DNA from: Candidatus Omnitrophota bacterium
GTDB lineage: Bacteria > Omnitrophota > Gorgyraeia > Gygaellales > Profunditerraquicolaceae
Length of the DNA: 64,000 nt
Direction of reading: 5' to 3'
Assembly (NCBI GenBank): GCA_041662125.1
Contig: JBAZTA010000008.1
Span: forward strand, 2,807 to 66,806
Shown: positions 1 to 64,000 of the stretch, one piece after another
Numbering within the stretch: the stretch's first letter is position 1
How the letters are laid out: each line of letters begins with the position of its first letter
Notes under the pieces: generated by a model
What the model was told of the DNA's origin: nothing
Database searches by the model: none
The model's input: only the letters and a program-made list of their open reading frames with translations
Position numbers and translations under genes: made by a program

Positions 1-806
1 CCAAGCTTGCCAACTCCGACCAAACGCACAAGGTTTCTCTTGATCGCGCACGGATCAGATACTCTTACGCATCCACCTGAAACAGGACCATAAACCCCGC
101 CTTGTAAAACTTCGGGATGTGGATGGGCCGAGAGTTCGAATCCGTGAAGGCCCAGGTCGTTATACCTCTCGCAATGCCCATACGTGTCGCAGATTTGCAG
201 GGGAGCAAAGAAACCCCTGTAGAGATTCGCAATCGGCTCAGAATCGGACGCGAAGAAAATAACATCAGGATAACAATACAAGTGGTTTATTATAAAGCGC
301 CCCTTTGGCGTGGGAGTTTTGGGGGCGCCCAAGGCCACTGCCCCGCGATAGGCCTCTCTTGCAGTTCCATCCCTAAACAGCGCTTCAATTATTATTTCAT
401 ATCTTATTCGATCGATAAGTATGCGTGCTCCGTTAACACCCGAGCCCTTTCTCAGGGTTTCCTGATCATCACTGTATTCAAGCCAGTCTCTATATAATCC
501 TGGGAGACAAGGATCGTAAGGCGCCTGAGTTTTACCGATAGCCGTTTGGCTGATCGACATTGAATCAAATTCTTTTGATAAGTTGTTCAGGACTTCGGAT
601 TTTGATTGGGAGGTAGTGTTTCCAGGAGCAGGATCAATATTGCTTTTTAGGGAAGACAGGTCCACCACGGATGTCTTTGCGTAAGATAGCGATACGCAAA
701 AGAGAACCAATACCAAAATTATCAGCGCGTTTATGGAACGCCCATGACGACGCCGGAAAAACGTATCTTTCCCCAGGGTGATTCTTGATGATGAGTTCCA
801 ATCCAT
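1..806 (-). CDS. Putative secreted L,D-transpeptidase (YkuD)-like protein, 3' end beyond window edge (partial)
   Basis: My manual translation of the minus strand gives MDWNSSSRITLGKDTFFRRRHGRSINALIILVLVLFCVSLSYA|KTS..., a signal peptide with AxA-like cleavage. The frame stays open to position 1. The C-terminal part reads ...GLHGFELSAHPHPEVLQGGVYGPVSGGCVRVSD, resembling the HG...S-x-GC-[IV]-R core of L,D-transpeptidases. The ORF track did not list it because there is no stop codon inside the window. Confidence 0.35.
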   Translation of the reverse strand, partial: MDWNSSSRITLGKDTFFRRRHGRSINALIILVLVLFCVSLSYAKTSVVDLSSLKSNIDPAPGNTTSQSKSEVLNNLSKEFDSMSISQTAIGKTQAPYDPCLPGLYRDWLEYSDDQETLRKGSGVNGARILIDRIRYEIIIEALFRDGTAREAYRGAVALGAPKTPTPKGRFIINHLYCYPDVIFFASDSEPIANLYRGFFAPLQICDTYGHCERYNDLGLHGFELSAHPHPEVLQGGVYGPVSGGCVRVSDPCAIKRNLVRLVGVGKL

Positions 807-823
807 GATCCATGAACTCCGGG

Positions 824-1426
824 CTATCGAGACTCGCCCAGCTTAAACACTGAAAGGGCTGAATAGTTGGCGCCTGCCGCATTCAGGACACTTTGGAATA
901 GAATCGCTCTGTCTATGGTAAAAACAGGACTATCACATATTAACCCTGACATTATACTGATCAATCTTTCTCTACCTTCTGAGGACCGTGTTCTCCCGAG
1001 GGTCAAGTGCGGCGTAAAAGGCCTGTTTTCCTTTGCGAACCCCATCTCGAAGAAAGCGTCTTCAATAATCGGAACCATCCTTATTATGCATCCGGTAGGA
1101 TCTTCTATGCCGGCCCAAATTATCCTGGGCTGACGCGGGTTTGGGAAAACCCCAATATTTGATACTTTAAGCTGGATCGGCGTATGACTTGAAAAGATAG
1201 GTTTCAGCGTGGTTTCTATCTCGTGGATCGTGGCCCTTTTGATATTTCCGAGGAATTTGATGGTCAGGTGAATGGATCTGGGGTTTACCCATTTAACATC
1301 CGCCCTACTCTTCTTCAGTTCATTTGAAACGTTTTCAAGAAAATTAGTGACCTGGCCAGGCAGATCCAGCGCCAAAAAAGATCTGATCTCATCCTTAGTG
1401 GAGTTGTACAAAGTCGCTGATGTCAT
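824..1426 (-). CDS. thpR: RNA 2',3'-cyclic phosphodiesterase (2H phosphoesterase, ThpR/LigT family)
   Basis: 200 aa with two H-x-T/S-x motifs (HLTIKFLG and HLTLGR) spaced as in 2H phosphoesterases. Confidence 0.75.
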   Translation of the reverse strand: MTSATLYNSTKDEIRSFLALDLPGQVTNFLENVSNELKKSRADVKWVNPRSIHLTIKFLGNIKRATIHEIETTLKPIFSSHTPIQLKVSNIGVFPNPRQPRIIWAGIEDPTGCIIRMVPIIEDAFFEMGFAKENRPFTPHLTLGRTRSSEGRERLISIMSGLICDSPVFTIDRAILFQSVLNAAGANYSALSVFKLGESR

Positions 1427-1433
1427 GGCCCCT

Positions 1434-2306
1434 TCATATTGAAGCGCCCAAGCCGTACTTCACGGGCTCTTTATTATAGATGTCTTTGGCTGCCGACAAT
1501 GATTCTCTTAAATTGTTTATCCTATCTTGGTCGGCTGGATGGGTGGACAGCCAGACAGGGACAGGGGGTTTGTCTATTTTTGACATTCTCTCCCACAGGC
1601 GGGCGGACTCTGAAGGATCGTAACCCGCTTTGGCCATGTATAACAGCCCTATTCTGTCGGCCTCAATTTCGTGAGTACGGCTGTACGGCAAAAGCACGCC
1701 GACCGTGGCTCCCAGACCTAGCGCCCCAATTACGGCTTTAGTCTTATCGTCCAATTTGCCTTCTTTATCCTTAAAGATCTCCGATCCGATGGAACTTATC
1801 CCCTGGAGAGCCAATTGTTGACTGAGCCGCTCGCCTCCATGCCGCGCTACAGCGTGAGCTACTTCGTGACCGATAACAGCGGCCAAGCCGGCCTCGTTCT
1901 TCACATAAGGCAGGATCCCTGTGTATACTACGATCTTGCCTCCAGGCAGACAAAACGCGTTTGGTATATCCTTTTCAACTACATGCGTTTTCCATTCAAA
2001 TCCTGGATGATCCATATCTTCAGCGGCTTTGCTCACTCGATCCGCCACCCGTTTCACAATTTTGTTGATTTCTTCATTCCGGCAAGCCGGTTCCTTTTTA
2101 ATAACCTCTGAGTATGCTCTGGCGCCTAAGCCATCGAGGTCCTTATTAGGGACAAAGTTTAGCTGTTTTCTCCCTGTATGTGGGACAGAAGCGCAACCGA
2201 GAATCAAAGTGACGGCGCTCGCCATGAGAGGCGCTAGCCAAAGATGACAATAGGCTCTTTTCCGATTCAGAATCGCGTGACGGTCAAACAATAGAAACAC
2301 TGGCAT
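1434..2306 (-). CDS. M48 family zinc metallopeptidase, probable lipoprotein
   Basis: HExxH zinc motif (GHEVAHAVARH) in an M48 context. The N-terminal LILGC lipobox-like signal suggests a lipoprotein. Confidence 0.75.
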   Translation of the reverse strand: MPVFLLFDRHAILNRKRAYCHLWLAPLMASAVTLILGCASVPHTGRKQLNFVPNKDLDGLGARAYSEVIKKEPACRNEEINKIVKRVADRVSKAAEDMDHPGFEWKTHVVEKDIPNAFCLPGGKIVVYTGILPYVKNEAGLAAVIGHEVAHAVARHGGERLSQQLALQGISSIGSEIFKDKEGKLDDKTKAVIGALGLGATVGVLLPYSRTHEIEADRIGLLYMAKAGYDPSESARLWERMSKIDKPPVPVWLSTHPADQDRINNLRESLSAAKDIYNKEPVKYGLGASI

Positions 2307-2447
2307 TATTCAATAAAAACAATATGAATTAAATATAGCTATCTGATATAACATACATTATTAATCTTATACCTGAAAACAGTCTTCAAGTAAATACATT
2401 TCAACCCCAAGCTGAAACTTGCGCCTGACGGAAAAAGATCCGCCGGA

Positions 2448-2849
2448 TCACGCGCCTTCTGGTCCCAGAGGCCACATTTGACGTTCCATAAGAACTGTTC
2501 GGAGCACTTTGAGACCCTGGTTAACGACCGGCATTCCGCCGTAGATTCCGCACTGAAAAATGACCTCTGATATTTCTCGGGGCTTGCAGCCGACATTCAG
2601 GGCGGCATTTATGTGTAAGTTGAGTTCTTCCACCCTTTCGAGCACAGTCAACGCAGATATGGTAATAAGTTGCCTGGTAGTGTGGGGTATTCGTTCGCGA
2701 GAGTACATTTGGCCTGTAATGAACATGGAAAGTTCCTTGGCCAATCCCTTGTCAAAGGAACGCCATAGATCAAAAGGCCGTTCACCAACATAATTTTCAA
2801 AGTACAAACCGGCTGTCTTAGCTGTCTTAGCTCTTAAATCTTCGGTCAC
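2448..2849 (-). CDS. Carboxymuconolactone decarboxylase (CMD/AhpD-like) family protein
   Basis: 133 aa with a typical CMD-fold sequence (…ISEVIFQCGIYGGMPVVNQGL…). Confidence 0.7.
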   Translation of the reverse strand: MTEDLRAKTAKTAGLYFENYVGERPFDLWRSFDKGLAKELSMFITGQMYSRERIPHTTRQLITISALTVLERVEELNLHINAALNVGCKPREISEVIFQCGIYGGMPVVNQGLKVLRTVLMERQMWPLGPEGA

Positions 2850-2893
2850 TATGCGCCTCCATCGTTGGTTCTCTTATTAATAACAACTCGTAT

Positions 2894-3817
2894 TTACATA
2901 GTAAACACATCGCCATCCTTTGGAACTGTTATGCTACATGGGAGAGACGCTCCTTCAGCGATCTTGCTCGTCACATTGGACCAATCCTCCTGACAGAGCG
3001 GTACGGGGTAAGCTTCGAGAGTGTTTGGATCTTTCATGGGTTGAAGTGGAGCCGCCTTTTTGACGGTATCGTTGCATGGATCACCTGCAACCTGATCGCC
3101 ACCGGAAATATGTACCAGAAAAATCCTTTTGGTCGGTTTCCACTTTTTTATGAAACCTAACGCGCGCTGAAGACTCATGTGAGACGGACGATTTTCAACT
3201 GGCTCATTGAACCAGTGGCTTTGAATGATCAGGGCGTCAGGCTTTTCAAGTTCCGGAACATCTGCAGGGACTTCAATGAAATCAGAAGTGTAAACAACCT
3301 TTATTTCCTCTCGGTTCGGTCTTTTCTCAATGATTATATATCCTACCGAGCCTTCAGCCGTTTTGCCATGGAAGGTTTTGAAAGGCGCTATCGAGGTGTT
3401 ACCTATTTGAATGGTCGCGCCAGGTTCAATTATTCGTTTCTCGAACAAGGATCCCAACAAATAGCCAAACCTCGTTTCAACGGTTCTCCACGTAATCTCC
3501 GACGCATATACTGGAATTGGGTTCCAATCATCGCGAGTGTGAGACCTCCTGTATGCCAACAAGTCGTCCATGCCAAGATAATGGTCACCGTGTTCATGGG
3601 TAATCAACGCCAGATCCGGAACTCTGAGCCCATATCTTTTCATATGCTCCAGGATGTCCGGCCCAGGGTCGATTAGTATTCTTAAAGAGGTTCTTATCTC
3701 GATGGATGTTCTGGTCCGCTCTTCACCTAGTTGCGCCATCTTTTCACATATCGCGCATCCACAAGAATGTTCCGGCAGGCGCCAGGCGCTTCCGGTCCCC
3801 AGAAATCTGATTTCCAT
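2894..3817 (-). CDS. MBL-fold metallo-hydrolase (PhnP-like phosphodiesterase family)
   Basis: THEHGDH metal-binding motif after an FLGTGSA…C..C N-terminus, as in PhnP-like MBL enzymes. Confidence 0.7.
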   Translation of the reverse strand: MEIRFLGTGSAWRLPEHSCGCAICEKMAQLGEERTRTSIEIRTSLRILIDPGPDILEHMKRYGLRVPDLALITHEHGDHYLGMDDLLAYRRSHTRDDWNPIPVYASEITWRTVETRFGYLLGSLFEKRIIEPGATIQIGNTSIAPFKTFHGKTAEGSVGYIIIEKRPNREEIKVVYTSDFIEVPADVPELEKPDALIIQSHWFNEPVENRPSHMSLQRALGFIKKWKPTKRIFLVHISGGDQVAGDPCNDTVKKAAPLQPMKDPNTLEAYPVPLCQEDWSNVTSKIAEGASLPCSITVPKDGDVFTM

Positions 3818-4077
3818 AAGCGCTCCTCCACGACAAGTATTTAGTTCGTGACCAACAAAACAAATCGCTCAACCTGGTAACTCAGATTTTTCAATAAAGA
3901 CATAGGGCGTCAGTTTGGCGGCTATGTTTCCGGTCCCCTTGGCCATAAAACCGGTGATGGTTTTATATTGCACAATGATTGTTTTTTGGGTAGGGGGTAA
4001 AACAAAAGTGGATGGATTTTAGACATATGAGGCGCTGAGGATAGATCCTGCCGCCTCAGATATTGGAATTAACTGAT

Positions 4078-4296
4078 TCATTTGCCTCTGTAGACTATGA
4101 GCCCGTGACTAAGATCATACGGAGAAAGGGCTACAGTCACACGGTCTCCCAGAAGCACTTTTATCCTGAAACGGGACATCCTTCCCGAAAGTTTGGTCCG
4201 GATGCTCTTGCCATCGTCGGTTTCAACTTGATACATGCCTCCTGAATGCACCTTGACCACAGTTCCTTCAACCTTTACATTGTCATCACGACTCAC
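4078..4296 (-). CDS. infA: Translation initiation factor IF-1
   Basis: 72 aa, near-canonical IF-1 sequence (…EGTVVKVHSGGMYQVETDDGKSIRTKLSGRMSRFRIKVLLGDRVTVALSPYDLSHGLIVYRGK). Confidence 0.95.
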   Translation of the reverse strand: MSRDDNVKVEGTVVKVHSGGMYQVETDDGKSIRTKLSGRMSRFRIKVLLGDRVTVALSPYDLSHGLIVYRGK

Positions 4297-4441
4297 TTAG
4301 TTAACATCTCCTCTCATTTTTTTCGGTTCTTCGAATACTGCTTTAAGCTCCAAAGAAAACACGCCTCACTTGAATCCAAATATTACATTTCCAGCGTCAA
4401 AAGTCTATACACACGTGTATTATTTTATTGAAACTTGAAAA

Positions 4442-5194
4442 TCAAGTCATAGAGAGGTATTCTCGCCTGACTCGTTCCAAATCCTCCGGGGTGTCAACTT
4501 CCACAGAATCTTTATCGGTAATCACTACTTTTATTTTAAAGCCGTTTTCAAGAGCCCTGAGTTGTTCTAATCGCTCGACAAGTTCGAGGTTTCCTACAGG
4601 AAGTTGACTAAATTTTTGCAGAAAATCATTTCTAAATCCGTAGATACCATGGTGTTTGAAATATATCCCCCCGTCTTGCGGACTTCCGGGAAAGGGGACC
4701 GTGGACCTTGAAAAATAAAGGGCAAAACCATCACAATCGAAAACAGTTTTGACGGCGTTAGGATGGTGAATCTCATCTTCACGAACAATTCTGTAAATGA
4801 GCGTGGTCATAGGGATAGATTCATCCTGAATAAGTGGACCAATGACTTCGTCAATCATTTGCACATCCATTAGAGGCTGGTCGCCCTGAACATTCACAAC
4901 AATATCATTTGGAGCCAGTCCCAAGGTTCTGGACGCTTCCGCTACCCTATCAGAGCCTGACGCGTGATCCCCATAAGTCATGATCGCTTCCGCTCCGTAA
5001 TCAACAGCGGCTTTCATAATCCGTTCGGAGTCAGTAGCCACGTAAACGCGAGATAACGATTCACATGCGCTAACTCTTTCCCAAACTCTCACTATCATGG
5101 GTTTCCCGAGAATATCGGCAAGCGGCTTCCCCGGAAATCTCGATGATTCGGCTCGGGCCGGTATAAATCCGACTATTTCTCCCGTCTTTTCCAT
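4442..5194 (-). CDS. kdsB: 3-deoxy-manno-octulosonate cytidylyltransferase (CMP-Kdo synthetase)
   Basis: 250 aa with an N-terminal IPARAESSRFPGKPL motif and overall KdsB architecture. Confidence 0.9.
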   Translation of the reverse strand: MEKTGEIVGFIPARAESSRFPGKPLADILGKPMIVRVWERVSACESLSRVYVATDSERIMKAAVDYGAEAIMTYGDHASGSDRVAEASRTLGLAPNDIVVNVQGDQPLMDVQMIDEVIGPLIQDESIPMTTLIYRIVREDEIHHPNAVKTVFDCDGFALYFSRSTVPFPGSPQDGGIYFKHHGIYGFRNDFLQKFSQLPVGNLELVERLEQLRALENGFKIKVVITDKDSVEVDTPEDLERVRREYLSMT

Positions 5195-5274
5195 TTTGTT
5201 TGTTATTGGTTGTTAGCCTTTCGATACAATAAATCAGGTTTGGGAGCATTTCCCGGTAAAAAAAACGTCTGGAA

Positions 5275-6480
5275 TCAGATGGTTTCACTAGCGGCCTTCG
5301 CCAGTTCTTTCCCTACATTCTCAGCGTCCTCGGACTTCATTCTAAGTGACACCGGAATCACTATGAGACGTTCCAACCATCCTGCTGTTACCGGTAACAA
5401 TTCCCTGGAATAATCCATCTTTTCGGAATAATACGGGGAGCCAAACGGGAATGGACCCGGCCATGCAGTCTTCTTGTTAATCAGATGCTCCCAGTTACCA
5501 AGAAAATGCCAAAGATTGTTTTTGAAACTTATTGCGGAAATCCCCTTTGCCGTGACCTTCTTGTGAAACTCAACGGCGGAGGTGGAGTCGGGGAGAAAAA
5601 AACACACATGGGTATGGCTGTCCTTGCTGTTTTCCGGCAAAGCTCTCATTGTTATCGCCGGAATCTCCTTTACGGCGTCAGATATAACGGTATGACTAGC
5701 TTTCTGGACCGCAAGAATTTTGCTGATGCGACCAAGTTGCGCCAAACCGACAGCGCCCTGAAGCTCATTCATCCGGTAATTGAATCCGAGAAAGCTCCTG
5801 CCCTCTAAGGCTCTACCGACACTGGGATTATGGTCATGGCCGTGGTCAGCGTACTCCGACGCGATCCTGTAGAGATCCGCGTTGTCGGTAGTAATCATAC
5901 CCCCTTCACCAGTGGTAATGGTCTTGTAAAAATCAAATGAAAACGTTCCACATTCTCCAATAGAACCGGCTCCTTTGCCGGCTATCGAGGCGCCAAGAGC
6001 CTGAGCTGTGTCCTCAAGGACTTTCAGTCCCCTCCTGTCAGCGATCTCCTTTATTTCGACTAGCCTTGCCGGTCCTCCTAGCATGTGAACAGGAATTATG
6101 ACCTTTGTCCTTGACGTGATTTTTTTCTCAAGATCGACCGGATCCATGTTCAGTGTCTCATCGATTTCTGCAGGAATAGGGATTGCCCCACATTCGATAA
6201 TAGCTTCAAAGGTCGCCACGAATGTAAATCCTTGTGTTATGACTTCATCGCCGGGCTTAACCCCAAGTGATACCAGAGCCACTTTGAGCGCCGTTGTTCC
6301 CGAAGTCACAGCCTGAGCGTATTTTGTGCCGACAAATTCAGCGAATTTGGTCTCAAAATCACGCACTTTGTAGACGCCTTTTCTTTCGTTAGGGAATTCA
6401 TATCTGAAGAAAATCCCGGTATCGAGAACCTGATTTACCTGTTCCCGCTCCGCGTCTCCTATAAGTTCAAAACCTGGCAT
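5275..6480 (-). CDS. DegT/DnrJ/EryC1/StrS-family PLP-dependent aminotransferase, KdnA-like (putative Kdo 8-aminotransferase)
   Basis: About 400 aa sugar aminotransferase fold (…TSGTTALKVAL…, glycine-rich PLP region). Sits directly between kdsB and an Fe-ADH gene, as in the Shewanella Kdo8N locus. The likely start is the ATG at 6480, preceded by GAGGAGG; the track's 6483 start is a TTG. Confidence 0.75.
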   Translation of the reverse strand: MPGFELIGDAEREQVNQVLDTGIFFRYEFPNERKGVYKVRDFETKFAEFVGTKYAQAVTSGTTALKVALVSLGVKPGDEVITQGFTFVATFEAIIECGAIPIPAEIDETLNMDPVDLEKKITSRTKVIIPVHMLGGPARLVEIKEIADRRGLKVLEDTAQALGASIAGKGAGSIGECGTFSFDFYKTITTGEGGMITTDNADLYRIASEYADHGHDHNPSVGRALEGRSFLGFNYRMNELQGAVGLAQLGRISKILAVQKASHTVISDAVKEIPAITMRALPENSKDSHTHVCFFLPDSTSAVEFHKKVTAKGISAISFKNNLWHFLGNWEHLINKKTAWPGPFPFGSPYYSEKMDYSRELLPVTAGWLERLIVIPVSLRMKSEDAENVGKELAKAASETI

Positions 6481-6575
6481 CAACGCCTCCTCATTTTAGC
6501 TACAGCCTGCAATATTCTATTCGTTAATTGGTCTCTCAAGACTTCGTGAGAAGTTCCAATATATTTTCCCGAAAA

Positions 6576-7742
6576 TCAAGAGCCAAAGGCCGCTTCATAT
6601 ATGGCTTCGGCTTCTTCCGGGCCAAGGTTTCTGGGGTTGTTTTCTACGGGTCTGGTTACCTTGAGAGCCCCTTCTACAAGCATTGGTATGTCGGCTCTAG
6701 GAATACCTAATTCGGACAGGCTCAGAGGAACCCCTATGTCGCCGGCCAATGTTCTGACTGCGTCCACGGCCGCTTCAGCAGCCCATCTCGGAGCCAAACC
6801 TTCAATAGACTCACCCATGCTTTTCGACACAAGAGCAAAGGCCTCTTGAGCAGCCGGCAAGTTGAACTCCATGACGTGAGGTATCAGGATCGCATTAGCC
6901 AGTCCGTGGGGAATTCTATAATGTCCACCCAACGGATACGCGAGGGCGTGCGCCGCCCCAACGCCGGCGTCAGCTAACGCCAACCCGCCGAAAAGACTAG
7001 CAAGCAACATATTCTCTCGGGCGTCAATGTCCGAACCATGGTATACCGCCCGTCTAAGGCTTTTCGAGATGAGTCGCGCGGATGTAAGGCTCAAGGCCTG
7101 GGTAAATACCGACGCTGATCGGCTCGTGACAGATTCGATCGCGTGCGTAAGGGCGTCCATCCCGGTAAAAGCCGTTACCTGTGGTGGGAGAGACAGAGTC
7201 AGTTCAGGGTCCAGCAAAGCGACGTCAGGAAACATGTAAGAGCTGTTGATTCCGCCCTTAGCCTTTGTCAGCCGGTTGGTGAAAACAGCGGTGAAGGTTA
7301 CTTCCGCGCCGGTTCCGGATGTAGTAGGTATCATTATGGTCCGTGAACCAGCCACGGGAACCTTGTTCAGCCCGACATAGTCCTCCGCCTTTCCGTGATT
7401 TGTGACGAGGATAGCGGCAGCTTTTGCGGTATCGAGGGCTGATCCGCCTCCTAAACCGACCACGATATCGGCTCCCAGGTCTCTACCAATCGCCGCAGCG
7501 TCATCAGCGTTGTCAAGATAGGGCTCAGGCTCCACTTTCATGGAGGATTCAACATGAATTCCCGCTTGGCGCAGAGAAACTCTCACCGGTTCTATTAGAC
7601 CGTGACGTTCAAGTTCCGGGTCAGCCACAAGAAGGCAGCTACGAGCGCCAAAATCCTTGGCGATGTTGCCAAGATTTGAAACTGCTCCGCGTCCTGAGAA
7701 AATCTTGGTGCGAAATTGAAAGGTCTTAAGATCTGATAACAT
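6576..7742 (-). CDS. Iron-containing (group III) alcohol dehydrogenase, KdnB-like
   Basis: Fe-ADH signature GGGSALDTAKAAA and His-rich metal site. The likely start is the internal Met at 7742, preceded by GGAG; the ORF extends to 7817. Confidence 0.75.
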   Translation of the reverse strand: MLSDLKTFQFRTKIFSGRGAVSNLGNIAKDFGARSCLLVADPELERHGLIEPVRVSLRQAGIHVESSMKVEPEPYLDNADDAAAIGRDLGADIVVGLGGGSALDTAKAAAILVTNHGKAEDYVGLNKVPVAGSRTIMIPTTSGTGAEVTFTAVFTNRLTKAKGGINSSYMFPDVALLDPELTLSLPPQVTAFTGMDALTHAIESVTSRSASVFTQALSLTSARLISKSLRRAVYHGSDIDARENMLLASLFGGLALADAGVGAAHALAYPLGGHYRIPHGLANAILIPHVMEFNLPAAQEAFALVSKSMGESIEGLAPRWAAEAAVDAVRTLAGDIGVPLSLSELGIPRADIPMLVEGALKVTRPVENNPRNLGPEEAEAIYEAAFGS

Positions 7743-7897
7743 TTGATCTCCACTATTTATCGGGGAATTCGATCCAGACTTCGACAATGCTATAACAAAA
7801 AAGGCGTGGCCTATCAAGCAAAGAAAACTCTTACATTTTATCCTTCGCTATGATAAAAAATTACATTTCAGGTAAGTTAGGTCTGGAGGCATGAAAA

Positions 7898-9433
7898 GTG
7901 CTTGAGATCCTGTCTCGCGGTTTCCGGGACGCTCGACAATATTTGCAGGGTATGAGGACATTGAATGAGGAGAACCTGGGTGAGGCCCTCAAGATTGTCC
8001 GCATGTCATTGCTGGAAGCTGACGTCGAATTTAATGTAACTCGGTCTTTTTTGGACAGGGTCAAAGAGCAGGCTATTGGTGAGATAGTCCAGGTAAAGGT
8101 TAAACACAAGGACAAGAAGCTCCAGGTAACCCCTGGTGACCACTTCATACGCCTTTGCCATGACGAGTTGGTTCGATTAATGGGACCCGCCGACGTCTCC
8201 TTGAGTTTGAAATCCAGACCTGTGTCTTCGATCATGCTGGTCGGGCTTCAGGGATCCGGAAAAACAACTACAGCCGCGAAAATAGCCCGCTTCCTAATCA
8301 AGTCCGGGAAGACTCCCATGCTGGTTGCAGCCGACGTTTATCGACCCGCTGCGGTTGATCAGTTAAAGAAACTCGGCAGTGACCTTAATATACCAGTCTA
8401 TTCCAATGGCTCAGCCAATCCCCCGGAAATATGCGCGGCAGCTCAACAGCAAGCCGCTGAACTAGGCTGTGACGTCACAATTTTTGACACCGCCGGTCGT
8501 CTGACGGTGGACGAAAAACTTATGGAGGAACTCCGAAGGATCCAGGAATTAACTGCGCCGGAAAACGTGCTCCTGGTCTGTGACGCCATGATTGGTCAGG
8601 AATCGGTTAATGTGGCGAACGCCTTTAACCAGCGGATCAACCTGACCGGTTTTATTCTGACGAAACTTGATGGCGACGCGAGAGGCGGAGCCGCCATATC
8701 CATAAAGGAAGCGACAGGGGTTCCGATAAAGTTCCTCGGTATGGGCGAGGGTCTAGACAGGCTTGAGGAGTTTCGCCCTGAAGGACTCGCCTCCCGTATC
8801 CTGGGTATGGGCGATGTTGTAGGGCTGGTTAAAGATTTCGAGGAAGTTGTCGACGAGAAGAAGGCGGAAGAAGACGCCCTTCGCATGCTTCAAGGTAATT
8901 TTACGTTCAATGACTTTCTCTCCCAGGTGAAAACCATTAAAAAAATGGGGCCCCTCAAGGATGTCGTGGAGAAATTACCATTTTTTCAGGGAGGCATTCC
9001 GCAGCAGGCCAATTTTGACGACTATGAACTGGTTAAAATAGAGTCTATCATAAACTCAATGACTCCGGCCGAGCGCAAGGGCCCTGAAATTATAAACGAT
9101 AGCAGGATCGACAGGATAGCAAGAGGAGCTGGTCGAAAAGAAAACGAAGTTCGCGACTTGCTCGTCAAATTCAAGGACATGCGAGACCTTATGGGCGCCA
9201 TGGGGGGCGGCAAGTTGCGGGGCCGATGGAAGCGATTGAAAGGTCTCAAGCGAATGTTCAACGGGGGCATAGGAAATTTGATGGGAGGTGATTCGACAGC
9301 CGTTCCGAGCGCTGAAAATCCATTTGGACTTCCAGAAGTCAGGAACGTGCAACAGGTTTCCAAGAAAAATCTTGAAAAGCAAAGGAAAAAGAACAAGGAA
9401 GCCAAAAAGGCCAGAAAGAAATCCCGAAAATAA
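7898..9433 (+). CDS. ffh: Signal recognition particle protein Ffh, with a lysine-rich C-terminal tail
   Basis: N domain, SRP54 GTPase (GLQGSGKTT, DTAGR, TKLDGDARGG) and methionine-rich M domain, with a GTG start. The C-terminus carries about 50 extra basic residues (…KKNLEKQRKKNKEAKKARKKSRK). Confidence 0.95.
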   Translation: MLEILSRGFRDARQYLQGMRTLNEENLGEALKIVRMSLLEADVEFNVTRSFLDRVKEQAIGEIVQVKVKHKDKKLQVTPGDHFIRLCHDELVRLMGPADVSLSLKSRPVSSIMLVGLQGSGKTTTAAKIARFLIKSGKTPMLVAADVYRPAAVDQLKKLGSDLNIPVYSNGSANPPEICAAAQQQAAELGCDVTIFDTAGRLTVDEKLMEELRRIQELTAPENVLLVCDAMIGQESVNVANAFNQRINLTGFILTKLDGDARGGAAISIKEATGVPIKFLGMGEGLDRLEEFRPEGLASRILGMGDVVGLVKDFEEVVDEKKAEEDALRMLQGNFTFNDFLSQVKTIKKMGPLKDVVEKLPFFQGGIPQQANFDDYELVKIESIINSMTPAERKGPEIINDSRIDRIARGAGRKENEVRDLLVKFKDMRDLMGAMGGGKLRGRWKRLKGLKRMFNGGIGNLMGGDSTAVPSAENPFGLPEVRNVQQVSKKNLEKQRKKNKEAKKARKKSRK

Positions 9434-9547
9434 CCTCAAGCTTAGTAGTTTGTTTGGACCGAGCTTTGCCGGGTTTGACACTCTAGAAAATCACTGAGTC
9501 TTCACACTTGAATCCGGTTCCCTATTTTGAACCGACTTTATATCTAG

Positions 9548-9979
9548 ATGGAGGAAAAAATGCTTATGAAATTAATCGGCATGATCATTCTTGGAATAGT
9601 TAGCGGGATTTTAAGCTACTACAAGAAGAACTTTTTTGTAAACATATTTAACGATATCCTTGGAAGGGAAGAAGACGAAGAAGCCGCCACGAGGATCGGA
9701 AGAGGTTTTTTCTATGGTTTCTTTTTCCCGTTCTATTTCTTGTTGCTGCTGGCTGGTTTGGCGGCCTTGATATCGTTTTTGATCTCAGCGGGAATAATTG
9801 CCGCCATAGTTTTTGTATTAGTTTGGCTCACTGAAAAGATTCTTCCTCAAAAATGGGTCGGTGAAATTTGTCTTTCAGTTTTCAAAAAGGTAGGCCTTAA
9901 GGGACCTGAGGTGGTCAATCCTCCTTGTTGCACCGTTCAATCCGACATTTACCCCCCTGCTGACAAATGTGGAAAATAA
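9548..9979 (+). CDS. Hypothetical integral membrane protein
   Basis: 143 aa with several hydrophobic helices. Strong RBS (GGAGGAAAAAATG). Confidence 0.5.
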   Translation: MEEKMLMKLIGMIILGIVSGILSYYKKNFFVNIFNDILGREEDEEAATRIGRGFFYGFFFPFYFLLLLAGLAALISFLISAGIIAAIVFVLVWLTEKILPQKWVGEICLSVFKKVGLKGPEVVNPPCCTVQSDIYPPADKCGK

Positions 9980-10038
9980 TTTATTTTTTCGTACTCGACT
10001 GAAACAAGTATTCGAAAACCCAATTCTGAGTATTTGAC

Positions 10039-10067
10039 AAAATAGGCGCTATTAAGCGCCTATTTTA
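10039..10067. terminator. Probable bidirectional rho-independent terminator between convergent genes
   Basis: Perfect 10 bp inverted repeat AAATAGGCGC-tattaa-GCGCCTATTT followed by a T-rich stretch. It lies between the convergent genes at 9548..9979 (+) and 10146..10625 (-). Confidence 0.5.
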
Positions 10068-10145
10068 GTTGGCGGCGATTGGTTGTCACACCCACAATAA
10101 GTAAGGTTTACAAGACACTGCTTTTTGTTAAGAGCGGAAATCAGG

Positions 10146-10625
10146 CTACGCCAGTTTCTTGCACAACAAGGCGACCCGTTCGCCAAGTTTCTTGGCCGTG
10201 TCAATTGCTTTTTCATCGGGGGACGCTACGCAAGCGGCTCCATAATGCCCTGTCGCGCTCATCGGATCGCCAACAATTATCATACCATAGATGAGCATGC
10301 ATTGAATGATGGATATGAGCGTAGTCTCGTTGCCGCCCGCCAGGAATCCGGATGAAGCGAAAGCCGCTCCTACTTTATTTTCCATTTGCTTCCGGACTCC
10401 GACAAACTCGTCGAAAACCCGCTTCAGGTCGGCCGCCATTATGCCGAAATAAACAGGAGAGCCGGCGATGACACCCGACGAGTTTACAAAATCCTCTTTC
10501 GTGACTTCCTGAGTTGACCTGAGCACAGCTTCAACGCCTGTAACAGATGTTACACCCTCACCGATCTGTTCGGCCAATTTTTTGGTATGTCCTGATTTAG
10601 AATAGTAAAGAACCAGTACGTTCAT
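10146..10625 (-). CDS. Flavodoxin-family / NAD(P)H-dependent oxidoreductase (WrbA-like)
   Basis: 159 aa with a flavodoxin-like N-terminus (MNVLVLYYSKSGHTKKLAE…). Confidence 0.65.
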   Translation of the reverse strand: MNVLVLYYSKSGHTKKLAEQIGEGVTSVTGVEAVLRSTQEVTKEDFVNSSGVIAGSPVYFGIMAADLKRVFDEFVGVRKQMENKVGAAFASSGFLAGGNETTLISIIQCMLIYGMIIVGDPMSATGHYGAACVASPDEKAIDTAKKLGERVALLCKKLA

Positions 10626-10747
10626 GTTTTTACCTCTTCATTTCATGAGCTAATATAAATCGAACCATCAAGACGGATTTGTCTTGATCTCTTGCGCCAC
10701 TTTGACAATCGATATCCATCCGATTCTAGTATCTCATGCAGCATTTT

Positions 10748-13267
10748 TTAGAGCTTTACCCTAGCGTAAAAGACTCTCTTAAGCAATTCCGTCGAAACAA
10801 TATAACCGATCAAGATCGCACCTAACATGAGAAGAAACGAAAGAGGCAGGGGCTGAAATTCAAGCAAACCAGAGAGAGGCGAAAACGGCAGAAACAATGT
10901 TATGGCAAAGATCAGCAGGGTGGCCATTAAGAGGTACTTTCCCGGTTTGCTTTTGAAGAAGGGTCTCCGACTTCGAATGACAAGCACAATAAGCGATGCG
11001 GAGACAACAGACTCGATGAACCAGCCAGTTCTAAATTGATCCACCGTGGCATGGATAAGAAGTAGACAACCAAAAGTTAGGTAGTCAAACACCGAACTCA
11101 AAAGACCGAACGCTACCATAAACTTCCGAATGAACTGTATATCCCATCGCCGTGGTTGTTCCACCATTTCTATGTCCACGCTGTCAGTAGCGATTGCCAT
11201 TTCGGGAAAGTCCGTCATTAAATTGGTAAGCAAAATTTGCTTTGGTAACAACGGAAGAAAGGGCAGAAAAAGGGATGCGCCCGCCATACTGAACATATTT
11301 CCGAAGTTCGCGCTTGTGGCCATGCACACATACTTAAGAGTGTTGGCAAAGGTCATCCTGCCTGAGTTTACTCCTTGAACAAGCACCTTCAAGTCCTTTT
11401 CCAGCAGAACAATATCAGCCGCTTCCTTGGCTACGTCGGCAGCGCTATCCACAGAAATGCTTACATCTGCAGCATGGAGAGCTGATGCGTCATTGATGCC
11501 GTCACCCATGTAGCCAACGACATTACCGGCCTTCCTGAGAGCCAGAATGATCCGCTCCTTCTGATTCGGTTCGACTTCAGCAAGGACATCCACATCGGTG
11601 ACCCTTGCGAGTAAGGCCTCATTACTCATCTCCCTGAGTTCCGGACCTGTCAGGATCGCGGCATTTGGCAAACCGATCTGCTGACTCAAATTGGCGGCCA
11701 CAAGCCGATTGTCACCAGTAATAATCTTCAGTGAAACACCCAGCCGTTTTAGCAGCCCTATGGTCTCGGCTATGTCAGCTTTTGGCGGATCGAAAAGGAC
11801 CAGGAAACCCAAGAACGTCATCCCAGTTTCCTGGTCCGTTCCGATAGTCAATTCTGGGCCTGCGTCCTTATATGCAATCCCCAAAGTCCGAAAACCCTTG
11901 CTGCTAAATTCCTGAAAGCGCCGCTCGACATCGTCTCGTACCGAGGAAATGTCTTCAATCGTACCGGCGCCGGTTTCGGCCGACGAACACACTTGAAGAA
12001 CATTTCGCAAAGCGCCCTTGGTAATCATAAGATGCTTGTTCCCTTTTGATACCAGGATACTTAATCGTTTGCGCACAAAGTCGTAAGGCGATTCGTCCAG
12101 CTTCTGATACGCGGAAAGGTCGAACTGACGATAAGCTCGAATGCCTTCGTCGATAGGGTTTACGAAACCTGTAACGTAAAAGGCGTTTATATAGGAATAT
12201 AGAAGCGCTTTCGCGCTTGAGACACCGTCCACATTAAGGGCAGAGTGTAAATGAACCACCCCCTCGGTAAGAGTGCCGGTTTTGTCAGAGCAGAGCACAT
12301 TCATGCTCCCGAAGTTTTCAATAGACGCCAGCCTTTTGACGATCACTTTCTCCCGTGCCATGTCTTTGGCTCCATGGGCAAGGTTGATGGTAATGATCGC
12401 AGGTAAGAGTTGAGGGGTCAGTCCAACCGCCAGCGCAAGGGAAAAGAGAAATGACTCTAGGATTGGACGCTGCAAATACGCATTGACGGCAAAGATCGTT
12501 AGCACTAGGATCAGGGTCACTTCCATCAGAAAATACCCGAATCGCCTTACCCCTCTTTCAAATTCGGTTTCCTGCGGCCGTAGCTTAAGCCGCTCAGACA
12601 CCTTACCAAACTCGGTTTGCTTTCCCGTGTTGACAACCAAAGCTTTCCCGCTGCCGCTAACCACGTGTGTTCCCATCCATAGAGCGCCCTTACGTTGAGA
12701 GAGGGGCGTCTCAGTGTCGACAACTTTAACTGATTTCCCAACCGGATAGGTTTCACCTGTCAACGTGGCTTCATCCAAATAGAGAGTATTGGATTCTAGA
12801 ACAAGGCAGTCTCCAGGAATAACATCGCCTGCGCTAACTAAAACCACGTCGCCCGGGACAATCTCTTCCAATGGGATTTTCTTTTCAGTTCCGTCTCGAA
12901 TCACGGGTACTCTTATTTGAACGATTGCCAGCAATTTTTCCACTGCGTCAGCAGCCCCCCGTTCCTGCCAGAATCCGAGAAGGCTGCTTCCCACAACAAT
13001 TACGAGAATAATAATCGCATTTACGTGATCATGGAGAAAGAACGATAATCCGGTGGCGAAAAGAAGGATCAGGATAATTGGACTCTTGAACTGAGACGCC
13101 AGGAGTGTCAACGTATCAGATCTCTTTTTCGGTTTGAGAAGATTAGAGCCGTATAATGAGAGTCGCCGCTGAGCTTCACGGTCAGTCAACCCCATCGGAG
13201 CGCTCTCGAGTCGTTGAAGAATTTCAGCCGATGGGACGCTCCAAAACGCCTCTGGAGATTTGCCCAT
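10748..13267 (-). CDS. Cation-transporting P-type ATPase (P2/P3-type; Ca2+/Mg2+-like)
   Basis: 839 aa with P-type ATPase signatures (CSDKTGTLTEG, MGDGINDASAL) and a Cation_ATPase_N-like N-terminus. Confidence 0.85.
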   Translation of the reverse strand: MGKSPEAFWSVPSAEILQRLESAPMGLTDREAQRRLSLYGSNLLKPKKRSDTLTLLASQFKSPIILILLFATGLSFFLHDHVNAIIILVIVVGSSLLGFWQERGAADAVEKLLAIVQIRVPVIRDGTEKKIPLEEIVPGDVVLVSAGDVIPGDCLVLESNTLYLDEATLTGETYPVGKSVKVVDTETPLSQRKGALWMGTHVVSGSGKALVVNTGKQTEFGKVSERLKLRPQETEFERGVRRFGYFLMEVTLILVLTIFAVNAYLQRPILESFLFSLALAVGLTPQLLPAIITINLAHGAKDMAREKVIVKRLASIENFGSMNVLCSDKTGTLTEGVVHLHSALNVDGVSSAKALLYSYINAFYVTGFVNPIDEGIRAYRQFDLSAYQKLDESPYDFVRKRLSILVSKGNKHLMITKGALRNVLQVCSSAETGAGTIEDISSVRDDVERRFQEFSSKGFRTLGIAYKDAGPELTIGTDQETGMTFLGFLVLFDPPKADIAETIGLLKRLGVSLKIITGDNRLVAANLSQQIGLPNAAILTGPELREMSNEALLARVTDVDVLAEVEPNQKERIILALRKAGNVVGYMGDGINDASALHAADVSISVDSAADVAKEAADIVLLEKDLKVLVQGVNSGRMTFANTLKYVCMATSANFGNMFSMAGASLFLPFLPLLPKQILLTNLMTDFPEMAIATDSVDIEMVEQPRRWDIQFIRKFMVAFGLLSSVFDYLTFGCLLLIHATVDQFRTGWFIESVVSASLIVLVIRSRRPFFKSKPGKYLLMATLLIFAITLFLPFSPLSGLLEFQPLPLSFLLMLGAILIGYIVSTELLKRVFYARVKL

Positions 13268-13291
13268 GTCAGTCTCCTATTATGGCAGCCT

Positions 13292-14545
13292 TCAAAGGCC
13301 TGAGGCGTCTTCCAGTTCTATCCTCTCCGGGTCCCCAAACATACGGGCCAGCATTATGCTCAAATATTCCGCCATATTTCTGGTCAGCAGGAAATTCTGA
13401 CGTACCAACTCCTTTGCTTTCTGACCCATCGCATGGGCAACATCTGGGCGACGCAAGAGATATCGGGTTCGCAAAGCAGCCCCTTCTGGAGTCTTAACCA
13501 GGAAACCGGTGTGGTGGTTCACGATCTGAAGACGAATTCCTCCGGTGTCGCCGCCTATTACGGCTTTTCCTTTCCACATGGCCTCGGTGACGGTCAGGCC
13601 GAATCCTTCCTTAAGAGATTTCTGAAGCACAATGTCTGCGCCCCGCTGAAGGGCATTGATGGTAACATGGGCATCCGGCGCTAGGTGGAGCACGTGAATG
13701 TCTTTATCTGCGCCCGCCTCGCTACGAACTTCGGCCAGGACCGATTCGGCTTCAGGGTCATCTGTGGCCCCGCCGCCAGCAAGGACCAACTGAAGCTCTG
13801 GAACGGACGGCTTGATCAATCGATAGGCTCTCACCACGCCGAGAGGGTCCTTGAAGCGATCAAAACGCGAAACCTGGAGCATTATTGGTCTGTCGGGGTC
13901 CAGACCGAATTGGAGTTTGGCGCCTTGGACTTCTTCTTCGGTCAGATCCATGTTTTTTTCGCTGAGAGGATCGATGCTGGGTGGCATCAGATATTGGGTG
14001 TGTGGCAAGGGCTGCGAAAAATCCGCGAGGGAAAAAATACTCGCGTCGTATTCCATGACGAACTTGCGCAAGTACTTCCACAATGGACGATAAGGGTGGC
14101 TCAAGTCGATATGGCATCGCCAGATCCATTTGCCTTTTCGGTTCGGACATGACCTCAACAGAGGAAGTGGCTGAGGGTCGTGTATAAAAACGATGTCTGC
14201 CTCCTCAAGGGTCGAACGGAGCCCTTCCGAGTTCTGGGCGCCGGTTTCCTCGTAAACCTTGAAATCTGTGTCTCCCAGTGGGACGGGTATGCCTTGTAAA
14301 GCGTTGTGGAAGCTCTTTGTAATCTGAAAAAACCGCTCCTCCCCTCGAATAACTTCCCACCGAACATCGAGACCCAGATCGTTCTGAAGTGGAACCAGCT
14401 TGGTTAGGATTTCCGCTACACCTCCACCTACATAGGTGGAGTTAACGTGCACTACTTTGATTCCTCTTAATGGTCTTGCAATCTGACGAAGTCGAGCGAT
14501 CACGTCTTCTCCGGTCACTGCAGCGTAATCTTGAATAGATATCAT
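13292..14545 (-). CDS. treT: Trehalose synthase, glycosyl-transferring (TreT-like, GT4)
   Basis: Close TreT-like sequence (VHVNSTYVGGGVAEIL…RWEVIRGEERFFQITKSFHNALQG…IWRCHIDLS…PPSIDPLSEKNM…) with a GT4 C-terminal domain. The start is the internal Met at 14545, which forms an ATGA overlap with the upstream gene's stop; the track ORF extends to 14647. Confidence 0.75.
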   Translation of the reverse strand: MISIQDYAAVTGEDVIARLRQIARPLRGIKVVHVNSTYVGGGVAEILTKLVPLQNDLGLDVRWEVIRGEERFFQITKSFHNALQGIPVPLGDTDFKVYEETGAQNSEGLRSTLEEADIVFIHDPQPLPLLRSCPNRKGKWIWRCHIDLSHPYRPLWKYLRKFVMEYDASIFSLADFSQPLPHTQYLMPPSIDPLSEKNMDLTEEEVQGAKLQFGLDPDRPIMLQVSRFDRFKDPLGVVRAYRLIKPSVPELQLVLAGGGATDDPEAESVLAEVRSEAGADKDIHVLHLAPDAHVTINALQRGADIVLQKSLKEGFGLTVTEAMWKGKAVIGGDTGGIRLQIVNHHTGFLVKTPEGAALRTRYLLRRPDVAHAMGQKAKELVRQNFLLTRNMAEYLSIMLARMFGDPERIELEDASGL

Positions 14546-15222
14546 TCGGACACTCCCTGAAAAAAATGTACAAACAGATTTGTCAGTTGCGTCCGCAGTT
14601 CCACAAGGGTTACAAAATAGGGATCTACTGACGCCAGTTGTGAGCAAAGGTCCTTATAATGATCACCGAAAGGCCGCAGCCATAAGCGAAAGTCGTCCAT
14701 CATTTCGGGGCTGCGACGTCTGGCGTCAATAAAATGATAGAATAAGCTTCCTCCAGACATTTTGGAAACAGCCTCCACCAATTGCTTCGGTTCTTGAATT
14801 TTTTCTCGGGTATCAAACACGATTACTTGAGAGCTGACAAAATGAAACTGCATGTCAAGCTCGGCCCAGGAAATCGTTTCGGTCTCATCCAACCTCTGTT
14901 CAATCACTTCGAGCATCGCTTGGCGCAAGGATTCCAGATCTGCAAAGGCAGACGGGTCGATAATAGATAGTCGTTCAGCAAGAATATTGTCTTGGAGGGA
15001 ATAGCGAACCCATTCCGCAAAATCGTTGTTGTATTGAGGCTCATCGAACCTGTATCTTAAAAGCCCGCCCCAAAAATGATGATATATGCTCCCGAGAGGG
15101 ATATCCAATAAATGGTCCCTCATTTCTTTCAGGTTTGCGGCCTTCTTGCCTACTGCTATGTTCAGCAGAGCGCAGTCTTTTACGATAAATGGTTCATCGT
15201 TAGAATTTGTGGACATCTTCAC
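14542..15222 (-). CDS. Conserved hypothetical protein translationally coupled to treT
   Basis: 226 aa clean ORF with no recognisable motifs. Its stop overlaps the treT start (ATGA), and it is embedded between treY and treT. Confidence 0.55.
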   Translation of the reverse strand: MKMSTNSNDEPFIVKDCALLNIAVGKKAANLKEMRDHLLDIPLGSIYHHFWGGLLRYRFDEPQYNNDFAEWVRYSLQDNILAERLSIIDPSAFADLESLRQAMLEVIEQRLDETETISWAELDMQFHFVSSQVIVFDTREKIQEPKQLVEAVSKMSGGSLFYHFIDARRRSPEMMDDFRLWLRPFGDHYKDLCSQLASVDPYFVTLVELRTQLTNLFVHFFQGVSE

Positions 15223-15317
15223 CTCTGTAACCTTAGACTATTATTGCAATATAGCTACGAGTTGACCCTCGGCGGTCCGCCACCACGCCGGGGGGAATAC
15301 TCTCGGACTCTCTCGAA

Positions 15318-18134
15318 TCAGGCGGTTTGAGCATAATGCTCCTTTCCTTCTCCCATGAGTAACGCCACAGGAAAACTGTGTAGTACGTCTCCGACAGGCA
15401 GGATATTGCCGGCGGACAGCGCCTCGCCAGTGATAACATTCCGACATTCTAAGGGCGCTCCGTCAGGCATTATCAGCTCAGTGTCCTGCCATACTTGTCT
15501 TCCAAGAGGAAAATCTCCCTCTTGAATTATGTGACTGAGAAGCCTCGGCGCAACGACAATGGCCCATTGATGCTGATACCTTCTGGCAAACGCGATGATG
15601 TGGCTCCTGAATCTTCCCGCCGATTCGAGGGGAACATAAGCGCCCTCCCGGAAAGTCTCTCGATGGCCTCTTCTCGCTTTGAGCGCCAGATAAATGAGAA
15701 AGAGCTTAATCTTTCCATCTTCTCTCGTTCGAAGGAGATCTTGGATAAGTCCGCCAATATCTGAATCTTCCTGCTCTCGGATGCTTGCGAGCATTGAGCG
15801 CATTTTTTCAAAATCTACAGGTCTGCGATTGTCAGGGTCCACTAAGCTTAGATCCCACAACTCAGTCCCTTGATAGAAATCAGGCACGCCAGGTGATGTG
15901 ATTTTAATGAGCGTCTGTGAGAGCGAGTTCAGCATACCGAAATGAGCGACTCTCCTGGTGAAGGGGATCAGTTCTTTCAGGAATGCGTTGGTCTCCGAAC
16001 GGACGAGAATTTTTTCAGCAAATGAAACATAGGCGTCTTCGTACTCGATGTCGGGCTTTAGCCATGCCGTATGGACCTTTGCCTCCCTGACAGCTTTGAC
16101 AATATATTGCTTTATTCTTTCAATGAAATCGGGGTACTCGTCGTCTGAAAATGGAAGCGCTCCGATAAGCGTCTGGTATAAGAAGTACTCGTCGTTTCTA
16201 TCCGGAACGGCTAAGCCGCCGACACGTTTCTTTTTGCCCCTGTTTATCTTGATCCATACCCGGATTTTTTTCAGCCAGTCGTCCGGCATCTCGGACAACA
16301 CATTTATTCTCGCGCGAACGTCTTCGCCCCTTTTAGTATCGTGAGTCGAGGTGGTGTTTAAGGAATCCGGCCACAAGTCTTTCTTCTTCTTGTTGAAGGT
16401 GTGAAATTCTTCAAGCGAGCATCCAAAGTGGTCAGGTCGTCCACCCACCTCATTGAGTGACACAAGCCGGTTGTACACATAGAGTGTCGTATCTTCAACT
16501 CCTTTGGCCATGATCGGCCCGGTAAATTGCTGAAACCTCATGACAAAGAGGATCCAGCCCGTCTTCTCTTCATCTGAGACATAATCTGGGAAGTCCAGGA
16601 GAAGGAACCTTCGCAAGAACGTAAGCCCATGTAATAGGGCGGGGAAATTGGTCCTCGCCCTGTCCACCGCATCCAAAATGTATTTCCTGTCGTTTTCCGA
16701 CACTACCACATGGTTGATATAGGTCCTGTAAACGGGAAACAGCGCAAGAACCTTGGTCAAGGCTCTTTGTAGAGCATTTAGGGTTATGTCGCTTCCATGA
16801 CGGTCCCGGCTGGAGATCTCTTTCAGGAGTTGAGCAAGGTTGTGGACGTCGCTTGCCATGTCTTCCTGGATTATCAATCGCTTGTTCTCGGTCACTACAT
16901 CTTGATACAAGTTCTTCGAGCCCGTTACACTCGAATAGATTCTGCTGAACGCTCGCGCATGCTCCTTTTGACAAAATACTTCGTTTACATAATTCGCAAA
17001 ATCATAGCCGGTCGTTCCCTGCACTGGCCAGAAATGTGGCAGGTCTTCCTTGAGATTGAGTATTTTTTCAACGACGATATAGGTTGTCGGCGCCTTCTTT
17101 CTCAATTCTTGAAGGTAGGTTGTCGGATCGAATAGACCATCGACATGGTCTATTCTTAAACCGGTTACGATTTGTCTTTTAATCAGATCGAAAATCAGGC
17201 CGTGCGTGTGGTTGAAAACGCTCTCGTCTTCCATCCTGAGTGAAATCAGATCATTTATACAAAAAAAGCGGCGATAATTTATTTCGTCCGCTGCCACTTT
17301 CCAAAATGAAAGTCTGAAAAGCTGTTGAGAAAGAAGGTCGTCAAGGGAGTTGAAGCTCTCCGGCTTCCCTTTTTCGCCGTTGAATGCCTTTACATTTTTG
17401 TCGACAAATGTTCTTATTGTGGTATTGGCGCTGTAGAGTTCCCACAGAGTACGGTGAATCAGTTTTATCTGGTTGGAGCGCTCCTCCGCGTCATCGCTGG
17501 AAGAAAGCGTCTTCAACACGTAGAGGATACCCAACACTTTGATAAAGTCGGGATCATCTGCGGCAAGTTTTCTTTTCAAACTGGCCAGATTTTTAAAGAG
17601 ATGGGTATAAGATTCGATTTGCAACGGGAAAGCTAAATCATAGTACGCAACCTTAAAACCGTCAGGACCGTATGTGAGCGCGATTTCTCCATCCTCGAGA
17701 CACTCTCCATAGAACCTGCCAAGGAATGGAGCGAGGAGTCTCTTGTTGGGCCCGTTAGGTGGATGCCCCCAATCCACGTCGAAGAAATTGAAATACTGCG
17801 AGTTGTAACCATTCACAAAGATATCCATCAGAATTCCATTTTCCGAATTCATCGCCATATGATTCGGGACAATGTCTTGAATCCATCCCATGTTGCGCTT
17901 TTGCAGTTCCTCGGAGAGCAGTTCGAGGTCGGAGAAACTTCCCAACTCAGGATTCAACTGATTGGAATCAACCACGTCATAGCCGCTGAGGCTACCCTTT
18001 GCTGCTTTAAAAATAGGAGAAGCGTACAGGTCTGATATGCCCAGGTCCGACAGATAGGGGACGACCGAAATCGCGGACTGAAAACCGAAGGAAGGACTGA
18101 ACTGAATCCGATACGTCGCGGCTGGACTATCCAT
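15318..18134 (-). CDS. treY: Malto-oligosyltrehalose synthase (GH13)
   Basis: 938 aa. The N-terminus YRIQFSPSFGF…VPYLSDLGISDLYASPIFKA…GYDVVD is characteristic of TreY. Confidence 0.85.
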   Translation of the reverse strand: MDSPAATYRIQFSPSFGFQSAISVVPYLSDLGISDLYASPIFKAAKGSLSGYDVVDSNQLNPELGSFSDLELLSEELQKRNMGWIQDIVPNHMAMNSENGILMDIFVNGYNSQYFNFFDVDWGHPPNGPNKRLLAPFLGRFYGECLEDGEIALTYGPDGFKVAYYDLAFPLQIESYTHLFKNLASLKRKLAADDPDFIKVLGILYVLKTLSSSDDAEERSNQIKLIHRTLWELYSANTTIRTFVDKNVKAFNGEKGKPESFNSLDDLLSQQLFRLSFWKVAADEINYRRFFCINDLISLRMEDESVFNHTHGLIFDLIKRQIVTGLRIDHVDGLFDPTTYLQELRKKAPTTYIVVEKILNLKEDLPHFWPVQGTTGYDFANYVNEVFCQKEHARAFSRIYSSVTGSKNLYQDVVTENKRLIIQEDMASDVHNLAQLLKEISSRDRHGSDITLNALQRALTKVLALFPVYRTYINHVVVSENDRKYILDAVDRARTNFPALLHGLTFLRRFLLLDFPDYVSDEEKTGWILFVMRFQQFTGPIMAKGVEDTTLYVYNRLVSLNEVGGRPDHFGCSLEEFHTFNKKKKDLWPDSLNTTSTHDTKRGEDVRARINVLSEMPDDWLKKIRVWIKINRGKKKRVGGLAVPDRNDEYFLYQTLIGALPFSDDEYPDFIERIKQYIVKAVREAKVHTAWLKPDIEYEDAYVSFAEKILVRSETNAFLKELIPFTRRVAHFGMLNSLSQTLIKITSPGVPDFYQGTELWDLSLVDPDNRRPVDFEKMRSMLASIREQEDSDIGGLIQDLLRTREDGKIKLFLIYLALKARRGHRETFREGAYVPLESAGRFRSHIIAFARRYQHQWAIVVAPRLLSHIIQEGDFPLGRQVWQDTELIMPDGAPLECRNVITGEALSAGNILPVGDVLHSFPVALLMGEGKEHYAQTA

Positions 18135-18158
18135 AAATAGACTCTCCGATCTTGTGGT

Positions 18159-20612
18159 TCATGGCAGGTCTGCAATTTTTGAGGTCTCGGGGAGCCGAAT
18201 CCAAAAGTTTCTGGCCAGGACCGTGCAGTCCCGTATCCAATCTTGAGCGTCTTTGTCACCCATGCCGGCCTTCACCTCAAAATCCGGCCAATTTGTGTGA
18301 ACGAGGTTGAAGCACATGTTTTGGGTTTTCCAGATATTAACATCGAACGGTAATGTTCGGACTAGTTTTGCAGCCCTATTCAACCTCTCCATTCGTGAAA
18401 GGTCGTCAGGTTGTTCGAGAAGTTGTTCGGCCAGACGCTCAACGGCGACTGCCAGCAATAATCCGAGAGCTGTCGCATCCAGAGTTGCGCCGGCCAAACG
18501 AGCTTCTTCCAGAAGAGGTCGAACGACTTCGGGCTCTAGCCCGTCCCCTTGAATCGCATCACGAATCTTGGCGTTCAGGCATAAGTCCGCGGCCAAAGCC
18601 AAGCTTTTAGGCGGAGGTGTGTTGGACCCTTTCAGAAAGCGAATTAACGGAGCATGGTGCCCGTAAACGGAGCTATACGCAGCTTCAGCCTCGCGTAGCG
18701 TCGGCTCCATGATCATGTTCAGAACTTTTCGCCGCTCATCGGCAAAAAGCGAATTCAGAGCGTACATCGAACTCCCGAAGTACTTACCCAGCAACAGGAT
18801 GGTCTTCGGGAAGTCAGCGACGGCAAAAGCCTGCGAAATCTCATTGACAAGCGCTCCATATTTTTGCGCTCCCTGATATTCGCCGGTGCCGCAGGCGATA
18901 CTGTGATCACCAAGATGTAATACGCCAAAACATAAACTTATAGATTCGCGCGTAACCTCCGAAATGACCGTTGCCCGCCCGATTACAAGCCGTGAGCCCC
19001 CCGCCTGAAAACTGCGATAGTCCTGCCGGGTGGCAGAATACGAATAGATCGAGCTTCGTTCACCTATATCCTGGAACAGAGAGCTTATGGCATAGTGGGC
19101 CCCCACATTTTTCATGTCGAGCATAGCAGGCCTGACAAATTTCTCATAAATTGCTCGGCCGTCACCGTGTTCGGGTATGTTACTTTTGGCAAGTTCAAGA
19201 CGTTCGAGAAAATCATGCTCGAAGGAAACGCTAAAAAGCTGGTCGGCCAATTGAAGCGCTCTGCCGGCATACTGTATGACTTGAACCGTCTCAATACCCG
19301 AAAGCTCGTCAAAAAACCAGCCACAACTTGTGTACATGAGCATTGCGTGGCGTTGCAACTCCATAAGCTTCAGGACGGTAATTTCTTCACTGGAGTTGAA
19401 CGGCCTGCTAGCGTGACGGCTCAGAAAGGCGCTGACTATGTCGGGTGATCGATCCACGATGATGTCGATGTATTCATCTCGCGCCGCCCACGGATCCTTT
19501 AGAAACCGCCTCGCCAATCGTTCATAAGCCGGATTCACGGCATCTCGGAGCCAGTCCAGCGCGGAGCGCAGGGGGGCTCGCCAAGCCTGGTTCCAACCCC
19601 GATGGCCCCCGCTGTTGCACCCGCAATCCGACCGCCACCGCTCTATTCCGTGAATGCAGCTCCACGAACTGTTCTCAAAGATCTCAACTTCGTGTGTCGG
19701 CGGTTGCTTCTCTAGGTATTCTCCGTAATTCGTCAGTTTGGCATACCCATTGGATTCAATGTAGTGGAGAGCGTAAGCGAGCGCCATGTCGCCACCTCGA
19801 TGGTGATGCCCATAGGTTTCTCCATCCGTTGCGATGGTAACGAGGCAAGGAGACGAATGGTCTTCGGGTAACTCGTACATCAGTCTGTTTGCGAACTCAA
19901 CTCCACTGTTGAGCAATTCTTCAAATGCCAGGGCCTGTGAAATGGGACCGTCGTAGAAGAACAGGTTCATGACGCGGCCTGACGGTAGTGACACTTGGTA
20001 AGCCATGGTATGATCGATTCTTTCACCACTCACATCTTGCCATTCATCACCGCCAATCGGCCGAACCCGATGCGCCTGACCAGGGGAGAGTACGGTAAAT
20101 CTTATTTCGAGCTGCGCCATGATGTCCAGGGTTTCAAGATCTACAGCCGTCTCTGGCAGCCACAGACCTTCCGGCTTGCGTCCAAAGCGGTATTCAAAAT
20201 CCTTAATTCCCCAGATAATCTGGGTTTTCTTGTCACGACTGTTGGCCAGCGGCATGATCATGTGATTGTAGGCTTGGGCCATAGCAGATCCGTGGCCTGA
20301 AAATTTTTCCATGCTCTGCTTGTCCGCCTCCAGAATTGCCGCATACGCGTCGGTGGCGTACTTCTCCATCCAGAGCAATACGGTTGGGCCAAAGTTGAAG
20401 CTTATGCTGGAATAATTGTTCACCAGTTGGACGATTCTTCCCTCGGAGTCCAGGATTCGGGACATCGCGTTTGCAGCGTAGCATTCAGCCGAAATCCGCT
20501 CGTTCCAATCGTGGTAAGGAAATGCTGAGTCCTGAATCTCAATTGCCTCCAGCCAGGGGCTTTCCCTCGGAGGTTGATAAAAGTGCCCATGAATACATAT
20601 GAATCTGTCCAT
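18159..20612 (-). CDS. Glycoside hydrolase family 57 protein (alpha-amylase / 4-alpha-glucanotransferase-like)
   Basis: N-terminal CIHGHFYQPPRE GH57 signature and a long C-terminal extension; 817 aa. Confidence 0.85.
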   Translation of the reverse strand: MDRFICIHGHFYQPPRESPWLEAIEIQDSAFPYHDWNERISAECYAANAMSRILDSEGRIVQLVNNYSSISFNFGPTVLLWMEKYATDAYAAILEADKQSMEKFSGHGSAMAQAYNHMIMPLANSRDKKTQIIWGIKDFEYRFGRKPEGLWLPETAVDLETLDIMAQLEIRFTVLSPGQAHRVRPIGGDEWQDVSGERIDHTMAYQVSLPSGRVMNLFFYDGPISQALAFEELLNSGVEFANRLMYELPEDHSSPCLVTIATDGETYGHHHRGGDMALAYALHYIESNGYAKLTNYGEYLEKQPPTHEVEIFENSSWSCIHGIERWRSDCGCNSGGHRGWNQAWRAPLRSALDWLRDAVNPAYERLARRFLKDPWAARDEYIDIIVDRSPDIVSAFLSRHASRPFNSSEEITVLKLMELQRHAMLMYTSCGWFFDELSGIETVQVIQYAGRALQLADQLFSVSFEHDFLERLELAKSNIPEHGDGRAIYEKFVRPAMLDMKNVGAHYAISSLFQDIGERSSIYSYSATRQDYRSFQAGGSRLVIGRATVISEVTRESISLCFGVLHLGDHSIACGTGEYQGAQKYGALVNEISQAFAVADFPKTILLLGKYFGSSMYALNSLFADERRKVLNMIMEPTLREAEAAYSSVYGHHAPLIRFLKGSNTPPPKSLALAADLCLNAKIRDAIQGDGLEPEVVRPLLEEARLAGATLDATALGLLLAVAVERLAEQLLEQPDDLSRMERLNRAAKLVRTLPFDVNIWKTQNMCFNLVHTNWPDFEVKAGMGDKDAQDWIRDCTVLARNFWIRLPETSKIADLP

Positions 20613-20658
20613 GATCTAATCTTTCTGTTCTAAATTAAAGACCACCACAAGTTCCGAA

Positions 20659-22722
20659 TCACTGTTCTTCATGATTGTGATGATCGTAGGTTTTCACCCA
20701 ACATCTGAGAACTTCGGCTACGCTCCACGCTTGAGCGATGCAACCACGGGGGGTATGCGGTTCCTCGGCGTTGAATATCTCGCTGATAAAACCGATTCCA
20801 GCATCCTCCAATTCCGTTGCGAACCCCAGCAGAAAACGCCGAGCCTCCGCCTTGTCTTGCGGATGCAATTTCAGCCATGCGTCAATGTATGGGCCTATGA
20901 GCCACGCCCAGACGGTGCCTTGATGATAGGCAGCGTCTCGAGAGCGAATATCACCGCTGTATGTCGGCTTGTAGTCCGGGTGATCTCGAGACAGCGATCG
21001 GAGTCCAACAGGAGTGAGCAATCGTTCAGAGACCACATTCATGACACTATCCCACCGTGAAAACTCCAGAACAGGATGACACAGGGAAATTGAGAGGACT
21101 TGGTTGGGACGGCACGCCGAATTATCGCCATCACGTCCGTCTACAACATCATACAGGTAACCGCCCTCCGGATACCAGAAGCGGTCGTTGAACGACGCGT
21201 AAGTCCGAGCGGCATGGTCCGCGAGGTAAGCTGCGGCCTGTTTTCCCTGTTCTTCGGTAACCCAGGTTTCCAGCAGTTTCAGCGCGTTGTACCACAGAGC
21301 GTTGATTTCGACCGCTTTGCCCGCTCTCGGTGTTACGACCCAATCGTCAACCTTCGCGTCCATCCACGTGAGTTGATAACCTTCTTGCCCCTGAGAGAGA
21401 AGGCCGTCATTGGGGTCGACTTTGATGTTGAAGTGTGTGCCTCGAATGTGGTGATCCACTATGTCCAGAAGCTTGGGAATCAGTAGCCGAAGTATCGAGC
21501 GGTCTTTCGTGATCTCCAGGTATCGTTCGATAGCGTGAAAAAACCAGAGTGTCGCATCGGCGGTGTGGTACAGGCCTTGTTTCTCACTCTCAGGGAACAT
21601 ATTTGGGATGAGTCCATCCCGGATGTAATGAGCAAAGGTGCGAATAATGGAACCCGCCTCGATGTAGCGCCCCGTAGTCAACGTGAGCCCTTCGAGACTT
21701 ATCATGGTGTCGCGACCCCAGTCTGTGAACCAGTGGTAACCGGCTATAACGCTATGGAGTTCGTACCCGGTGGCTTGCGCGCGAGCAGCGTCTTCCTTGC
21801 GCCCCGCGGGTTTAATCACGAATTGATCTGCGGCTAGGACCAGTTCCGCTGATGTCCCTGCACGAGACGCTGGATCCGCCAAACTAATGAGATGCTCACG
21901 GCGCTGTTTCTCGGCCAGAAAAGCCTCTTCAGGCTTCAGCGCAAGCATGGTCTCCCAACTGTGGCTCGACGCCACCAGCGCTACGTCCTGACTCTTTTGC
22001 AGATCAAGGTGGAAATGGCCCGGACTCCACAGATTGCCCTTGCTATAGTAACCTCGCATTTCTTCCATCCAGAAATCTATTGGTTCAAGCGTTCTGTTGT
22101 CCACAATGAATGCCGGCCCCTGACCATAAAGCGCAATGCGGAGCTGCCGTACAGGACCACCTGAGGTAATCTCGTAACGATTACGGCCAATAATGGTGAT
22201 TGAGTAATCTTCCTCAATGGGAGTATCCGGAATCGCCTCATGCATACGGAAGTGTACTGCCGGCCATAATTCCAGCCTCACCGGACCGTCGCCGGACACC
22301 ATGCGGTATATGATGTGCACGCTATTCTGCAAATGCGGGAGTAATAATCTTTTTTCGATCACGAAATTTCCTATTATGTAGAGCCAGACAGGAAGCCCGG
22401 ATTCCAACCGAAATTCCGACAGGATCGGTGGGCCGTAAAACTGCGGCGGGCTGCCTGCTTTCATTTCCTGGCCGAGTCGCATTCTTGTTCCATCTGGAAG
22501 AACAATCTGCTCCGCTAGATCGTTTAACATTACTACTCGTCCCAAAGGAGCCGGAAGCGCAGAAATCAGGAGCCCGTGATAGCGGCGTGTATGAACACCG
22601 GACACAGTCCCTGAAGCATAGCCACCCAGTCCGTTTGCCACAAGCCACTCGCGTGTAAGCAACACTTCGGTTTCGACTGCGTCCTGCGTACGACAGGGAA
22701 TGCTGTGGGCCAAATCGGTCAT
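20659..22722 (-). CDS. Glycogen debranching enzyme (amylo-alpha-1,6-glucosidase family; TreX-like role)
   Basis: 687 aa with a GDE N-terminal region (…LVANGLGGYASGTVSGVHTRRYHGLL…) and an amylo-alpha-1,6-glucosidase six-hairpin C-terminal domain. The start shares a 4 nt ATGA overlap with the treZ stop. Confidence 0.8.
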   Translation of the reverse strand: MTDLAHSIPCRTQDAVETEVLLTREWLVANGLGGYASGTVSGVHTRRYHGLLISALPAPLGRVVMLNDLAEQIVLPDGTRMRLGQEMKAGSPPQFYGPPILSEFRLESGLPVWLYIIGNFVIEKRLLLPHLQNSVHIIYRMVSGDGPVRLELWPAVHFRMHEAIPDTPIEEDYSITIIGRNRYEITSGGPVRQLRIALYGQGPAFIVDNRTLEPIDFWMEEMRGYYSKGNLWSPGHFHLDLQKSQDVALVASSHSWETMLALKPEEAFLAEKQRREHLISLADPASRAGTSAELVLAADQFVIKPAGRKEDAARAQATGYELHSVIAGYHWFTDWGRDTMISLEGLTLTTGRYIEAGSIIRTFAHYIRDGLIPNMFPESEKQGLYHTADATLWFFHAIERYLEITKDRSILRLLIPKLLDIVDHHIRGTHFNIKVDPNDGLLSQGQEGYQLTWMDAKVDDWVVTPRAGKAVEINALWYNALKLLETWVTEEQGKQAAAYLADHAARTYASFNDRFWYPEGGYLYDVVDGRDGDNSACRPNQVLSISLCHPVLEFSRWDSVMNVVSERLLTPVGLRSLSRDHPDYKPTYSGDIRSRDAAYHQGTVWAWLIGPYIDAWLKLHPQDKAEARRFLLGFATELEDAGIGFISEIFNAEEPHTPRGCIAQAWSVAEVLRCWVKTYDHHNHEEQ

Positions 22723-24629
22723 GACCAGCTCTCTCCAGGTTTCCTTGGTCCCAGGACCACTGCGGCGTGACCTGGGATCCTCCAGTTATCGTGAGTATCT
22801 GCGGGAGGGGTTCCGGAGCCTCCGTACGTGGGATTTTCGCTCGACCAAATGATTTTCCAACGCATGAATTCAGGTGGAGCCAGCAGGGGTTCAGGCGAGG
22901 GATTAAGGTGCAAGTCCAGGCCAAAATTCACCACCACCAATCTATCATCTCCATTTTCTCCGAAGAAGCGCAAGACGAAGGCCTCCGGCCCCAGGACAGC
23001 GCCGTCCAGTCCGCGATATCGCTGGGAGCTAAACACAGGGTCCTCTCGTCGAAGCTTTATCAAGTCACGATGAAGGGCATAAATTCCAGAGTGGCTCTGC
23101 CGTTCCGACATATCGAGTTTTGCTTGTCTGAACAGGGCCGGATCCGAGGGATCAGGGAGCCGATGTTTCATGTCAGGAGCATCAAGACTGAAAAATTGTT
23201 GAAGGAATTCGATCCTCCCCTTGTGTACTTTTCCAGCCAATCTCTTTTCATGGTCCGCAAAATAGTGAAATGGGCTGGATGCCGCAAACTCCTGGCCCTG
23301 GAAGAGCATCGGGGCGCCAGGACCTAACAGCATGAGAGCGGTCATTGCCCTGTAGCGCCCTGGACTGGTAAGGTTGTGGCATCGTAGCCCCCCGGCGGCG
23401 TTGGCGATCTGATCGTGATTCTGAATAAACGTTACGAACGTAGAAGGCTTTAGATCAAGACAAGGGGTCCCACGACGTTTCTTTTGGTGTTTGTACCGCT
23501 GTCCTTGGAACAGGAAACCCCACTTGGCGGCGGAAATAAATTCCTGTGGGGCTCCAAAGTAATCCGTATAATATGCGGGGTTACGCCCAGTAAGAGCCAC
23601 CATGGCGCTGTGGTGGAAATCATCATTCCATAAGGCGTCCATACCGTACCCGCCCTGATCGCACGGCCGCACCAGCTTCACATCTTGCGGTTCATTTTCC
23701 GCCACCAGAATAACGCAACGCTTGCCGGCCGCTCGGCGCGCAGACCGAGTTATGACAGCTAGAATATGTTCCGGTGAATGATCATAGATGTTCTGAGTGG
23801 CGTCCAGTCGCAAACCGTCTAGATGGTATTCGTCGATCCAATAGAAGGCATTGGAACTGAAGAAATCTCTCACGGGCTTGGCGGCGTGTCCGTCGAAATT
23901 GATCGCCTTTCCCCAATCGGTCTCATAACGATCAGTAAAATATTCGTCGGAAAATTTCGACAGATAATTACCGTCCGGGCCCAAGTGATTGTACACAACA
24001 TCAAGGATCACTCCCATTCCTAAGGAATGGGCTTTGTCCACGAATCGGCGAAAATCGTCAGGTCGTCCATAAAGTCGTGTCGGAGCAAAAAGATTCACGC
24101 CGTCATATCCCCAGCCAAAATTTCCCGGAAATTCGGCTACGGGCATCACCTCCACTACCGTTATACCGAGGGAGGCAAGTTCGGGTAGCTCCCGTGCGCC
24201 GCTCTCCCACGTTCCTTCCTGCGTGAAGGTTCCGACGTGCATCTCGTACAATATCTGGCCATCTATCGAAACGCCCGGCCATTCCTGGTCCGTCCAGTTG
24301 AACAACCCCGGATCCACTATCTCTGACGGACCGTGCGGTCCCTTTGGTTGGAAACGCGAAGCTGGATCGGCGTAAACATCTGTCCGCCCGTCCAGGCGAT
24401 AGCTGTACAAAGTGCCGTTTGTCGCTCCAGCCACTAGCCCAGAGAAATACCCGTCAGCGTCCCGAACCAGATCAAAATTCCCGTCCGAATCACTGGGATT
24501 CGATGAGCCCTCTTCGATTACAACCTGTACCTCTTGACAGAGAGGGGCCCATACCCGGAAGTGAGTGGCCTCCCCTCCCCTTGCAACTTCGGCTCCCACG
24601 GGGAGTCGCCTGTTCAAGTCATCTACCAA
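22719..24629 (-). CDS. treZ: Malto-oligosyltrehalose trehalohydrolase (GH13)
   Basis: 636 aa with a TreZ-like N-terminus (RRLPVGAEV…FRVWAP) and a GH13 catalytic core. Confidence 0.8.
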   Translation of the reverse strand: MVDDLNRRLPVGAEVARGGEATHFRVWAPLCQEVQVVIEEGSSNPSDSDGNFDLVRDADGYFSGLVAGATNGTLYSYRLDGRTDVYADPASRFQPKGPHGPSEIVDPGLFNWTDQEWPGVSIDGQILYEMHVGTFTQEGTWESGARELPELASLGITVVEVMPVAEFPGNFGWGYDGVNLFAPTRLYGRPDDFRRFVDKAHSLGMGVILDVVYNHLGPDGNYLSKFSDEYFTDRYETDWGKAINFDGHAAKPVRDFFSSNAFYWIDEYHLDGLRLDATQNIYDHSPEHILAVITRSARRAAGKRCVILVAENEPQDVKLVRPCDQGGYGMDALWNDDFHHSAMVALTGRNPAYYTDYFGAPQEFISAAKWGFLFQGQRYKHQKKRRGTPCLDLKPSTFVTFIQNHDQIANAAGGLRCHNLTSPGRYRAMTALMLLGPGAPMLFQGQEFAASSPFHYFADHEKRLAGKVHKGRIEFLQQFFSLDAPDMKHRLPDPSDPALFRQAKLDMSERQSHSGIYALHRDLIKLRREDPVFSSQRYRGLDGAVLGPEAFVLRFFGENGDDRLVVVNFGLDLHLNPSPEPLLAPPEFMRWKIIWSSENPTYGGSGTPPADTHDNWRIPGHAAVVLGPRKPGESWS

Positions 24630-24658
24630 TTAGCAATTACCTTTCCCGTCTCGCCTGT

Positions 24659-26131
24659 TCACTCTCTGAACAGCTTTCGATAGTGATATCCAAAAATCAT
24701 CAGCGTCACTGCCTCACGCAAAGACCGGCGATAGAACATCAAAGACTTTAGCAGTAGCTTCCAGTAGTAGATTTTGTTGTTCCATTTGTCGAGAATGCCC
24801 ATGTAGAGAATGGAATTGAGGAAAGCGGTCGCTCCCAATAACGTTATCCTGCGCCGTCTCACAGGCTTGTAAGTCCCAAGAAACTCCAAAACCCTAGCGT
24901 AGTATTCCTTCGGGGAATAGAGGTAATTCAGGACTGCGTAATACTGCTGCCGAACGAGCTGCGAATCCATTTTTGGAATGAAATTCATGGCCCCGTCGCA
25001 ATTGTCCCCGGAGCAATCTTCGAGAAGTCGCCCCTCCTCTTTGAGTCGCCGGTAAAGACGGGTTCCCGGCAATGCTTCAAGCAGGCCCACCATTGCTCTA
25101 ACTACTCCACTGTTTTGAATGAACTCTATCTGGCGCTCGAAAATGTCCGGCGGATCGTTGTCAAAACCTATTATGAAGCCACCCATCACTTCCATTCCGT
25201 TTCGTTGTATCGTCTTGACGGCTTCCACCAAGTCCACCGAACGGTTCTGGCTCTTGCCGCATTCAGCGAGACATTGATCCGCCGGAGTCTCCAACCCGAG
25301 AAATACAGAGTCAAAACCTGCTTCGGTCATCAGCTTCATGAGTTCTCGATCTTGAGCCAAATTCACCGAGGCCTCGGTGTACAGCGCAAAAGGAAAATCA
25401 TTAGCCTCCTGCCACGGTTTGAGCGCCTTAAGAAACGACTTGACCTTCGATTGATTCCCGATGAAATTGTCATCCACAACAAACACGCTTCCACGCCAAC
25501 CCATGTCGTACAGAATATCAAACTCCCGTATCATCTGGTCATTGGATTTTACCCTGGGATTCCGGCCATTAAGGTTGACAATGTCACAAAACTCACAGTC
25601 GTACGGGCATCCCCTGGAATACTGAACGGACATGGAGGCGTAGAGTTTCATGTCTATAAGGTCCCATCTGGGCAGAGGGGTCAACGTGATGTCCGGCTTC
25701 TTCTCAGTTGTATAGACTCGGCGTGGGCTTCCCGTGACCAGATCCTTCAGGAAAAGTGGAAGCGTAATTTCAGCCTCATTAAGGACGAGATAATCGAAAT
25801 CGTCAAAGCCTTCCGGACAACTCGTAAACAAAGGCCCCCCACCCACTATGGGCTTACCCAAAGATCGGCATCTGGCGACAATCTGTCGTACTGACTCCTT
25901 TTGAACGATCATGGCCCCTATGAAGACCATGTCGGCCCACTTGATCGCTTCATCCGAGACACCTTCAACGTTAGCGTCGACAAGCCTGAGGTTCCAGTCC
26001 GTGGGAAATATGGAGGCTACCGTCAGCAGCCCGAGAGGCACGTGAGCCGCTTTTTTGCGGATGAACTTCATAATGTGCTTAAAGCTCCAGAAAGTGTCAG
26101 GTATCGACGGGTAAATTAATAGCGCATTCAT
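24659..26131 (-). CDS. B12-binding domain radical SAM protein (class B rSAM)
   Basis: CxxxCxxC radical SAM motif (YSRGCPYDCEFCD) preceded by a B12-binding Rossmann-like region. The true start is the ATG at 26131, which has a GGTGAGGA RBS. The track ORF's first 178 codons are an Asn/Ser-rich out-of-frame read of the neighbouring repeat. Confidence 0.8.
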   Translation of the reverse strand: MNALLIYPSIPDTFWSFKHIMKFIRKKAAHVPLGLLTVASIFPTDWNLRLVDANVEGVSDEAIKWADMVFIGAMIVQKESVRQIVARCRSLGKPIVGGGPLFTSCPEGFDDFDYLVLNEAEITLPLFLKDLVTGSPRRVYTTEKKPDITLTPLPRWDLIDMKLYASMSVQYSRGCPYDCEFCDIVNLNGRNPRVKSNDQMIREFDILYDMGWRGSVFVVDDNFIGNQSKVKSFLKALKPWQEANDFPFALYTEASVNLAQDRELMKLMTEAGFDSVFLGLETPADQCLAECGKSQNRSVDLVEAVKTIQRNGMEVMGGFIIGFDNDPPDIFERQIEFIQNSGVVRAMVGLLEALPGTRLYRRLKEEGRLLEDCSGDNCDGAMNFIPKMDSQLVRQQYYAVLNYLYSPKEYYARVLEFLGTYKPVRRRRITLLGATAFLNSILYMGILDKWNNKIYYWKLLLKSLMFYRRSLREAVTLMIFGYHYRKLFRE

Positions 26132-26165
26132 CAATATGTCCTCACCAATCCGGCCAACCAGTTGT

Positions 26166-28910
26166 TCATTTCTTTTGATGGCCAGGCTCTTCCTTCTGTT
26201 GTTGCTGAGGCGCCTGTGGCTGCGGGCGTTGCTGAGGCATTTGCTGTCGCTGGATTTGGGGGGCTTGCGGCTGGCGCTGCTGAGGCTGCTCTCGTTGTTG
26301 TTGAGGTTGCGGCTGCTGAACCTGCTCGCGCTGCTGTTGCTGTCTATGTGACTGTTCAGCCTGCTGCTGTTGTTGCTGCTGGCGGCGTCCTTGTTCAGCC
26401 TGTTCTTGCTGGCGCTGGTGTTGCTGTTGTTGAACCTGCTCCTGCCTCTGTTGCTGTTGATGTTGTTGAACCTGGTCGCGCTGTTGTCGCTGACGCTGAC
26501 TCTGCTGAGCTTCTTCTTGCTGGCGCCGTTTTTGATCGACCTGCTGTTGCTGTTGTTCACGTTTGTGCGTCTGTTCAGCCTGTTCTTGCTGGCGCTGGTG
26601 TTGCTGTTGTTTCTCCTGACGTTGATTTTGATCAGCTTGTTCTTGCTGGCGTCGTTTTTGATCAACCTGCTGTTGTTCCTGTTTATGTGACTGCTCAGTT
26701 TGCTCTTGTTGACGGCGCTTTTGCTCAGCCTGTCCCTGTTGTGTCTTCAACTGTTCAGACTGCTGTTGCTGCCTTTGAGCCTGCTCAACCTGTTCTTGTT
26801 TGTGGAGTTTTTGATCAGCCTGCTTCTGAGGCTCAAGCTGTTGGCTTTCAGTCTGTTTCCGGAGATCTTCCTGGCGCCCGCGTAACTGTGTAGGTTGTTG
26901 TCCTCTTTCCGGTTGCTGGCCAACGATCTCAGACTGCTTTTTTCGCTGCTCCTCCAAAGCTTTTTCCAGCCCTTCCCGTTTTTGTTTGTCCTGTTCTATG
27001 GATAGCTGGCTCTCCAGATTTCGCCGTTGGCCGAGAAAGTCCAACCTGCCTGCCGGCCCGGCTTCCGGTGTTTTTCCAAGTTCTTTGAGTTGTCCGAGAA
27101 GCTGATCGCGTTTTCGAACATCCCCCTGTTTTGCAGCCTGATTCGTTATAGAGTCGATCTTCTGGTTTGTGAGTTCCGCTCGTTTTCTCTGTTCGACCGA
27201 TTGTCCGAGTTGCGCAACCTGTGTTTCCAGGTCCTTGCGCTTTTGTGGATTCGGGAATTTTGCGAGGTCTTGCTTCAACGAGGCAAGCTTATCTGGAGTC
27301 AAAAGATCCGCAGCGCGGGGCGCCTCAGTTTTTGTCAGTCGGCCTAACTGCTTTTGAAGGTTTTGAACCTTCTTGGGATCCTGTTCTTTTACGAGCTTCT
27401 GCACGACCTGTTTGACTTGGGTCTGTTTTGCGGATATCGGGAGTTTCCCTTGAATCACATCCTGGTTGATTTTGCTGAGTTCGTCCCTCAAAGCCAGACG
27501 CTTTTGAGGGTCCCGCTCATTGGCGACCCTAGAGCGCAGATCGATCAATTCCTTCCCTGCGACTCCCGCTAACTGCGCCTGAACATTCAGGTCGGTCTTC
27601 ATTTTGTCGCGGAAATTTTGGACTACCTTAAGATTCTTGGGAGAATTGAAGGAACTTGAGACAGCCTGAAACAAATTCTTGCCCGAAGGTAACTTATTGG
27701 CGAACTTGTGTTCTTCCTGCTTCAGACTCGTCACATTCTTTTCGAGACGGTTCAGCCGCCTCATAGCCCAATCCTCTTGAATATTAACATTGGCCAGTTG
27801 ACGTTGAGCCTCCCACAACCTGCCCCTATTGCCGGAGAGTTGAGACAGGTATGCCAGATCACGGTACTGTCGTTGCTGAAGCCTCAAATCTGCCAGATAA
27901 TACTGATCGCTATAAATTATGTTGTCCAGGATGAGGCGCCTGGCGTAGATCTCGATAACGGCAGGATCGAACCTCCAGCCGGTGAATGAGTCTACAGGTA
28001 TGATCCAGCGCCCCACTCCGGGCAGAATTACTACAACGCCCAATCCCGGTTGAGGCTGAAGAACGCGGATCTCATCGTACGGGTAGACGTCTTGGGATTC
28101 CCAGTCTTCAAAGTCGTAATCCGAATTAGAAGAGGATTCCGCATACCGTGGGCCGGGAGAAACTCTCCGTTCGGCCACGCCCGGCTGTGAAGGCGTCACA
28201 GGGCAGATATCCAAATTTGCGACTACGGTTCCGGGAATAGTCGTTCCATCCACAAGCCTGTTAAGATCCTCCGAAGACGAAGCCAGAGCCTCCAGTTTCG
28301 GCTTCCCATCCTCCACGTAAACGGTCTGGCAAGAGGAAAGGACTGTATCCGCAGGCCGAGTCAACGTCAAATTCCTGACCCGGACATTACCGGAAATGAC
28401 CGTTATGACCGCTGTCGTTGGGATGTAAACCTCTACGATGAAATCCACTGGCTCATCACTACTAACGGGCTCAATGGAAGCAGCGGGGGTTAAGACCATG
28501 TAAGGAGCTCCTGAGCTACCTCCGCTCGGCTTGGTCACTCGAAGAAGACCCTGGGTCATTTCAATGACATCCGCCGGACCATGTTCAGTTTCTCTTGTAG
28601 CGAGGAACATGGAGGAAGAGCTGCCGAGCGAGTTCAGTAATCCCGTTTTCCACTTGAGGAACAGTTTTCCGTTTTCGCTCGTGCTCACCGTGTTCCACGC
28701 ATCGACCACGCTCCCTACGGCCAGTTTTACCGGCTCCTGGTCTCGGTCCACAACCACGCTTGCGTCTCCCTGAATGCCTTGTACCGCAGCATGCGGTGGT
28801 CCCACTACCTGGGCGTTCGATGAGGCCGGAGCAGCCACTGCGACACAACACATCACGGCCAAGACAAGAGCCAATTTCATGCTTGCGGCCATTGAGATTT
28901 TCGTCTTCAT
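26166..28910 (-). CDS. Large secreted protein: signal peptide, FecR-like beta-rich N-domain, coiled-coil region with repeated xPQKRxxL motifs, and a Gln/Glu/Arg-rich tandem-repeat C-terminus
   Basis: Long ORF; the likely start is MKTKISM… at 28910, preceded by GGGAGAA, with a hydrophobic signal peptide. The C-terminal 300 aa are repeats of about 60 aa (…KQEQQQVDQKRRQQEQ…). The flanking genes lie on the same strand. Confidence 0.65.
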   Translation of the reverse strand: MKTKISMAASMKLALVLAVMCCVAVAAPASSNAQVVGPPHAAVQGIQGDASVVVDRDQEPVKLAVGSVVDAWNTVSTSENGKLFLKWKTGLLNSLGSSSSMFLATRETEHGPADVIEMTQGLLRVTKPSGGSSGAPYMVLTPAASIEPVSSDEPVDFIVEVYIPTTAVITVISGNVRVRNLTLTRPADTVLSSCQTVYVEDGKPKLEALASSSEDLNRLVDGTTIPGTVVANLDICPVTPSQPGVAERRVSPGPRYAESSSNSDYDFEDWESQDVYPYDEIRVLQPQPGLGVVVILPGVGRWIIPVDSFTGWRFDPAVIEIYARRLILDNIIYSDQYYLADLRLQQRQYRDLAYLSQLSGNRGRLWEAQRQLANVNIQEDWAMRRLNRLEKNVTSLKQEEHKFANKLPSGKNLFQAVSSSFNSPKNLKVVQNFRDKMKTDLNVQAQLAGVAGKELIDLRSRVANERDPQKRLALRDELSKINQDVIQGKLPISAKQTQVKQVVQKLVKEQDPKKVQNLQKQLGRLTKTEAPRAADLLTPDKLASLKQDLAKFPNPQKRKDLETQVAQLGQSVEQRKRAELTNQKIDSITNQAAKQGDVRKRDQLLGQLKELGKTPEAGPAGRLDFLGQRRNLESQLSIEQDKQKREGLEKALEEQRKKQSEIVGQQPERGQQPTQLRGRQEDLRKQTESQQLEPQKQADQKLHKQEQVEQAQRQQQQSEQLKTQQGQAEQKRRQQEQTEQSHKQEQQQVDQKRRQQEQADQNQRQEKQQQHQRQQEQAEQTHKREQQQQQVDQKRRQQEEAQQSQRQRQQRDQVQQHQQQQRQEQVQQQQHQRQQEQAEQGRRQQQQQQQAEQSHRQQQQREQVQQPQPQQQREQPQQRQPQAPQIQRQQMPQQRPQPQAPQQQQKEEPGHQKK
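26170..26900. repeat. Imperfect tandem repeat (about 180–186 bp period) of CAG/CTG/CAA-rich DNA encoding the Q-rich tail; open in all six frames
   Basis: Near-identical strings recur, for example tgttcagcctgttcttgctggcgctggtgttgctgttgtt at about 26390 and about 26573, and cttgctggcg(c/t)cgtttttgatc(g/a)acctgctgttg at about 26515 and about 26641. Shadow ORFs occur on both strands. Confidence 0.8.
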
Positions 28911-29030
28911 GGATAGTTCTCCCATTTTATTTCTTTTGAGTTCAAAGGCCGAGCTAGATCACTTAGCCCATGATTGGAACAGCGAGGCATGCCCTATAAT
29001 TGTCTTAGCTACAAACTCAATCATGTATTG

Positions 29031-29168
29031 TTATCTGCCGAGCAGACCTAATGCGCCTACAATGATCAAATAAATCCCGATGATCCATGTCACGAAACGA
29101 GGCGCTATGAGTATCAAAATACCGGCTATCAAAGCCACTAACGGCTGAAGATGCAGATTAATGTTCAT
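29031..29168 (-). CDS. Small membrane protein, DUF3096-like (45 aa; missed by ORF track)
   Basis: Manual translation gives MNINLHLQPLVALIAGILILIAPRFVTWIIGIYLIIVGALGLLGR*. The pattern matches the DUF3096 family. Confidence 0.55.
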   Translation of the reverse strand: MNINLHLQPLVALIAGILILIAPRFVTWIIGIYLIIVGALGLLGR

Positions 29169-29238
29169 GTCTTCCTCCATGGGACAATTGCTTCGCAGAA
29201 GCTGCGTTTATTCTGATTCATGTTTAAGAACTTCATTT

Positions 29239-29583
29239 CTAACGGCGTCCAAGAGACCTGGACCAGTTCTTCCACCCTTGCCAGCCTGATTTCCGGCGAT
29301 AGAGCATAATTTCGACTAATCCTAGCAGGAACAGGAGTACCACCGCCCCGAGCGTCGCACTGATCAATGGTCCGATGAGTCCGTGAAAGGACAACCTCAT
29401 GAAGCTGAACAGAAAGCCCCCGATGAAGGCCCCTACGACTCCTACAATCAGATTGATAACCAGCCCGGCTCCTCTTCCTCTTATAATTTGTTCGGCCAGA
29501 AAACCGGCGACAAGTCCTATTATCAAGAACCCTATCAATGGCTCGATCGGCATATTGATTCTCATGTTTTCCTCCTGCGACAA
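29239..29583 (-). CDS. GlsB/YeaQ/YmgE-family (transglycosylase-associated) stress membrane protein
   Basis: Glycine-zipper TM helices (LIIGLVAGFLAE…VGVVGAFIGGFLF). The start is uncertain; internal Mets are possible. Confidence 0.75.
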   Translation of the reverse strand: MSQEENMRINMPIEPLIGFLIIGLVAGFLAEQIIRGRGAGLVINLIVGVVGAFIGGFLFSFMRLSFHGLIGPLISATLGAVVLLFLLGLVEIMLYRRKSGWQGWKNWSRSLGRR

Positions 29584-29659
29584 TTAGTCGTTAAACAATG
29601 TACGTCCAGGAATTCGTCTGGCGTACTCCGCCATTCGCTACGAGACTCCATTGTTCAAA

Positions 29660-29845
29660 TCATTTCCTGACTCTTCCGTACAGTGATTGTATCTTGCCAG
29701 CCAGTTGATTGATTTTTCCGGCAAGAACGCCGGTATACCTATGACTCCACCATCCCCATTTTTCGCGGACCTTACCTTTCAACTGATTCACGTTTCCGAC
29801 GAATAGATGCCGATTCACAGGATTTCTCCTTGTCGCCAACTGCAA
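29660..29845 (-). CDS. CsbD-family general stress protein (divergent; start uncertain)
   Basis: …VNQLKGKVREKWG…GKINQLAGKIQSLYG matches the CsbD KxxGKxKExxGK pattern. Confidence 0.55.
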   Translation of the reverse strand: MQLATRRNPVNRHLFVGNVNQLKGKVREKWGWWSHRYTGVLAGKINQLAGKIQSLYGRVRK

Positions 29846-29933
29846 TTACGCTCTTTTGGGCAGCCCAATCACATTACGCCGGCTCCCGGCCGATCAGACC
29901 CCGGAAAGTCCTGAGAAAAAGTTTCGTATCAGG

Positions 29934-30440
29934 CTAGTTTTTCCCCCCAAAGAACTCGCGGATTTTCCCATACCACTCAGAGTCAGTGAAGTTCGGCCAT
30001 TTCTTGCTTTCAAAGTTGGGCGCTTTTTCTAGCTGAACCTTGTCTATGTCTACGATGATCGTGTCCGCTTGAGCGCCTGTCTTCACGGATTTCCACGGAA
30101 TGGGTATCAATCGGTCACCGGTTCCGAGCAAACCTCCGGGAGCCAAAACTATATAGTCTAGACATCCATCCTTGCTCAGCACAATATCTTCAATCTTTCC
30201 GAGGTCCTCTCCTTTTTGACTTATCACTTTTTTCCCAAGTATTTTACTTACTCTGTCCGCATGCTCCAGGGCGGTTTTTTCGCTTGTTTGGCTCCGTTCT
30301 GCGCTCGTAGGGGGTTTTACATCGGTTTGAGCCTGGACGCTGGGGGTCGTGCCCACCTCTGGCTCAGCGGCAAGCGCTTGACTTACAAATAAGGTACAGA
30401 CTGCCAGAAAGAGCGTCATAAAGTTTCTCGATTTTTTCAT
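29934..30440 (-). CDS. PRC-barrel domain protein with signal peptide
   Basis: Signal peptide plus a PRC-barrel core (…VISQKGEDLGKIEDIVLSKDGCLDYIVLAPGGLLGTGDRLIPIPW…). Confidence 0.7.
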   Translation of the reverse strand: MKKSRNFMTLFLAVCTLFVSQALAAEPEVGTTPSVQAQTDVKPPTSAERSQTSEKTALEHADRVSKILGKKVISQKGEDLGKIEDIVLSKDGCLDYIVLAPGGLLGTGDRLIPIPWKSVKTGAQADTIIVDIDKVQLEKAPNFESKKWPNFTDSEWYGKIREFFGGKN

Positions 30441-30570
30441 CGAGTTTCTCCTTCCTCCTATTTCGGGATAATTTGACAGGCGTCAGAGCGATGAGGACCC
30501 AGTCCCATTATTTACAGCCAAACACTGAAATTACCGCTTTGACATGCCATAATCGGTGAAACCGAACAGT

Positions 30571-30732
30571 CTACCGCTCCAGCACGATTAGAATACCAGC
30601 AGCGATAGCGAGCAGAGCCAATAAAACACTGACGACCGGATTACCGACAGATAGCGCCTGTAGCAGGCCCGTCACGATCAGCCAGATGCCAAGTAAAAGG
30701 AATCCCAATCTTTTTGTTACGTTCAGATTCAT
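30571..30732 (-). CDS. Small hydrophobic membrane protein (53 aa; missed by ORF track)
   Basis: Manual translation gives MNLNVTKRLGFLLLGIWLIVTGLLQALSVGNPVVSVLLALLAIAAGILIVLER*, two predicted TM helices. Confidence 0.4.
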   Translation of the reverse strand: MNLNVTKRLGFLLLGIWLIVTGLLQALSVGNPVVSVLLALLAIAAGILIVLER

Positions 30733-30792
30733 GTTGTTCACCTCCCTTTTTGAGAACCGAGATTCGTCCTACCGCAGGCCATTCCAGGACCG

Positions 30793-30939
30793 CTAAAGGC
30801 CCCTTCGGCCTTGAAGGAGATTAATCACTATCACCACGAGCGCTATGACCAGCAGAATGTGAATTATGGCGCCCACGGGGTAGGCGACTAAACCTATTAG
30901 CCAAAGAATCAACAAGATTACCACTATAGTCCAAAGCAT
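30793..30939 (-). CDS. lmo0937-family small membrane protein (48 aa; missed by ORF track)
   Basis: Manual translation gives MLWTIVVILLILWLIGLVAYPVGAIIHILLVIALVVIVINLLQGRRGL*, matching the lmo0937 family pattern (MLWTI…HLLLVIA…GRR). Confidence 0.6.
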   Translation of the reverse strand: MLWTIVVILLILWLIGLVAYPVGAIIHILLVIALVVIVINLLQGRRGL

Positions 30940-31054
30940 TTTTTCTCCTCCTTACGTCGCTGTCTTGCGACGATCTAAATCCTTTTGTGAGAAAGGACCA
31001 ACTCCGGCCTGTTTATGAGGCTGCTCTCCCTTTCTCGACTCCGGGTATCCCGTA

Positions 31055-31453
31055 TCAAGCTTTTCTATGATGCAAGGCTTTTCTTGCCTCTTCCGCCAAT
31101 TTCACGTAGTCGACACGTATGAGGTCTAGCTCCTTTTCATCCAATTCCTCCAAATTCAAGAGCCCATTGTGAGCATCTTCCATCACACGAATCAACTCAT
31201 CCAACTTGATGTGTATGGCTTCGGAATCCCTATTTTGGGTATTCTGGATGAGGAATACCATTAGAAAGGTCACAATCGTCGTGCCAGTATTGATGACCAA
31301 TTGCCAGGTGTCACTAAAGCTGAAGATCGGTCCTGTAATGACCCACGCGACAATTACCGAAAATGCAAGGACGAAAGCCGACGGATGACCTGTGGCGCGT
31401 GCCGTCCATTTGGCGAAGCGAGTGAACCGAGATGTGGATTTCGTAGGTTTCAT
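31055..31453 (-). CDS. Low-affinity iron permease-family small membrane protein
   Basis: 132 aa; …SFSDTWQLVINTGTTIVTFLMVFLIQNTQNRDSEAIHIKLDELI… matches the bacterial Iron_permease family pattern. Confidence 0.6.
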   Translation of the reverse strand: MKPTKSTSRFTRFAKWTARATGHPSAFVLAFSVIVAWVITGPIFSFSDTWQLVINTGTTIVTFLMVFLIQNTQNRDSEAIHIKLDELIRVMEDAHNGLLNLEELDEKELDLIRVDYVKLAEEARKALHHRKA

Positions 31454-31492
31454 TTCAACTTATCCTCGTTCCGCGTAAGGCTGGCCGGGTGG

Positions 31493-31690
31493 CTACCAAT
31501 TGCGCAGATGCTCGTCCAGTTCCTTCTCAGCTTCCTCACGTTTGAGCCCGTATTTCTCTTGTAACTTACCAAGTAAATGGTCTCGCTTCCCAGCAACGAC
31601 TTCCAGATCGTTGTCCGTGAGTTTGCCCCACTTCTCTCTAAACTTGCCTTGCAGTTGCTTCCAGTTTCCTTCAATCTGATCCCAGTTCAT
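31493..31690 (-). CDS. CsbD-family general stress protein
   Basis: 65 aa, MNWDQIEGNWKQLQGKFREKWGKLTDNDLEVVAGKRDHLLGKLQEKYG…, with an AAGGAGGGAC RBS. Confidence 0.85.
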   Translation of the reverse strand: MNWDQIEGNWKQLQGKFREKWGKLTDNDLEVVAGKRDHLLGKLQEKYGLKREEAEKELDEHLRNW

Positions 31691-31748
31691 GATTCGTCCC
31701 TCCTTATTGGGGTGCGGCGTTAATTCGCCAGGTTTTCCGGTTTCATGG

Positions 31749-31901
31749 TTAGAGACGGCCCGTCAATAGGAGCACGATCACGATGATCAGCACCACACCA
31801 AGGAGACCGCTGGGGCCACGCCCCCAGCTACGACTATATCCCCAGGTCGGTAGCGCTCCTACGAGCAAAAGGATCAGGATAATTACCAGAATAGTTCCCA
31901 T
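31749..31901 (-). CDS. DUF3309-family small membrane protein (50 aa; missed by ORF track)
   Basis: Manual translation gives MGTILVIILILLLVGALPTWGYSRSWGRGPSGLLGVVLIIVIVLLLTGRL* with a GGAGGGAGAAAAACA RBS. It has the family's PTW..S..WG..PSG core. Confidence 0.6.
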   Translation of the reverse strand: MGTILVIILILLLVGALPTWGYSRSWGRGPSGLLGVVLIIVIVLLLTGRL

Positions 31902-32308
31902 TGTTTTTCTCCCTCCAGACTTTTAAGAATAGCGTCAGTGACATAACCATCACTGGAGACGCTTTTAACCCTTATAATACATGTATGCACCTTGCGTGCC
32001 AATTAAGGCAATGGATAAGGTTTTCCATAAAAGCAACGCTATCAGATAGTTAGGCACAGCGATGCCCGTGGATTGAAACACCAAGGGGCGACAAGAAAGC
32101 GGTTAGTGTCCTACAAACGGTCCACTCAATTGCTGTCACTGTGTTATCAAGGGGTTATATATTTATCAGTGTCTGATGATAGGACACTAACGTGCGGATT
32201 TGGACTAGTTTTCGCTCTCAACATGGGGGTCACTTTCTGTTATTCGTTCCGCCAGTAAGGCAGGTCAAAATCAATTTCACAAAATCGATGTAATATTGAG
32301 CAATTGAA

Positions 32309-32857
32309 TCATGCTCTAGACAGCGAGTTAGGCGTTACCCCACCGTGCATGTTGACCTCATCCGCTTCAGTGTTCTCCAGGATGCTTCGGGCTTTCTCCA
32401 CCTCTTCTGTGCTCCCGTGACAGATTACAAGGAACTTGTCGGCTTTTATTTGGGTTTCATACTTGATGACACTGTCTTTTGGTACGCCTATACTGAACAA
32501 TCCGGCGCCGACTGCGCTGACGCCGCCAACAACTACAGCTCCTTCGAGCGCCCCCACGATCCAGCTCACCAGTGGTCCCGCTACGGCAATGGGGCCTATA
32601 CCGGGAACGAAAAAGAAGGCGGCGCCGAACAGCAAGCCCCAGAGCCCGCCCCAAAAAGCGCCGATCTTTCCCCAGGCCTTCATACGGTCCCCAGTATTAT
32701 AGTATCCGACCACATGCTCATCAGAGTGATAGTCCTTGCCCACTACAGACAGCTTCTTCATGTCAAGCCCTGCCTTCTGGAGTTCTCTGACAGCAGACTC
32801 CGCCGCGGTATGAGTGTTGTACACTCCAGCGACCGCCTTGTTTCCTGTAACGTTCAT
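32309..32857 (-). CDS. General stress protein 17M (YflT)-like, glycine-zipper membrane protein
   Basis: N-terminal VAGVYNTHTAAESAVRELQKAG…LSVVGKD, a central Gly-rich TM region (GAFWGGLWGLLFGAAFF), and C-terminal …KFLVICHGSTEEVEKARSILE. This is the YflT-like arrangement. Confidence 0.5.
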   Translation of the reverse strand: MNVTGNKAVAGVYNTHTAAESAVRELQKAGLDMKKLSVVGKDYHSDEHVVGYYNTGDRMKAWGKIGAFWGGLWGLLFGAAFFFVPGIGPIAVAGPLVSWIVGALEGAVVVGGVSAVGAGLFSIGVPKDSVIKYETQIKADKFLVICHGSTEEVEKARSILENTEADEVNMHGGVTPNSLSRA

Positions 32858-32946
32858 AACTCTCTCCTTCGTGTTGTGATTCGGTTTCCGTTATGGATTA
32901 CATCTCTTATTTCGGCGCCAAATCCAGGCTACTCCGCCAACATTAG

Positions 32947-33591
32947 CTAGCGCCGGTGGTTTTTCAGGTCTTTTCCTTTTCCGCCGTCAATTAGGATCGG
33001 TCGCGCTTCTTCAGTTTTTTTCGGGCTTACCGCATCACTTTGAGCCGTTTTTGCCCCTCCAGAGTATTGGCGAATAACAATGTTCAGGGGATCGGATTCA
33101 GAGAATCTGCTCTTGGCGTAAAACTGAGTTGAACTTTCTCTTGCAAAAGTCCTTAGCCGTTCCTTCAATTGAGTCGTCAATCTAGCTCGAGCAGACTCTA
33201 TTAAACGCATGTATTCGGCGAACAGATTCGCCGAATAAAGCTGTTTGTAGTCAGGGCTCTGAATAAGCTCATGGTACACCTTGACAAACCTTTCATGTTC
33301 GGGGGCTCCGGCGAGATGACTAAATACTCGATTAATTAGTTCGCCATTCAATTGCATGGAATCTGTCGATGATTGTCGCGACAAATGCGCTAACATGGAT
33401 GTTCGTTTCTCAGCCTCATAGCACCGTGCTATGTCACGCTCCATCGATTCCAGGTCCTGTATCTGTTCGATCAATTGATAAGCGCTGTCATCGAATGGTA
33501 TCGACAAGTCCTGCGATCGAACGGTACCCGGCGTCATGATGATCGTCGCAACCAACAAGAGCGAGCCCAAAAGTTTAGTTTTAGTCTTCAT
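32947..33591 (-). CDS. Hypothetical secreted protein (signal peptide)
   Basis: 214 aa; N-terminal MKTKTKLLGSLLLVATIIMTPGTVRS signal peptide; no recognised domain. Confidence 0.45.
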   Translation of the reverse strand: MKTKTKLLGSLLLVATIIMTPGTVRSQDLSIPFDDSAYQLIEQIQDLESMERDIARCYEAEKRTSMLAHLSRQSSTDSMQLNGELINRVFSHLAGAPEHERFVKVYHELIQSPDYKQLYSANLFAEYMRLIESARARLTTQLKERLRTFARESSTQFYAKSRFSESDPLNIVIRQYSGGAKTAQSDAVSPKKTEEARPILIDGGKGKDLKNHRR

Positions 33592-33613
33592 TGTGTCGTA
33601 ACCTCAGCCCCTG

Positions 33614-33832
33614 TTATTTAGTGAAATGAGCCCAAGAGCCAAATGAGACAAGATTTTCAAAATCTTTGGTGGTAACATGATCGGAGCCAAGCATGGCCTC
33701 AATACAATGAAAAGCTTGCATCCGCCAATGCTGCAAAGCGGCCGGATCAAAATCAGAGTCGAGCACATACCAGCCCGCAGCTATTAAATTGTCGATTCGC
33801 TGTTCAATAGACATTGGAGTTCTTTCTATCAA
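33614..33832 (-). CDS. Small hypothetical protein, paralog of 54087..54332
   Basis: 72 aa sharing the pattern ID.L…G…L..DFDP….WR.QAF.C with the 54087..54332 ORF. Each lies downstream of a copy of the repeated intergenic element. Confidence 0.45.
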   Translation of the reverse strand: MIERTPMSIEQRIDNLIAAGWYVLDSDFDPAALQHWRMQAFHCIEAMLGSDHVTTKDFENLVSFGSWAHFTK

Positions 33833-33957
33833 GAAGATTCCCTGAACAACCTTCCCAAGAGAGACGCCTCCAAAGTGATACCTTTGCAGATGTCCACACT
33901 TACAGGGCCTGGTCCAGTTAACTCAAAAAACGTTTCACAATATGGTAACGGAGATAG

Positions 33958-34240
33958 TATAACCCTTGCCGTAAATAGAGCACATTTCGTGCCAACTGTC
34001 CGACGCAGAACCACCTGCTTGGAAAGCTAAACCTAATTAAATACTTACGTATAGCGGCAGAGATTGGTGTGACTTACGAAGCGTCTACAATAGGAGCTGA
34101 ACGAGGGAAATGTGCCCTAGAAACGGGCCATACAATTCCTGATGTGTGTTTTATCAAGGGGTTAAGAATTAATCTGGTGTCTTAATGTAGGTCAATCATC
34201 CAGGCCTGCGGTGCGATTTCCGCTCTCAATTTCGGATTGT
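33958..34240. repeat. Repeated intergenic element, copy A (conserved core 34066..34240)
   Basis: Core gtgacttacgaag…gtgccctagaaacgggccatacaattcctgatgtgtgttttatcaagg…ggtgtcttaat…ggcctgcggtgcgatttccgctc..aatttcg recurs at 54605..54778 and partly at 53876..53995. Confidence 0.75.
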
Positions 34241-34384
34241 AAAGCCTCCCTGAGCTTCCTGTATCGTAGGATCAGGCTGTTTCTTGAACTGTAGTGGCCG
34301 AACAGTGAGTGTGCTTTGATTTCGAGTTCGGGGATAATTCGCTACGCTAGCGCCTTGCGTTGCGTTGTTACCACGAGGCTCGCG

Positions 34385-37300
34385 TTATCGCCCACGAGGC
34401 AGTGGGCGCATGGCAGTCAAGCGAGTGCATTGGAGAGCGTTTTCATTGGTCACCATGGTTTCTTCAGCGACTGACGAAATAATGCTTGAGGCCTGGATCA
34501 GAGACGCGATGTGATGAATGAAGAGAATGAGAGCGACGATGCCGCTGATCGCCAGTAGGATGCCGACAAACACTGCCAGGCTCGGGACGAAATCGCCCTC
34601 GTCGCCGCTGCGGATGCTCCGCAACACGATCAGGCAATAGGTGAAAATGCCCGCGAACATTCCGAGCACGACCTGCGTGACTGTGTCACGCATGAAGTTC
34701 CGTAGGATGCGCGAGGTGTATTGGCTCGAGGCCAGCATCAGGGTCATCAAGGTCATCGAAAACGTGATCCCCACCACGGTCATCATCGAACCGGCAATCG
34801 TGGACAACATCAGGCGCGCGCGAGCGGCGACGACATCGGATGTCAAGTCGGGCGGTGTCTTGGCTTTGGAGGGATCTAAAACCCGATACGCCAGCAGTTT
34901 CACGCGGTCGCTCACCAGGGCCCACACCAGCGCATAACCCCAGACGAACAGCGCATAACCCCAGCCGAGGGGTGTCATAAACAGTCCATAAACCGCAATT
35001 AGAGTCGCCAGCGTTTGCGTGCCGAGCACTGCCACCAATAGGATCTTGGCGGGGCGAATGGACCAGAACGGGCCTCGCGTGCGCGTCAGGAAAATCGTGA
35101 GATGACCGGCCACCGACAGCATAAGATACATCATGGTCTGGAGATCTGGACGGTTGAGGTGAAAGACGCTGGCGCCAAGGTAGAACAGTCCAAAAGCCGC
35201 CACCGGGCCGATGACGCCCAGCACGGTGGCGATCCCAAGCACCATTCGCATGTTCCAGGCCTCGGGCTCGTCCTTGTAATGAACGTTGTCATAAGCAATG
35301 GACAGAATGGCGCCATCATTGAGCAACGCCAGCATCACGATCATTATCGCCGTCAATGGATAAAAGTTAAAGATCAGGATCGCCAGCGTCATGAACAACA
35401 GCACGCGCAGCGTCTCGGCGATGCGGTACATGGCGTAACTGTTCATCCGCTGAAAGATTTTGCGACTCTCCTTGATAGCGTCAATAATCACTGACAGGCC
35501 GTCGGTCAGAAGGACGATGGCCGCAGCGGCGCGCGCAGCGTCAGTCGCGCCCGACACGGCGACGCCGCAATCGGCTTTCTTCAACGCGGGGGCGTCATTC
35601 ACACCGTCGCCAGTCATGCCGACGATGTGGCCGCGTTTTTGCAACACATCCACAATGTGGAACTTGTGTTCGGGGAACACCTGGGCGAAACCATCGGCGT
35701 TCTCGATGGACTCGGCCACCGCCGAAGTCTCTTCCCGCTTTACGTCGCCCAGGCCGCTGGCGTCGAGAATATTTGCGCCCATCCCTAGCTTCTTGGCGGT
35801 TTCCTGGGCGATGGCCAGTTGATCGCCCGTAACCATTTTGATCTTAACTCCCATCTGGGCAGCAGTCGCGATGGTTGACTTAGCGTCTTCCCGTGGCGGA
35901 TCGAACAGGGGCAACACACCAAGAAACTGCCATTGGCCGTCTCCCCCGGCCCGCGCCACACCCAACGAACGAAAACCGCGCACAGCAAATTCGTTAACCG
36001 CTTTGTCGACGGCGGGCTTCACCTGCCCTGCATTGGACGAAAGTTCCAGAATCACCTGTGGAGCGCCCTTCGTCACCTTGAATTCCTTTCCGTCGGCGCC
36101 TTTGACAGTGGCTTCGGTGCGCTTATGCACAGGGTCGAACGGCTGGAAATGAACCACCTGGTAGCCTTTCAATGCCTGATCATTTTGCAGGCCACCCAGT
36201 ACAGCCAGGTCGATAGTATCCTTATTGTCCGCGCGCGACGCCAGCGCGGCGTTGAGGATAACTTGATCGGCGGGGACATTGTTCACGCTGAACGGATCCC
36301 CCAGCGTCAGCTTGTTCTGGGTAAGTGTGCCGGTCTTGTCTGCGCATAGGACGTCCACGCCGGCCAATTCCTCGATGGCCACCAACCGGCTCACAATCGC
36401 CTCTTTCTTGGCGAGCAGGCGTGCGCCGACCGCCATCGTCACCGACAACACCGTTGGCATCGCCACCGGAATCGCTGCCACCGTCAGCACCAATGCGAAC
36501 TGCAAAGTGGTGAGGATCGGGTCGCCGCGGAAGATCGCGACGGTGATAATTACCGCCACCAGCGCGACCGCTAGGAGTATCAGGAAATTGCCAATCTTCA
36601 GCACCGCGCGTTGAAAGTGGCTGACGGTGTGGGCTTCCTGAACCAGTTGCGCAGTCTTGCCGAAGTAGGTGTTGGCGCCTGTGGCATAGACCATCGCGCC
36701 AATTTCCCCCTGACGAATGATCGAACCTGAAAAGACCGCCTCGCCGGGTTTTCGGGTGGCTGGCAACGACTCTCCCGTCAGCGCGGACTGATCCACCTCC
36801 ACCGGGTCGCCCTCCAGCAAGCGCGCATCGGCCGGCACAATGTCCCCCAGGCGCACGCGGATAACGTCGCCCGGCGTCAATTCGCTCGCTGGCGCAGTGA
36901 TCCACTTGCCATCACGTTTTACCCGGGCATTGATGGCCAGCTTGGCCTTCAGGGCGGCGATGGCGTTTTCCGCCTGGTGCTCTTCCCAGAATCCGACCAC
37001 TGCGTTGGCCACAAGCAATAGGAGGATGATGAAAAAATCCGGCCAATGCCGGACCACGCCCGACAGAATCACCGCGACTTCGATCATCCACGGGATCGGG
37101 CCCCAAAAATAGGTGAGGAATTTCAGGAACGGGTTAATTTTCTTTTCTTCAATCTCGTTAGGTCCATATTGGGTCAGCCGTTTCTGGGCCTCAGCTTGAC
37201 TTAGGCCGTCCGGCGTCGACGCCAATTTTTTCTGCAGTTCCTGCATAGGAAGAGATTTTAAATCGTCCTTGGCCTCAGGCTTGGCCCCCGGCTTCGCCTC

Positions 37301-37417
37301 GGGCTTATCCGCGTTCGGTTTCACGATGACTATCCTCCTCTTCTTGGCGCCACCACCGAGTCCCGGTCCAGAGGGGCCACGGGAAATCGATGGACAGGCG
37401 TCGTCGGACAATCTCAT
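34385..37417 (-). CDS. Plasma-membrane-type (P3A) H+-ATPase with an unusual C-terminal DUF2254-like membrane extension
   Basis: PMA1-like signatures ([41 protein letters not shown]) and 10 TM helices. About 160 extra C-terminal residues (…LMLSTIAGSMMTVVGITFSMTLMTLMLASSQYTSRILRNFMRD…) resemble the N-terminus of DUF2254 proteins. The start is uncertain (37417 or the internal MQELQ at 37246). Confidence 0.8.
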   Translation of the reverse strand: MRLSDDACPSISRGPSGPGLGGGAKKRRIVIVKPNADKPEAKPGAKPEAKDDLKSLPMQELQKKLASTPDGLSQAEAQKRLTQYGPNEIEEKKINPFLKFLTYFWGPIPWMIEVAVILSGVVRHWPDFFIILLLLVANAVVGFWEEHQAENAIAALKAKLAINARVKRDGKWITAPASELTPGDVIRVRLGDIVPADARLLEGDPVEVDQSALTGESLPATRKPGEAVFSGSIIRQGEIGAMVYATGANTYFGKTAQLVQEAHTVSHFQRAVLKIGNFLILLAVALVAVIITVAIFRGDPILTTLQFALVLTVAAIPVAMPTVLSVTMAVGARLLAKKEAIVSRLVAIEELAGVDVLCADKTGTLTQNKLTLGDPFSVNNVPADQVILNAALASRADNKDTIDLAVLGGLQNDQALKGYQVVHFQPFDPVHKRTEATVKGADGKEFKVTKGAPQVILELSSNAGQVKPAVDKAVNEFAVRGFRSLGVARAGGDGQWQFLGVLPLFDPPREDAKSTIATAAQMGVKIKMVTGDQLAIAQETAKKLGMGANILDASGLGDVKREETSAVAESIENADGFAQVFPEHKFHIVDVLQKRGHIVGMTGDGVNDAPALKKADCGVAVSGATDAARAAAAIVLLTDGLSVIIDAIKESRKIFQRMNSYAMYRIAETLRVLLFMTLAILIFNFYPLTAIMIVMLALLNDGAILSIAYDNVHYKDEPEAWNMRMVLGIATVLGVIGPVAAFGLFYLGASVFHLNRPDLQTMMYLMLSVAGHLTIFLTRTRGPFWSIRPAKILLVAVLGTQTLATLIAVYGLFMTPLGWGYALFVWGYALVWALVSDRVKLLAYRVLDPSKAKTPPDLTSDVVAARARLMLSTIAGSMMTVVGITFSMTLMTLMLASSQYTSRILRNFMRDTVTQVVLGMFAGIFTYCLIVLRSIRSGDEGDFVPSLAVFVGILLAISGIVALILFIHHIASLIQASSIISSVAEETMVTNENALQCTRLTAMRPLPRGR

Positions 37418-37448
37418 TCACGGTTTCGAATTCCCGAAATCGGGAGCG

Positions 37449-38579
37449 TTATACCTTTGCTTCCGGATGGTCGGCCACGCCTCCCGGCGGCAAAATATGC
37501 GGCACGTCAAGGCGCGCCACGCCAATTCGGTTGTCGGCCATCCCATAATAGACGTCGAAGCGGTCCGGTAACCCAAGATCGTCGCGCCGGTCGATTCCGG
37601 TTGGGAACACGACGTTGGCTACGGTCCCGCGGCGTTCTTGCGGCAGCTCCGGCTTCAAAACCGGTTCCGTCGAACGATAGCGGATCACGCGCGGATGCTC
37701 CTTCGAGAGCACCATCACCCCGGCCGAGTAGCATAACTGGCTCCCGTCGTTGCCCGGCGCCGCCATTTCGCTCACGCCATGGTAAACGATCAGCCAGCCG
37801 TGCCTGGTCAGGATGGGCGGAGTGCCGCCACCGATTTTGAGCCGCTCCCAGGGCGACACCGGAGTGGCCAGCCGGTGATGCGAGTTAAACAGGCCGAGGC
37901 GATTTGATTCATGGCCTTTCAATGCCATCGGGCAGTAGGAAATCCAGATGCTTTCCCGATCGAGATCTATCTGTCGGCGCGTGGGATGGTAGATGGTTTC
38001 CTCCGGACGAGTGCCGGGAAAAAGCGGCCGGTGGAGGATGCCCATCTGCATTTTCCCGGCGTGATTGGGAATGGCGACGGGGAAGAGGCTAGAGTCCTTA
38101 TCATCGACGCCGTCGAATTCGATGCCGTGGTACGGATCAAAGGTTGCGAGCCCCAGGCGCTGCCAATGGAAAAGGTCCTCCGATAGGGCCAGGGCGATTC
38201 TTGGGCCTTTGGGCGAAAATGCGCTGTAAGTCATCATGTAGCGCCGGAGCGGCTCTACGAATGTGATGCGAGGGTCTTCGCAGCCCCCGCCGCCGTCAGG
38301 TCGCCGCTCATAATCAGCTTCAGGCTCGAGCGCAATGCCGAGGCGCTCAACTCCGGACGGATCGCCGGCTTCATTGAAGCGAACCCGTGCAATGCCGATG
38401 CGCGAGTAATTGCCCCTCGCTACGAGCCTAGGAAACAGGTAAAGCTCACCATCAGGGCCACGAACGGCAGCCGGATTCAGGACGCCTTCGATCTCCTGGG
38501 AATTACCGGGTTCCGGCTCCATCAACAACCCCAGGCGGTGCAACTCAAATCCACTCATCAAATCCTCCCGCAAGGTCAC
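37449..38579 (-). CDS. Glycoside hydrolase family 130 protein (beta-mannoside phosphorylase/hydrolase family)
   Basis: 376 aa; GH130-like blocks (…VLNPAAV…, GCEDPRITF, YYGMADNRIGVA). Confidence 0.75.
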   Translation of the reverse strand: MTLREDLMSGFELHRLGLLMEPEPGNSQEIEGVLNPAAVRGPDGELYLFPRLVARGNYSRIGIARVRFNEAGDPSGVERLGIALEPEADYERRPDGGGGCEDPRITFVEPLRRYMMTYSAFSPKGPRIALALSEDLFHWQRLGLATFDPYHGIEFDGVDDKDSSLFPVAIPNHAGKMQMGILHRPLFPGTRPEETIYHPTRRQIDLDRESIWISYCPMALKGHESNRLGLFNSHHRLATPVSPWERLKIGGGTPPILTRHGWLIVYHGVSEMAAPGNDGSQLCYSAGVMVLSKEHPRVIRYRSTEPVLKPELPQERRGTVANVVFPTGIDRRDDLGLPDRFDVYYGMADNRIGVARLDVPHILPPGGVADHPEAKV

Positions 38580-39334
38580 GCTTGCTGATCGCTATCTAAA
38601 CATGCGATGATTGCTTCGGTAACCCGTTTAGTCTCATTGGGACCTCGAACCGGTATAGAGACAACACCTGCTTCTTCGGCGGGATAGTCGTTTCCCCCCA
38701 CGAACAATGCATCACCTATGAAAATCATCTCTTTCAATGAAATGCCAAGGATGTCTCGCAGCTTTCTGACTCCGTAGGCTTTGTCAATGCCAGGTTTGGT
38801 GACATCAATTGATGTAGCGCCGCCCATTCGGACAGAAAACTCGGGAATAAAAGTGTCAAGGATTGCTTTTATCTTCTTCCGCTTGGTGAAATCAAAGTCC
38901 CACTTGTCCTTTTCTTTCAGGGGGGCCTGCTGACCTAATGCGGAAAATGTTATCTGGCTACCCCGGTCTTCAATTATCTCTCCCCAAACCTTTTCGACCT
39001 TAAAGCCCGCCACTTCGATAGCCTTCTTTAGAGAGCTGATGATTTTCTTTTTTTCGTCCGCGGTGAAATCTTCTGAATAGATCTTTTTCCAGTCCCCTGC
39101 GTATTGGAAGAACTTTGTTCCACATGTGGGAAGGACGGATAGATTCACCAGGCGTTTGTCATGAGGAAGATTTGAGAGCAGTTGTTTTTCAAACTGTGGC
39201 CAATCACCTCCGGAAATCACGGCCACTTTGACAATACCGAGAAGCTTATGCAGCAGCCCCGCCATTTCGGTATCAAGAGCCGATTTACTCTCAGCAAGTG
39301 TGCCGTCCAGATCAAAAACAATTAGCTTTTTCAC
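38576..39334 (-). CDS. HAD-IIB family hydrolase (sugar-phosphate phosphatase; MpgP/OtsB-like)
   Basis: N-terminal DxDGTL motif (IVFDLDGTLAES) and a C-terminal GDxxxD-like motif (IFIGDALFVGGNDYPA), 252 aa. The stop overlaps the GH130 start. Confidence 0.7.
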   Translation of the reverse strand: MKKLIVFDLDGTLAESKSALDTEMAGLLHKLLGIVKVAVISGGDWPQFEKQLLSNLPHDKRLVNLSVLPTCGTKFFQYAGDWKKIYSEDFTADEKKKIISSLKKAIEVAGFKVEKVWGEIIEDRGSQITFSALGQQAPLKEKDKWDFDFTKRKKIKAILDTFIPEFSVRMGGATSIDVTKPGIDKAYGVRKLRDILGISLKEMIFIGDALFVGGNDYPAEEAGVVSIPVRGPNETKRVTEAIIACLDSDQQA

Positions 39335-39415
39335 TATCCTTCCTCCTCTGAATTATTGCTATCTCAATTAGAGTTTTGGACCCGACGAACCACCCCGCAG
39401 TTTCCGTGTTGTAAA

Positions 39416-40435
39416 CTATTCCGGTAGGGCAATTTCCAGCAAGCTGACTGGGATGCTAGGCCGAAAACCGCACGCTCCGACCACCGCCGGCAAGAGCAAC
39501 ACATCGCCTTTGCCGACGGCATAACTAGCTCCGCCGTGCTCGACCTCCCCTGAGCCCTCGATGCACACCAGCACGCGAGCCGTTCCGACGGCGCCGACGG
39601 TAAACGGCGCTTCTCCACGGAGTCGCCACAACTTAAAATGTTCGCAAAGAAAGAGTCTCTCGCGCCACACTGGCGTCGTCTCCTCCACCACGGGCGCAAC
39701 CGGACCTACAGCGCCTTGCGTAAAATCAATGCAGGCCATCGCTTGATCGACTTGCAGAGTTCGACGCCGGCCTGTTTTGGCGTCAACGCGGTCCCAGTCG
39801 TAAAGACGAAACGTTACGTCGCTGTTTTCCTGAACCTCGAACACCACGACGTCGCCACCCAGAGCGTGAACCGTCCCAGCCGGCAGAAAGACGCCGTCAC
39901 CGGGCTTCGGTGTGAAGCATACGAGGTGGTCAGCCACCGTTCCGTTTGTGAGCGCCCGCCGCAGATCGTCTGCCGTGGAGCCTGGCTTCAGGCCTGCGTA
40001 GACACGGCTTTCTGTCCCAGCCTCCAGCACAACCCACGCTTCGGTCTTCCCTGTCTCGCCCGCCGGCAGTAGGTCCGTATGGGCATCCGCTGGATGCACC
40101 TGGACCGAGAGCGTCTCACGCGCGTCGAGGAACTTCAGCAGCAGCGGGAATCGGCAAAAACGCTGGGCCAGCTTACCCAGTAATTGTTCCGAAGACTGTT
40201 CCATCAATTGACTGATGGTCCGCCCTTTGAGCGTTCCATTGGCGACTTGGCTCCTATGGCCATCTCGGTCGCTGAGTATCCACGCTTCGCCTATGGGGTC
40301 GTCGTTCGGCAGCGGCGCGGTGAGCAGGTCAGCCAAACGACGACCGCCCCAAGGCCGATACTGGTAGATCGGTTCGAATCGTAGAGGATACAGAGGTATT
40401 TGCTTAGAGGCATGTGTCTTTGTTGTCATGCTCAT
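39416..40435 (-). CDS. Class I mannose-6-phosphate isomerase (cupin)
   Basis: …PLLLKFLDARETLSVQVHPAD… is a type I PMI motif; 339 aa. The start overlaps the fba stop. Confidence 0.7.
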   Translation of the reverse strand: MSMTTKTHASKQIPLYPLRFEPIYQYRPWGGRRLADLLTAPLPNDDPIGEAWILSDRDGHRSQVANGTLKGRTISQLMEQSSEQLLGKLAQRFCRFPLLLKFLDARETLSVQVHPADAHTDLLPAGETGKTEAWVVLEAGTESRVYAGLKPGSTADDLRRALTNGTVADHLVCFTPKPGDGVFLPAGTVHALGGDVVVFEVQENSDVTFRLYDWDRVDAKTGRRRTLQVDQAMACIDFTQGAVGPVAPVVEETTPVWRERLFLCEHFKLWRLRGEAPFTVGAVGTARVLVCIEGSGEVEHGGASYAVGKGDVLLLPAVVGACGFRPSIPVSLLEIALPE

Positions 40436-41454
40436 GTCCTTTCCATCGCGGCATTATATTCGCCACGGCGAGCAGCCCGGTTGCAACTGGCTCGATGATA
40501 CAGAGCTTTCTGCGCTGCCAACACGTGGCCCTCCTCGCCTTGCCAAATCTCCAATGCCGGTTGTTGAATGGCGCGGGCGAACGAAAACGCCAACGCCCAA
40601 GGGAGTCGCGACTTGAATCTGACATTCATAGCATTCAAACGAGCCGAGGCCAGTTCACTGGATTGGCCGCCGGACAAGAACGCAATCCCTGGGACGGCAG
40701 CGGGGACGGCTCGCAATAGACATCTCACCGTGGCGTCGGCCACCTCGTCGACCCCCTCTTGCTTGGGGCAGGTCAATCCTGGAAGCGCCATATTGGGCTT
40801 CAAAATCATACCCTCCAGCATCACCCGTTGTATGTAAAGTTGGTTGAAAACTGTTCGCAGGACTTCCTCCGTTACCTTGAGGCATCGATCGAGGGTATGA
40901 TCGCCGTCCATGAGCGTCTCCGGTTCAACGACCGGGACCAGCCCGACTTCCTGACACACCGCTGCATAGCGAGCCAACGCCTGAGCGTTCGCCTCGATGC
41001 AACCCCGGCTGGGAATGCCATCGGCGATGGTGATCACGGCTCGCCACTTCGCAAAACGGGCGCCCATTTGAGAGTATTCAGCCAGGCGGTCGCGTAATCC
41101 GTCCAGACCTTCGGTTATTTTCTCTCCGTGATGGCCCGCCATGTTCTTTGCCCCGGTGTCAACTTTGACGCCGGGAATGATTCCCGCATCGGTGATGACC
41201 TTGACAAAGGGAACGCCATCTTTCGTGGACTGACGGATGGTCTCATCATAAAGGATAAAGCCACTGATAAATTCACCCACACCAGGAGTGGTAACAATCA
41301 ACTCACGATAGGCGCGCCGGGCCTCCTCGGTCTGGGGAATTCCCAACCTGGCAAATCGTTTGTTGCAGGTTGGATTACTTTCATCCATCGCAAGGAGGCC
41401 TTTGTCGTCGGCGACAAGCTTTCTAGCTGTGTCTATAATCTCTTGCGCATTCAT
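40432..41454 (-). CDS. fba: Fructose-bisphosphate aldolase, class I
   Basis: 340 aa; GLLAMDES motif and class I aldolase TIM-barrel sequence. Confidence 0.85.
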   Translation of the reverse strand: MNAQEIIDTARKLVADDKGLLAMDESNPTCNKRFARLGIPQTEEARRAYRELIVTTPGVGEFISGFILYDETIRQSTKDGVPFVKVITDAGIIPGVKVDTGAKNMAGHHGEKITEGLDGLRDRLAEYSQMGARFAKWRAVITIADGIPSRGCIEANAQALARYAAVCQEVGLVPVVEPETLMDGDHTLDRCLKVTEEVLRTVFNQLYIQRVMLEGMILKPNMALPGLTCPKQEGVDEVADATVRCLLRAVPAAVPGIAFLSGGQSSELASARLNAMNVRFKSRLPWALAFSFARAIQQPALEIWQGEEGHVLAAQKALYHRASCNRAARRGEYNAAMERT

Positions 41455-41492
41455 TTGGGATTGCTCCTCTTCCTGTTTCAGATTTTCGGCAT

Positions 41493-41640
41493 GTCTTGGC
41501 CGTGCTTGTCGATGTACTGCTTGTGCTCGATGAGCTTGTCCTGGAGTTGCTGCTTCAGGTAGTGGTCATGGTTTTGCATCCACAACTGTTTGAGGAAATT
41601 TGCGGAATTGATTTTCATATTCATTCTTTCGGCCATACCA
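41493..41640 (-). pseudogene. Diverged duplicate of the phosphoketolase 3' end (48-codon fragment)
   Basis: Minus-strand translation [48 protein letters not shown] matches the Xfp C-terminus …[26 protein letters not shown]…. The DNA at 41488-41560 aligns with 44330-44400. Confidence 0.6.
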
Positions 41641-41741
41641 GCCGCGCTGTTGGCGTCGGTTCATTTGGGAGGCTCATCTTTTCGAGTCGCGCTTTCCGCC
41701 TCAAGCCAGTCTTGATCTGCTTGGCCATCGAGGGGGCCTCT

Positions 41742-44321
41742 CTACTCGTAGAGTTCATTGGCCTGATGGCGGCTATCGGCGGTGTAAGTTCGAACGGTGT
41801 CCTCGCTCACAGCGCTAGGAACGCGCCATTTGATCATACCTACCTTCAAAGCGTCGTTCACGGCGAGGCACGCGACCATGGAATAGACAAATATCGCAAG
41901 CATCTGCCAGCCAGGCAGTGGCATGAGTCCCGGGAGACCCACCAACGTCACGACGGTACCCATGAGCACGTCCACAGCGAGGGCTGACAGTAAGATTTTG
42001 CTGGGCGGCGTCGCCCAGAACCAGTGGCGCTCCCGCGCGGACACAACGGTAAATACGGCAAAGTAGAGCAGCATGAGAAAGCTGAAGGTGAAGAGAGCAT
42101 TGTTGTTGGTCGCTAACCCGAAATGCGACCAAGCGATCCACAATAGAAGGAGCGTCTCAGCGACCATCGCGACACCAAGAGCCACGGAAACTGCAATGAA
42201 GCCTCCGATGTTCCATGTTTCAGGTTTTTTTGATGGTCTAACGTTGTCGGTGGCAAGAGCGATCTTCGCGAAGTCCAGCATAAAGACCAGCATCAGCATT
42301 ACAAAGGCTGAAACGACGAACTTACCGGTTACCACGAACGCGATGGCCACGAAGGCCGCAGTGAGTATTGTTTGGCTGATCTTGTTAATGATCCACGTCA
42401 AAACACGCTGATAGATCGTCCGCCCTTGCTCGACCAATGCCACAATGTTGATCAGTCCGGGTTCGGTCAGGACCACGCTCGCAGCGCCCTTGGCCACGTC
42501 GGTCGCCGTACTGACGGCAATGCCGACTTCGGCCAGGCGGAGGGCGGGCGCATCGTTAACCCCGTCGCCTGTCATGCCTGTCACGTGGTTCGCTGCCTGC
42601 AGGTGCTGCACCACGATGTACTTATCCTCAGGATACACTTCGGCAAAACCGTCGGCGCCCGCCAACAAGTCAACCGCCTCGTTGCCAGCCTGTGCGCCCG
42701 CTGCCTTCAGATCCGCTACGCGCCGAATGTTAGGCAGCCCTACTCCCTGAGCGATCTCCCTCGCTACAGCTAACGCATCGCCCGTAAGCATCTTTACCGG
42801 AATGCCCAAGCCTCGGAGTTCGGCGATAAGCTGCTTGGCGTCTGGTCGAAGCGGATCATATAGCGTCACCAATCCGAGCAAAGCGGGGGTATCCGTCTCT
42901 GGACCGCGCGCCACCGCTAGCGTCCGATATCCCTTCAATGCTGATTCGCTGACCTGCGCCTCCAACGCTTCGATCGAGGAAGCCTGAAGTCCGCAGCCCT
43001 CGGCGACGGTTCGGACGGCGCCCTTTATCACACGCAGGCGCTGCCCGTTTTGTTCGATTACGGCTTCCGTCCTACGGTTTTTCGCATCAAACGGAGCGAA
43101 GGAGACACGCGAGACATTGGGAAGGTCGTCGAAGATGCGCCGCTCCCTTGCCGCTGCCAGGAACGCTAGGTCAATTGGATCCTGGTTGGCTTCCCGAGAC
43201 GCGAGCGCTCCGGCAAACAGCACGTCGGTTTCAGTCGCGTGCTCCAGCGGGATCACGCCGGTGACCGCCATTTGATTCATCGTGATCGTACCGGTCTTGT
43301 CCACACAGAGTACGTCCATCGTCGCGGCATCCTCCGCTGCGCTGAGGCGGGTAACCAGCACGCCGCGTTTGGCCAGTTCCTTCGACCCAACAGCCATGCT
43401 AACAGTGAACATAACTGGGAGGGCGACAGGTACAGCGCTCATCAACAGTACGAGCATGAGCGGGATCATTTCAATGAGCGGCGCTCCGCGGATTAGCGAC
43501 AGCACGATCACCACAACGAGAAGCGCACTGACAATAACGAAAAGCCACCGGACAACCTTGGCCACGACCGCTTCGATGTGAAGTATCGGACGCGCCTTCT
43601 GCACCAGTTCCGTGGTACGGCCAAAGTACGTCTTCGCCCCAGTTAGCATCACCACGCCGTTGCCTTCGCCCCGGCGGACGACGGACCCCGATGAAAGCAC
43701 TTCGCCGGGCGTCTTGTTCGCGTCTTTCGATTCACCGGTGAGCGCCGACTGGTCCACAGTCAACGCCCCCGTCAGGAGTTTCACGTCCGCGGGGATGATG
43801 TCGCCGGATCGCACACGAACGATGTCGCCGGGGACTAGCTCCCGGGCAGGAATGACCTGCCAGCTCGAATCGCGCCGGACGCGCGCGCTGACCTGTAACC
43901 GTCGCCGTAGCGCTTCAACGACACCGGCTGCCCGGCGCTCCTGGAGGAAGCTCAACACAGCGTTGATAACCAGCAGTGCGCTTACCACAGCGAGGTCCGA
44001 GTATTTCCCGAGTACCGCAGAAAGTACCATGATCAGTTCGAGCATCCACGCGGAGATTCCCCAGAATTTCTGGATGAATTTAAGCACGGGCCGATCCTTT
44101 TCTTCGGCCACTTCATTGTATCCGTGATCCTTCCGGCGGAGGGCTACCTCAGCGTGGGTGAGTCCAGTGTCGGGCTTGACATGGAGCGCAGCAAGGGTGT
44201 CGGGAATCGACGCGGAACCAATGTCAGGGGCTTTGGCGTTTGCCGGCTTCGCACGCGCCGACTCGGCCTCGGATTCATTTGGTGTCTTTCTCATGGGGCA
44301 TATACTCTTTAGACGCTCCAC
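41742..44321 (-). CDS. Plasma-membrane-type (P3A) H+-ATPase, paralog 2
   Basis: 859 aa; [22 protein letters not shown] and [19 protein letters not shown] motifs, 10 TM helices. A 13 nt overlap with the pkt stop. Confidence 0.85.
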
Positions 44322-46672
44322 TTCCAGTTCCGGATTTCCGGCATATCCTGGCCATGCTTGTCTATGTACTGTTTGTGCTCGATGAGCTTGTCCTGTGTCA
44401 TCTGCTTAAGATAGGCGCCCTTAGAGCCCAAATGTGGCAGGCGATCGACCACGTCCTGAACCAGATGAAAGCGGTCCAGGTCATTCTGCACCCTCATGTC
44501 GAAGGCCGTCGTGATAGTGCCCTCTTCCTTGTAGCCCCGGACATGGAGGTTGCGGTTGGCGCGACGGTAGGTCAGCCGGTGGACTAACCAGGGGTATCCA
44601 TGGAACCCAAAGATGATGTGCTTATCTTTTGTGAAGAGCGAGTCGTAATCCCTGTCGCTCAGCCCGTGCGGGTGCTCCGTGCTGGGTTGCAGCCTCATGA
44701 GATCGACAACATTGATCACCCGGATTTTCAGATCGGGCAGATGCTCTCGAAGGATGGAAACAGCGGCCAGGATCTCCAGTGTAGGCGTGTCGCCGCAACA
44801 GGCCATTACCACGTCCGGCTCGGAATCCTGGTCGTTGCTGGCCCATTGCCATATACCAATGCCTTCCGTGCAATGCACAACCGCCGCGTCCATGTTCAGC
44901 CATTGGGGCAGCGCATGTTTTCCCGCGACCACCACGTTCACATAGTGCCGGCTGCGCAGGCAGTGATCGAAGACCGACAGCAGGCAATTCGCGTCGGGCG
45001 GCAAGTAAATGCGCACAATGTCGGCCTTCTTGTTGACCACATGATCGAGGAAGCCGGGATCCTGATGCGTGAAGCCGTTGTGGTCCTGCTGCCAGACGTG
45101 GGACGCGAGCAGATAGTTCAACGATGCTATGTTCCGGCGCCAGGGCAGTTCCGATGTGACCTTCAGCCACTTGGCGTGCTGATTAAACATCGAATCGACG
45201 ATGTGAATAAAGGCCTCGTAGCAATTAAATAACCCGTGCCTTCCGGTGAGCAGATAACCCTCCAGCCAACCCTCGCATTGATGCTCGCTGAGCATGGAGT
45301 CCAGCACGCGACCGGCGGGCGAAAGGAATTCATCATTCTTTACCTTCAGGGCCTCCCACTGACGATTGGTCGCTTCAAAGACCGCGCCCAGGAGATTCGA
45401 GAGCGTCTCATCGGGACCAAAGATACGGAAATTACGCTGATCCTGATTCAGTTTGGTTACGTCACGCAGGAACTTACCCAGCACGAGTGTATCTTGGCCG
45501 TCAACTGCGCCTGGGGAAGGCACATTAACTGCATGGACATGGAAGTCCGGCATTCGAAGGTCCCGCAGTAGAATGCCGCCGTTGGTGTGGGGATTAGCCC
45601 CCATCCGCCGATCGCCCCTGGGAGCCAGTTCGGCCAATTCCGAAATGAGTTGGCCATTCTCATCGAACAGTTCTTCCGGTTTGTAGCTCTTCATCCAGCT
45701 TTCAAGCTGCTTGACATGATCGGGATGCTGGGAATCCACCAATATTGGTACTTGGTGCGCTCGGAACGTGCCCTCAACTTGCAGGCCATCGACCACTTTC
45801 GGTCCGGTCCAACCCTTGGGTGACCTCAGGACGATCATTGGCCAGCGCTGCCGAGTAGTGTCGTTTTTGTTCCGCGCATTGCTTTGAATTTGCCGAATGT
45901 CCTCAATGACCGTATCCAAAATACTCGCCATGAGTTCATGCATCTCTTTCGGCTCGGAGCCTTCCACAAAGTGGGGAGTCCAACCGCAGCCTCGTAGAAA
46001 TTGATCCAATTCCTCATGCTCGATGCGGGCCAAGACGGTCGGATTGCTGATCTTGTAACCATTGAGGTGCAAAATCGGCAGCACAGCTCCGTCAGTAATT
46101 GGATTCAGGAATTTGTTGGATTGCCATGCGGTCGCCAAAGGTCCAGTTTCCGCTTCACCATCGCCGATAATGCAGGCGACGATCAGTTCGGGATTGTCAA
46201 ACGCGGCCCCGAAGGCATGGCTGAGCGAGTATCCCAGCTCGCCACCTTCGTGAATCGACCCCGGTGTTGTCGGCGCAACGTGGCTGGAAATTCCGCCGGG
46301 GAACGAAAATTGTGTGAACAGCTTTTTCAGCCCGGCTTCGTCCTGGCTGATGTTGGGATAAAGCTCGCTGTAAGAACCTTCCAAATATGTGTTCCCCACC
46401 AATGCCGGGCCGCCGTGACCGGGACCGGCGATGTAGAACATATCCAGGTCATACTTCTTGATTACCCGGTTCAGGTGGACGTAAATGAAGTTCTGACCCG
46501 GTGTCGTACCCCAGTGTCCGACCACCAGTGGCTTCACGTGAGACAGCTTCAGCGGCTCCTTCAACAGCGGGTTGTCGTAGAGATAGATCTGGCCGACGGA
46601 CAGATAATTTGCGGCGCGCCAGTAGGCGTCAATCTTGTGAAGCAGTGCAGGGGAAAGAGTTTTTTTCTTCAT
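44309..46672 (-). CDS. xfp: Phosphoketolase (xylulose-5-P/fructose-6-P phosphoketolase)
   Basis: 787 aa; a typical Xfp N-terminus (…[15 protein letters not shown]…[10 protein letters not shown]…GPGHGGPA…) and a ThDP-binding GDGE region. Confidence 0.9.
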
Positions 46673-46675
46673 GGT

Positions 46676-47884
46676 TCAATTCTCCTTTTTTGGGCCAAGG
46701 CTGAGAACGCGGCAAACCATCTTGGCTATCATGTGTTCTTCGTCCGTGCGCATGACCCGGACGGCAACCCGGCAGGCCGCCTTGGAAATTACGTCAGCAT
46801 TCGCAAGGTTTTGTTTCTCTTCGAGTTCTATTCCAAGAAATCCCAGTCCATCGCAGATCCGGGAACGGACTATAGGGGCGTTCTCTCCGACGCCACCGGC
46901 GAACACCAGCGTGTCCACCCCGCCCAACGCCGCAGCGAATGCGCCGATCCATTTTTTTACCTGATAGCAAAACAATGCGACCGCCTCAGCCGCACGAATA
47001 TCCTGTGTTTCAAGGTCTAGCAAATCACGCATGTCGGAACTGGTCTCGGACACGCCGAGTAGCCCGGACCGGAAATTTACCATCTCATTGAATTGTTTTG
47101 CGTCGAGGCCTTCAGTGCTCGCCAGGAACCAGACCAATCCAGGATCGAGGTCTCCGGACCGGCTACTCATGGGTACACCAGCAGTTGGGGTGAAACTCAT
47201 GCTCGTGTCCACGGGTTTGCCGTGGCGCACCGCCGCCAAGCTTGATCCATTACCGAGGTGGGCGAGAATTACCCGGCCATGCGCCACTCCCGCTCCTGCC
47301 ACGCGAGCCAGTTCTCCCATGAGAAACTCATACGACAACCCGTGAAACCCATACCGCCGGACGCCCTTCGCCTCGTAGCGGCGCGGGATCGGCAACAGTT
47401 GCGCTACGCGCGGCAGATCTTTGTGAAAAGCCGTGTCGAAACAAGCCACTTGCGGAAGGTCAGGAAACCGTCGATGAAACGCTTCGGTCAACTGGATCTC
47501 TTCCGGCAGATGCTCCGGATCAAATGGCTTAAGTTGACGCAATTCCTCGACCATTTCCTCGGTGATCAACTGCGGGTCGCTGTACTTCGGCCCGCCATGC
47601 ACGACACGATGTCCCACCGCTGTCAATCCACCATGTCCGATGCGTTCCTCGATCCAATCCATTAGAGCGTCCACCGCCACTGTGTGGTCAGGGGCCACCA
47701 GTGATCGTGAAAAGTTGTCCGCCAGGTTTATGCCTTTCACCAGCAAGGTAGCTTCCGGCAGTCCAATCCGGTCTATCCCGCCCACAAGAATCCGCAGGAG
47801 CGAGGCGCCAACCTCGAACAGGGCGAACTTGATGCTTGATGAGCCACCATTGATTGTCAGGATGCGTGGGTCATCTGATTTCAT
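46676..47884 (-). CDS. ackA: Acetate kinase
   Basis: ILTINGGSSSIKF N-terminal ATP motif. The true start is the Met at 47884, preceded by GGAGGAAGG; the track ORF extends to 48052. Confidence 0.9.
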   Translation of the reverse strand: MKSDDPRILTINGGSSSIKFALFEVGASLLRILVGGIDRIGLPEATLLVKGINLADNFSRSLVAPDHTVAVDALMDWIEERIGHGGLTAVGHRVVHGGPKYSDPQLITEEMVEELRQLKPFDPEHLPEEIQLTEAFHRRFPDLPQVACFDTAFHKDLPRVAQLLPIPRRYEAKGVRRYGFHGLSYEFLMGELARVAGAGVAHGRVILAHLGNGSSLAAVRHGKPVDTSMSFTPTAGVPMSSRSGDLDPGLVWFLASTEGLDAKQFNEMVNFRSGLLGVSETSSDMRDLLDLETQDIRAAEAVALFCYQVKKWIGAFAAALGGVDTLVFAGGVGENAPIVRSRICDGLGFLGIELEEKQNLANADVISKAACRVAVRVMRTDEEHMIAKMVCRVLSLGPKKEN

Positions 47885-47984
47885 TGATGATTCCTTCCTC
47901 CAGTGAGAAGGGCGCAGCGGACATCCAGGAACAAGCAGGTGATTGCGATCACTTTCTTCATCGTCTTTTCTTCCGTGGATCGGA

Positions 47985-50531
47985 TCATCGTTGCCACAGA
48001 ATTCCTGCGTTTTCGAGTGGGATCGCAACTCCGTCGTGGCGCGGTATGACACGAGCCGTATAGTCGGTCGCCGGGCGGGTGGCGGATACTGACGCCGTGT
48101 AAACGTAGCCGCCCAACGTGGCGGCGAGTTTGTGAACGGCCTTCATCTCCTGTCGTACCGGATCTCCACCGTTCACGGAGTTGGAGTAAAGCTCCAGTCG
48201 CACAGCATCCGGATCAAGATCATCAAGATAAAGCTGAACCTCAAATACGTGCTGCATCCCCTCAGTCTCAATCTTCACTTCGCCGAAGCGCATCGAGGCC
48301 CATTGCTGTTCCAGAGCGTGCCGCCAATCGATGATCTGTCTGCCTATTGCGCCTTTATTGGCAGCCCGCTCACGGTAGTTCGCGGCGGCAGGGAGGTAGT
48401 GTTCCTCGGTGTATTCACGTACCGAACGGTTAGCGGAGAATTGGCATGTCAACCGGGCCATACTTTCCCGCATCCGCTTGACCCATGCGGTAGGAATGCC
48501 ACTTTCGTCTCGGGTATAAAACTCCGGGATAACCTCCCGCTCAAGCAGGTCGTAGAGAGCGTCGGCTTCGACAGCGTCCCAAGCCGCATCGGCGCCATGA
48601 TCCTGTCCGTCTCCCAACGCCCACCCGACTTCAGGCGTGTATGCTTCCGCCCACCAGCCGTCCAATTCCGAAAGATTGACTCCCCCATTGACTAGTACCT
48701 TCATGCCGCTGGTTCCACATGCCTCCCAAGGTCGCCGCGGCGTGTTGATCCAGACGTCCACCCCCTGCGCCAAGCGCTCCGTTAACAGCATGTCGTAGTC
48801 ACTGAGAAAGATCACATGGGGTCGAACCTCGGGCCTGCGGATAAAATTTATCCATTCATGGATCAAGGCCTGCCCCTCCCGGTCTTCTGGGTGGGCCTTG
48901 CCGGCGATGATGAGTTGCGCCGGGCGCTGAGGATTGGTTAACAAACGAAGCAGTCGTTCTGGGTCGTGCAGCAGCAGGTTCGGCCTCTTGTAGGTCGCGA
49001 AGCGGCGCGCAAAACCGAGTATCAATACGTTGGGGTCAAACAGATGTTTCGCTCCCTCGACTATTTGGGGCGACGCTCCGGAGGCGGCCAGTTGATTTGA
49101 CAATCGCTCTCGAGTGTATTCAACAAGGGATTTTCCGGCGGCGGTCCGGAATTGCCAGAGCGTGGCGTTGGAAATGCGGCTAATATCCTGCTCCAGGCTT
49201 TCCGTCGGCCCGAGCCATCGGTCTTTTCCGCACGCTTCCGTCCAGAGACAGTCCGACTCCGCAGAGTCCCAGCTCGGCATGTGAACTCCGTTGGTGACGT
49301 GCCCGACGGGGACCTCCTCCATTGGCCAGCGCGGAAAGAGAGGCTCAAATAGATCCCGGCTGACCATGCCGTGCAACCGACTCACGCCATTCACCGCTCC
49401 GCTCCCCCGAATTGCCAGATAGGCCATGTTGAAACTCTCCGATGTGTCATCAGGCTTCTGGCGGCCTAGAGCCAGCAAGTCGTGAAGAGTTATGCCGAGC
49501 TTCTGCTGCGCATAACCACCGAGGTATTGTTCGATGAGAGCCGGGTCGAAACGGTCAAAGCCGGCGGCCACTGCCGTGTGGGTAGTGAAAAGGTTTCCCG
49601 CTCGAGTGACGGCCAGAGCGACTTCGAAGGGCTGAGCGGTCTCTTTCATGAAACTGCGGGCGCGTTCCAGCACGGCAAAGGCCGCATGGCCTTCATTCAG
49701 ATGACAGACTTCCGGCTTGACGCCAAGCGCAGCAAGGAGCCGCCATCCGCCGATCCCGAGGAGAAGTTCTTGCTTGAGACGCAGTTCCGGTCCGCCGCCA
49801 TAGAGTTCGCTGGTAATTCCTCGATGGGCGGGGAAATTCGCGGCGTCATTGCTGTCGAGCAGGTAAAGTTTTACTCTGCCGACCTGGACCTGCCAGGCGC
49901 GCAGCCAGACCGAGTAACCAGGTAAGGCTATCTCCAACCGCAGCCACTCGCCGTTTGGCTGGCGCAAAGGCGTAATCGGCAACTGTCCGGGGTCGTTATA
50001 CGGGAAGAGCGCCTGTTGCGCTCCGTCCTTATCAATCACCTGGCGAAAATAGCCTTGCTGGTACAGCAGGCCCACCCCGACCACTGGCACATTCAGATCA
50101 CTGCAGGCTTTGAGCTGATCGCCGGCTACATTGCCAAGCCCGCCCGAGTAGATAGGTAAGGCTTCGCTCAACATAAATTCCATGCTGAAATAAGCGGCGC
50201 AGGTCAGAGGACCCTGCGAATGGTTCCGTTGAAACCACGCTGGCGACGCTACCGCTTGCCGCATGGTCTTCACCAGGCCATCAACGTTCTTACGAAAAAC
50301 TGGGTCGGCCATCAGTCGTTCGATCTGGTCGCGCGAGACCGTCTGCAGGACAACCCAAGGATTATGCGTGATTTCCCACAATTTGGGATCGAGCTGCCGC
50401 CACACTTCGTCGGTGGCGTGATTCCACGACCAACGCATGTCCAACGCCAGTTCCGCCAGGGACTCGAATCCCTCTATTTCCGTGGGAAGAAGGTTGTATA
50501 TTGGGTGAGTGACGCGTGTTTGTGTGCTCAT
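47985..50531 (-). CDS. glgP: Alpha-glucan phosphorylase (GlgP family, GT35)
   Basis: About 850 aa; an N-terminal DUF3417-like region and a GT35 phosphorylase core. The likely start is the MSTQTRV Met at 50531. Confidence 0.8.
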   Translation of the reverse strand: MSTQTRVTHPIYNLLPTEIEGFESLAELALDMRWSWNHATDEVWRQLDPKLWEITHNPWVVLQTVSRDQIERLMADPVFRKNVDGLVKTMRQAVASPAWFQRNHSQGPLTCAAYFSMEFMLSEALPIYSGGLGNVAGDQLKACSDLNVPVVGVGLLYQQGYFRQVIDKDGAQQALFPYNDPGQLPITPLRQPNGEWLRLEIALPGYSVWLRAWQVQVGRVKLYLLDSNDAANFPAHRGITSELYGGGPELRLKQELLLGIGGWRLLAALGVKPEVCHLNEGHAAFAVLERARSFMKETAQPFEVALAVTRAGNLFTTHTAVAAGFDRFDPALIEQYLGGYAQQKLGITLHDLLALGRQKPDDTSESFNMAYLAIRGSGAVNGVSRLHGMVSRDLFEPLFPRWPMEEVPVGHVTNGVHMPSWDSAESDCLWTEACGKDRWLGPTESLEQDISRISNATLWQFRTAAGKSLVEYTRERLSNQLAASGASPQIVEGAKHLFDPNVLILGFARRFATYKRPNLLLHDPERLLRLLTNPQRPAQLIIAGKAHPEDREGQALIHEWINFIRRPEVRPHVIFLSDYDMLLTERLAQGVDVWINTPRRPWEACGTSGMKVLVNGGVNLSELDGWWAEAYTPEVGWALGDGQDHGADAAWDAVEADALYDLLEREVIPEFYTRDESGIPTAWVKRMRESMARLTCQFSANRSVREYTEEHYLPAAANYRERAANKGAIGRQIIDWRHALEQQWASMRFGEVKIETEGMQHVFEVQLYLDDLDPDAVRLELYSNSVNGGDPVRQEMKAVHKLAATLGGYVYTASVSATRPATDYTARVIPRHDGVAIPLENAGILWQR

Positions 50532-50670
50532 GGTTGCTTCCCCAAGTGTGTTCCGGACCGAAAATTCGTACACATCCGTTAGTGTCGCCTCATGACGCCC
50601 CCAATCCTTGTCATGGCTTGCTGTCTGCTGATGAAGGACCGACGACGCGCGCCATTGGCCTCGCTCCGCC

Positions 50671-52322
50671 CTAAACCGACGACGCCAGAGCGTCACTGAC
50701 TATCGTCTGGGCTTCCTCCAGGATGCGACGCATATGATCCGGTCCCAGGAAGCTCTCCGCATAAATCTTGTAGATATTCTCGGTCCCTGATGGCCGCGCC
50801 GCAAACCATCCGTTCCCAGCCACCACTTTCAATCCGCCGATGGGAGCGCCGTTGCCCGGCGCGTGCGTGAGGATGGCCTGGACTTTTTCGCCCGCCAGCT
50901 CGGTGAGCTTAACTTGCTGGGGTGATAGCTTCGCCAACCGTTCCTTTTGGTCCGGAGTGGCTGACGCCTCAACACGTTCGTAGGCAGGTTCACCGAACTC
51001 GAGCGTGAGTTCGTGGTAAATTTCGCCGGGATCGCGTCCCGTTCGGGCCGTGATCTCCGCCGCCAGCAAAGCCGGGACAATTCCATCTTTGTCCGTCGTC
51101 CAGACCGCGCCATTTAGACGAGCAAAGGACGCCCCTGCGCTCTCTTCGCCACCGAATCCGAGCGACCCTTCGAGAAGGCCAGCAACGAACCACTTGAATC
51201 CAACCGGCGTCTCGTAGAGCTTCCGGCCAAGTTTCTCCGTGACGCGATCAATCATCTGACTGCTCACCACTGTCTTGCCTACAGCCGCTTCCTTGCGCCA
51301 CTTCGGCCGGTGTTGAAAGAGGTAGGAGATGGCGACGGAAAGGTAGTGATTGGGAGCAAGCAACCCGCCGCTCCTTGTAACAATCCCGTGGCGATCGTGG
51401 TCGGTGTCGCAGGCGAAAGCGATGTCAAAGCGATCCTTAAAAGGCCGATTAACTTCTGCATCGCATAGGGTGAGGATGGGTCCATACGGATCTGGCCGTC
51501 CCAATCCACAGTCATAAAACGGAAAGTCGGGTCTACGGCCCCGTTAACGATGGTGAGGTTCAACCCATAGCGTTCTGCAATCGGCCCCCAGTAGCGCACC
51601 CCGGCGCCGCCAAGAGGATCCACTCCCAGGCTGATCTTCGCGTCGCGAATGGTGTCCATGTCGATCACATTGCCGAGGTCGCTAACGTAGGCATTGAGGT
51701 AATCGTACCGACGCGTCGTAGGAGAACGAAGGGCTTTCTCGAAAGAAATCCTCTTCAAACCCAGAAGGCCGTTCTCGAGAAACTCGTTCGCCTTCGCTTC
51801 GATCCATGCGGTCACTGCGGATTCCGCGGGCCCGCCGTTTGGTGGATTGTATTTGAAGCCACCATCACGTGGAGGATTATGCGAGGGAGTGATCACAATG
51901 CCGTCGGCGAGCCCTGTCTTGCGCCCGCGGTTGTAAGTGAGAATCGCGTGGGAGATTACGGGCGTCGGAGTATATTCTTCCTTTTCCGCGAGCATGACTT
52001 CCACGCCATTTCCCGCCAGCGCTTCCAGGGCGCTGGCAAAAGCGGGCACTGAAAGGGCATGCGTGTCCATGCCGAGGAACAGAGGACCATCGATCTTCTG
52101 TCGCTCACGATACAGGCAAATAGCCTGAGTAATGGCAAGGATATGCCACTCGTTAAAGGACTTATCGAACGCCGAACCGCGATGCCCTGAGGTGCCGAAC
52201 TTAACCCGTTGTTCCGGCGCCGAAGGGTCAGGCGTCTCGACATAATAGGCTGTGATCAGTCTAGGCACGTCAACCAGCATTGATGTTTCGGCTGGCTTTC
52301 CCGCAAGGGGGGACACTTTCAT
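50671..52322 (-). pseudogene. pgm: Phosphoglucomutase (alpha-D-glucose phosphate-specific) disrupted by a -1 frameshift in an A4/T4 homopolymer
   Basis: The N-terminal half (51279..52322: …GTSGHRG…TPSHNPP…[21 protein letters not shown]) and the C-terminal half (50671..51504: …[21 protein letters not shown]…) are in different frames. They rejoin perfectly if one A is added to the AAAA run at 51439..51442. Confidence 0.75.
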
Positions 52323-52372
52323 GGCGCTCCTCTCAAAATTCCGTGACGGCGTCTTGAAAGACGTTGAGCTTT

Positions 52373-53119
52373 TCAGTGATGATCTATAGGCCGCCCCTTG
52401 TCGTCGTAGAGATATGCCTCATAATCCCCGCTATCGGCTTTCGAGGGGTCGAACTCGGGGCTATTTTTTATGGATTCCCGAGTGAGGTCAAAATACACAC
52501 TGGATTCGTCCCATTCCACACGCCTGATCCATCGGGGCGATAGAAGAACTCTCTTCCCCGGCAGCCAGTTGCGGGTATCGACAACCAGAAAACGAATCAC
52601 CCAAATTTCATCGTCGACAATAAAATCTTCCACATGACCGATTTCGCCGTCGATGGCATGAATATGGTAGCCGGTAACCTCGCGTGAGCTGTGCAAATGC
52701 GGATCATCCCGCCGCCCCGAAACAGAAGCTTCCTGTTCCACAAACACTTCATCAACAGGAAGGGGTAACGGGGTTGTTCCGAAAGCGCCTCCGTAACCGC
52801 CTCGCCAAGGCCACTGATAATACTCATGTAGCTCGGCTTCATGCTGACGATAAATGGGCCTCTGCGTATCGATATCGGGGCTGCCGTTCACCTGCGTACG
52901 GGTAAGGTTTACCGAAATCGTGCGTGACTCCAGTTCTAGTTTACCGAAAGCCGCAGGGGAAATGAGCACCTTTCGGCCGGATAACCAATTGCCTGTTTCG
53001 ACGACAATATAGCGGATAGTCCAGGTTTCATCATCGAAGTAGAACTCGTCCACTGTTCCCAGGTCACCGTCGGTGGCCCTGATCGCGTAACCAATCATAC
53101 TACTAATATTTTGTTGCAT
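52373..53119 (-). CDS. Tandem PRC-barrel domain protein
   Basis: 248 aa; two repeats of the PRC-barrel pattern (…G.V.DF..DDE.W.IRY.VV.T.NWL.G..VL.SP…). Confidence 0.65.
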   Translation of the reverse strand: MQQNISSMIGYAIRATDGDLGTVDEFYFDDETWTIRYIVVETGNWLSGRKVLISPAAFGKLELESRTISVNLTRTQVNGSPDIDTQRPIYRQHEAELHEYYQWPWRGGYGGAFGTTPLPLPVDEVFVEQEASVSGRRDDPHLHSSREVTGYHIHAIDGEIGHVEDFIVDDEIWVIRFLVVDTRNWLPGKRVLLSPRWIRRVEWDESSVYFDLTRESIKNSPEFDPSKADSGDYEAYLYDDKGRPIDHH

Positions 53120-53212
53120 AGCGCCTCCTATGAGTCTCTTTGATACGGGGGGTAATGGAATATTAAAGGGGAAACGGCATACTGCTTTCTCTCTTTTTGC
53201 TTTCGCAGTAGC

Positions 53213-53851
53213 TTATGTGGCTGCTCGGCTACGCAGGGACTTCCTCAAATAGGACCGTTCTCCCATCATGTGCAATAAAGGACCATGCGCAGCAATTTCA
53301 ATGATGCTGATAGATGCCACTGGCATGCTGATGCGATCGCGAAAACGCCCCACATCAATGCCTAACAGTGAGCACAGCATTATTTGGATCGTGGCCTTGT
53401 GAGAAGCGACGAGCACATTGCCTGAAGCGTAGGTGTTCTCAATTTCTTCAAGCGCAAGTGAACTGCGCCGAGCAATATCGATGCCTTTTTCTCCTCCAGT
53501 GGGAGCATTCCACCCTGGATCAGTTAACCATCGAACGTAGTCATCATGAAACTCTAGGTTAACATCTTCAGGAGTCTTACCCTCCCATTGGCCAAAAGCG
53601 ATTTCTTTCAACCCTCTTTGGAGTCGCATTTGTATTCCGACGGCCTCGCAAAGAGGTTTTGCCGTGGCCACTGCACGGCGTAGAGGACTGGAAAAGACAG
53701 CGGCCCATGGAAGGGATTTATATGCGTCGGCAAAATCCTCCGCCATCTGATAACCTGCCGGGGTCAAGTCCGGGTCCAGAGTCCCGGAGTAGACGCCTTT
53801 TTGACTGGCGGCGGTTTCCCCATGTCGCAGAAAATAAATCATTAAATTCAT
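53213..53851 (-). CDS. Histidine phosphatase family protein (phosphoglycerate mutase-like)
   Basis: N-terminal LRHGET catalytic motif; 212 aa. Confidence 0.8.
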   Translation of the reverse strand: MNLMIYFLRHGETAASQKGVYSGTLDPDLTPAGYQMAEDFADAYKSLPWAAVFSSPLRRAVATAKPLCEAVGIQMRLQRGLKEIAFGQWEGKTPEDVNLEFHDDYVRWLTDPGWNAPTGGEKGIDIARRSSLALEEIENTYASGNVLVASHKATIQIMLCSLLGIDVGRFRDRISMPVASISIIEIAAHGPLLHMMGERSYLRKSLRSRAAT

Positions 53852-53875
53852 AAGTCAGTCCTTGTTACGATAACC

Positions 53876-53995
53876 GGTGTGAGTTACGAACCGTCTACAA
53901 CAGAAGCAGGAGGACGGAACGTGCCCGAAAAATGGGCCATGAAATGCTCGATGTCGGTTATGTCAAAGGCTTAAGAACTCACATAATGTCTAGGT
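53876..53995. repeat. Repeated intergenic element, partial copy B
   Basis: ggtgtgagttacgaaccgtctacaa…gtgcccgaaaaatgggccatgaaatgctcgatgtcggttatgtcaaaggcttaagaa aligns with the 5' half of copies A and C. It lies about 25 nt 5' of the histidine phosphatase start. Confidence 0.65.
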
Positions 53996-54086
53996 TTCGT
54001 CCATTAGTATCAAGCTTCATCTGATCTTCGTTCTCAGTTCCGATTGGCCTTGCCCACAAAATCCGTGTTGTCGTTAAGGCTCCAGC

Positions 54087-54332
54087 CTAATTGTCGCCAA
54101 ACAGTTGTTGGACTGCGCTTAGTATGCCGTAGGCCGCAAGTAGGTCAATTCTTCCGGATTGTCTGACAAAATCCCTAAATTTGTCTGTATAATAATGATT
54201 GTTACCAAGCAAGTTGGTCAGACAATCAAACGCTTGCAGCCTCCAGCGTCTGAACATGGTTGGATCAAAATCAGTTTTAAGAGCGAGTGCGCCTGATTCC
54301 ATCAAATCGTCGATTCGCTTTTCTGAACGCAT
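54087..54332 (-). CDS. Small hypothetical protein, paralog of 33614..33832
   Basis: 81 aa; homologous to the 33614..33832 ORF at both protein and DNA level. Confidence 0.45.
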   Translation of the reverse strand: MRSEKRIDDLMESGALALKTDFDPTMFRRWRLQAFDCLTNLLGNNHYYTDKFRDFVRQSGRIDLLAAYGILSAVQQLFGDN

Positions 54333-54496
54333 CCCTAACCCCTTTTATTAAGAAAATTGAGGGAAGTGACCTTAAGGAGGTAAGCGCCACTCCCCCGTTC
54401 GTTCCCCCTCACACAAAACCTATGGAGAGGCCACGGCTAACATATGAGACCTGAACTGCCAAAAAGACATTTTCGTTTTTTAGACAAAACAATTTT

Positions 54497-54778
54497 GTTA
54501 ACCCTTACGATGCAATAAGCACTTTCTGTGCCAAGCGTATCCGATGGAGAATTCTGCACAGAACAACTAGGTTAATTAGATAGTTAGGTATAGTGACTAA
54601 GCATGGTGTGAGTTACGAAGGTGTGAAAGAAGAAGGGAAACCAGAGATATGTGCCCGACAAACGGGCCAAACAATTCCTGATGTGTGTTTTATCAAGTGT
54701 TTATGAATTCCGACGGTGTCTTAATATCGGTCAACAGGATTGGCCTGCGGTGCGATTTTCGCTCGTAATTTCGACTCG
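54497..54778. repeat. Repeated intergenic element, copy C (conserved core 54605..54778)
   Basis: ggtgtgagttacgaag…gtgcccgacaaacgggccaaacaattcctgatgtgtgttttatcaagtg…ggtgtcttaat…ggcctgcggtgcgattttcgctcgtaatttcg. The similarity to copy A extends upstream (gttaacccttacgatgcaataagc versus gtataacccttgccgtaaatagagc). Confidence 0.75.
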
Positions 54779-54874
54779 TTTTACTCACAAAATCCGTTTT
54801 TTTGTCATCCAATAGATTAACGGAAGAAAAGGCGCGACGGATTAAGGGAGCTACGTCCGGAATCATATGCTGGT

Positions 54875-55960
54875 TCAAGATCCGGGATATTGGCTCTGGA
54901 TCTTCTCTATTTCACCAAGGTTTTCCACAAAGACATCTAGAATTGTAGGGTCAAAATGCTTTCCTTTGCCTTCCTTCATGATCTGCAGGGCTTTCTCGTT
55001 AGAAAACGAATCCTTGTAGGGCCTCTTGTTGGTCAAGGCGTCGAAGACATCCGCCAACGCAGCAATTCTCCCCATTAAAGGGATGCCTTCTCCTGACAGT
55101 CCATTGGGATAGCCACTGCCATCCCATTTTTCATGATGGGACAGCGCTATAGTCTCGCCTGCCTGAAGCAATTCCGACGAAGACCCCCCAAGAATCTTTC
55201 CACCGATGATAGTATGGCGCTTCATGATTTCCCATTCGTCTGGATCCAATTTACCCGGTTTGAGCAATATGGCGTCAGGGATTCCCATTTTTCCAACGTC
55301 ATGCATGGGACTTGCATTGAGTATGATTTCACAATCATGCGGTGTGAGGCTGAGTTTGACTGCCAGCAGATGACAATAGCGGCTCATGCGCCTGACATGA
55401 AGCCCTGTGTCTTCATCCTTGTACTCAGCCGCTACCGCAAGCCTCTCAATCGTCTCCAATTGAGCTTGGTAGGTTTGACGCTGTCCTTCGGCGGCATCCA
55501 TTAATGCCTGTTTCAAATGAATGGTTCGCTGCTCCACCTTTGCCTCTAACTCCGCCTGGTGACGCTTGATTTCATCTTGCGTGTCCTTCATCCTGATCAA
55601 AGAAGCGACGCGCACCTTCAATTCCAGCTTGTCCACCGGCTTGGTGATAAAATCATTTGCTCCTGCATCCACAGCCCTCAACCGGTCTTCTTTTCCGGCC
55701 AAAGCGGTTACCATGCATATGGGCACGTCCCCAAATTCCTCGCCTTCACGGATTTTTTGAGCAACTTCAAAGCCATCCATACCTGGCATCATGACATCGA
55801 GCAGCACAAGGTCAAAATCCAACTTGACCATCGACAGCGCCTGAAAACCGTCTTCGGCAAAATCGACTTCATATCCGATGCTCGATAGCATAGCGTCGAA
55901 CAGTTCCCTGTTGAGTTCTTCATCATCCACGACTAAAATTCGGTGCGCTCTTTTCGTCAT
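54875..55960 (-). CDS. Response regulator with HD-GYP domain (c-di-GMP phosphodiesterase, RpfG-like)
   Basis: N-terminal REC (LVVDDEELNRE…DLVLLDVMMPGMDG) and C-terminal HD-GYP (HHEKWDGSGYP). Confidence 0.85.
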   Translation of the reverse strand: MTKRAHRILVVDDEELNRELFDAMLSSIGYEVDFAEDGFQALSMVKLDFDLVLLDVMMPGMDGFEVAQKIREGEEFGDVPICMVTALAGKEDRLRAVDAGANDFITKPVDKLELKVRVASLIRMKDTQDEIKRHQAELEAKVEQRTIHLKQALMDAAEGQRQTYQAQLETIERLAVAAEYKDEDTGLHVRRMSRYCHLLAVKLSLTPHDCEIILNASPMHDVGKMGIPDAILLKPGKLDPDEWEIMKRHTIIGGKILGGSSSELLQAGETIALSHHEKWDGSGYPNGLSGEGIPLMGRIAALADVFDALTNKRPYKDSFSNEKALQIMKEGKGKHFDPTILDVFVENLGEIEKIQSQYPGS

Positions 55961-56334
55961 TTCTCAGACCTTTCCACGGGAAGATACTTCTCAAGAGTTT
56001 TCACGAACTGCCTGGTATCAATAGGCTTGGAGATATAACCGTCACATCCGGCCGTCATTACCGTAGCCTCGTCGCTGGGCATGCTGTGCGCCGTCAACGC
56101 CACAATGGGTATGCCGATCGTAAGGGGGTCCTCTTTCAGGATCTTGGTGGCCTGAAGGCCGTTCATGTCCGGTAATCCAAGATCCATAAGGATAAGATCA
56201 GGATGCTGAGCCCTTGCCACGCTGATTCCATCCATGGCCCTTGTCGTCTGCAGGACTTCGAAGCCTGCAACTTCGAGAAGGTCTACAGCTAGCTCCATAT
56301 TCATGGGATCATCTTCGATAACCAGCGCTTTCAT
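55957..56334 (-). CDS. Single-domain response regulator (REC)
   Basis: KALVIEDDPMNMELAV…LILMDLGLPDMNG REC fold. The start is the Met at 56334 with an AGGAGGGG RBS; the track ORF extends to 56475 and overlaps the kinase. Confidence 0.75.
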   Translation of the reverse strand: MKALVIEDDPMNMELAVDLLEVAGFEVLQTTRAMDGISVARAQHPDLILMDLGLPDMNGLQATKILKEDPLTIGIPIVALTAHSMPSDEATVMTAGCDGYISKPIDTRQFVKTLEKYLPVERSEK

Positions 56335-56374
56335 GACTTCGTAACCCCTCCTATGGTTTCTTACCATCAACCTG

Positions 56375-59287
56375 TTACCCTGTTGCCTCATGAGCGCACG
56401 GGATAGTAAATGAGAAAACACTCCCGCTGCCTTCTCCCTCACTTTCGATCCAGATCTTTCCACCGTGCAATTCAACCAACTTACGCGTCAAAGCCAGTCC
56501 CAGACCTGTGCCCTGGAACTTCCGGGAAGTCCCTGTGTCGACCTGTTCGAACTCATCAAAAATCCTTTCTTGATCCTCCAGCTTTACACCTATTCCATTA
56601 TCCCTTACACTGAAAACAAGTTCTCCCTGCTTCTTTTCCGCTGTTACAGAAAGCTTGCCTCCGTCCGGCGTGAATTTCGTGGCGTTCGACAGCAGGTTCA
56701 AGATAATCTGTTTGAGGCTGCGCTCGTCTGCCCAGACCAACAGATCGTCCTGAGCATGGAGACTGAGGTCCAGATTTCGATTGAGCGCCTTCTCCCGTAC
56801 CAGCAGAACACATTCCTCCAGAATCTTTTTGACCTTCACCTCAGAGCGAAGTAATTCCGTTTTTCTTGCCTCAATCTTTGCCAGATCCAAAATGTCATTT
56901 ATGAGGCTGAGTAGCTGATGTCCAGCTATGAGTATATTATCCACATACCTCGTCTGTCTCGCATTCAAATCCCCAAAGGTCTTATCATGAAGAACTTCTG
57001 AGAACCCAATTACTGAATTCAGAGGCGTACGAAGTTCATGACTCATGCTTGTAAGGAATTCGCTTTTCGCCCTATTTGCCGTTTCTGATGATTCCTTGGC
57101 CAGGCGTAACTCTTGTTCGTACTGCTTGATTTGGGATATGTCTCTTGCTATTTCTGAAGCGCCCAAGATCTTTCCGAAGGAGTCTTTGATCGGGGAAAGA
57201 GACAAGAGAACGGGGATCTCCCTGCCATCTTTAGCAACTCTGGCCGTTTCAATATTTTCTGTTCGCTCTCCTCGTCCTACAATCCCAAGGAGATACGCTA
57301 TCTGAGAGTGAAGTCTCTGGGGTATAATCGCTCGTATAGACTGGCCTTTTGCTTCTTCAGCGGTAAAGCCGTACATCTTTTGCGCCTCCCTGTTCCAACT
57401 GACGATTGTACCGTCCAGATTATTGCCGATTATAGCCTCGTCCGAGGAATCCACTATGGAAGCAAGGAAAGCCCGATCACCCTCGGCCTTCACGCGTCCG
57501 GTAATGTCCCTGACAAAAGCTGCAGAATGTCCCCCATGTTTACTCGAATATTCGCTGACTGATATCTCCACGGGGAATGTTCCTCCATCTTTTCTGAAGC
57601 CAATTGTGTTACTGGTTCTTTCAATTACTTCTGTTTCGAATGCTTCCAACTGAGGCTTTGGGTATTCGTCTTGTTCGATTGAATAGAAGTCGGGCATGAG
57701 CAACTTAACATTTCTCCCGACTATCTCTTGGGCTGTGTAGCCGAACAGTCTCTCCATCGCAGGGTTGACCATTTCTATGGTACCCTGATCATCGAAACTG
57801 ATTATACCGTCCGAAGCAGACTCAAAGATTGCTCGGACCGTGCCTTCGCTTTTCTCAAGCGCTCTGCGGATCGCTTTCTGCTCGGTCTGATCCCTGAAAA
57901 TAAGGACTACTCCGCTAATAGCGCCGTCATGGCTGATTGGCGCCGCGCTGTCTGCGATGGGGTGTTCGGCGCCGTCTCGTGCTATGAGAAGGGCGTCGTT
58001 CGGAAGTCGCACTCCTATCCCCTCGGTGAGGACTAGCTGCACAGAACTCGGATTTGGCTCATGGGAGTCCTCGTCCACGGTGTGGAAGATCTCATCTATG
58101 GCTTTTCCCTTGGCCTCGTCCTCCGTCCAGCCGGTAAGTCGCTCAGCCGCAGGGTTCATCTCTTGCACCAGAGTTCCTGTGTCAGTGGTTATCACTGCGT
58201 CACCGATAGAATATAGGATAGTCTGATACCGCTCCTCCAGTAGCTGGCGTTCCTTCTCCAGCCTGTAGAGTTCCTTGTACATGGAGTCCTGACGGTGTCG
58301 GTAGCCATAGGCGCTGCCGGCTGCCGCCGCCAGGATCAAAGTTCCGGCGAACAACGCTGCAATGATGCCCCGAAAACGAGGACCCTTCAGGATCTCGCTC
58401 TTATCAACTTTGGCCACGATGAACCAGAGCGAATCGGGAATATGGCCCAGATAGGCAAGCACCTCTTCTCCCCGGTAGTCCTTCCCTTCGAATAGCCCTT
58501 CCTTTCCTAATATGGCCTGAACGGCTGGAAGGTCATGGAGCGTAATAGGTTCACGGAAGGAAAGAGCCGTGTTTGGACGGCGCCGCAGGTCATTTAGGAA
58601 CAGAACATCGTCGCCATCCCGGCGGACCAGAAGCGTTTCAGCGCTCTGGCTGGGAGTTGGCCAGGTTTGGATCAACGGAAACAAGAAAGATTCTGGATCG
58701 ACCCTGTAAAGTCCTACGGCTATTGATCGGCCTTTAGGGTCCAGAATTGGCGCAACTGCGTCCATTAATATGGCGCCGCGAAGATTGCGGTACATGTCGC
58801 TTAACACAGGGGAACCAGAGGCGACAGCCTCCTCAATAGCCATTTTCTCGATGGCGTTCATGGACTCAGGTTGGCCACTGGTAGACAGTATTACATTTCC
58901 GTCAGAATCGATAAGAAGGGCGTCAGCATACCCCCCCTGTTGTTGTCCAACCACTAAGCGATCCATCAAGCCCGTTAGAAGCGCATCATTCTTAGGCTCC
59001 CGAAACCACTCGTTTACGGCCCCTTTCCACAAAGGCCCTCTTGCTAAGGCCCTAACATCCTCTAGCAGCCCTTTTCTCCACTCCTGGATAGATTTAGCTT
59101 TCAGCTTGGCGATGGACTTTATTTCGTCATACTTTTGGCGCCCGACGCGGTCAGCCTCATGGGTGTAGTATGTGTAACCTGCGATCAATAGCGCTACGGT
59201 CGCTCCCAAAAAAAGAACCAGCCAGGGCAATCCGGTACGGATGGGAAAGCCTACTTCTCGCTGCCGGTCAGGGATCTTCACAGTCAT
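56375..59287 (-). CDS. Sensor histidine kinase with periplasmic Cache-like domain and multiple PAS domains
   Basis: Two TM segments flank an extracytoplasmic sensor domain of about 280 aa. Then come three or four PAS repeats, HisKA ([15 protein letters not shown]) and HATPase_c ([33 protein letters not shown]). Confidence 0.85.
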
Positions 59288-59289
59288 TT

Positions 59290-59690
59290 TGGATCTTCCT
59301 CATGAAAGCAGGAAAATTCCGCATCAACAGGCGCTGTTCCTTTGCCTTCCAGTCGAGCGTGTCGGACAGAGCGTTGACCGGAGGAGTCGCCGGCAATTCT
59401 AACCAGAAAGCGCTCCCCCGACCAGGTTCGCTGTTGACACCAATCTTCCCGCCGTGAGCCTCCACAGCCGGCTTGCAGAATGCAAGCCCCAGCCCTATCG
59501 AGTATCTTCGTCCTCGCCGATTTGACTCTACCTGCCCCGAACTTTTCGAAGATTTTCTTGTGATACTCCTCATGGATGCCTTCACCAGTATTTTCAACCG
59601 CAAAGCTGACATGTTTTACATTGGAGTTGACCGTAACAAAGATCCTCCCATTGGCAGGTGTGACCCTGGTTCCTCAGATCAATTCTTGCT
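59290..59690 (-). pseudogene. Degraded histidine-kinase C-terminal (HATPase_c) remnant
   Basis: Two frames together read …[25 protein letters not shown] / [48 protein letters not shown], an N-G1-G2 ATP-lid, with no upstream HisKA or sensor domain. Confidence 0.5.
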
Positions 59691-59815
59691 GCAGTATCGC
59701 TAGATTACTGTCCAAAGCCTGGTAGACTTCCGGGAAACAGCCATTTGAGTCGAGGGTTGGAATCCCGGAGGCCAATTATACTTCACAAACGAAATTGCGA
59801 AGCCGGGATCGTTCT

Positions 59816-60439
59816 TTATTTGCCAAGGTTCTGTGCCCCGAAATCCCAGTTAATCAGTTTATCCAGAACTGCGTTGACATAGTCCGCTCGTCGGTTCTGG
59901 TAATCCAGGTAGTAGGCGTGTTCCCACACGTCGATGGTCAATAACGGTTTCATGCCGGCGGTCATCGGCAAATCCGCATTGCCGGTCCTGACAACCTTGA
60001 GCTTGTCTCCATCCAGAGCGAGCCACACCCAGCCGCTACCGAACTGGGCCATTGCCGCTGTCGCCAACTCTTTCTTGCATGCATCCAAGCCGCCGAAGGA
60101 AGCCTCCATCTTTTGCTTCAACACTGCCGGTGGTTCACCACCACCCTTTGGTCTCAGGCTATGCCAGTAAAATGTGTGATTCCATGTTTGCGCCGCATTA
60201 TTGAAGATCGCCGTCTTGTCAGCTTTGCCGGCTGTCTCGATGATGATTTTCTCCAACGGCAGGTCCACAAACTCAGTTCCTGCTACCAGCTTGTTCAGGT
60301 TATCGACGTAACCCTTGTGATGCTTCCCGTAGTGGAAACCAATCGTATTTGCGGAGATTACGGGTTCGAGAGCGTTATCCGCGTAGGGCAGAGACGGTAG
60401 GACCTGCTGCGTTGCGCTTTCAATCTTGCTATTGCTCAT
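59816..60439 (-). CDS. Superoxide dismutase (Fe/Mn family)
   Basis: …[11 protein letters not shown]…, …[15 protein letters not shown]…; 207 aa. Confidence 0.9.
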
Positions 60440-60552
60440 TATTTTCCTCCTATGTGGCGGCGTAAAAGCCTAGCCAGTGATTAAAAAACTGTATGGAGTT
60501 GATCCATAAAAGGTTTTCCGAGTGCCGAACATAAGAAACATCAGCTTCAGCA

Positions 60553-62037
60553 TCAATGTCTTGATGGACCAACTTTCCTGAAATCGATATATCCTCTCTC
60601 AACGTCTGTAGATATCAGCTCCACGCGAATCCTGTCCCCGACATCAATTCCGTCGAACCCGTGAACCAGCCTTCCTTCAACAGGCGTCTTGACGAGCCGG
60701 ACCCACGTGCCTTTAGAAGAAGCGCCAGTAACAATACTTTCAAACTGTTCCCCAATTCTAGATTCAAGGAGAAGCGCAGCGGCTGATTTGCCCACCTGCC
60801 GTTCGACTTTCCTGGCGGCGTCTTCTTTTTCCGTGCAATGTTTCGCCAGAACATCCAGTTCATCATTCGTATATGGCGAAGATCTCTGTTCTACGGCGGC
60901 CTTCAATAAGCGTTGCGTGATCAGATCGGAATAGCGACGATTAGGGGCAGTGGAATGGGTGTAGTCCTTGACAGCCAGACCAAAGTGTCCTGGGGCAGTC
61001 TCGCCGGGGAGTTCTGAAATGTATTCGCCAGGTCCTAAGAGTTTGATAACAGCGAGGGACAGGTCGGGGAATCGAAGCGGATCGGATGCTTTTTCGTTGA
61101 TTAGAAACTCCTCGAGCGCCTTAGAATCCGGGTTTTCAGGAAGAGTGAACCCATGTTCCCCGGCGATGTCGACAATCCGTTCCCATCGTTTTGGAACGCG
61201 TACCACACGGCGGATCGATGGGAATTTTCTTGATGAGAGATACCGGGCGGTTACTCCGTTTGCCGCTATCATAAAATCTTCAATAATGTCCGTGGCGTGA
61301 TTCTTTTTCTCCACTTCGAGTTCACGGACGTAATCGCCGTCAAATGTCGGTCTCGCCTCAATGGTTTCGAAGCTGAGAGCCCCCTGAACATGTCGGAAAT
61401 TCTTCATACGCTGCGCTATCCTGTCCTGAATGCGAAGGTTCTCATCAAGTCCATTTACGACGGCAATGGCCTCAGGCGTAGCGCCATTGCCTTCCAACCA
61501 TGCTGCGACGCTGTTATATGCGAGCTTCGCATGATTGCGCACACGAGCCCTGTAGATATCAGAATCCTGAAGGGATCCGTCCGCGCCAATCAGCATTTCA
61601 ACGACAATTGATAGGCGATCCTCATTAAAATTCAGGGAAGTGAGGTCGGTGGAAAGCGCTTCAGGAAGCATTGGGAATATTTGAGCCGCCGTGTAAACAG
61701 AAGTAGTGTTATGGCGAGCGTGTTCGTCAATGGCCGATCCATTTTTAACGAGCGAGCCCACGTCCGCCACTGCGACAAAAATCTTGACTTTGTCTCCTGG
61801 TATTGCCTCGGCAACGCTAAGCTGATCCAGGTCACGAGAGTCGTCGTTGTCAATGGAAGCCCACAGAAGGTCTCTCAAATCACGAACCGGGGCGCCGTTA
61901 GTTGCTGCAGGCGCCTTCATTTTGGCGAGTTCGGAGACCGCTTCCGCAGAAAAGTCAGGGAGCAATCCTCTCTCGAGCATCGCTATCCGGGCGATGCTCT
62001 GTAAAATAGATCGGTGCTCTTTATCACTTGTATTCAT
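60553..62037 (-). CDS. RNB-domain ribonuclease (RNase II/R family, short form)
   Basis: 494 aa; an RNB catalytic region including …GHFGLAVKDYTHSTAPNRRYSDL…. Confidence 0.7.
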   Translation of the reverse strand: MNTSDKEHRSILQSIARIAMLERGLLPDFSAEAVSELAKMKAPAATNGAPVRDLRDLLWASIDNDDSRDLDQLSVAEAIPGDKVKIFVAVADVGSLVKNGSAIDEHARHNTTSVYTAAQIFPMLPEALSTDLTSLNFNEDRLSIVVEMLIGADGSLQDSDIYRARVRNHAKLAYNSVAAWLEGNGATPEAIAVVNGLDENLRIQDRIAQRMKNFRHVQGALSFETIEARPTFDGDYVRELEVEKKNHATDIIEDFMIAANGVTARYLSSRKFPSIRRVVRVPKRWERIVDIAGEHGFTLPENPDSKALEEFLINEKASDPLRFPDLSLAVIKLLGPGEYISELPGETAPGHFGLAVKDYTHSTAPNRRYSDLITQRLLKAAVEQRSSPYTNDELDVLAKHCTEKEDAARKVERQVGKSAAALLLESRIGEQFESIVTGASSKGTWVRLVKTPVEGRLVHGFDGIDVGDRIRVELISTDVERGYIDFRKVGPSRH

Positions 62038-62462
62038 TTGAAGAAAACCCCTTGCTGGACGAGAGATTCGGTTCTATGCTCATGCTTCCAAAGACTCAAC
62101 GGATCGCCTCGATTCGTGACCTTGGGGATGGCTCTACCGAATGACACACCACCCGGCGTTTGGGGTGCGCCTAGCCTAAAGGGCCCCGCCTCCTCCACCA
62201 GTATCCACCGCCACCGCCCAAGAGTAAAATCACTAAAATGACTATGATGATTGTTGTCGAATCCATATCATCACTCCCTTTCCATGGTTGAATTTGAAAC
62301 TCGCTGATATGCCCGAAATGGTCCTATCAGCCATTTTCAGAATTTGTTTATGCATCTTCTCTTACGCTGTTCGCCACAGTGTGGTCGTCTAAATCGCCGT
62401 TCTGTTCTGAGGGTGGACGAGGGCCGCTCCCTAGGGCAACCCTGTCACCCGCGGTGTTGCCG

Positions 62463-62894
62463 TTACTTATAATACATGTCGATTTTCTTCAGCGAATCTG
62501 GGGATGTGACCTTGGGCCAATCCTTAGGGTCGAAATTCGGGGCCTTTTCCAGAGCCCCTTTATCGATATTAATGACTAGGGTAGTCTTTTCCTTTCCCAG
62601 TTTCAAAGCTCTCCATGGAATGGCGATTAATTTCTCGCCAATCCCTAGTATGCCTCCATGGGACAAAATGGCGTATTTCAAGGCGCCGCCTGGATCGATC
62701 AGGAGATCATCGACCTTCCCAAGTTTTTCCCCTTGCGGGTTGGTGACTGTCATTCCCGTTATCTGGCTGGACCTCTGCCATCCCTCCAGGGGAGTTGTGC
62801 CCGTTTCAGCCCAGACTTGGCCCGCAAGTAGAATGCAAATTATTGCCGCATACAACCCAAAACCGTTCTTTTTCATAACAATCTCCTTTTTCAA
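62463..62894 (-). CDS. PRC-barrel domain protein with signal peptide
   Basis: Signal peptide plus …GMTVTNPQGEKLGKVDDLLIDPGGALKYAILSHGGILGIGEKLIAIPW…. Confidence 0.7.
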   Translation of the reverse strand: MKKEIVMKKNGFGLYAAIICILLAGQVWAETGTTPLEGWQRSSQITGMTVTNPQGEKLGKVDDLLIDPGGALKYAILSHGGILGIGEKLIAIPWRALKLGKEKTTLVINIDKGALEKAPNFDPKDWPKVTSPDSLKKIDMYYK

Positions 62895-62934
62895 TGAGTC
62901 AATACTAACGTTGTTAGCGTCTGGATAAATGGGG

Positions 62935-63132
62935 CTACCATTTGCTCAGATGCTCATCCAGCTCCTTCTCCGCTTCCTCACGCTTCAGCCCGTATTTCTC
63001 TTGTAACTTACCAAGTAAATGATCTCGCTTCCCGGCAACGACTTCCAGATCGTTGTCCGTGAGTTTGCCCCACTTCTCTCTGAACTTGCCTTGCAGTTGC
63101 TTCCAATTTCCCTCAATCTGATCCCAGTTCAT
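62935..63132 (-). CDS. CsbD-family general stress protein (near-identical paralog of 31493..31690)
   Basis: MNWDQIEGNWKQLQGKFREKWGKLTDNDLEVVAGKRDHLLGKLQEKYGLKREEAEKELDEHLSKW; 64 of 65 residues identical to the other copy and very high DNA identity by eye. AAAGGAGGAC RBS. The track ORF starts upstream at 63174. Confidence 0.85.
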   Translation of the reverse strand: MNWDQIEGNWKQLQGKFREKWGKLTDNDLEVVAGKRDHLLGKLQEKYGLKREEAEKELDEHLSKW

Positions 63133-63201
63133 GTTTCGTCCTCCTTTATTGTTAACAAAGCTGTGTGATTTCATCCATTGCCCAGGTCAAATACGGCCTG
63201 T

Positions 63202-63350
63202 CACTTGGGAGCTTTCCCTAATAACTGTTCCTTGTCCATGTTGACGATCATCGTGTCCGCTTTAGCGCCTGTCTTCACGGCTTTCCACGGAATCGGAATC
63301 AATCGGTCTCCGGTCCCAAGCCAACCCTCTTGCCCAAGCCGTAGTGGCAG
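63202..63350 (-). pseudogene. PRC-barrel gene fragment (C-terminal piece, premature stop)
   Basis: The minus strand reads …LGTGDRLIPIPWKAVKTGAKADTMIVNMDKEQLLGKAPK*, matching the C-terminus of the PRC-barrel gene at 29934..30440. The DNA at about 63213-63345 aligns with about 30030-30140. No N-terminal half is present. Confidence 0.5.
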
Positions 63351-63484
63351 CCCATCGAGACTTTTTCACGGGGCTCAACTCGTTCCTGTTCGACCAAGGA
63401 AATTAGGTTCGGGTTTTGTCAACTGGTGAGTCGGCCATCTCGGCTGATCGAGCGCCGATCACCCTAAACACCCCGATCCACCGG

Positions 63485-63847
63485 TTACGGCTGACTCGAG
63501 CCCGCCGCATAGGCCGCAAAGTATCTATCAATTTTTTCATTCCATTCGGCCGCAGTGAAATCAGGCCATGTCTTACTCTCAAAGCTGAGGGCTTTTTCCA
63601 GGGTCTGCTTATCAATGTCGAGCACCACTGTTCCCTTTTCATCGCCCGTCATCAGAGCGTCAAATGGAATCGGAATCAACACGTCACCTATTCCCAGGAA
63701 ACCTCCGTGAGACAGGATGGCGTATTTTAGACGCCCATCCACGTCCACCATGAAATCCTGTATTGTGCCAAGTTTTTCCTTGTGACGATTCTCCACGATA
63801 GTTTTCAGTAGCTCACTCACTCTCATAGGTACTTTAATTTCCATCAT
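63485..63847 (-). CDS. PRC-barrel domain protein (cytoplasmic)
   Basis: …LGTIQDFMVDVDGRLKYAILSHGGFLGIGDVLIPIPFDAL…. Confidence 0.7.
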   Translation of the reverse strand: MMEIKVPMRVSELLKTIVENRHKEKLGTIQDFMVDVDGRLKYAILSHGGFLGIGDVLIPIPFDALMTGDEKGTVVLDIDKQTLEKALSFESKTWPDFTAAEWNEKIDRYFAAYAAGSSQP

Positions 63848-64000
63848 TTTTCCTTCTCCTCTTTCTCGTGTTTGTATAGGCGTTGCTAATCTCTCCAGGT
63901 TCCGGGAACTGCCCCTGTTAAATTTCGCTACTCCATCATCGGCAACTGCGGCTACGATCTGTTATGCCAAATTTGGCAGAGGCAATCAGCCAAATTGAAA

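Follow-up and report, generated by a model that had tools for sequence, protein, structure and literature searches.

Three adjacent genes in the window analysed here (the whole stretch of 64,000 nucleotides), from an anaerobic bacterium resembling sulfate reducers, encode an iron-type alcohol dehydrogenase (Fe-ADH), a DegT-fold aminotransferase (AT) and the CMP-Kdo synthetase KdsB. Judged from sequence, they probably constitute an NAD-type pathway, in strict anaerobes, for the incorporation of Kdo8N (or a very similar amino-Kdo) into lipopolysaccharide (LPS); we put the probability of this reading at about 0.6. No sugar of LPS is more conserved than Kdo. Kdo8N, the 8-amino form, has been reported only from the LPS of Shewanella, and is described as a hallmark of that one genus (PMC6357163, PMC4402001).

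Layout of the locus and identity of kdsB

The three open reading frames are co-directional, all on the minus strand, and are transcribed in the order ADH, AT, kdsB, with spacers of 92 and 80 nt (Table 1). The initial annotation had described them as co-directional and closely spaced, which the coordinates bear out. The three genes form an operon-like module, and a search of the gaps between them predicted no terminator-like site. For the AT, the ORF lister gave a TTG start at 6483; homologues favour the ATG at 6480 (401 residues, starting with MPGFE), and a strong Shine-Dalgarno sequence, GAGGAGG, backs this choice. The true start of the Fe-ADH is most likely the ATG at 7742 rather than the TTG at 7817 proposed by the ORF lister, as its homologues are 386–388 residues long and a GGAG Shine-Dalgarno sequence lies 6 nt upstream; the initial annotation ended its interval at the same position. 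The divergent region between ADH and ffh is a presumed promoter region for the module; a consensus promoter scan gave only weak matches, at most about twice the shuffled expectation.

Table 1. Features of the ADH-AT-kdsB locus (positions in the window)
Feature	Position	Strand	Description
Fe-ADH	6576..7742	-	group III iron-type alcohol dehydrogenase of 388 aa; transcribed first
DegT aminotransferase (AT)	5275..6480	-	401 aa; KdnA-family PLP enzyme, DegT fold
kdsB	4442..5194	-	250 aa; KdsB, CMP-Kdo synthetase
Intergenic region	7743..7897	unstranded	155 nt; divergent, between ADH and ffh; read from sequence
ffh	7898..9433	+	diverges from ADH

The kdsB call is genuine. Its product passed the curated KdsB thresholds of NCBIfam models NF003952 (304.1 bits; cut-off 193), TIGR00466 (229.5; 155.2), NF009905 (280.2; 255) and NF003950 (276; 234); the profile match spanned residues 7–245 and covered the whole model, while the score to PseF was only 45 bits. 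The protein is 50% identical to the KdsB encoded beside kdnAB in Shewanella and Thiomicrorhabdus, and is proposed to activate Kdo and/or Kdo8N.

The aminotransferase and the alcohol dehydrogenase

The AT matched Pfam DegT_DnrJ_EryC1 (3e-88). Its best PDB match was Shewanella KdnA (5k8b; 298.6 bits, residues 2–383), whereas the second, a perosamine synthetase, reached 181.7 bits over residues 41–260 only. Identity to the KdnA proteins of Shewanella and Thiomicrorhabdus was 38–39% over the full length. The Schiff-base lysine, Lys186, lies in FSFDFYK, which aligns with SFDSVK of KdnA (SFDxxK motif). The AT also carries the family signature (MPGxE, R26, R33, D183, D212-H-G-H215 and W324-H325), which ArnB, WecE and a LegC-like enzyme all lack. 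The split between KdnA-like and generic nucleotide-sugar transaminases was recovered in 200/200 neighbour-joining bootstraps. The protein thus groups with KdnA, the relationship originally suggested for it, and not with perosamine or other nucleotide-sugar ATs. From its sequence, it is proposed to be an 8-oxo-Kdo:glutamate aminotransferase that would make Kdo8N.

Residues H217, N322 and Y357 of the AT were common to Kdo-context clades only, including KdnA and the Synergistota sequences, and were missing in the relatives found in a nonulosonic-acid (NulO) context (n=4 sequences). Monophyly of the Kdo-context ATs (Desulfobacterota, Synergistota and gammaproteobacterial KdnA clades) was obtained in 81/200 bootstraps, and trees joining the clade of the window AT to NulO-context sequences in at most 6/200; all trees were built by neighbour-joining from simple distances, with samples of four NulO-context ATs and seven generic Fe-ADHs. 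Since the sister clades of the AT sit in NulO clusters, the Kdo assignment rests mainly on gene context; an identity to KdnA of only 38–41%, the equally similar NulO relatives and the limited monophyly likewise leave substrate identity to be read from context.

The window ADH matched both Pfam Fe-ADH and ADH_Fe_C, but reached the cut-off of none of the named NCBIfam Fe-ADH equivalogs (highest scores: ErcA, 311 bits against 550; SarD, 302 against 700; lactaldehyde reductase, 293 against 523). Its closest PDB relatives were methanol, 1,3-propanediol and lactaldehyde enzymes (261–213 bits, with methanol dehydrogenase at 261); identity was 39–41% to DhaT/Mdh and 34% to FucO. KdnB (5k8c) ranked 33rd, with 103 bits and 29% identity over about 300 residues. 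By overall similarity, the ADH therefore groups with the former enzymes and not, as the initial annotation had supposed, with KdnB; its identification as a close KdnB orthologue was rejected on these values and on length (388 versus 356 residues). Classification as a FucO/DhaT/Mdh-type enzyme was also rejected, since the equivalog thresholds were missed and the His267/Asp360 pair is lost. The metal ligands D196, H200, H265 and H279 are conserved and align with those of KdnB and FucO, as are the GGGS motif (98–101) and D41, the NAD-type Asp. A segment of the C-terminal domain, about 26 alignment columns long, is kept in the window ADH and gapped in KdnB.

A resemblance to KdnB was seen in the substrate pocket. 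Residues G164, N166 and Y269 of the ADH occupy the alignment columns of FucO Val164, Val166 and His267. In FucO, both valines line the specificity pocket (PMC10324492); His267, described as family-conserved, keeps the catalytic water in place (PMC10087678). The Gly/Asn/Tyr combination was present in every Kdo-context ADH (76/76) and every KdnB sequence (2/2), and in 0/7 generic Fe-ADHs, a small sample for a criterion defined from the alignment in this analysis; E367-N368 followed the same distribution (identical in KdnB and 76/76 Kdo-context ADHs; 0/7 generic). When scored against profiles built from six sequences each, KdnB reached 153–157 bits with the window-ADH type and 105–109 with generic Fe-ADHs, a gap of about 48 bits; the control, YqhD, scored 136 and 131 bits, respectively. 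KdnB, a long branch of two sequences, was nested in the AT-linked ADH clade rather than among generic enzymes in 115/200 neighbour-joining bootstraps. The window ADH thus appears to represent a less-diverged, full-length form of an AT-linked Fe-ADH lineage with a remodelled substrate pocket, to which KdnB seems to belong as a shortened form that has evolved fast. It is proposed to be an NAD+-dependent Kdo C8 dehydrogenase, the functional counterpart of KdnB; the hosts being strictly anaerobic, NAD+-linked rather than O2-dependent oxidation of Kdo is predicted.

Gene context in other bacteria and rival readings

Conservation was assessed in the 80 closest loci on one-genome-per-species contigs. 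An ADH of the window type lay immediately upstream of the AT in 75 of the 78 informative Desulfobacterota loci, and kdsB no more than 1.3 kb downstream of the AT in 65/71; three Desulfobulbia loci had an AT with no adjacent ADH. The ADH-AT-kdsB adjacency is not due to chance. The same triad is carried by the cultured Desulfomonile tiedjei DSM 6799, which makes the Kdo8N prediction directly testable. In Desulfomonilales the wider neighbourhood (ffh, MBL, CMD, M48, LigT) is also syntenic, so that conservation of the module there partly reflects relatedness. The ADH-AT pairing is nevertheless kept where synteny is lost (Syntrophales, Desulfobulbales, Synergistota), and its new neighbours are LPS genes. 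The arrangement in Syntrophales is ADH-AT-hldD-kdsB (hldD identified by TIGR02197; 419 bits, cut-off 274.6), while in three Synergistota contigs the pair closes an operon, lpxK-kdsB-kdsA-kdsD-waaA-ADH-AT, the ADH stop codon overlapping the AT start in two of them and lying 2 nt upstream in the third. The ADH of this Synergistota Kdo operon is 47% identical to that of the window. The module is widespread in strictly anaerobic diderms, namely Desulfomonilales, Syntrophales, Desulfobulbales and Synergistota. The initial suggestion that Kdo8N might be made outside Shewanella gains from this context, which ties the ADH-AT pair to Kdo, and loses part of its novelty: JGI annotation already labels these ATs kdnA, Thiomicrorhabdus has canonical kdnA-kdnB-kdsB clusters, and Hydrogenovibrio and Corallincola are among the bacteria with close KdnA homologues (>70% identity).

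In the proposed pathway, the Fe-ADH, its metal and NAD sites being intact, would use NAD+ and no O2 to oxidise free Kdo at C8, its sole primary alcohol, to the aldehyde. The AT, to judge from its family, would then turn 8-oxo-Kdo into Kdo8N with an amino-acid donor, and this transamination would pull the unfavourable oxidation forward. KdsB, whose enzyme family is established and whose range of substrates is predicted, would make the CMP-sugar, for transfer onto lipid A by WaaA.

It is unlikely that the ADH-AT pair instead aminates another position or another sugar acid, such as a nonulosonic acid, an acid derived from a heptose or a Kdo derivative of the capsule; kdsB would then be a mere neighbour or would activate that other product. 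ATs about 41% identical to that of the window sit with NeuB, NeuC, PglD-like and methyltransferase genes at four loci (L087, L089, L090 and L091), where the adjoining cytidylyltransferases fail the KdsB cut-offs; L090 has its own Fe-ADH with the Gly/Asn/Tyr signature, and L087 a PhyH dioxygenase in place of the Fe-ADH. The Kdo-context ATs, moreover, were monophyletic in just 81/200 bootstraps. The KO label 'kdnA' is spreading onto ATs located in such NulO clusters. In the window, however, the adjoining cytidylyltransferase passes the KdsB thresholds, and a Pfam scan of 41 of the longer window ORFs turned up no NeuB, NeuC or nucleotide-sugar genes. In Synergistota, the operon that holds the pair otherwise consists purely of lipid A/Kdo genes, and H217, N322 and Y357 match KdnA and the Synergistota ATs, not the NulO-context relatives. 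In addition, the established enzymology of FucO, DhaT and Mdh shows that Fe-ADHs of this branch use primary alcohols, of which Kdo offers a single one, C8.

The three genes might also share no function at all, the ADH being a general alcohol/aldehyde oxidoreductase of anaerobic metabolism, the AT serving O-antigen or another glycan, and kdsB a housekeeping copy kept by synteny. The best characterised relatives of the ADH, the shared neighbourhood in Desulfomonilales and spacers of 80–92 nt, which are no proof of co-transcription, would all allow this; it is made quite unlikely by the survival of the ADH-AT pair beside LPS genes once synteny is lost, by the overlapping or nearly abutting ADH stop and AT start in Synergistota, and by an ADH that lacks the family-conserved His267, has the KdnB pocket residues and falls under every curated equivalog cut-off. 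It is very unlikely that the pair works on Kdo without Kdo8N in LPS as the outcome, whether because it serves catabolism or salvage, because its end point is 8-oxo-Kdo or an 8-carboxy product, or because its substrate is CMP-Kdo or lipid-linked Kdo in place of free Kdo. Sequence fixes neither the direction of the reaction nor the exact form of the substrate, and Fe-ADHs of this branch are usually reductases in vivo (FucO; PMC10087678). The homologous Shewanella AT, however, works on free Kdo, before its transfer to lipid IVA (PMC4402001); the translational coupling of AT to ADH argues for an aldehyde-to-amine sequence, and the siting beside kdsB and waaA for biosynthesis. The Kdo8N pathway is retained as the preferred reading.

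A broader reading, held tentatively and at slightly less than even odds, is that amino-Kdo is widespread in the LPS inner core of strictly anaerobic diderms (the four groups named above), made without O2 by a distinct NAD-linked Fe-ADH whose lineage gave rise to KdnB, and that an Fe-ADH (or dioxygenase), a KdnA-family AT and a CMP-sugar synthetase form a general cassette by which free ulosonic acids receive a terminal amino group, with amino-nonulosonic acids so far undescribed among the products. If the Kdo8N prediction holds, anaerobes that dominate in the environment would commonly carry a cationic inner-core modification, the 'missing kdnB' of pathway reconstructions that see kdnA alone would be explained, and an oxygen-independent Kdo8N route would be available for glyco-engineering and for the reading of Kdo-analogue labelling. 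The Shewanella Kdo8N modification affects sensitivity to polymyxin and bile salts (PMC4402001 for the polymyxin mutants). The effect on polymyxin resistance that the initial annotation envisaged would, for carriers of the module, be pure extrapolation from those mutants.

Comparison with known systems

Nucleotide-sugar DegT ATs (perosamine synthetase 3bn1, ArnB, WecE, LegC/PseC) resemble the window AT in their PLP fold and Schiff-base Lys motif, and score 180–200 bits over its N-terminal two thirds. They do not align, however, with residues 1–40 or the C-terminal domain, and lack the MPGxE, R26, R33, DHGH and WH elements; their substrate is a nucleotide sugar, whereas that of KdnA-type enzymes is a free sugar acid. 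The NulO-cluster modules, each an ADH or dioxygenase with a KdnA-like AT and a cytidylyltransferase, employ the same AT family (41% identity) and follow a common logic, in which a free ulosonic acid is first modified and then CMP-activated, but differ in their NeuB/NeuC neighbours, in a cytidylyltransferase that is not KdsB and in ATs without H217, N322 and Y357.

The window ADH is equal in length to E. coli FucO, Klebsiella DhaT (3bfj) and a Bacillus-type methanol dehydrogenase (8zrl), and shares with them all four metal ligands, the GGGS motif and the NAD-type Asp. It differs from these classical group III enzymes in having Tyr for His267, Val for Asp360, and Gly and Asn for the pocket residues Val164 and Val166 (FucO numbering). 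A conserved R-P-x-E-N-N-P-R motif is new in the window type and, unlike the classical Fe-ADHs, this type was always paired with a KdnA-family AT in the loci compared.

The Shewanella oneidensis pathway, with KdnB (EC 1.1.3.48, 5k8c), KdnA (EC 2.6.1.109, 5k8b) and an adjacent kdsB, comprises the same three kinds of enzyme. The window AT aligns end to end with KdnA, at an identity of only 38%, and the window ADH and KdnB have Gly/Asn/Tyr in common at FucO positions 164/166/267. The arrangement is not exactly that of Shewanella, as was first claimed, because the transcription order differs (ADH-AT-kdsB in the window, kdnA-kdnB-kdsB in Shewanella), and the ADH comes from another branch of the Fe-ADHs, with 388 residues against the 356 of KdnB. 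The window type is found in strict anaerobes; the enzyme name under which KdnB is catalogued is that of an O2-using 8-oxidase. Finally, the Kdo8N product is chemically known in Shewanella, while the window module is known from its genes.

Layout and conservation of the ADH-AT-kdsB genes

Three adjacent genes of the window, coding for a group III iron-type alcohol dehydrogenase (Fe-ADH; here ADH), a DegT-family aminotransferase (AT) and KdsB, had been read in the initial annotation as a possible pathway for 8-amino-3,8-dideoxy-Kdo (Kdo8N), with exactly the gene arrangement of Shewanella. The co-directional triad is real (see the table); all three families were upheld by Pfam and NCBIfam, and KdsB scored above four curated KdsB cut-offs of NCBIfam. 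The arrangement is not exactly that of Shewanella, since in the window, unlike in Shewanella, the ADH gene comes first. The ORF table started ADH at a TTG codon (7817); the start was set at the ATG at 7742 because homologues are 386–388 aa long and a GGAG box lies 6 nt upstream. The ATG of the AT gene has a GAGGAGG Shine-Dalgarno sequence, and homologues of AT begin with MPGFE. The genes are separated by 92 nt (ADH-AT) and 80 nt (AT-kdsB), and no terminator was predicted between them. The promoter scan was uninformative (10 promoter-like sites versus 4.9 expected), and tRNA and Rfam scans of the whole window gave no matches.

The loci closest to the window module, with identities from 97% down to 60%, came from metagenome-assembled genomes assigned to Desulfomonilaceae and "Syntrophaceae"; loci of Syntrophales and Desulfobulbales came next (50–55% identity). 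By these matches the host was placed among the strictly anaerobic Desulfobacterota (Thermodesulfobacteriota in NCBI naming). In a cultured species, Desulfomonile tiedjei DSM 6799 (CP003360.1, about 3.4275–3.4447 Mb), the ADH-AT-kdsB-infA order is the same as in the window. Among the best 80 loci, a window-type ADH lay directly upstream of AT in 75 of the 78 informative ones, and kdsB was found no more than 1.3 kb downstream of AT in 65 of 71. The order in Syntrophales was ADH-AT-hldD-kdsB-acyltransferase, with hldD above its own equivalog cut-off. The strongest contextual tie of the ADH-AT pair to Kdo is provided by Synergistota, in which three independent contigs contain a tightly packed lpxK-kdsB-kdsA-kdsD-waaA-ADH-AT operon; the ADH stop overlaps or abuts the AT start, the ADH is 47% identical to that of the window, and kdsB lies above the KdsB thresholds. 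These counts, plus the lipid A/Kdo operons of Synergistota, bear out the proposed association of the pair with Kdo genes. The genes for InfA, an MBL-fold hydrolase, CMD, an M48 peptidase and LigT were considered as further members of the module and rejected, because their synteny does not extend beyond Desulfomonilales, whereas the ADH-AT pair is kept without it in Syntrophales, Desulfobulbales and Synergistota.

Three loci of Desulfobulbia, namely L065, L074 and L079 (from Desulfofustis, Desulfocapsaceae and a source labelled only "uncultured delta proteobacterium"), have an AT with no adjacent ADH. L065 has panC upstream of AT, and both L065 and L079 lack a kdsB gene within 1.3 kb. A 5.7-kb contig of 0.3x coverage (JAIWHJ010000129.1; L066), binned as "Promethearchaeota archaeon", carries a bacterial ADH-AT pair about 70% identical to a representative that also best matches Desulfobulbales loci; this contig is probably mis-binned.

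A Pfam scan of 41 window ORFs found no further LPS genes, and identified trehalose/glycogen enzymes, P-type ATPases, phosphoketolase and acetate kinase, and signalling proteins. The phosphoketolase-acetate kinase pair looks unusual as central metabolism for a Desulfomonilaceae-like anaerobe. The extreme nucleotide AT skew (-0.37) at 26–28 kb is attributable to the gene for a 919-aa protein.

Features of the window and of the compared loci (L-numbers; coordinates in the nonulosonic-cluster AT rows are those of the region that holds the AT)
Location	Feature	Coordinates	Strand	Remarks
Window	infA	4296..4078		after kdsB
Window	kdsB	5194..4442	minus	250 aa; third in transcription order
Window	DegT-family AT	6480..5275	minus	401 aa, ATG start; second in transcription order
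Window	Fe-ADH, group III	7742..6576	minus	388 aa, ATG start; first in transcription order
Window	ffh	starts 7898		divergent from ADH
Window	three P-type cation ATPases	10748-13267, 34385-37417, 41742-44321 (-)		one fused to DUF2254 membrane domain
Window	storage carbohydrate genes	13292-24629	minus	TreT-type trehalose synthase, DUF5752, two alpha-amylase-family, GH57 + DUF3536, glycogen-debranching enzyme
Window	919-aa protein	26166-28925	minus	N-terminal signal-like hydrophobic segment; C-terminal half very long, low-complexity, Q/E/R/K-rich; no Pfam match
Window	GH130 phosphorylase, phosphomannomutase-like, mannose-6-P isomerase genes, class I aldolase	37449-41454
Window	phosphoketolase, acetate kinase	44309-48052	minus	phosphoketolase directly upstream
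Window	HD-domain response regulator	54875-55960		neighbour of superoxide dismutase
Window	large PAS/Cache histidine kinase	56375-59287		neighbour of superoxide dismutase
Window	Fe/Mn superoxide dismutase	59816-60439	minus	in presumed strict anaerobe
L083/L084	kdnA-kdnB-kdsB, then waaA	6001-10509		Thiomicrorhabdus; canonical
L087	nonulosonic-cluster AT	4220-6871		~41% identical to window AT
L089	nonulosonic-cluster AT	5001-7765		~41% identical to window AT
L090	nonulosonic-cluster AT	2737-7458		~41% identical to window AT
L090	Fe-ADH	3879-4991
L091	nonulosonic-cluster AT	807-6447		~41% identical to window AT

Relationship of the two enzymes to KdnA and KdnB

The best match of AT across all PDB sequences was the Shewanella transaminase KdnA (5k8b; 298.6 bits over residues 2–383), with perosamine synthetases ranking behind it (181 bits, residues 41–260 only). 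AT is 38–39% identical over its full length to the KdnA proteins of Shewanella and Thiomicrorhabdus. In an alignment of 56 sequences, KdnA and AT shared a signature composed of an MPGxE N-terminus, R26, R33, D183, D212-H-G-H215 and W324-H325, which E. coli ArnB, WecE and a LegC-like enzyme lacked, and a distance-based neighbour-joining tree separated KdnA-like from generic aminotransferases in 200 of 200 bootstraps. The PDB ranking, the NCBIfam scores and this split rule out a perosamine, LegC or PseC type, and the grouping of AT with KdnA proposed in the initial annotation was supported. NCBIfam holds no model for KdnA or KdnB (the Shewanella proteins themselves match generic families only), making a curated membership score impossible. 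Window-type ATs are named "kdnA transaminase" by JGI and generic DegT by NCBI.

The similar assignment of ADH to the KdnB type did not hold by overall similarity. Its best PDB matches were methanol dehydrogenase, 1,3-propanediol dehydrogenase, Zymomonas ADH2 and FucO (261–213 bits), while KdnB (5k8c) ranked 33rd with 103 bits; identity was 29% to KdnB versus 39–41% to Mdh and DhaT. ADH fell under every curated Fe-ADH equivalog threshold of NCBIfam, and its database name is merely "alcohol dehydrogenase class IV". An ErcA-like regulatory protein, the top NCBIfam match, was rejected as an identity for ADH, since the score of 311 bits lies below the cut-off of 550 and all catalytic residues are present; ADH retains every metal ligand as well as the GGGS motif and an NAD-type Asp.

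Residue patterns and profiles relate ADH to KdnB. The alignment comprised 76 Kdo-context ADHs, two KdnB, one nonulosonic-context ADH and a small set of seven generic enzymes (FucO, YqhD, Mdh, DhaT, AdhE, EutG and YiaY). G164, N166 and Y269 separated the first three groups from the seven generic enzymes with zero exceptions. Kdo-context ADHs and KdnB also have E367-N368 in common, at a site where the nonulosonic-context ADH has E-Q. The signature columns map to FucO Val164, Val166 and His267 (literature numbering, i.e. the alignment count plus one). In FucO, Val164 and Val166 line the substrate specificity pocket (PMC10324492), and His267, described as family-conserved, holds the catalytic water (PMC10087678). 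With profiles of equal size, the two KdnB sequences scored 153–157 bits against the window-type ADH profile versus 105–109 against the generic one; the YqhD control had no preference (136 versus 131 bits). In a neighbour-joining tree rooted on YqhD, the two KdnB formed a long branch inside the AT-linked ADH clade, and the split of AT-linked ADHs plus KdnB (n = 2) from the generic enzymes (n = 7) was recovered in 115 of 200 bootstraps of the distance tree. This comparison gives moderate support to a common ulosonic-acid ADH lineage, in which KdnB would be a shortened derivative that evolved fast and the window ADH a less-diverged form.

Predicted Kdo8N synthesis and related nonulosonic-acid clusters

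We consider that the triad probably makes Kdo8N (probability about 0.6). The analysis shows the gene families, the intact catalytic residues, the kept linkage to Kdo/lipid A genes and the common pocket residues; the reactions are inferred. With NAD+ as the acceptor, ADH would oxidise free Kdo at its C8 primary alcohol, AT would turn the aldehyde into Kdo8N, and KdsB would activate the product for transfer by WaaA. The Shewanella pathway uses free Kdo, ahead of transfer to lipid IVA, and its mutants tolerate polymyxin and bile salts less well (PMC4402001). The KdnB enzyme, found in Shewanella and Thiomicrorhabdus, is catalogued in enzyme names and reviews as an O2-using 8-oxidase, and the carriers of window-type ADH in this comparison are all strict anaerobes; a natural reading, with few lineages behind it, is that these carriers may use an oxygen-independent variant of Kdo8N synthesis.

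The AT family extends beyond Kdo. When 1.8 billion cluster representatives were searched exhaustively, the scores formed a continuum that did not break off cleanly at the edge of the KdnA family, so the limits of the family were drawn from trees and context. The tree grouped the window clade and the gammaproteobacterial KdnA clade with a large third group, whose neighbourhoods are nonulosonic-acid clusters (NeuB, NeuC, PglD-like proteins, nucleotidyltransferases and methyltransferases). The ATs of L087, L089 and L090 each adjoin a cytidylyltransferase below the KdsB thresholds; none was seen in the available part of L091. The L090 AT also adjoins its own Fe-ADH, and that of L087 a PhyH dioxygenase. 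These clusters suggest undescribed terminally aminated nonulosonic acids. The family is best regarded as one of aminotransferases that act on free ulosonic acids, and which acid each member uses has to be deduced from gene context. For the window, the Kdo-context AT clades (Desulfobacterota including the window, Synergistota and gammaproteobacterial KdnA) were monophyletic in only 81 of 200 bootstraps of a distance tree with four nonulosonic-context sequences, versus at most 6 of 200 for any alternative joining the window clade to the latter. H217, N322 and Y357 were common to all three Kdo-context clades and occurred in none of this small sample of four.

The L090 Fe-ADH keeps the Gly/Asn/Tyr signature and has Gly at the third metal His position (H265 in the window), which points to a misalignment or to a changed metal site. 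The JGI kdnA label is also borne by proteins P0365 (in the L090 cluster), P0527 (whose near-identical cluster mate P0529, in L088, has no LPS neighbours) and P0418 (on a contig too short to judge context); the partner ADH is never labelled. Pathway calls from the kdnA KO are likely to be both over- and under-inclusive.

Comparison with known Kdo8N systems

In structural reviews Kdo8N is called a hallmark of Shewanella or said to be exclusive to that genus (PMC4402001, PMC6357163). Relative to Kdo, the Kdo8N residue of Shewanella is 0.98 Da lighter and has its C8 signal near 44 ppm (PMC6357163). Among the papers available to our literature search, none reported Kdo8N or kdnAB biology outside this genus, the sole other mention being a Leptospira auto-annotation. 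At the genomic level the pathway is not confined to Shewanella, given the Thiomicrorhabdus cluster and the KdnA homologues of more than 70% identity in Hydrogenovibrio, Galenea, Corallincola, Aliikangiella, Paraferrimonas and Kangiellaceae. The novelty of the present module is tempered by these canonical kdnA-kdnB-kdsB(-waaA) clusters in other Gammaproteobacteria and by the existing automated kdnA labels. What is new is the identification of the partner ADH and its putative link to KdnB, the predicted wide distribution of the module in anaerobic phyla, and the recurrence of the same cassette logic in nonulosonic-acid clusters.

Follow-up and report, generated by a model that had tools for sequence, protein, structure and literature searches.

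The minus-strand open reading frame at 26166..28925 of the window (the whole 64,000-nucleotide stretch of DNA analysed here) is a real gene that encodes a protein and evolves under purifying selection. Sequence comparison places it in a conserved, uncharacterised family that is nearly confined to Desulfomonilaceae-like MAGs (Desulfomonile-like sulfate reducers). Its product combines a folded head with a tail that is nearly half glutamine, an unusual arrangement for bacteria, and the original prediction was correct in its overall architecture: a putative signal peptide, a FecR-like beta domain, a helical PQKR segment and a Gln/Glu/Arg-rich tail. Bacteria seldom have long Gln-rich domains, which are characteristic of eukaryotic regulators. 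A selected Gln-rich domain carried family-wide on an exported protein would give a simple system for studying the physical role that such sequences play outside the cytoplasm, be it as a spacer, a hydrogel or a binder of polyanions. The protein is also a candidate marker or envelope component for the Desulfomonilaceae, which are relevant to dehalogenation and sulfate reduction. At present it is annotated as a hypothetical protein, and its role can only be inferred.

Gene structure and coding evidence

The longest open reading frame on the minus strand has, as originally claimed, 919 aa; it starts with ATG, and its stop codon occupies 26166-26168. Translation probably begins instead at the ATG at 28910, for a functional CDS of 26166-28910 and a 914-aa product, because a GGGAG Shine-Dalgarno core and this ATG are invariant across eight relatives in an upstream-region alignment, whereas the upstream ATG of the 919-aa frame is present in only the three closest sequences of that alignment. 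The NCBI call for the identical protein is also 914 aa: our 914-aa product is 100% identical to GenBank MFA6217976.1 (P0199), labelled 'hypothetical protein'. The features of the gene are as follows.

28918-28923, minus strand: likely ribosome-binding site GGGAGA; Shine-Dalgarno core invariant in the upstream alignment
28908-28910, minus strand: start codon ATG, likely the true start; invariant in the upstream alignment
28812..28910, minus strand: putative Sec-type signal peptide, MKTKISMAASMK / LALVLAVMCCVAVAA / PASSNA, then Q; residues 6-38 (919-aa numbering), read from sequence
28281..28793, minus strand: divergent FecR-fold beta domain, residues 45-215; Foldseek, and Pfam in relatives
28089..28202, minus strand: Pro/Ser-rich linker of variable length, residues 242-279; pLDDT <50 over 248-267, indel-rich in the alignment
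26916..28088, minus strand: conserved body, residues 280-670; AF2 pLDDT 85-94
26919..27536, minus strand: five 43-44-aa helix-turn repeats, residues ~464-669; motif scan and autocorrelation
26823..26915, minus strand: disordered hinge, residues 671-701; pLDDT <50 over 671-704
26328..26822, minus strand: Gln-rich polar tail, residues 702-866; degenerate ~10-aa EQxEQxxRQQ units, region of in-frame indels among relatives
26169..26327, minus strand: Pro/Gln-rich disordered end, residues 867-919; pLDDT <50, acidic-then-basic ...KEEPGHQKK

Three lines of evidence identify the minus-strand frame as the coding one, as had been predicted. Head dN/dS is ~0.2 (0.20-0.21 against L004 and L005, two 96%-identical relatives, gap-free over 2100 nt); 42 full-length homologues, 37-93% identical, preserve the frame; and AF2 folds the head confidently, with pLDDT 85-97 across residues 41-240 and 280-660 (pLDDT 76 and pTM 0.68 for the model overall). 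In this assembly the tail, of provisional length, is in frame and closes with the family's conserved C-terminus.

Read by eye, the N-terminus consists of a basic n-region (MKTK...), a 15-residue hydrophobic core and then SNA followed by Q, between which the cleavage site would fall. The same n/h/c layout recurs in homologues, and both structure models place a helix at residues 14-31. A signal-peptide-like N-terminus is thus present where one had been claimed, suggesting export to the periplasm or envelope. Export to an oxidising compartment is consistent with a pair of cysteines, Cys199 and Cys241, that is invariant in the family.

Architecture of the folded head

The beta-rich, FecR-like N-terminal domain of the original prediction was borne out for residues 45-215. 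Foldseek matched this region to the PupR CCSSD (6ovk_R) and to BDI_1681 (4m0n/4m0h) with E 1e-6 to 1e-5 and probability 1.0, over 139-150 columns at an rmsd of 2.5-3.5 A. Pfam FecR (PF04773) was matched by 9/38 aligned family members (best E 2.8e-6), and distant relatives found by profile score above its gathering cutoff. The window protein itself gave no PF04773 match in the Pfam scan even at E<=1; its place among FecR domains follows from the fold match together with the Pfam matches of its relatives. A short helix (residues 218-228) comes after the domain.

Secreted 'FecR domain-containing' proteins from Deltaproteobacteria-type genomes (e.g., P0101, P0112, P0122 and P0125) likewise have a signal-peptide-proximal FecR-like domain, aligning to profile positions 15-250 at E 1e-34 to 1e-8, as well as a low-complexity basic tail, and all are uncharacterised. 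Their middle parts, however, are Cys/Pro/Gly-rich repeats rather than a helical body with DPxKR repeats, and their tails are Pro/Arg/Lys-rich, whereas that of the window protein is ~47% Gln.

The conserved body opens with a small beta unit (E270-309), which carries the motifs YPYDEIRV and GW.FDP. A long helical hairpin (H321-364 / H367-409) and other helices make up the rest, those in residues 440-690 forming an array of short helices. It matched no family in Pfam or NCBIfam and had no significant PDB match by fold or profile. The motif [DN][PVK][QKR]K[RV]..L...L recurs at residues 472, 516, 559, 602 and 646 (spacings 44, 43, 43 and 44), and protein autocorrelation lags of 43 and 87 match these helix-turn repeats. 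Where 'three or more' xPQKRxxLxxxL repeats had been proposed, we count five, each 43-44 aa long and marked by a D-P-x-K-R motif, which together define a helical-repeat module with no counterpart in Pfam or the PDB. To call this segment a coiled coil was loose: the hydrophobicity spectra of residues 440-690 and of the tail show neither heptad nor hendecad periodicity (nothing stands out at 3.5 to 3.67). Their peaks, at 3.95, 3.35 and 3.1, follow as harmonics from the 43.5-aa repeat, and only residues 321-460 show a periodicity peak, at 3.4.

Composition and repeat structure of the tail

Residues 681-919 contain 47% Q, 11% R, 10% E and 6% K, with 65 CAG and 47 CAA codons, and end in ...QQQQKEEPGHQKK (given in a second listing as ...PQQRPQPQAPQQQQKEEPGHQKK, the ending originally reported). 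The tail is indeed rich in Q, E, R and K, but these make up 74% of it rather than 'almost entirely' all, and it spans ~230-250 aa instead of ~300. With a GRAVY of -2.75 and a pI of 10.1 it is extremely hydrophilic and net basic, residues 671-919 holding 41 K+R and 32 D+E of 249 (~30% charged). AF2 draws two helices (H702-770 and H778-866) at pLDDT 50-79, i.e., low to medium confidence; AlphaFold commonly draws helices on low-complexity Gln-rich sequence, and the hydrophobicity spectrum of the tail shows no amphipathic periodicity.

These properties set the tail apart from known classes of biased sequence. Charged single alpha-helices typically have >70% E/K/R with an i/i+4 opposite-charge pattern, whereas E+K+R reach ~27% here and Gln dominates. 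Prion-like and polyQ sequences are Q/N-rich with few charges, and the 47% Q of this tail is accompanied by the many charged residues counted above. Eukaryotic polyQ, Q-rich coiled-coil and prion-like domains (e.g., MED15; PMC7997880) resemble it in high Gln content, mixed CAG/CAA codons, predicted helicity and length variation between relatives. The tail differs in its charge, which is atypical for prion-like domains; it also has no heptad periodicity and would belong to a bacterial envelope rather than to a nucleus or cytoplasm.

The tandem period of 180-186 bp (60 aa) that had been proposed was not recovered by TRF, which scored only one tail row above 31 points, a 30-bp repeat of 1.9 copies at 26607-26664. 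We defined a ~180-bp array by head-to-tail copies in TRF or by unit identity of at least ~70%, and no minisatellite-like array of this kind was found. A repeat search returned 60-63-nt units at 60-73% identity with irregular spacing, one 73-nt pair at 82% identity lying 126 nt apart, and a single perfect 15-mer that occurs again 180 nt away, which is the longest exact direct repeat. At lag 180, DNA identity was 0.50, whereas lags that keep the frame averaged 0.45. Autocorrelation of the tail protein peaked at lags of 10, 30, 40 and 60 aa (z only ~3-3.6); the basal unit is therefore ~10 aa (30 nt), degenerate, with a weak 60-aa echo.

Family distribution and genomic context

The family comprises ~60 clusters, with 62 cluster representatives at E<1e-30 in a profile search, and nearly all come from Desulfomonilaceae MAGs. 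Tail length ranges from 118 to 332 aa across 38 relatives, with the Q/R/E/K(L) composition and basic end kept, and tail dN is ~5x head dN. Most relatives have ...EE..K(K/R)-like ends, and the DNA encoding the C-terminal end is conserved in L004 and L005. From these alignments, the head is conserved in sequence and the tail only in composition and its charged C-terminal end. The tails of L004 and L005 differ from that of the window protein by in-frame indels of 30, 6 and 36 nt at ~96% nucleotide identity, indicating that tail length changes by in-frame gain or loss of roughly 10-aa units.

Upstream of the gene lie DUF3096, Transgly_assoc, CsbD, PRC-barrel and YflT genes (Pfam), and downstream a B12-radical-SAM gene followed by genes for TreZ, a debranching enzyme, GH57, TreY and TreT, an order repeated in 10-12 related loci. 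In this genome and its close clade only, the gene thus sits within a trehalose-synthesis and general-stress gene island. This context is limited to relatives of at least 64% identity; the neighbours in L001 and L002/L014 are unrelated, so the family has no conserved functional partner. A distant subfamily adjoins a gene for cyclopropane-fatty-acid synthase, an envelope stress-adaptation enzyme.

Possible roles of the protein

The reading we prefer, to which we give a little less than an even chance, is that of an exported protein of the envelope: its head would dock to a partner, and its hydrophilic, basic tail would act through bulk properties. FecR and PupR domains bind partner proteins in the periplasm and, by analogy, the FecR-like head and helical body may dock on an envelope partner, for which gene context offers no identifiable candidate. 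What would matter in the tail is its bulk physical character, not a particular fold, and it could serve either as a long hydrated spacer or brush or as a multivalent binder of anionic envelope polymers (peptidoglycan, LPS or exopolysaccharide). Since the gene sits in a trehalose and general-stress island in this genome and close clade, the likeliest setting would be osmotic or water stress, with the protein helping to protect or remodel the envelope. TolA and TonB offer a partial parallel, being periplasmic proteins with a long, charged, biased spacer (helical Lys/Ala/Glu in TolA, Pro-rich in TonB) whose sequence evolves freely. They have an N-terminal transmembrane anchor and a globular partner-binding C-terminus, whereas the window protein, which had no TolA or TonB Pfam match, reverses this order, with the globular head first and the tail end free.

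The same gene context could point to a periplasmic or extracellular protectant resembling hydrophilins, in which the Gln tail retains water or vitrifies with trehalose and the head merely serves as an anchor. The very low GRAVY of the tail, its degenerate ~10-aa units (reminiscent of LEA 11-mers) and the position of the gene between csbD/Transgly_assoc/DUF3096/PRC/YflT and treZ/treY/treT in 10-12 loci all fit, and Group 3 LEA proteins and hydrophilins share with it high hydrophilicity, degenerate units of ~10-11 residues and an association with trehalose and stress genes. We nonetheless consider such a protectant unlikely. Hydrophilins are defined by >6% Gly, and Gly is not among the eight commonest residues of this tail; no LEA or hydrophilin family was matched at E<=1 in Pfam or NCBIfam; the gene context is not conserved in distant family members; and a purely colligative role leaves the large, strongly conserved folded head unexplained. 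Such a head and a predicted export signal are further differences from the LEA group.

A more elaborate reading, which we regard as decidedly unlikely, makes the protein a lineage-specific architectural component of the Desulfomonilaceae envelope. Anchored by its head at a defined site (possibly the collar-like wall invagination of Desulfomonile), the ~25-nm Gln tail would self-associate through side-chain hydrogen bonds into a hydrated periplasmic gel or condensate, polyQ-like, length-tuned by 10-aa units and deployed with trehalose under water stress. If true, a bacterium would here be putting a polyQ-like domain to use outside the cytoplasm.

Quite improbable is a lineage-specific structural protein of the cell wall, such as a component of the Desulfomonile collar or a peptidoglycan-tethered strut. 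Desulfomonile is distinguished by a collar-like envelope invagination, and the named relatives of the protein are Desulfomonilaceae or Desulfomonile MAGs. The protein is predicted to be exported, its 165-residue tail would, if helical, measure ~25 nm (1.5 A per residue), and most family members end in a basic residue. The taxonomic argument is pure correlation, however; a collar in the MAG organisms is an assumption, and some genomes carry two paralogues (L009 and L018). Nor is the terminal residue the invariant Lys that Lpp-type cross-linking to peptidoglycan would need: the window protein ends in KK, and relatives also end in R, H, Q, G or N.

The variable tail had also been flagged as a candidate for copy-number variation. 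That suggestion holds to the extent that tail length varies between relatives, but the gene is not a classical slippage or contingency locus because its DNA lacks perfect tandem repeats (no perfect tract by TRF or repeat search, with CAG and CAA interspersed). A phase-variable surface protein, whose repeat DNA slips often and switches tail length or frame, is accordingly very improbable. The tail indels among close relatives and the frameshifts inside the tail of the called ORFs of L004 and L005 would favour it; against it, TRF found nothing above the 1.9-copy 30-mer, the longest perfect repeat is 15 nt, and interspersed CAG/CAA stabilises such tracts. Because the Gln frame of L004 and L005 resumes after the shifts, reaching the same ...KEEPGHQKK stop, and other genes in loci of the same MAG series are fragmented too, these frameshifts are better explained by indel errors in the assemblies than by biological switching.

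The fold of the head raises the question of a FecR-type anti-sigma, cell-surface-signalling regulator, which would respond to an outer-membrane transducer by controlling an ECF sigma factor. The best PDB matches of the N-terminal domain are the anti-sigma regulators PupR and BDI_1681, and the Pfam FecR matches among relatives point the same way; the two kinds of domain share one beta fold and an extracytoplasmic location, predicted in the case of the window protein. In FecR and PupR, a cytoplasmic anti-sigma domain and a transmembrane helix precede the FecR domain. Here that domain begins ~7 residues past the predicted cleavage site, leaving no room for either. It is preceded only by a 33-residue signal-peptide-like segment with no Pfam domain, and this architecture largely refutes the reading, which we rate as highly improbable. 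In addition, no anti-sigma N-domain was matched in Pfam, and the structural match covers ~140-150 of ~212 residues in the solved domains. The Pfam-scanned neighbours (13.3-44.3 kb of the window, which hold sugar-metabolism, stress, radical-SAM and P-type ATPase genes only) include neither an ECF sigma factor nor a TonB-dependent transducer, and the related loci L001-L003 have none either. The domain instead forms the N-terminal module of a putatively soluble, exported protein with no membrane anchor, which extends the FecR fold to a non-signalling architecture.

A B12-binding/radical-SAM/DUF4070 gene with its own GGTGAGG Shine-Dalgarno starts 32 nt past the stop codon. Its product might methylate glutamines or other residues of the protein before export, an idea that draws on this adjacency, seen in ~10 loci, and on a weak NCBIfam match (54.6 bits, where the cutoff is 360) to the family of MCR glutamine C-methyltransferases. 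We find it scarcely credible. The enzyme's NCBIfam matches all fall far below cutoff and are spread over many unrelated class-B families, the two genes are separated in L003 by ~600 nt and an intervening ORF, the neighbour is missing from distant family members, and the radical SAM gene might just as well be part of the sugar operon downstream.

That the frame as a whole is spurious, arising from CAG/CTG-rich, stop-poor DNA or an assembly artefact, has a negligible chance and is ruled out, despite four frames open over the tail and several shadow ORFs, by a low-complexity part of only ~25% of the ORF, 690 remaining residues conserved at dN/dS ~0.2, a confidently folding head with a recognised domain, and indels between intact relatives in multiples of three. 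The tail DNA had been described as open in all six frames, but over 26166-26900 only four are, the other two containing 21 and 15 stops. The shadow ORFs do overlap the tail as claimed:

26162..26893, plus strand: shadow ORF overlapping the tail
26370..26690, plus strand: shadow ORF overlapping the tail
to 26665: TTG-started extension of the downstream gene's frame, overlapping the tail

Both the multi-frame openness and the shadow ORFs simply result from coding DNA that is rich in CAG and CAA.

Evidence for a Selected Gene

The original prediction placed an ATG-initiated ORF of 919 aa at 26166..28925 on the minus strand. This ORF is present in the sequence and is a real gene. A word-indexed search recovered 42 full-length homologues (37–93% identity). 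When 1.84 billion cluster representatives were searched with a profile of residues 1–400, 492 proteins matched at E < 1e-3, 62 of them at E < 1e-30. Compared with the two closest loci, L004 and L005 (~96% DNA identity to the window), the first 2100 nt aligned without a gap at a dN/dS of 0.20–0.21. An AlphaFold2 model (38-sequence alignment) reached a mean pLDDT of 76 and a pTM of 0.68, with residues 41–240 and 280–660 at 85–97. A spurious ORF at 26166..28925 thus has next to no probability.

Translation probably begins five codons inside the ORF, at the ATG at 28908–28910 (MKTK...), yielding a 914-aa product: this codon and a GGGAG/AGGAG Shine-Dalgarno sequence 7 nt 5' of it were unchanged in all eight related upstream regions (8/8), while the outermost ATG was restricted to the three closest sequences. 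MFA6217976.1 in GenBank (P0199; window 26166–28910) matches the 914-aa product with 100% identity and is recorded as 'MAG: hypothetical protein WDL87_10045 [Candidatus Omnitrophota bacterium]'; the gene has thus already been deposited as an unnamed hypothetical protein.

The ~100 nt 5' of the gene (28926–29030, minus strand) were conserved in relatives of 64–97% protein identity, including the elements CTAAGTGATCTA...TCGG..TT.AAACTCAAAAGGAATAA and the palindrome GGCATGCC. This conservation suggests a candidate promoter or 5' leader belonging to the gene itself. A consensus scan of the region found no sigma-70-like match, and promoter and terminator scans flanking the gene were at background level.

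Domain Anatomy

The encoded protein is conserved and of a predicted exported type. Its FecR-fold domain is followed by a novel body of helical repeats and by a Gln-rich tail, an anatomy that we consider close to certain.

Segments of the protein (residues of the 919-aa ORF; minus strand)
6–38: probable Sec-type signal peptide (basic n-region, 15-residue hydrophobic core, SNA|Q; read by eye from the sequence)
45–215: FecR-fold beta domain (Foldseek and Pfam of relatives)
242–279: Pro/Ser linker, variable and disordered
280–670: body, with a small beta unit, a long helical hairpin (321–364 / 367–409) and more helices; confident AlphaFold2 model
472, 516, 559, 602, 646: five-copy helix-turn motif inside the body
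671–701: disordered stretch (AlphaFold2)
702–866: two long polar helices (AlphaFold2, pLDDT 50–79)
867–919: disordered Pro/Gln-rich end (AlphaFold2)

Pfam and NCBIfam scans of the whole protein gave zero matches at E ≤ 1, Pfam FecR included. Foldseek matched residues 45–215 to FecR-type periplasmic domains alone (PupR CCSSD, 6ovk_R; BDI_1681, 4m0n/4m0h), at E values of 1e-6 to 1e-5, probability 1.0, 139–150 columns and rmsd 2.5–3.5 Å. Nine of the 38 family members carry Pfam FecR (best E 2.8e-6), and PF04773 also exceeds its gathering threshold in remoter proteins that the profile brought in. The 'FecR-like' description of the N-domain is therefore correct at the domain level, where the protein belongs to the FecR-domain superfamily. 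Cys199 and Cys241 were unchanged in 38/38 sequences, a pattern compatible with a periplasmic disulfide.

The body (residues 280–670) is without counterpart in Pfam, NCBIfam or the PDB; when the full model was compared with the PDB by Foldseek, residues 280–919 yielded generic helical proteins at most. Searching the PDB with a profile of the 38 aligned sequences returned Nop58, huntingtin, SFPQ and others at E ≥ 0.027, which are chance-level low-complexity matches. The 'three or more' PQKR-type repeats noted previously do exist and number five, following [DN][PVK][QKR]K[RV]..L...L at spacings of 44, 43, 43 and 44. Since the hydrophobicity spectrum of residues 440–690 contained harmonics of 43.5 without a heptad or hendecad signal, this segment is built of short helix-turn units in series and is not a continuous coiled coil. 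An apolipoprotein/LEA-like 11/3 amphipathic periodicity was likewise absent from the 43–44-aa repeats.

Composition and Evolution of the Tail

The tail is basic, Gln-rich, constrained in composition and variable in length. Residues 681–919 consist of 47% Gln (65 CAG and 47 CAA codons), 11% Arg, 10% Glu and 6% Lys; residues 671–919 have a pI of 10.1 and a GRAVY of -2.75, and the protein ends in ...PQQRPQPQAPQQQQKEEPGHQKK. A tandem period of 180–186 bp (60 aa) had been predicted here, but TRF shows none, its sole tail row being 30 bp in 1.9 copies. A repeat search of the tail DNA found irregularly spaced 60–63-nt units (60–73% identity), one 73-nt pair (82% identity, spaced by 126 nt) and a single perfect 15-mer that recurs after 180 nt. 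DNA identity at lag 180 was 0.50, where in-frame lags averaged 0.45, and protein autocorrelation peaked at lags 10, 30, 40 and 60 (z ~3–3.6). From its sequence, the most fitting description of the tail is a series of cryptic, degenerate units of ~10 aa patterned on EQxEQxxRQQ; more distant relatives have a 5-aa repeat, QQQLx, instead. Nor is this DNA open in all six frames, as had been stated: over 26166–26900 four of six are open, and the remaining two contain 21 and 15 stops. Shadow ORFs arise over the tail because its coding DNA is rich in CAG and CAA.

Shadow ORFs overlapping the tail
26162..26893, plus strand: shadow ORF
26370..26690, plus strand: shadow ORF
Up to 26665, minus strand: shadow extension in the downstream gene's frame, TTG start

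Among 38 relatives, heads spanned 580–760 aa and tails 118–332 aa. Nearly all tails were rich in Q/R/E/K(/L), a few being Pro/Gly/Arg-rich, and as a rule they ended in an acidic-then-basic motif. In-frame indels of 30, 6 and 36 nt separate the window's tail from those of L004 and L005, and close relatives with an intact gene encode 907 and 940 aa. In an ungapped tail block, dN against L004 and L005 was 0.09–0.11, ~five-fold above the head, with a dN/dS of 0.33–0.47.

L004 and L005 (both at 8001–10760) carry one or two frameshifts within the tail, so that their called ORFs end early in another frame. Because other genes are also split in this MAG series (L009, L016, L018 and L019), a pattern consistent with long-read indel errors, the frameshifts are most likely assembly indel errors. 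True alternative C-termini are ruled out, as the Gln frame resumes beyond the shifts and reaches the conserved ...QQQQKEEPGHQKK stop. Of the proposal that the repeat DNA is a site of length variation, the between-strain variation is real, while high-frequency slippage is unlikely because perfect tandem repeats are absent; we accordingly regard a contingency locus as very improbable.

Taxonomic Range and Gene Neighbourhood

Most named relatives come from Desulfomonilaceae, Desulfomonile or 'delta proteobacterium' MAGs, the exceptions being labeled Thermodesulfobacteriota, Pseudomonadota or Candidatus Omnitrophota, and the loci nearest in DNA (96–97%) belong to Desulfomonilaceae or delta-proteobacterial MAGs. 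The 'Omnitrophota' label of MFA6217976.1 is at odds with these relatives, suggesting a binning or classification error of the source contig. Two paralogues occur together in MAG MFD09730.bin.3.152: over the N-terminal 400 aa of the window protein, L009 is 77% and L018 42% identical to it. At least two subfamilies therefore coexist.

Neighbours of the Gln-rich-tail gene (all minus strand)
13292–14647: TreT, downstream
Between TreT and TreY: DUF5752 gene, downstream
15318–18134: TreY, downstream, above the NCBIfam equivalog cutoff
Between TreY and the debranching enzyme: GH57/DUF3536 gene, downstream
Between GH57/DUF3536 and TreZ: glycogen debranching enzyme, downstream
22719–24629: TreZ, downstream, above the NCBIfam equivalog cutoff
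24659–26131: B12-binding radical SAM/DUF4070 gene, starting 32 nt past the stop of the Gln-rich-tail gene
29031–29180: DUF3096 gene, upstream
29239–29583: Transgly_assoc (YmgE/GlsB type) gene, upstream
29660–29845: CsbD-like gene, upstream
29934–30440: PRC-barrel gene, upstream
32309–32857: YflT-like gene, upstream
32947–33591: 214-aa ORF, upstream, without Pfam or NCBIfam match, conserved and placed alike in eight related loci

The stretches 13292–24629 and 29031–32857 look like a compatible-solute and general-stress island around the gene, its upstream side (DUF3096 to YflT-like) made up of small genes of stress type. This order is retained in 10–12 loci with protein identity ≥64% and lost in more distant family members. 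ORF clustering across 21 loci found clade-specific synteny alone, with no universally conserved partner; an apparently shared 'PAS histidine kinase' neighbour was due to a generic domain. In a distant subfamily, a divergently transcribed cyclopropane-fatty-acid synthase (Pfam CMAS) lies 5' of the gene and a convergent PAS histidine kinase follows it.

CMAS-type cyclopropane-fatty-acid synthases (divergent; Pfam CMAS)
L016, 6443–7588
L018, 6371–7519
L019, 6511–7623

Farther upstream in the window (34385–37417, minus strand) is a 1010-aa P-type ATPase with a C-terminal DUF2254, a predicted membrane protein domain, at residues 826–990, an apparent gene fusion.

Putative Function and Comparison with Known Systems

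FecR and PupR domains bind periplasmic proteins, and by analogy the head may dock onto an envelope partner. The tail would work via its bulk properties: it could form a hydrated brush or spacer, or bind anionic polymers of the wall multivalently. In the close clade the gene lies in a trehalose and general-stress island, which suggests adaptation of the envelope to osmotic or water stress as a possible setting. We hold this composite reading tentatively, at a little under an even chance, and the proposed function is weakly supported.

A pure hydrophilin-like protectant is unlikely; the protein does not qualify as an LEA/hydrophilin, nor as a canonical coiled coil, SAH, prion-like domain or Lpp-type protein. 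It is improbable that the tail self-associates into a periplasmic Gln gel or a collar scaffold, and slightly more so that the protein is a lineage-specific wall or collar component, a collar being described as a distinct feature of the genus Desulfomonile (PMC7773648). A FecR-type anti-sigma regulator, despite the shared domain, is contradicted by both architecture and neighbourhood (a cytoplasmic domain, an anchor and a sigma/transducer linkage were sought, and none was found) and is highly doubtful. Scarcely credible is a substrate of the adjacent radical SAM protein, which has a GGTGAGG Shine-Dalgarno sequence ahead of its start, falls in no specific NCBIfam family above cutoff, and whose listed 668-aa ORF is inflated by the shadow extension into the CAG-rich tail.

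TolA and TonB, envelope proteins with low-complexity spacers, offer a possible functional likeness, though their module order is reversed in the window protein. Our literature search found nothing relevant on bacterial proteins combining a FecR domain with Gln-rich sequence. The module combination is unusual, yet not unprecedented, and its main interest lies in a polyQ-like tail that is under selection and probably extracytoplasmic. In architecture the protein comes closest to a set of secreted, uncharacterised FecR-domain proteins, which differ in their Cys-rich middles and basic Pro/Arg/Lys tails. P0101, P0112, P0113, P0122, P0125 and other profile-search relatives share the FecR-like N-domain alone, followed by Cys/Pro/Gly-rich repeats and then basic Pro/Arg/Lys-rich low-complexity tails. 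These sequences suggest that secreted proteins built as a 'FecR head plus low-complexity tail' form a broader class in these lineages.

Follow-up and report, generated by a model that had tools for sequence, protein, structure and literature searches.

Sigma-54 promoters with tandem UAS and IHF are exemplified by nifH/NifA and by Pu/XylR, which is found on the TOL plasmid of Pseudomonas putida. In the psp (phage shock) system, the PspF activator serves the pspA sigma-54 promoter with UAS I and II and IHF. General stress regulons are represented by sigma-B in Bacillus and by EcfG/PhyR in the Alphaproteobacteria.

A reconstruction of Desulfovibrio vulgaris sigma-54 regulons (Kazakov et al. 2015, PMC4641369) states that an enhancer-binding protein is always required at sigma-54 promoters. 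The same paper describes sigma-54 activators of the Deltaproteobacteria as co-localised with their target operons, stress regulons included, mentions psp regulons in this group, and gives DVU3305 the annotation of general stress response and transport (PMC4641369).

Here we describe a repeated element in a 64-kb window, by which we mean the whole 64,000-nucleotide stretch of DNA that was analysed. We put at roughly 0.8 the probability that each full copy is a ~270-bp sigma-54 enhancer-promoter cassette, with a linked PAS activator acting on two repeats, R1 and R2.

Results

The window contains four copies of the element, all on the minus strand. Copies A (33960-34231), B (54499..54770) and D (31966..32222, limits approximate) are full, and run from a distal block, the relic discussed below, to a box at the predicted transcription start (TSS box); copy C (53876..54004) is truncated. 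The original prediction comprised three copies, all of which were confirmed at the coordinates proposed, with copy C now reaching approximately 54004. Copy D, absent from that list, is more diverged (nhmmer E-value 1.7e-74) and lies 5' of a DUF3309-CsbD operon. It had also been claimed that the core is better conserved than its flanks, and this is borne out when the whole intergenic regions of A and B are compared: identity in 30-nt windows is 0.57-0.93 from 34240 to 34040, and beyond these limits falls to 0.3-0.4, the level of shuffled sequence (0.30). In A, B and D, conservation extends past the core as first proposed, in the direction of the gene, and takes in the motif TTGGCAC-N5-nTGC as well as the CAAGGGTTA box.

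The core is made up of two direct repeats of ~21 bp, R1 and R2, an IHF-consensus site located between them, and two more conserved blocks. All features given here are on the minus strand. Copy A starts with the distal block AATTGAGAGCGGAAATCGCACC (34210..34231), which formed part of the third conserved block of the original prediction. It is followed by R1 (ATTGACCTACATTAAGACACCA, 34175..34196), a proposed activator site that repeats R2 directly, 65 nt upstream of it. The IHF-consensus site TAACCCCTTGATA (YAANNNNTTGATW; 34152..34164) is a consensus match at which binding is predicted. R2 (ATGGCCCGTTTCTAGGGCACAT, 34110..34131), the second proposed activator site, holds the gccc/gggc stem noticed earlier. 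Block 6 (CTTCGTAAGTCACACC, 34066..34081) is conserved and corresponds to the first block described previously, and is followed by the conserved, A/T-rich block 7 (consensus CTAACTAnnTAA, 34034..34049). The predicted sigma-54 promoter TTGGCACGAAATGTGC (33980..33995), with GG at -24 and GC at -12, lies downstream of R2, at a distance of 136 nt from its start, and the CAAGGGTTA box (33960..33968) coincides with the predicted transcription start.

In copy B, the corresponding features are the relic (54749-54770), R1 (54714-54735), the IHF-like site (54691-54703), R2 (54649-54670), block 6 (54605-54620), block 7 (54576-54587), the sigma-54 promoter TTGGCACAGAAAGTGC (54519-54534) and the TSS box (54499-54507). 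Copy D consists of the relic (32202-32222), an R1 with a perfect 6+6 dyad, AGTGTC..GACACT (32167-32188), the IHF-like site (32145-32157), R2 (32104-32125), block 6 (32070-32085), block 7 (32042-32053), the sigma-54 promoter TTGGCACGCAAGGTGC (31987-32002) and the TSS box (31966-31974). Copy C has an R1-like sequence (53984-54004), an IHF-like site that departs from the consensus at one position (53961-53973), R2 (53919-53940) and block 6 (53876-53891). It has retained the repeats, lacks the sigma-54 promoter and adjoins the ATG of a histidine phosphatase at 53851. Copy C is probably a promoter-less remnant; its equivalent in L033, the second copy of that locus, retains TGGCACGAAATCTGC.

Conservation was analysed for 21 non-redundant copies (<90% mutual identity) drawn from the window, genomes and metagenomes, among which overall pairwise identity goes down to ~0.5. 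Chance matches of the pattern search were discarded (5/8 in the genome and 3/19 in the metagenome searches), and blastn of the element against plasmids returned no match. Mean pairwise identity in this set is 0.70-0.89 for the blocks, 0.42-0.59 for the spacers and 0.28-0.40 for the flanks. R1 and R2 each have a mean identity of 0.75, compared with 0.43-0.53 in spacers, and R2 was graded the most conserved block, the promoter aside. Block 6 reaches 0.71 versus 0.43-0.59 in the adjacent spacers, and block 7 reaches 0.70; the latter is possibly a bend or second architectural site. The distance between R1 and R2 is 63-66 nt (~6 helical turns), with 21 nt from R1 to the IHF-like site and 33-34 nt from there to R2. 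The block-and-spacer pattern and the fixed spacings show selective retention. Both repeats are found at enhancer range, R2 starting 123-138 bp and R1 ~188-203 bp upstream of TGGCAC. Within the window, the R1/R2 motif has 6 matches where 0.9 are expected, and these are confined to the element copies.

The IHF consensus used was WATCAANNNNTTR, which occurs here as its complement YAANNNNTTGATW. The sequence TAACCnnTTGATA is present in 19/21 non-redundant copies, with a mean identity of 0.85 for the site; it is degraded in L029 and L035 and in the second of the L033 copies. L029 is carried on the 3.98-Mb contig ctg94864l of ENA ERZ21869602. The location of this site is atypical, as it sits between R1 and R2 and not between enhancer and promoter. 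With respect to internal symmetry, class I copies have an R2 of the form GCCCG-N5-CGGGC and D-type copies an R1 of the form AGTGTC-N9/10-GACACT, while most other copies have partial dyads only. A search of the copies found no perfect 6+6 dyad shared by most of them, and reverse-strand PWM matches for R1/R2 are weak. The distal block and block 6 were considered as further repeats ('R0' and 'R3', respectively) and rejected, the R1+R2 PWM giving no consistent matches at either.

The pattern TGGCAC-N5-KTGC has exactly 3 matches in the 64 kb, versus 0.2 expected. Each of the three is a minus-strand match in the interval that separates a core copy (A, B or D) from its gene, and displays the -24 GG/-12 GC spacing of TGGCAC-N5-TTGC(W). 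A relaxed sigma-54 pattern allowing 2 mismatches shows no enrichment in the window (25 matches versus 30.6 expected), so that the strict motif alone is informative. A near-consensus TTGGCAC-N5-nTGC is present in 28/28 complete copies from the window, relatives and metagenomes, where C-type copies and those interrupted by the end of a contig do not count as complete. The promoter lies downstream of the core, with 123-136 nt from the start of R2 to TGGCAC in A, B and D. Two classes of R2-promoter distance exist, 123-128 and 136-138 nt, which are approximately one helical turn apart because of a 10-nt indel. From the start of TGGCAC to AAGGGTTA the distance is 27-28 nt, with the exception of one copy (L001a) where it is 34 nt. 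The CAAGGGTTA box has a mean identity of 0.89 in the 21 non-redundant copies, at a near-constant position after TGGCAC. With a start placed ~12 nt past the GC, the predicted 5' UTRs of DUF3309, small ORF A and small ORF B measure ~74-175 nt up to the start codon.

Small ORF A (33614..33814, minus strand) is the first gene of its operon and encodes 66 aa from an ATG. It had been assigned a TTG start at 33832, and the ATG at 33814 is the likelier start; its proposed paralogy with small ORF B (54087..54332, minus strand, 81 aa) holds, at 43% identity (E 4e-19). No Pfam family matches the small ORF, and the best PDB match has an E-value of only 0.46. The AlphaFold2 model (pLDDT 82) is a four-helix protein, and this fold is predicted for the family. 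The genes after small ORF A in its operon encode a secreted protein of 214 aa (32947..33591) and a YflT-like protein (32309..32857). Pfam matches and gene order identify the genes downstream of copy D (29934..31901, minus strand) as DUF3309 (31749..31901), CsbD (31493..31690), an Iron_permease-family protein (31055..31453), two small membrane proteins and a PRC-barrel protein (29934..30440). The downstream genes differ from copy to copy, and the element therefore behaves in a regulon-like manner. A superoxide dismutase is also present in the neighbourhood of these stress-type genes.

In L019, an ORF of 826 aa with PAS domains, a Sigma54_activat domain (2e-59) and HTH_8 ends in the stop codon at which the element begins. 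Activator genes were checked in 11 cases, L019 and 10 retrieved homologues. The element and promoter are located directly after the activator gene in 7/7 cases with at least 56% identity (L019, L028, L029, L030, L032, L033 and L035), and the element is absent after 4/4 activator paralogues with at most 51% identity. This linkage holds across differing N-terminal sensor architectures. The HTH recognition region is similar also in the paralogues that have no element, and it is therefore gene linkage by which the activator is assigned. The window itself contains neither an activator gene of this kind nor rpoN, whereas related contigs have the activator immediately upstream of the element. For the present contig, the activator and a fifth element copy are predicted to lie within about 1 kb past window position 64000, upstream of the PRC-barrel gene 63485..63847.

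The distal block is both collinear with and similar to the final codons (..FGIEGDNPT..) of the bEBP genes in L028, L030, L019 and L032, and its local alignment scores against bEBP 3' ends are above those of 300 shuffles. In the dispersed copies this block is evidently what remains of the PAS/AAA+/HTH sigma-54 activator gene's 3' end. The cassette behind the activator gene was duplicated, each duplicate taking along the last ~15 codons of the gene.

Discussion

In the mechanism we propose, sigma-54 holoenzyme would sit as a closed complex at TTGGCAC-N5-nTGC, and the PAS-domain activator, with its AAA+ sigma-54 interaction domain and C-terminal Fis-type HTH, would bind R1 and R2. A DNA bend, at the IHF-consensus site, the A/T-rich promoter-proximal block or both, would deliver the activator to the polymerase. 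ATP hydrolysis would then power promoter opening, with transcription starting ~12 nt past the GC at the conserved CAAGGGTTA box. The cassette would control small stress-type operons, encoding the four-helix ORF family, DUF3309-CsbD, PRC-barrel, YflT-like and secreted proteins. Motif sequences, distances, conservation and gene linkage are direct observations; that the DNA is bound and bent, where transcription begins and that the operons act in stress are predictions. A 'stress-sigma promoter module' was the closest of the options put forward in the original prediction; the sigma factor is, however, sigma-54, the promoter lies outside the core, and the core corresponds to the upstream enhancer region.

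It is conceivable, if unlikely, that the promoter is sigma-54-dependent and that R1/R2 serve a factor unrelated to the linked PAS activator (a repressor, a nucleoid protein or another enhancer-binding protein), whose gene would then be a neighbour for historical reasons only. The assignment by linkage, the similar HTH sequences of element-less paralogues and the lack of any such activator gene within the 64-kb window would all be compatible with this, as would the use of direct repeats, which is less typical of enhancer-binding-protein sites. However, linkage is seen in 7/7 orthologues with diverse sensors, down to 56% identity, and in 0/4 distant paralogues; sigma-54 promoters need an enhancer-binding protein, and R1 and R2 are the sole repeated conserved sites at enhancer distance. 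The similarity between copies might also be viewed as the residue of a recent segmental duplication, which would have no present function. The first half of this view is correct: the copies are clearly derived by duplication, contain the activator 3' end as a non-coding relic, and include a decaying member, copy C. A lack of function is nevertheless very unlikely, with blocks at 0.70-0.89 identity against 0.42-0.59 for spacers and 0.28-0.40 for flanks, spacings that are fixed to within 1 nt, a sole large indel of about one helical turn, and a promoter motif that is kept in every complete copy.

Another alternative is that the core is transcribed and works at the RNA level, whether in a leader resembling a riboswitch, as a small RNA or within the 3' UTR of the gene upstream. 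The core does start 45-110 nt past the stop codon of the upstream minus-strand gene, so that read-through could include it, and R2 can fold into a short hairpin. Nevertheless, Rfam gave no match for the whole window at gathering thresholds or for both regions at E<=1, and RNAalifold, applied to both strands of a 216-column alignment of 16 sequences, revealed nothing beyond a dyad of 4-5 bp, and its covariation term was ~0. The conserved gccc/gggc stem proposed earlier is present as a partial dyad but is not maintained by covariation, as 223/500 shuffles reach the observed score. The z-score on the plus strand reflects sequence conservation of the dyad, not covariation. Within the cores no sigma-70-type promoter was found, and a single terminator-like match overlaps a copy: it is a weak stem on the plus strand (32214-32230) where copy D has its distal edge, and the region count of 2 is no more than in shuffles. 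Furthermore, the core is upstream of the conserved promoter, and a portion of it codes for protein in 7 loci. We therefore regard the riboswitch, leader and small RNA options as highly improbable. The last suggestion, a recombination/att-type site or mobile element end, draws on a pattern known from integrase att sites, which combine an IHF site with direct arm-type repeats; a multi-copy element with an IHF-consensus site between two direct repeats does resemble such att arms. This is hardly credible here, given that the element ends have no terminal inverted repeats, that Pfam scans of the adjacent ORFs gave stress-type and signalling families and no integrases or transposases, that orientation and distance to the sigma-54 promoter and gene are fixed, and that the primary copy is tied to the activator gene.

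Taking each full copy as a sigma-54 enhancer-promoter cassette, a puzzling repeat from a lineage known from metagenomes alone becomes testable, with the promoter type, a candidate activator, two candidate operators and the target operons named. The presence of CsbD, YflT-like, PRC-barrel, DUF3309 and four-helix proteins hints at a stress response that would operate via sigma-54 and not via a sigma-70-family factor, and the activator-tail relic in the dispersed copies would be the trace of regulon expansion by whole-cassette duplication. A bolder version, which may prove true but which we would sooner bet against, is a sigma-54 general-stress-type regulon in an uncultured Desulfomonilaceae-like lineage, in which one AAA+-HTH core is combined with interchangeable sensors (PAS arrays, a receiver, or KaiB with an adjacent KaiC-KaiB-KaiB cluster) and which grows by copying a ~300-bp tail-enhancer-promoter unit before new operons. 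If true, this would amount to a functional counterpart of the sigma-B, EcfG and RpoS stress responses on a different promoter type, and in some genomes a regulon tied to clock-type KaiBC proteins. The mechanism is textbook, and the general significance therefore moderate. Most likely, the regulatory switch is of an ordinary bacterial kind, and this particular regulon has not previously been described; no description of it was found in the literature.

Among the closest parallels are Pu/XylR and nifH/NifA. Like the present element, these combine a -24 GG/-12 GC promoter with an IHF-type bending site and with a pair of activator sites, proposed ones in our case, at over 100 bp upstream; their activator, like the candidate here, is composed of sensor, AAA+ domain and Fis-type HTH, and they also share a dependence on helical phase, which is suggested here by distance classes ~10-13 bp apart. 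In contrast, the site sequences are unrelated, the sites found here are direct repeats with partial dyads, the IHF-consensus site falls not between enhancer and promoter but between R1 and R2, which are separated by 64-65 bp, and a CAAGGGTTA box is conserved at the predicted start. The psp system resembles the present one as a stress-linked sigma-54 regulon with the activator gene beside the main target promoter, and with a small helical protein encoded by the first gene of the target operon. PspF, however, is without a sensor, whereas the activator described here has PAS, receiver or KaiB-type modules; the small ORF has no similarity to PspA (no Pfam match and no significant PDB match), and the activator, divergent from its target in psp, is co-directional here. 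The sigma-B and EcfG/PhyR regulons overlap in content (CsbD, YflT-like and PRC-barrel proteins, found here next to further small membrane or secreted proteins such as DUF3309), but make use of an alternative sigma factor of the sigma-70 family, -35/-10 promoters and partner switching, as opposed to sigma-54 and an ATP-dependent activator. With regard to the D. vulgaris regulons, the activator family and sites differ from those described here, and in the passages searched that account contains no multi-copy cassette with a gene-tail relic (PMC4641369). What it does show in common is an activator co-localised with its target, -24/-12 promoters preceded by conserved sites, a loop variant of the GSFTGA type that is listed there also, and an origin in the same bacterial group in the broad sense (PMC4641369).

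Conservation of the element

The three copies of the intergenic element put forward in the original prediction (copies A, 34066-34240; B, 54605-54778; and C, partial, 53876-53995) were borne out, and a four-way alignment together with an nhmmer profile identified a fourth, more diverged copy (D, ~31966-32222). All four share the minus-strand orientation of the genes 3' of them. Alignment of the whole intergenic regions of copies A and B gave an identity of 0.57-0.93 within 34240-34040 and of 0.3-0.4 outside it, the level of shuffled sequence; the core is thus conserved above its surroundings, as had been proposed. The small ORFs A (33614..33814) and B (54087..54332) are indeed paralogous (43% identity, E 4e-19). 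The initial observation is therefore confirmed and extended. Across 21 non-redundant copies, mean pairwise identity was 0.70-0.89 for blocks, against 0.42-0.59 for spacers and 0.28-0.40 for flanks, a contrast typical of protein-binding sites at fixed distances. The difference between blocks and spacers contradicts a uniform decay following duplication.

A probable sigma-54 enhancer-promoter cassette

Copies A, B and D have in common a minus strand TTGGCAC-N5-nTGC motif between core and gene, a predicted -24/-12 promoter of the sigma-54 type, close to consensus. Matches to TGGCAC-N5-KTGC number 3 in the 64-kb window versus 0.2 expected, and occur solely at these three copies; a relaxed sigma-54 pattern showed no enrichment in the window. 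The motif is found in every copy except those cut by a contig end and the truncated, C-type ones. Read towards the gene, the cassette has first a distal block (AATTGAGAGCGAAAAT..) and repeat R1 (ATGGaCCGACtTTAAGACACC). Next come an exact IHF consensus match TAACCnnTTGATA (YAANNNNTTGATW), a CAGGAATT stretch of moderate conservation and repeat R2 (ATGGCCCGTTTtTAGGaCACC), within which the previously noted gccc/gggc 'stem' falls. Block 6 (CTTCGTAAnTCACaCC, originally the first conserved block), the A/T-rich block 7 (CTAACTAnnTAA), the sigma-54 promoter and, at the predicted start site, a CAAGGGTTA box complete it. R2 repeats R1 in direct orientation at a distance of 63-66 bp, and their common motif has 6 matches versus 0.9 expected in the window, all within element copies. 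The distance from the start of R2 to the sigma-54 motif is either 123-128 nt or 136-138 nt, two classes separated by a 10-nt indel (approximately one helical turn), while the remaining spacings are constant to ~1 nt. Activator binding, DNA bending, the start of transcription and the inducing signal are inferences.

The start-site box, (G)CAAGGGTTA(A/T)A, occurs on the minus strand at 33960-33968, 54499-54507 and 31966-31974, 27-28 nt past the start of TGGCAC, and is the most conserved of the cassette blocks (mean identity 0.89). Sigma-54 promoters have no known requirement for such a box. A similar sequence, GCGGGTTATA, is present in the promoter of a distant activator paralogue (L034). For copy D alone, the -24 region and the sequence downstream (31974-32002, minus) also fit a sigma-70 promoter (TTGGCA, 17 nt, TATTAT, 10/12), so this copy may have a basal sigma-70 start besides the sigma-54 promoter; its 5' UTR could form a long hairpin (AGCGTC..CAGTGA..TCACTG..GACGCT).

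The genes 3' of the cassette vary by copy, and include the small ORF family (many copies), a DUF3309-CsbD-permease-PRC-barrel operon, PRC-barrel genes and secreted proteins of 121-224 aa. It follows that the copies do not invariably lie 5' of the small ORF, an association the original prediction had raised; the cassettes probably define a regulon of small stress-type proteins. The small ORF product, a predicted four-helix protein (pLDDT 82), has neither a Pfam family nor a significant PDB match.

Several functions had been suggested for the element, among them a leader or riboswitch-like RNA, a small RNA gene, an att site and a stress-sigma promoter module. Rfam was without a match both at gathering thresholds and, for the two regions, at E<=1; RNAalifold on 16 diverse cores returned for each strand the short dyad alone, its covariation term being approximately zero. 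Over the five pairs of the stem in 21 copies, 76% of cells are paired, no different from the mean of the shuffles, of which 223 of 500 attained the covariation score. Inside the cores no sigma-70-type promoter is present. Terminator candidates are no more numerous than in shuffles, and the only one at the element copies is a weak stem on the plus strand, at the distal edge of copy D. On these grounds the element was rejected as an RNA; the att option found no support either, and the promoter module came nearest to the truth.

Linkage to a candidate activator

Pattern scans of reference genomes and of metagenomes yielded true copies on three 'delta proteobacterium' MAG contigs (L001, L002, L008) and 16 metagenome contigs; other hits were discarded as chance matches. 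On metagenome contig L019, the element begins at the stop codon of an 826-aa ORF with PAS domains, Sigma54_activat (2e-59) and a C-terminal HTH_8. We compared the genomic context of ten homologues of this protein. As in L019, the element and its sigma-54 promoter lie directly 3' of the activator gene in all those of at least 56% identity (L028, L029, L030, L032, L033 and L035; nhmmer E 1e-44 to 1e-94), and in none of the four at <=51% (L031, Desulfomonile tiedjei DSM 6799; L034, L036, L037). Regulon assignment in this group usually rests on co-localisation of activator and target, according to PMC4641369. The linked PAS/Sigma54_activat/HTH_8 protein is likely the activator of the cassette.

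The linkage holds for activators with different N-terminal sensor regions, be it PAS arrays, a receiver domain or, immediately 5' of the gene, a KaiC-KaiB-KaiB cluster. In L030 (1509-5851) the KaiC-KaiB-KaiB genes are followed directly by the activator gene, and two close activator homologues (P0064, P0082) contain a KaiB domain (PF07689) within the same polypeptide, which suggests a clock-type KaiBC input to the regulon in some genomes. Adjoining the activator gene of L035 is a divergent gene (1869-2147, minus) for a 92-aa HU/IHF-family protein (Bac_DNA_binding, GRNPQTG); the IHF-consensus site of the element at this locus is degraded (TAACCTACCAATA).

Neither an activator gene nor rpoN was found in the window. 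A PRC-barrel gene at its right edge (63485..63847) shares 82-86% identity with the gene annotated first past the activator-linked element in L019, L028 and L030, which predicts an activator gene and a fifth element copy just past position 64000. The promoter lies ~560-600 nt 5' of the PRC-barrel ATG in these three loci and 295 nt in L035; at such a distance the corresponding promoter here would lie just outside the window, past which the contig (71,386 nt) continues.

Origin of the dispersed copies

In activator-linked copies, the stretch just 5' of R1 codes for the last residues of the activator (..RDSLYRHMKRFGIEGDNPTAD*), and the L032 reading frame extends into R1. The distal blocks of copies A and B are collinear with, and significantly similar to, this coding tail (copy B versus L032, score 16; best of 300 shuffles, 11), while copies C and D are less clear. 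The third block of the original prediction thus appears to derive from the activator gene tail, and the collinearity and similarity indicate that dispersed copies arose by duplication of gene tail, downstream enhancer and promoter. Copy C retains R1, the IHF-like site, R2 and block 6, lacks the promoter and abuts the histidine-phosphatase start codon. The L033 locus has the order activator, element, small ORF, second element, the latter with its promoter present; copy C is a degraded counterpart of this second element, and the histidine phosphatase probably shares the transcript that starts at the copy B promoter.

Other loci of the region

In a 1010-aa ORF (34385-37417, minus), whose stop is 110 nt from copy A, a P-type cation ATPase is continuous with the N-terminal part of DUF2254 (profile positions 5-166 of 368; the DUF2254 part in L008 is ~386 aa). 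Such a structure could be due to an assembly error, to a genuine fusion or to a deletion tied to cassette arrival. Two overlapping ORFs (51279..52322 and 50671..51504; minus, 50671-52322) resemble the halves of a phosphoglucomutase-type enzyme (GTSGHRG and TPSHNP motifs), and could represent a frameshift, pseudogene or sequencing error. The stress genes of the region have undergone repeated duplication: the CsbD genes at 31491-31709 and 62933-63151 share 93% DNA identity, and fragments resembling PRC-barrel 3' ends occur at 30030-30134, 63222-63326 and 63599-63703, of which 63222-63326, outside any long ORF, may be a pseudogene relic. The N-terminus of a 919-aa ORF (26166-28925, minus) is hydrophobic and signal-like; its long C-terminal region abounds in glutamine, arginine and glutamate and is made up of degenerate 15-nt-phased repeats (26188-26841; families D1, D2, D5). 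Judged from their translations, long ORFs of 636-938 aa at 15318-24629 (minus) look like a trehalose/glycogen metabolism cluster (malto-oligosyltrehalose synthase-like, GH57-like, debranching-enzyme-like and trehalohydrolase-like), which would fit the osmotic/general stress theme of the region. The contig proteins are deposited under a 'Candidatus Omnitrophota bacterium' MAG (e.g. MFA6218005.1). Named homologues of the small ORF, activator family and PRC-barrel protein are mostly from Desulfomonilaceae, Syntrophaceae, Thermodesulfobacteriota and 'delta proteobacterium' MAGs, and on this taxonomy the contig may be mis-binned or mislabelled.

Comparison with known sigma-54 promoters

A literature search returned no description of this sigma-54 cassette regulon. 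At the sequence level, the cassette appears to carry the defining features of sigma-54 promoters and enhancers, and its architecture agrees with that of the classic sigma-54 promoters in which tandem upstream sites are combined with IHF. From these it differs in that the IHF-like site lies between both repeats, the repeats are direct, a conserved box is present at the predicted start site, and the whole unit is multi-copy, with a relic of a gene tail.
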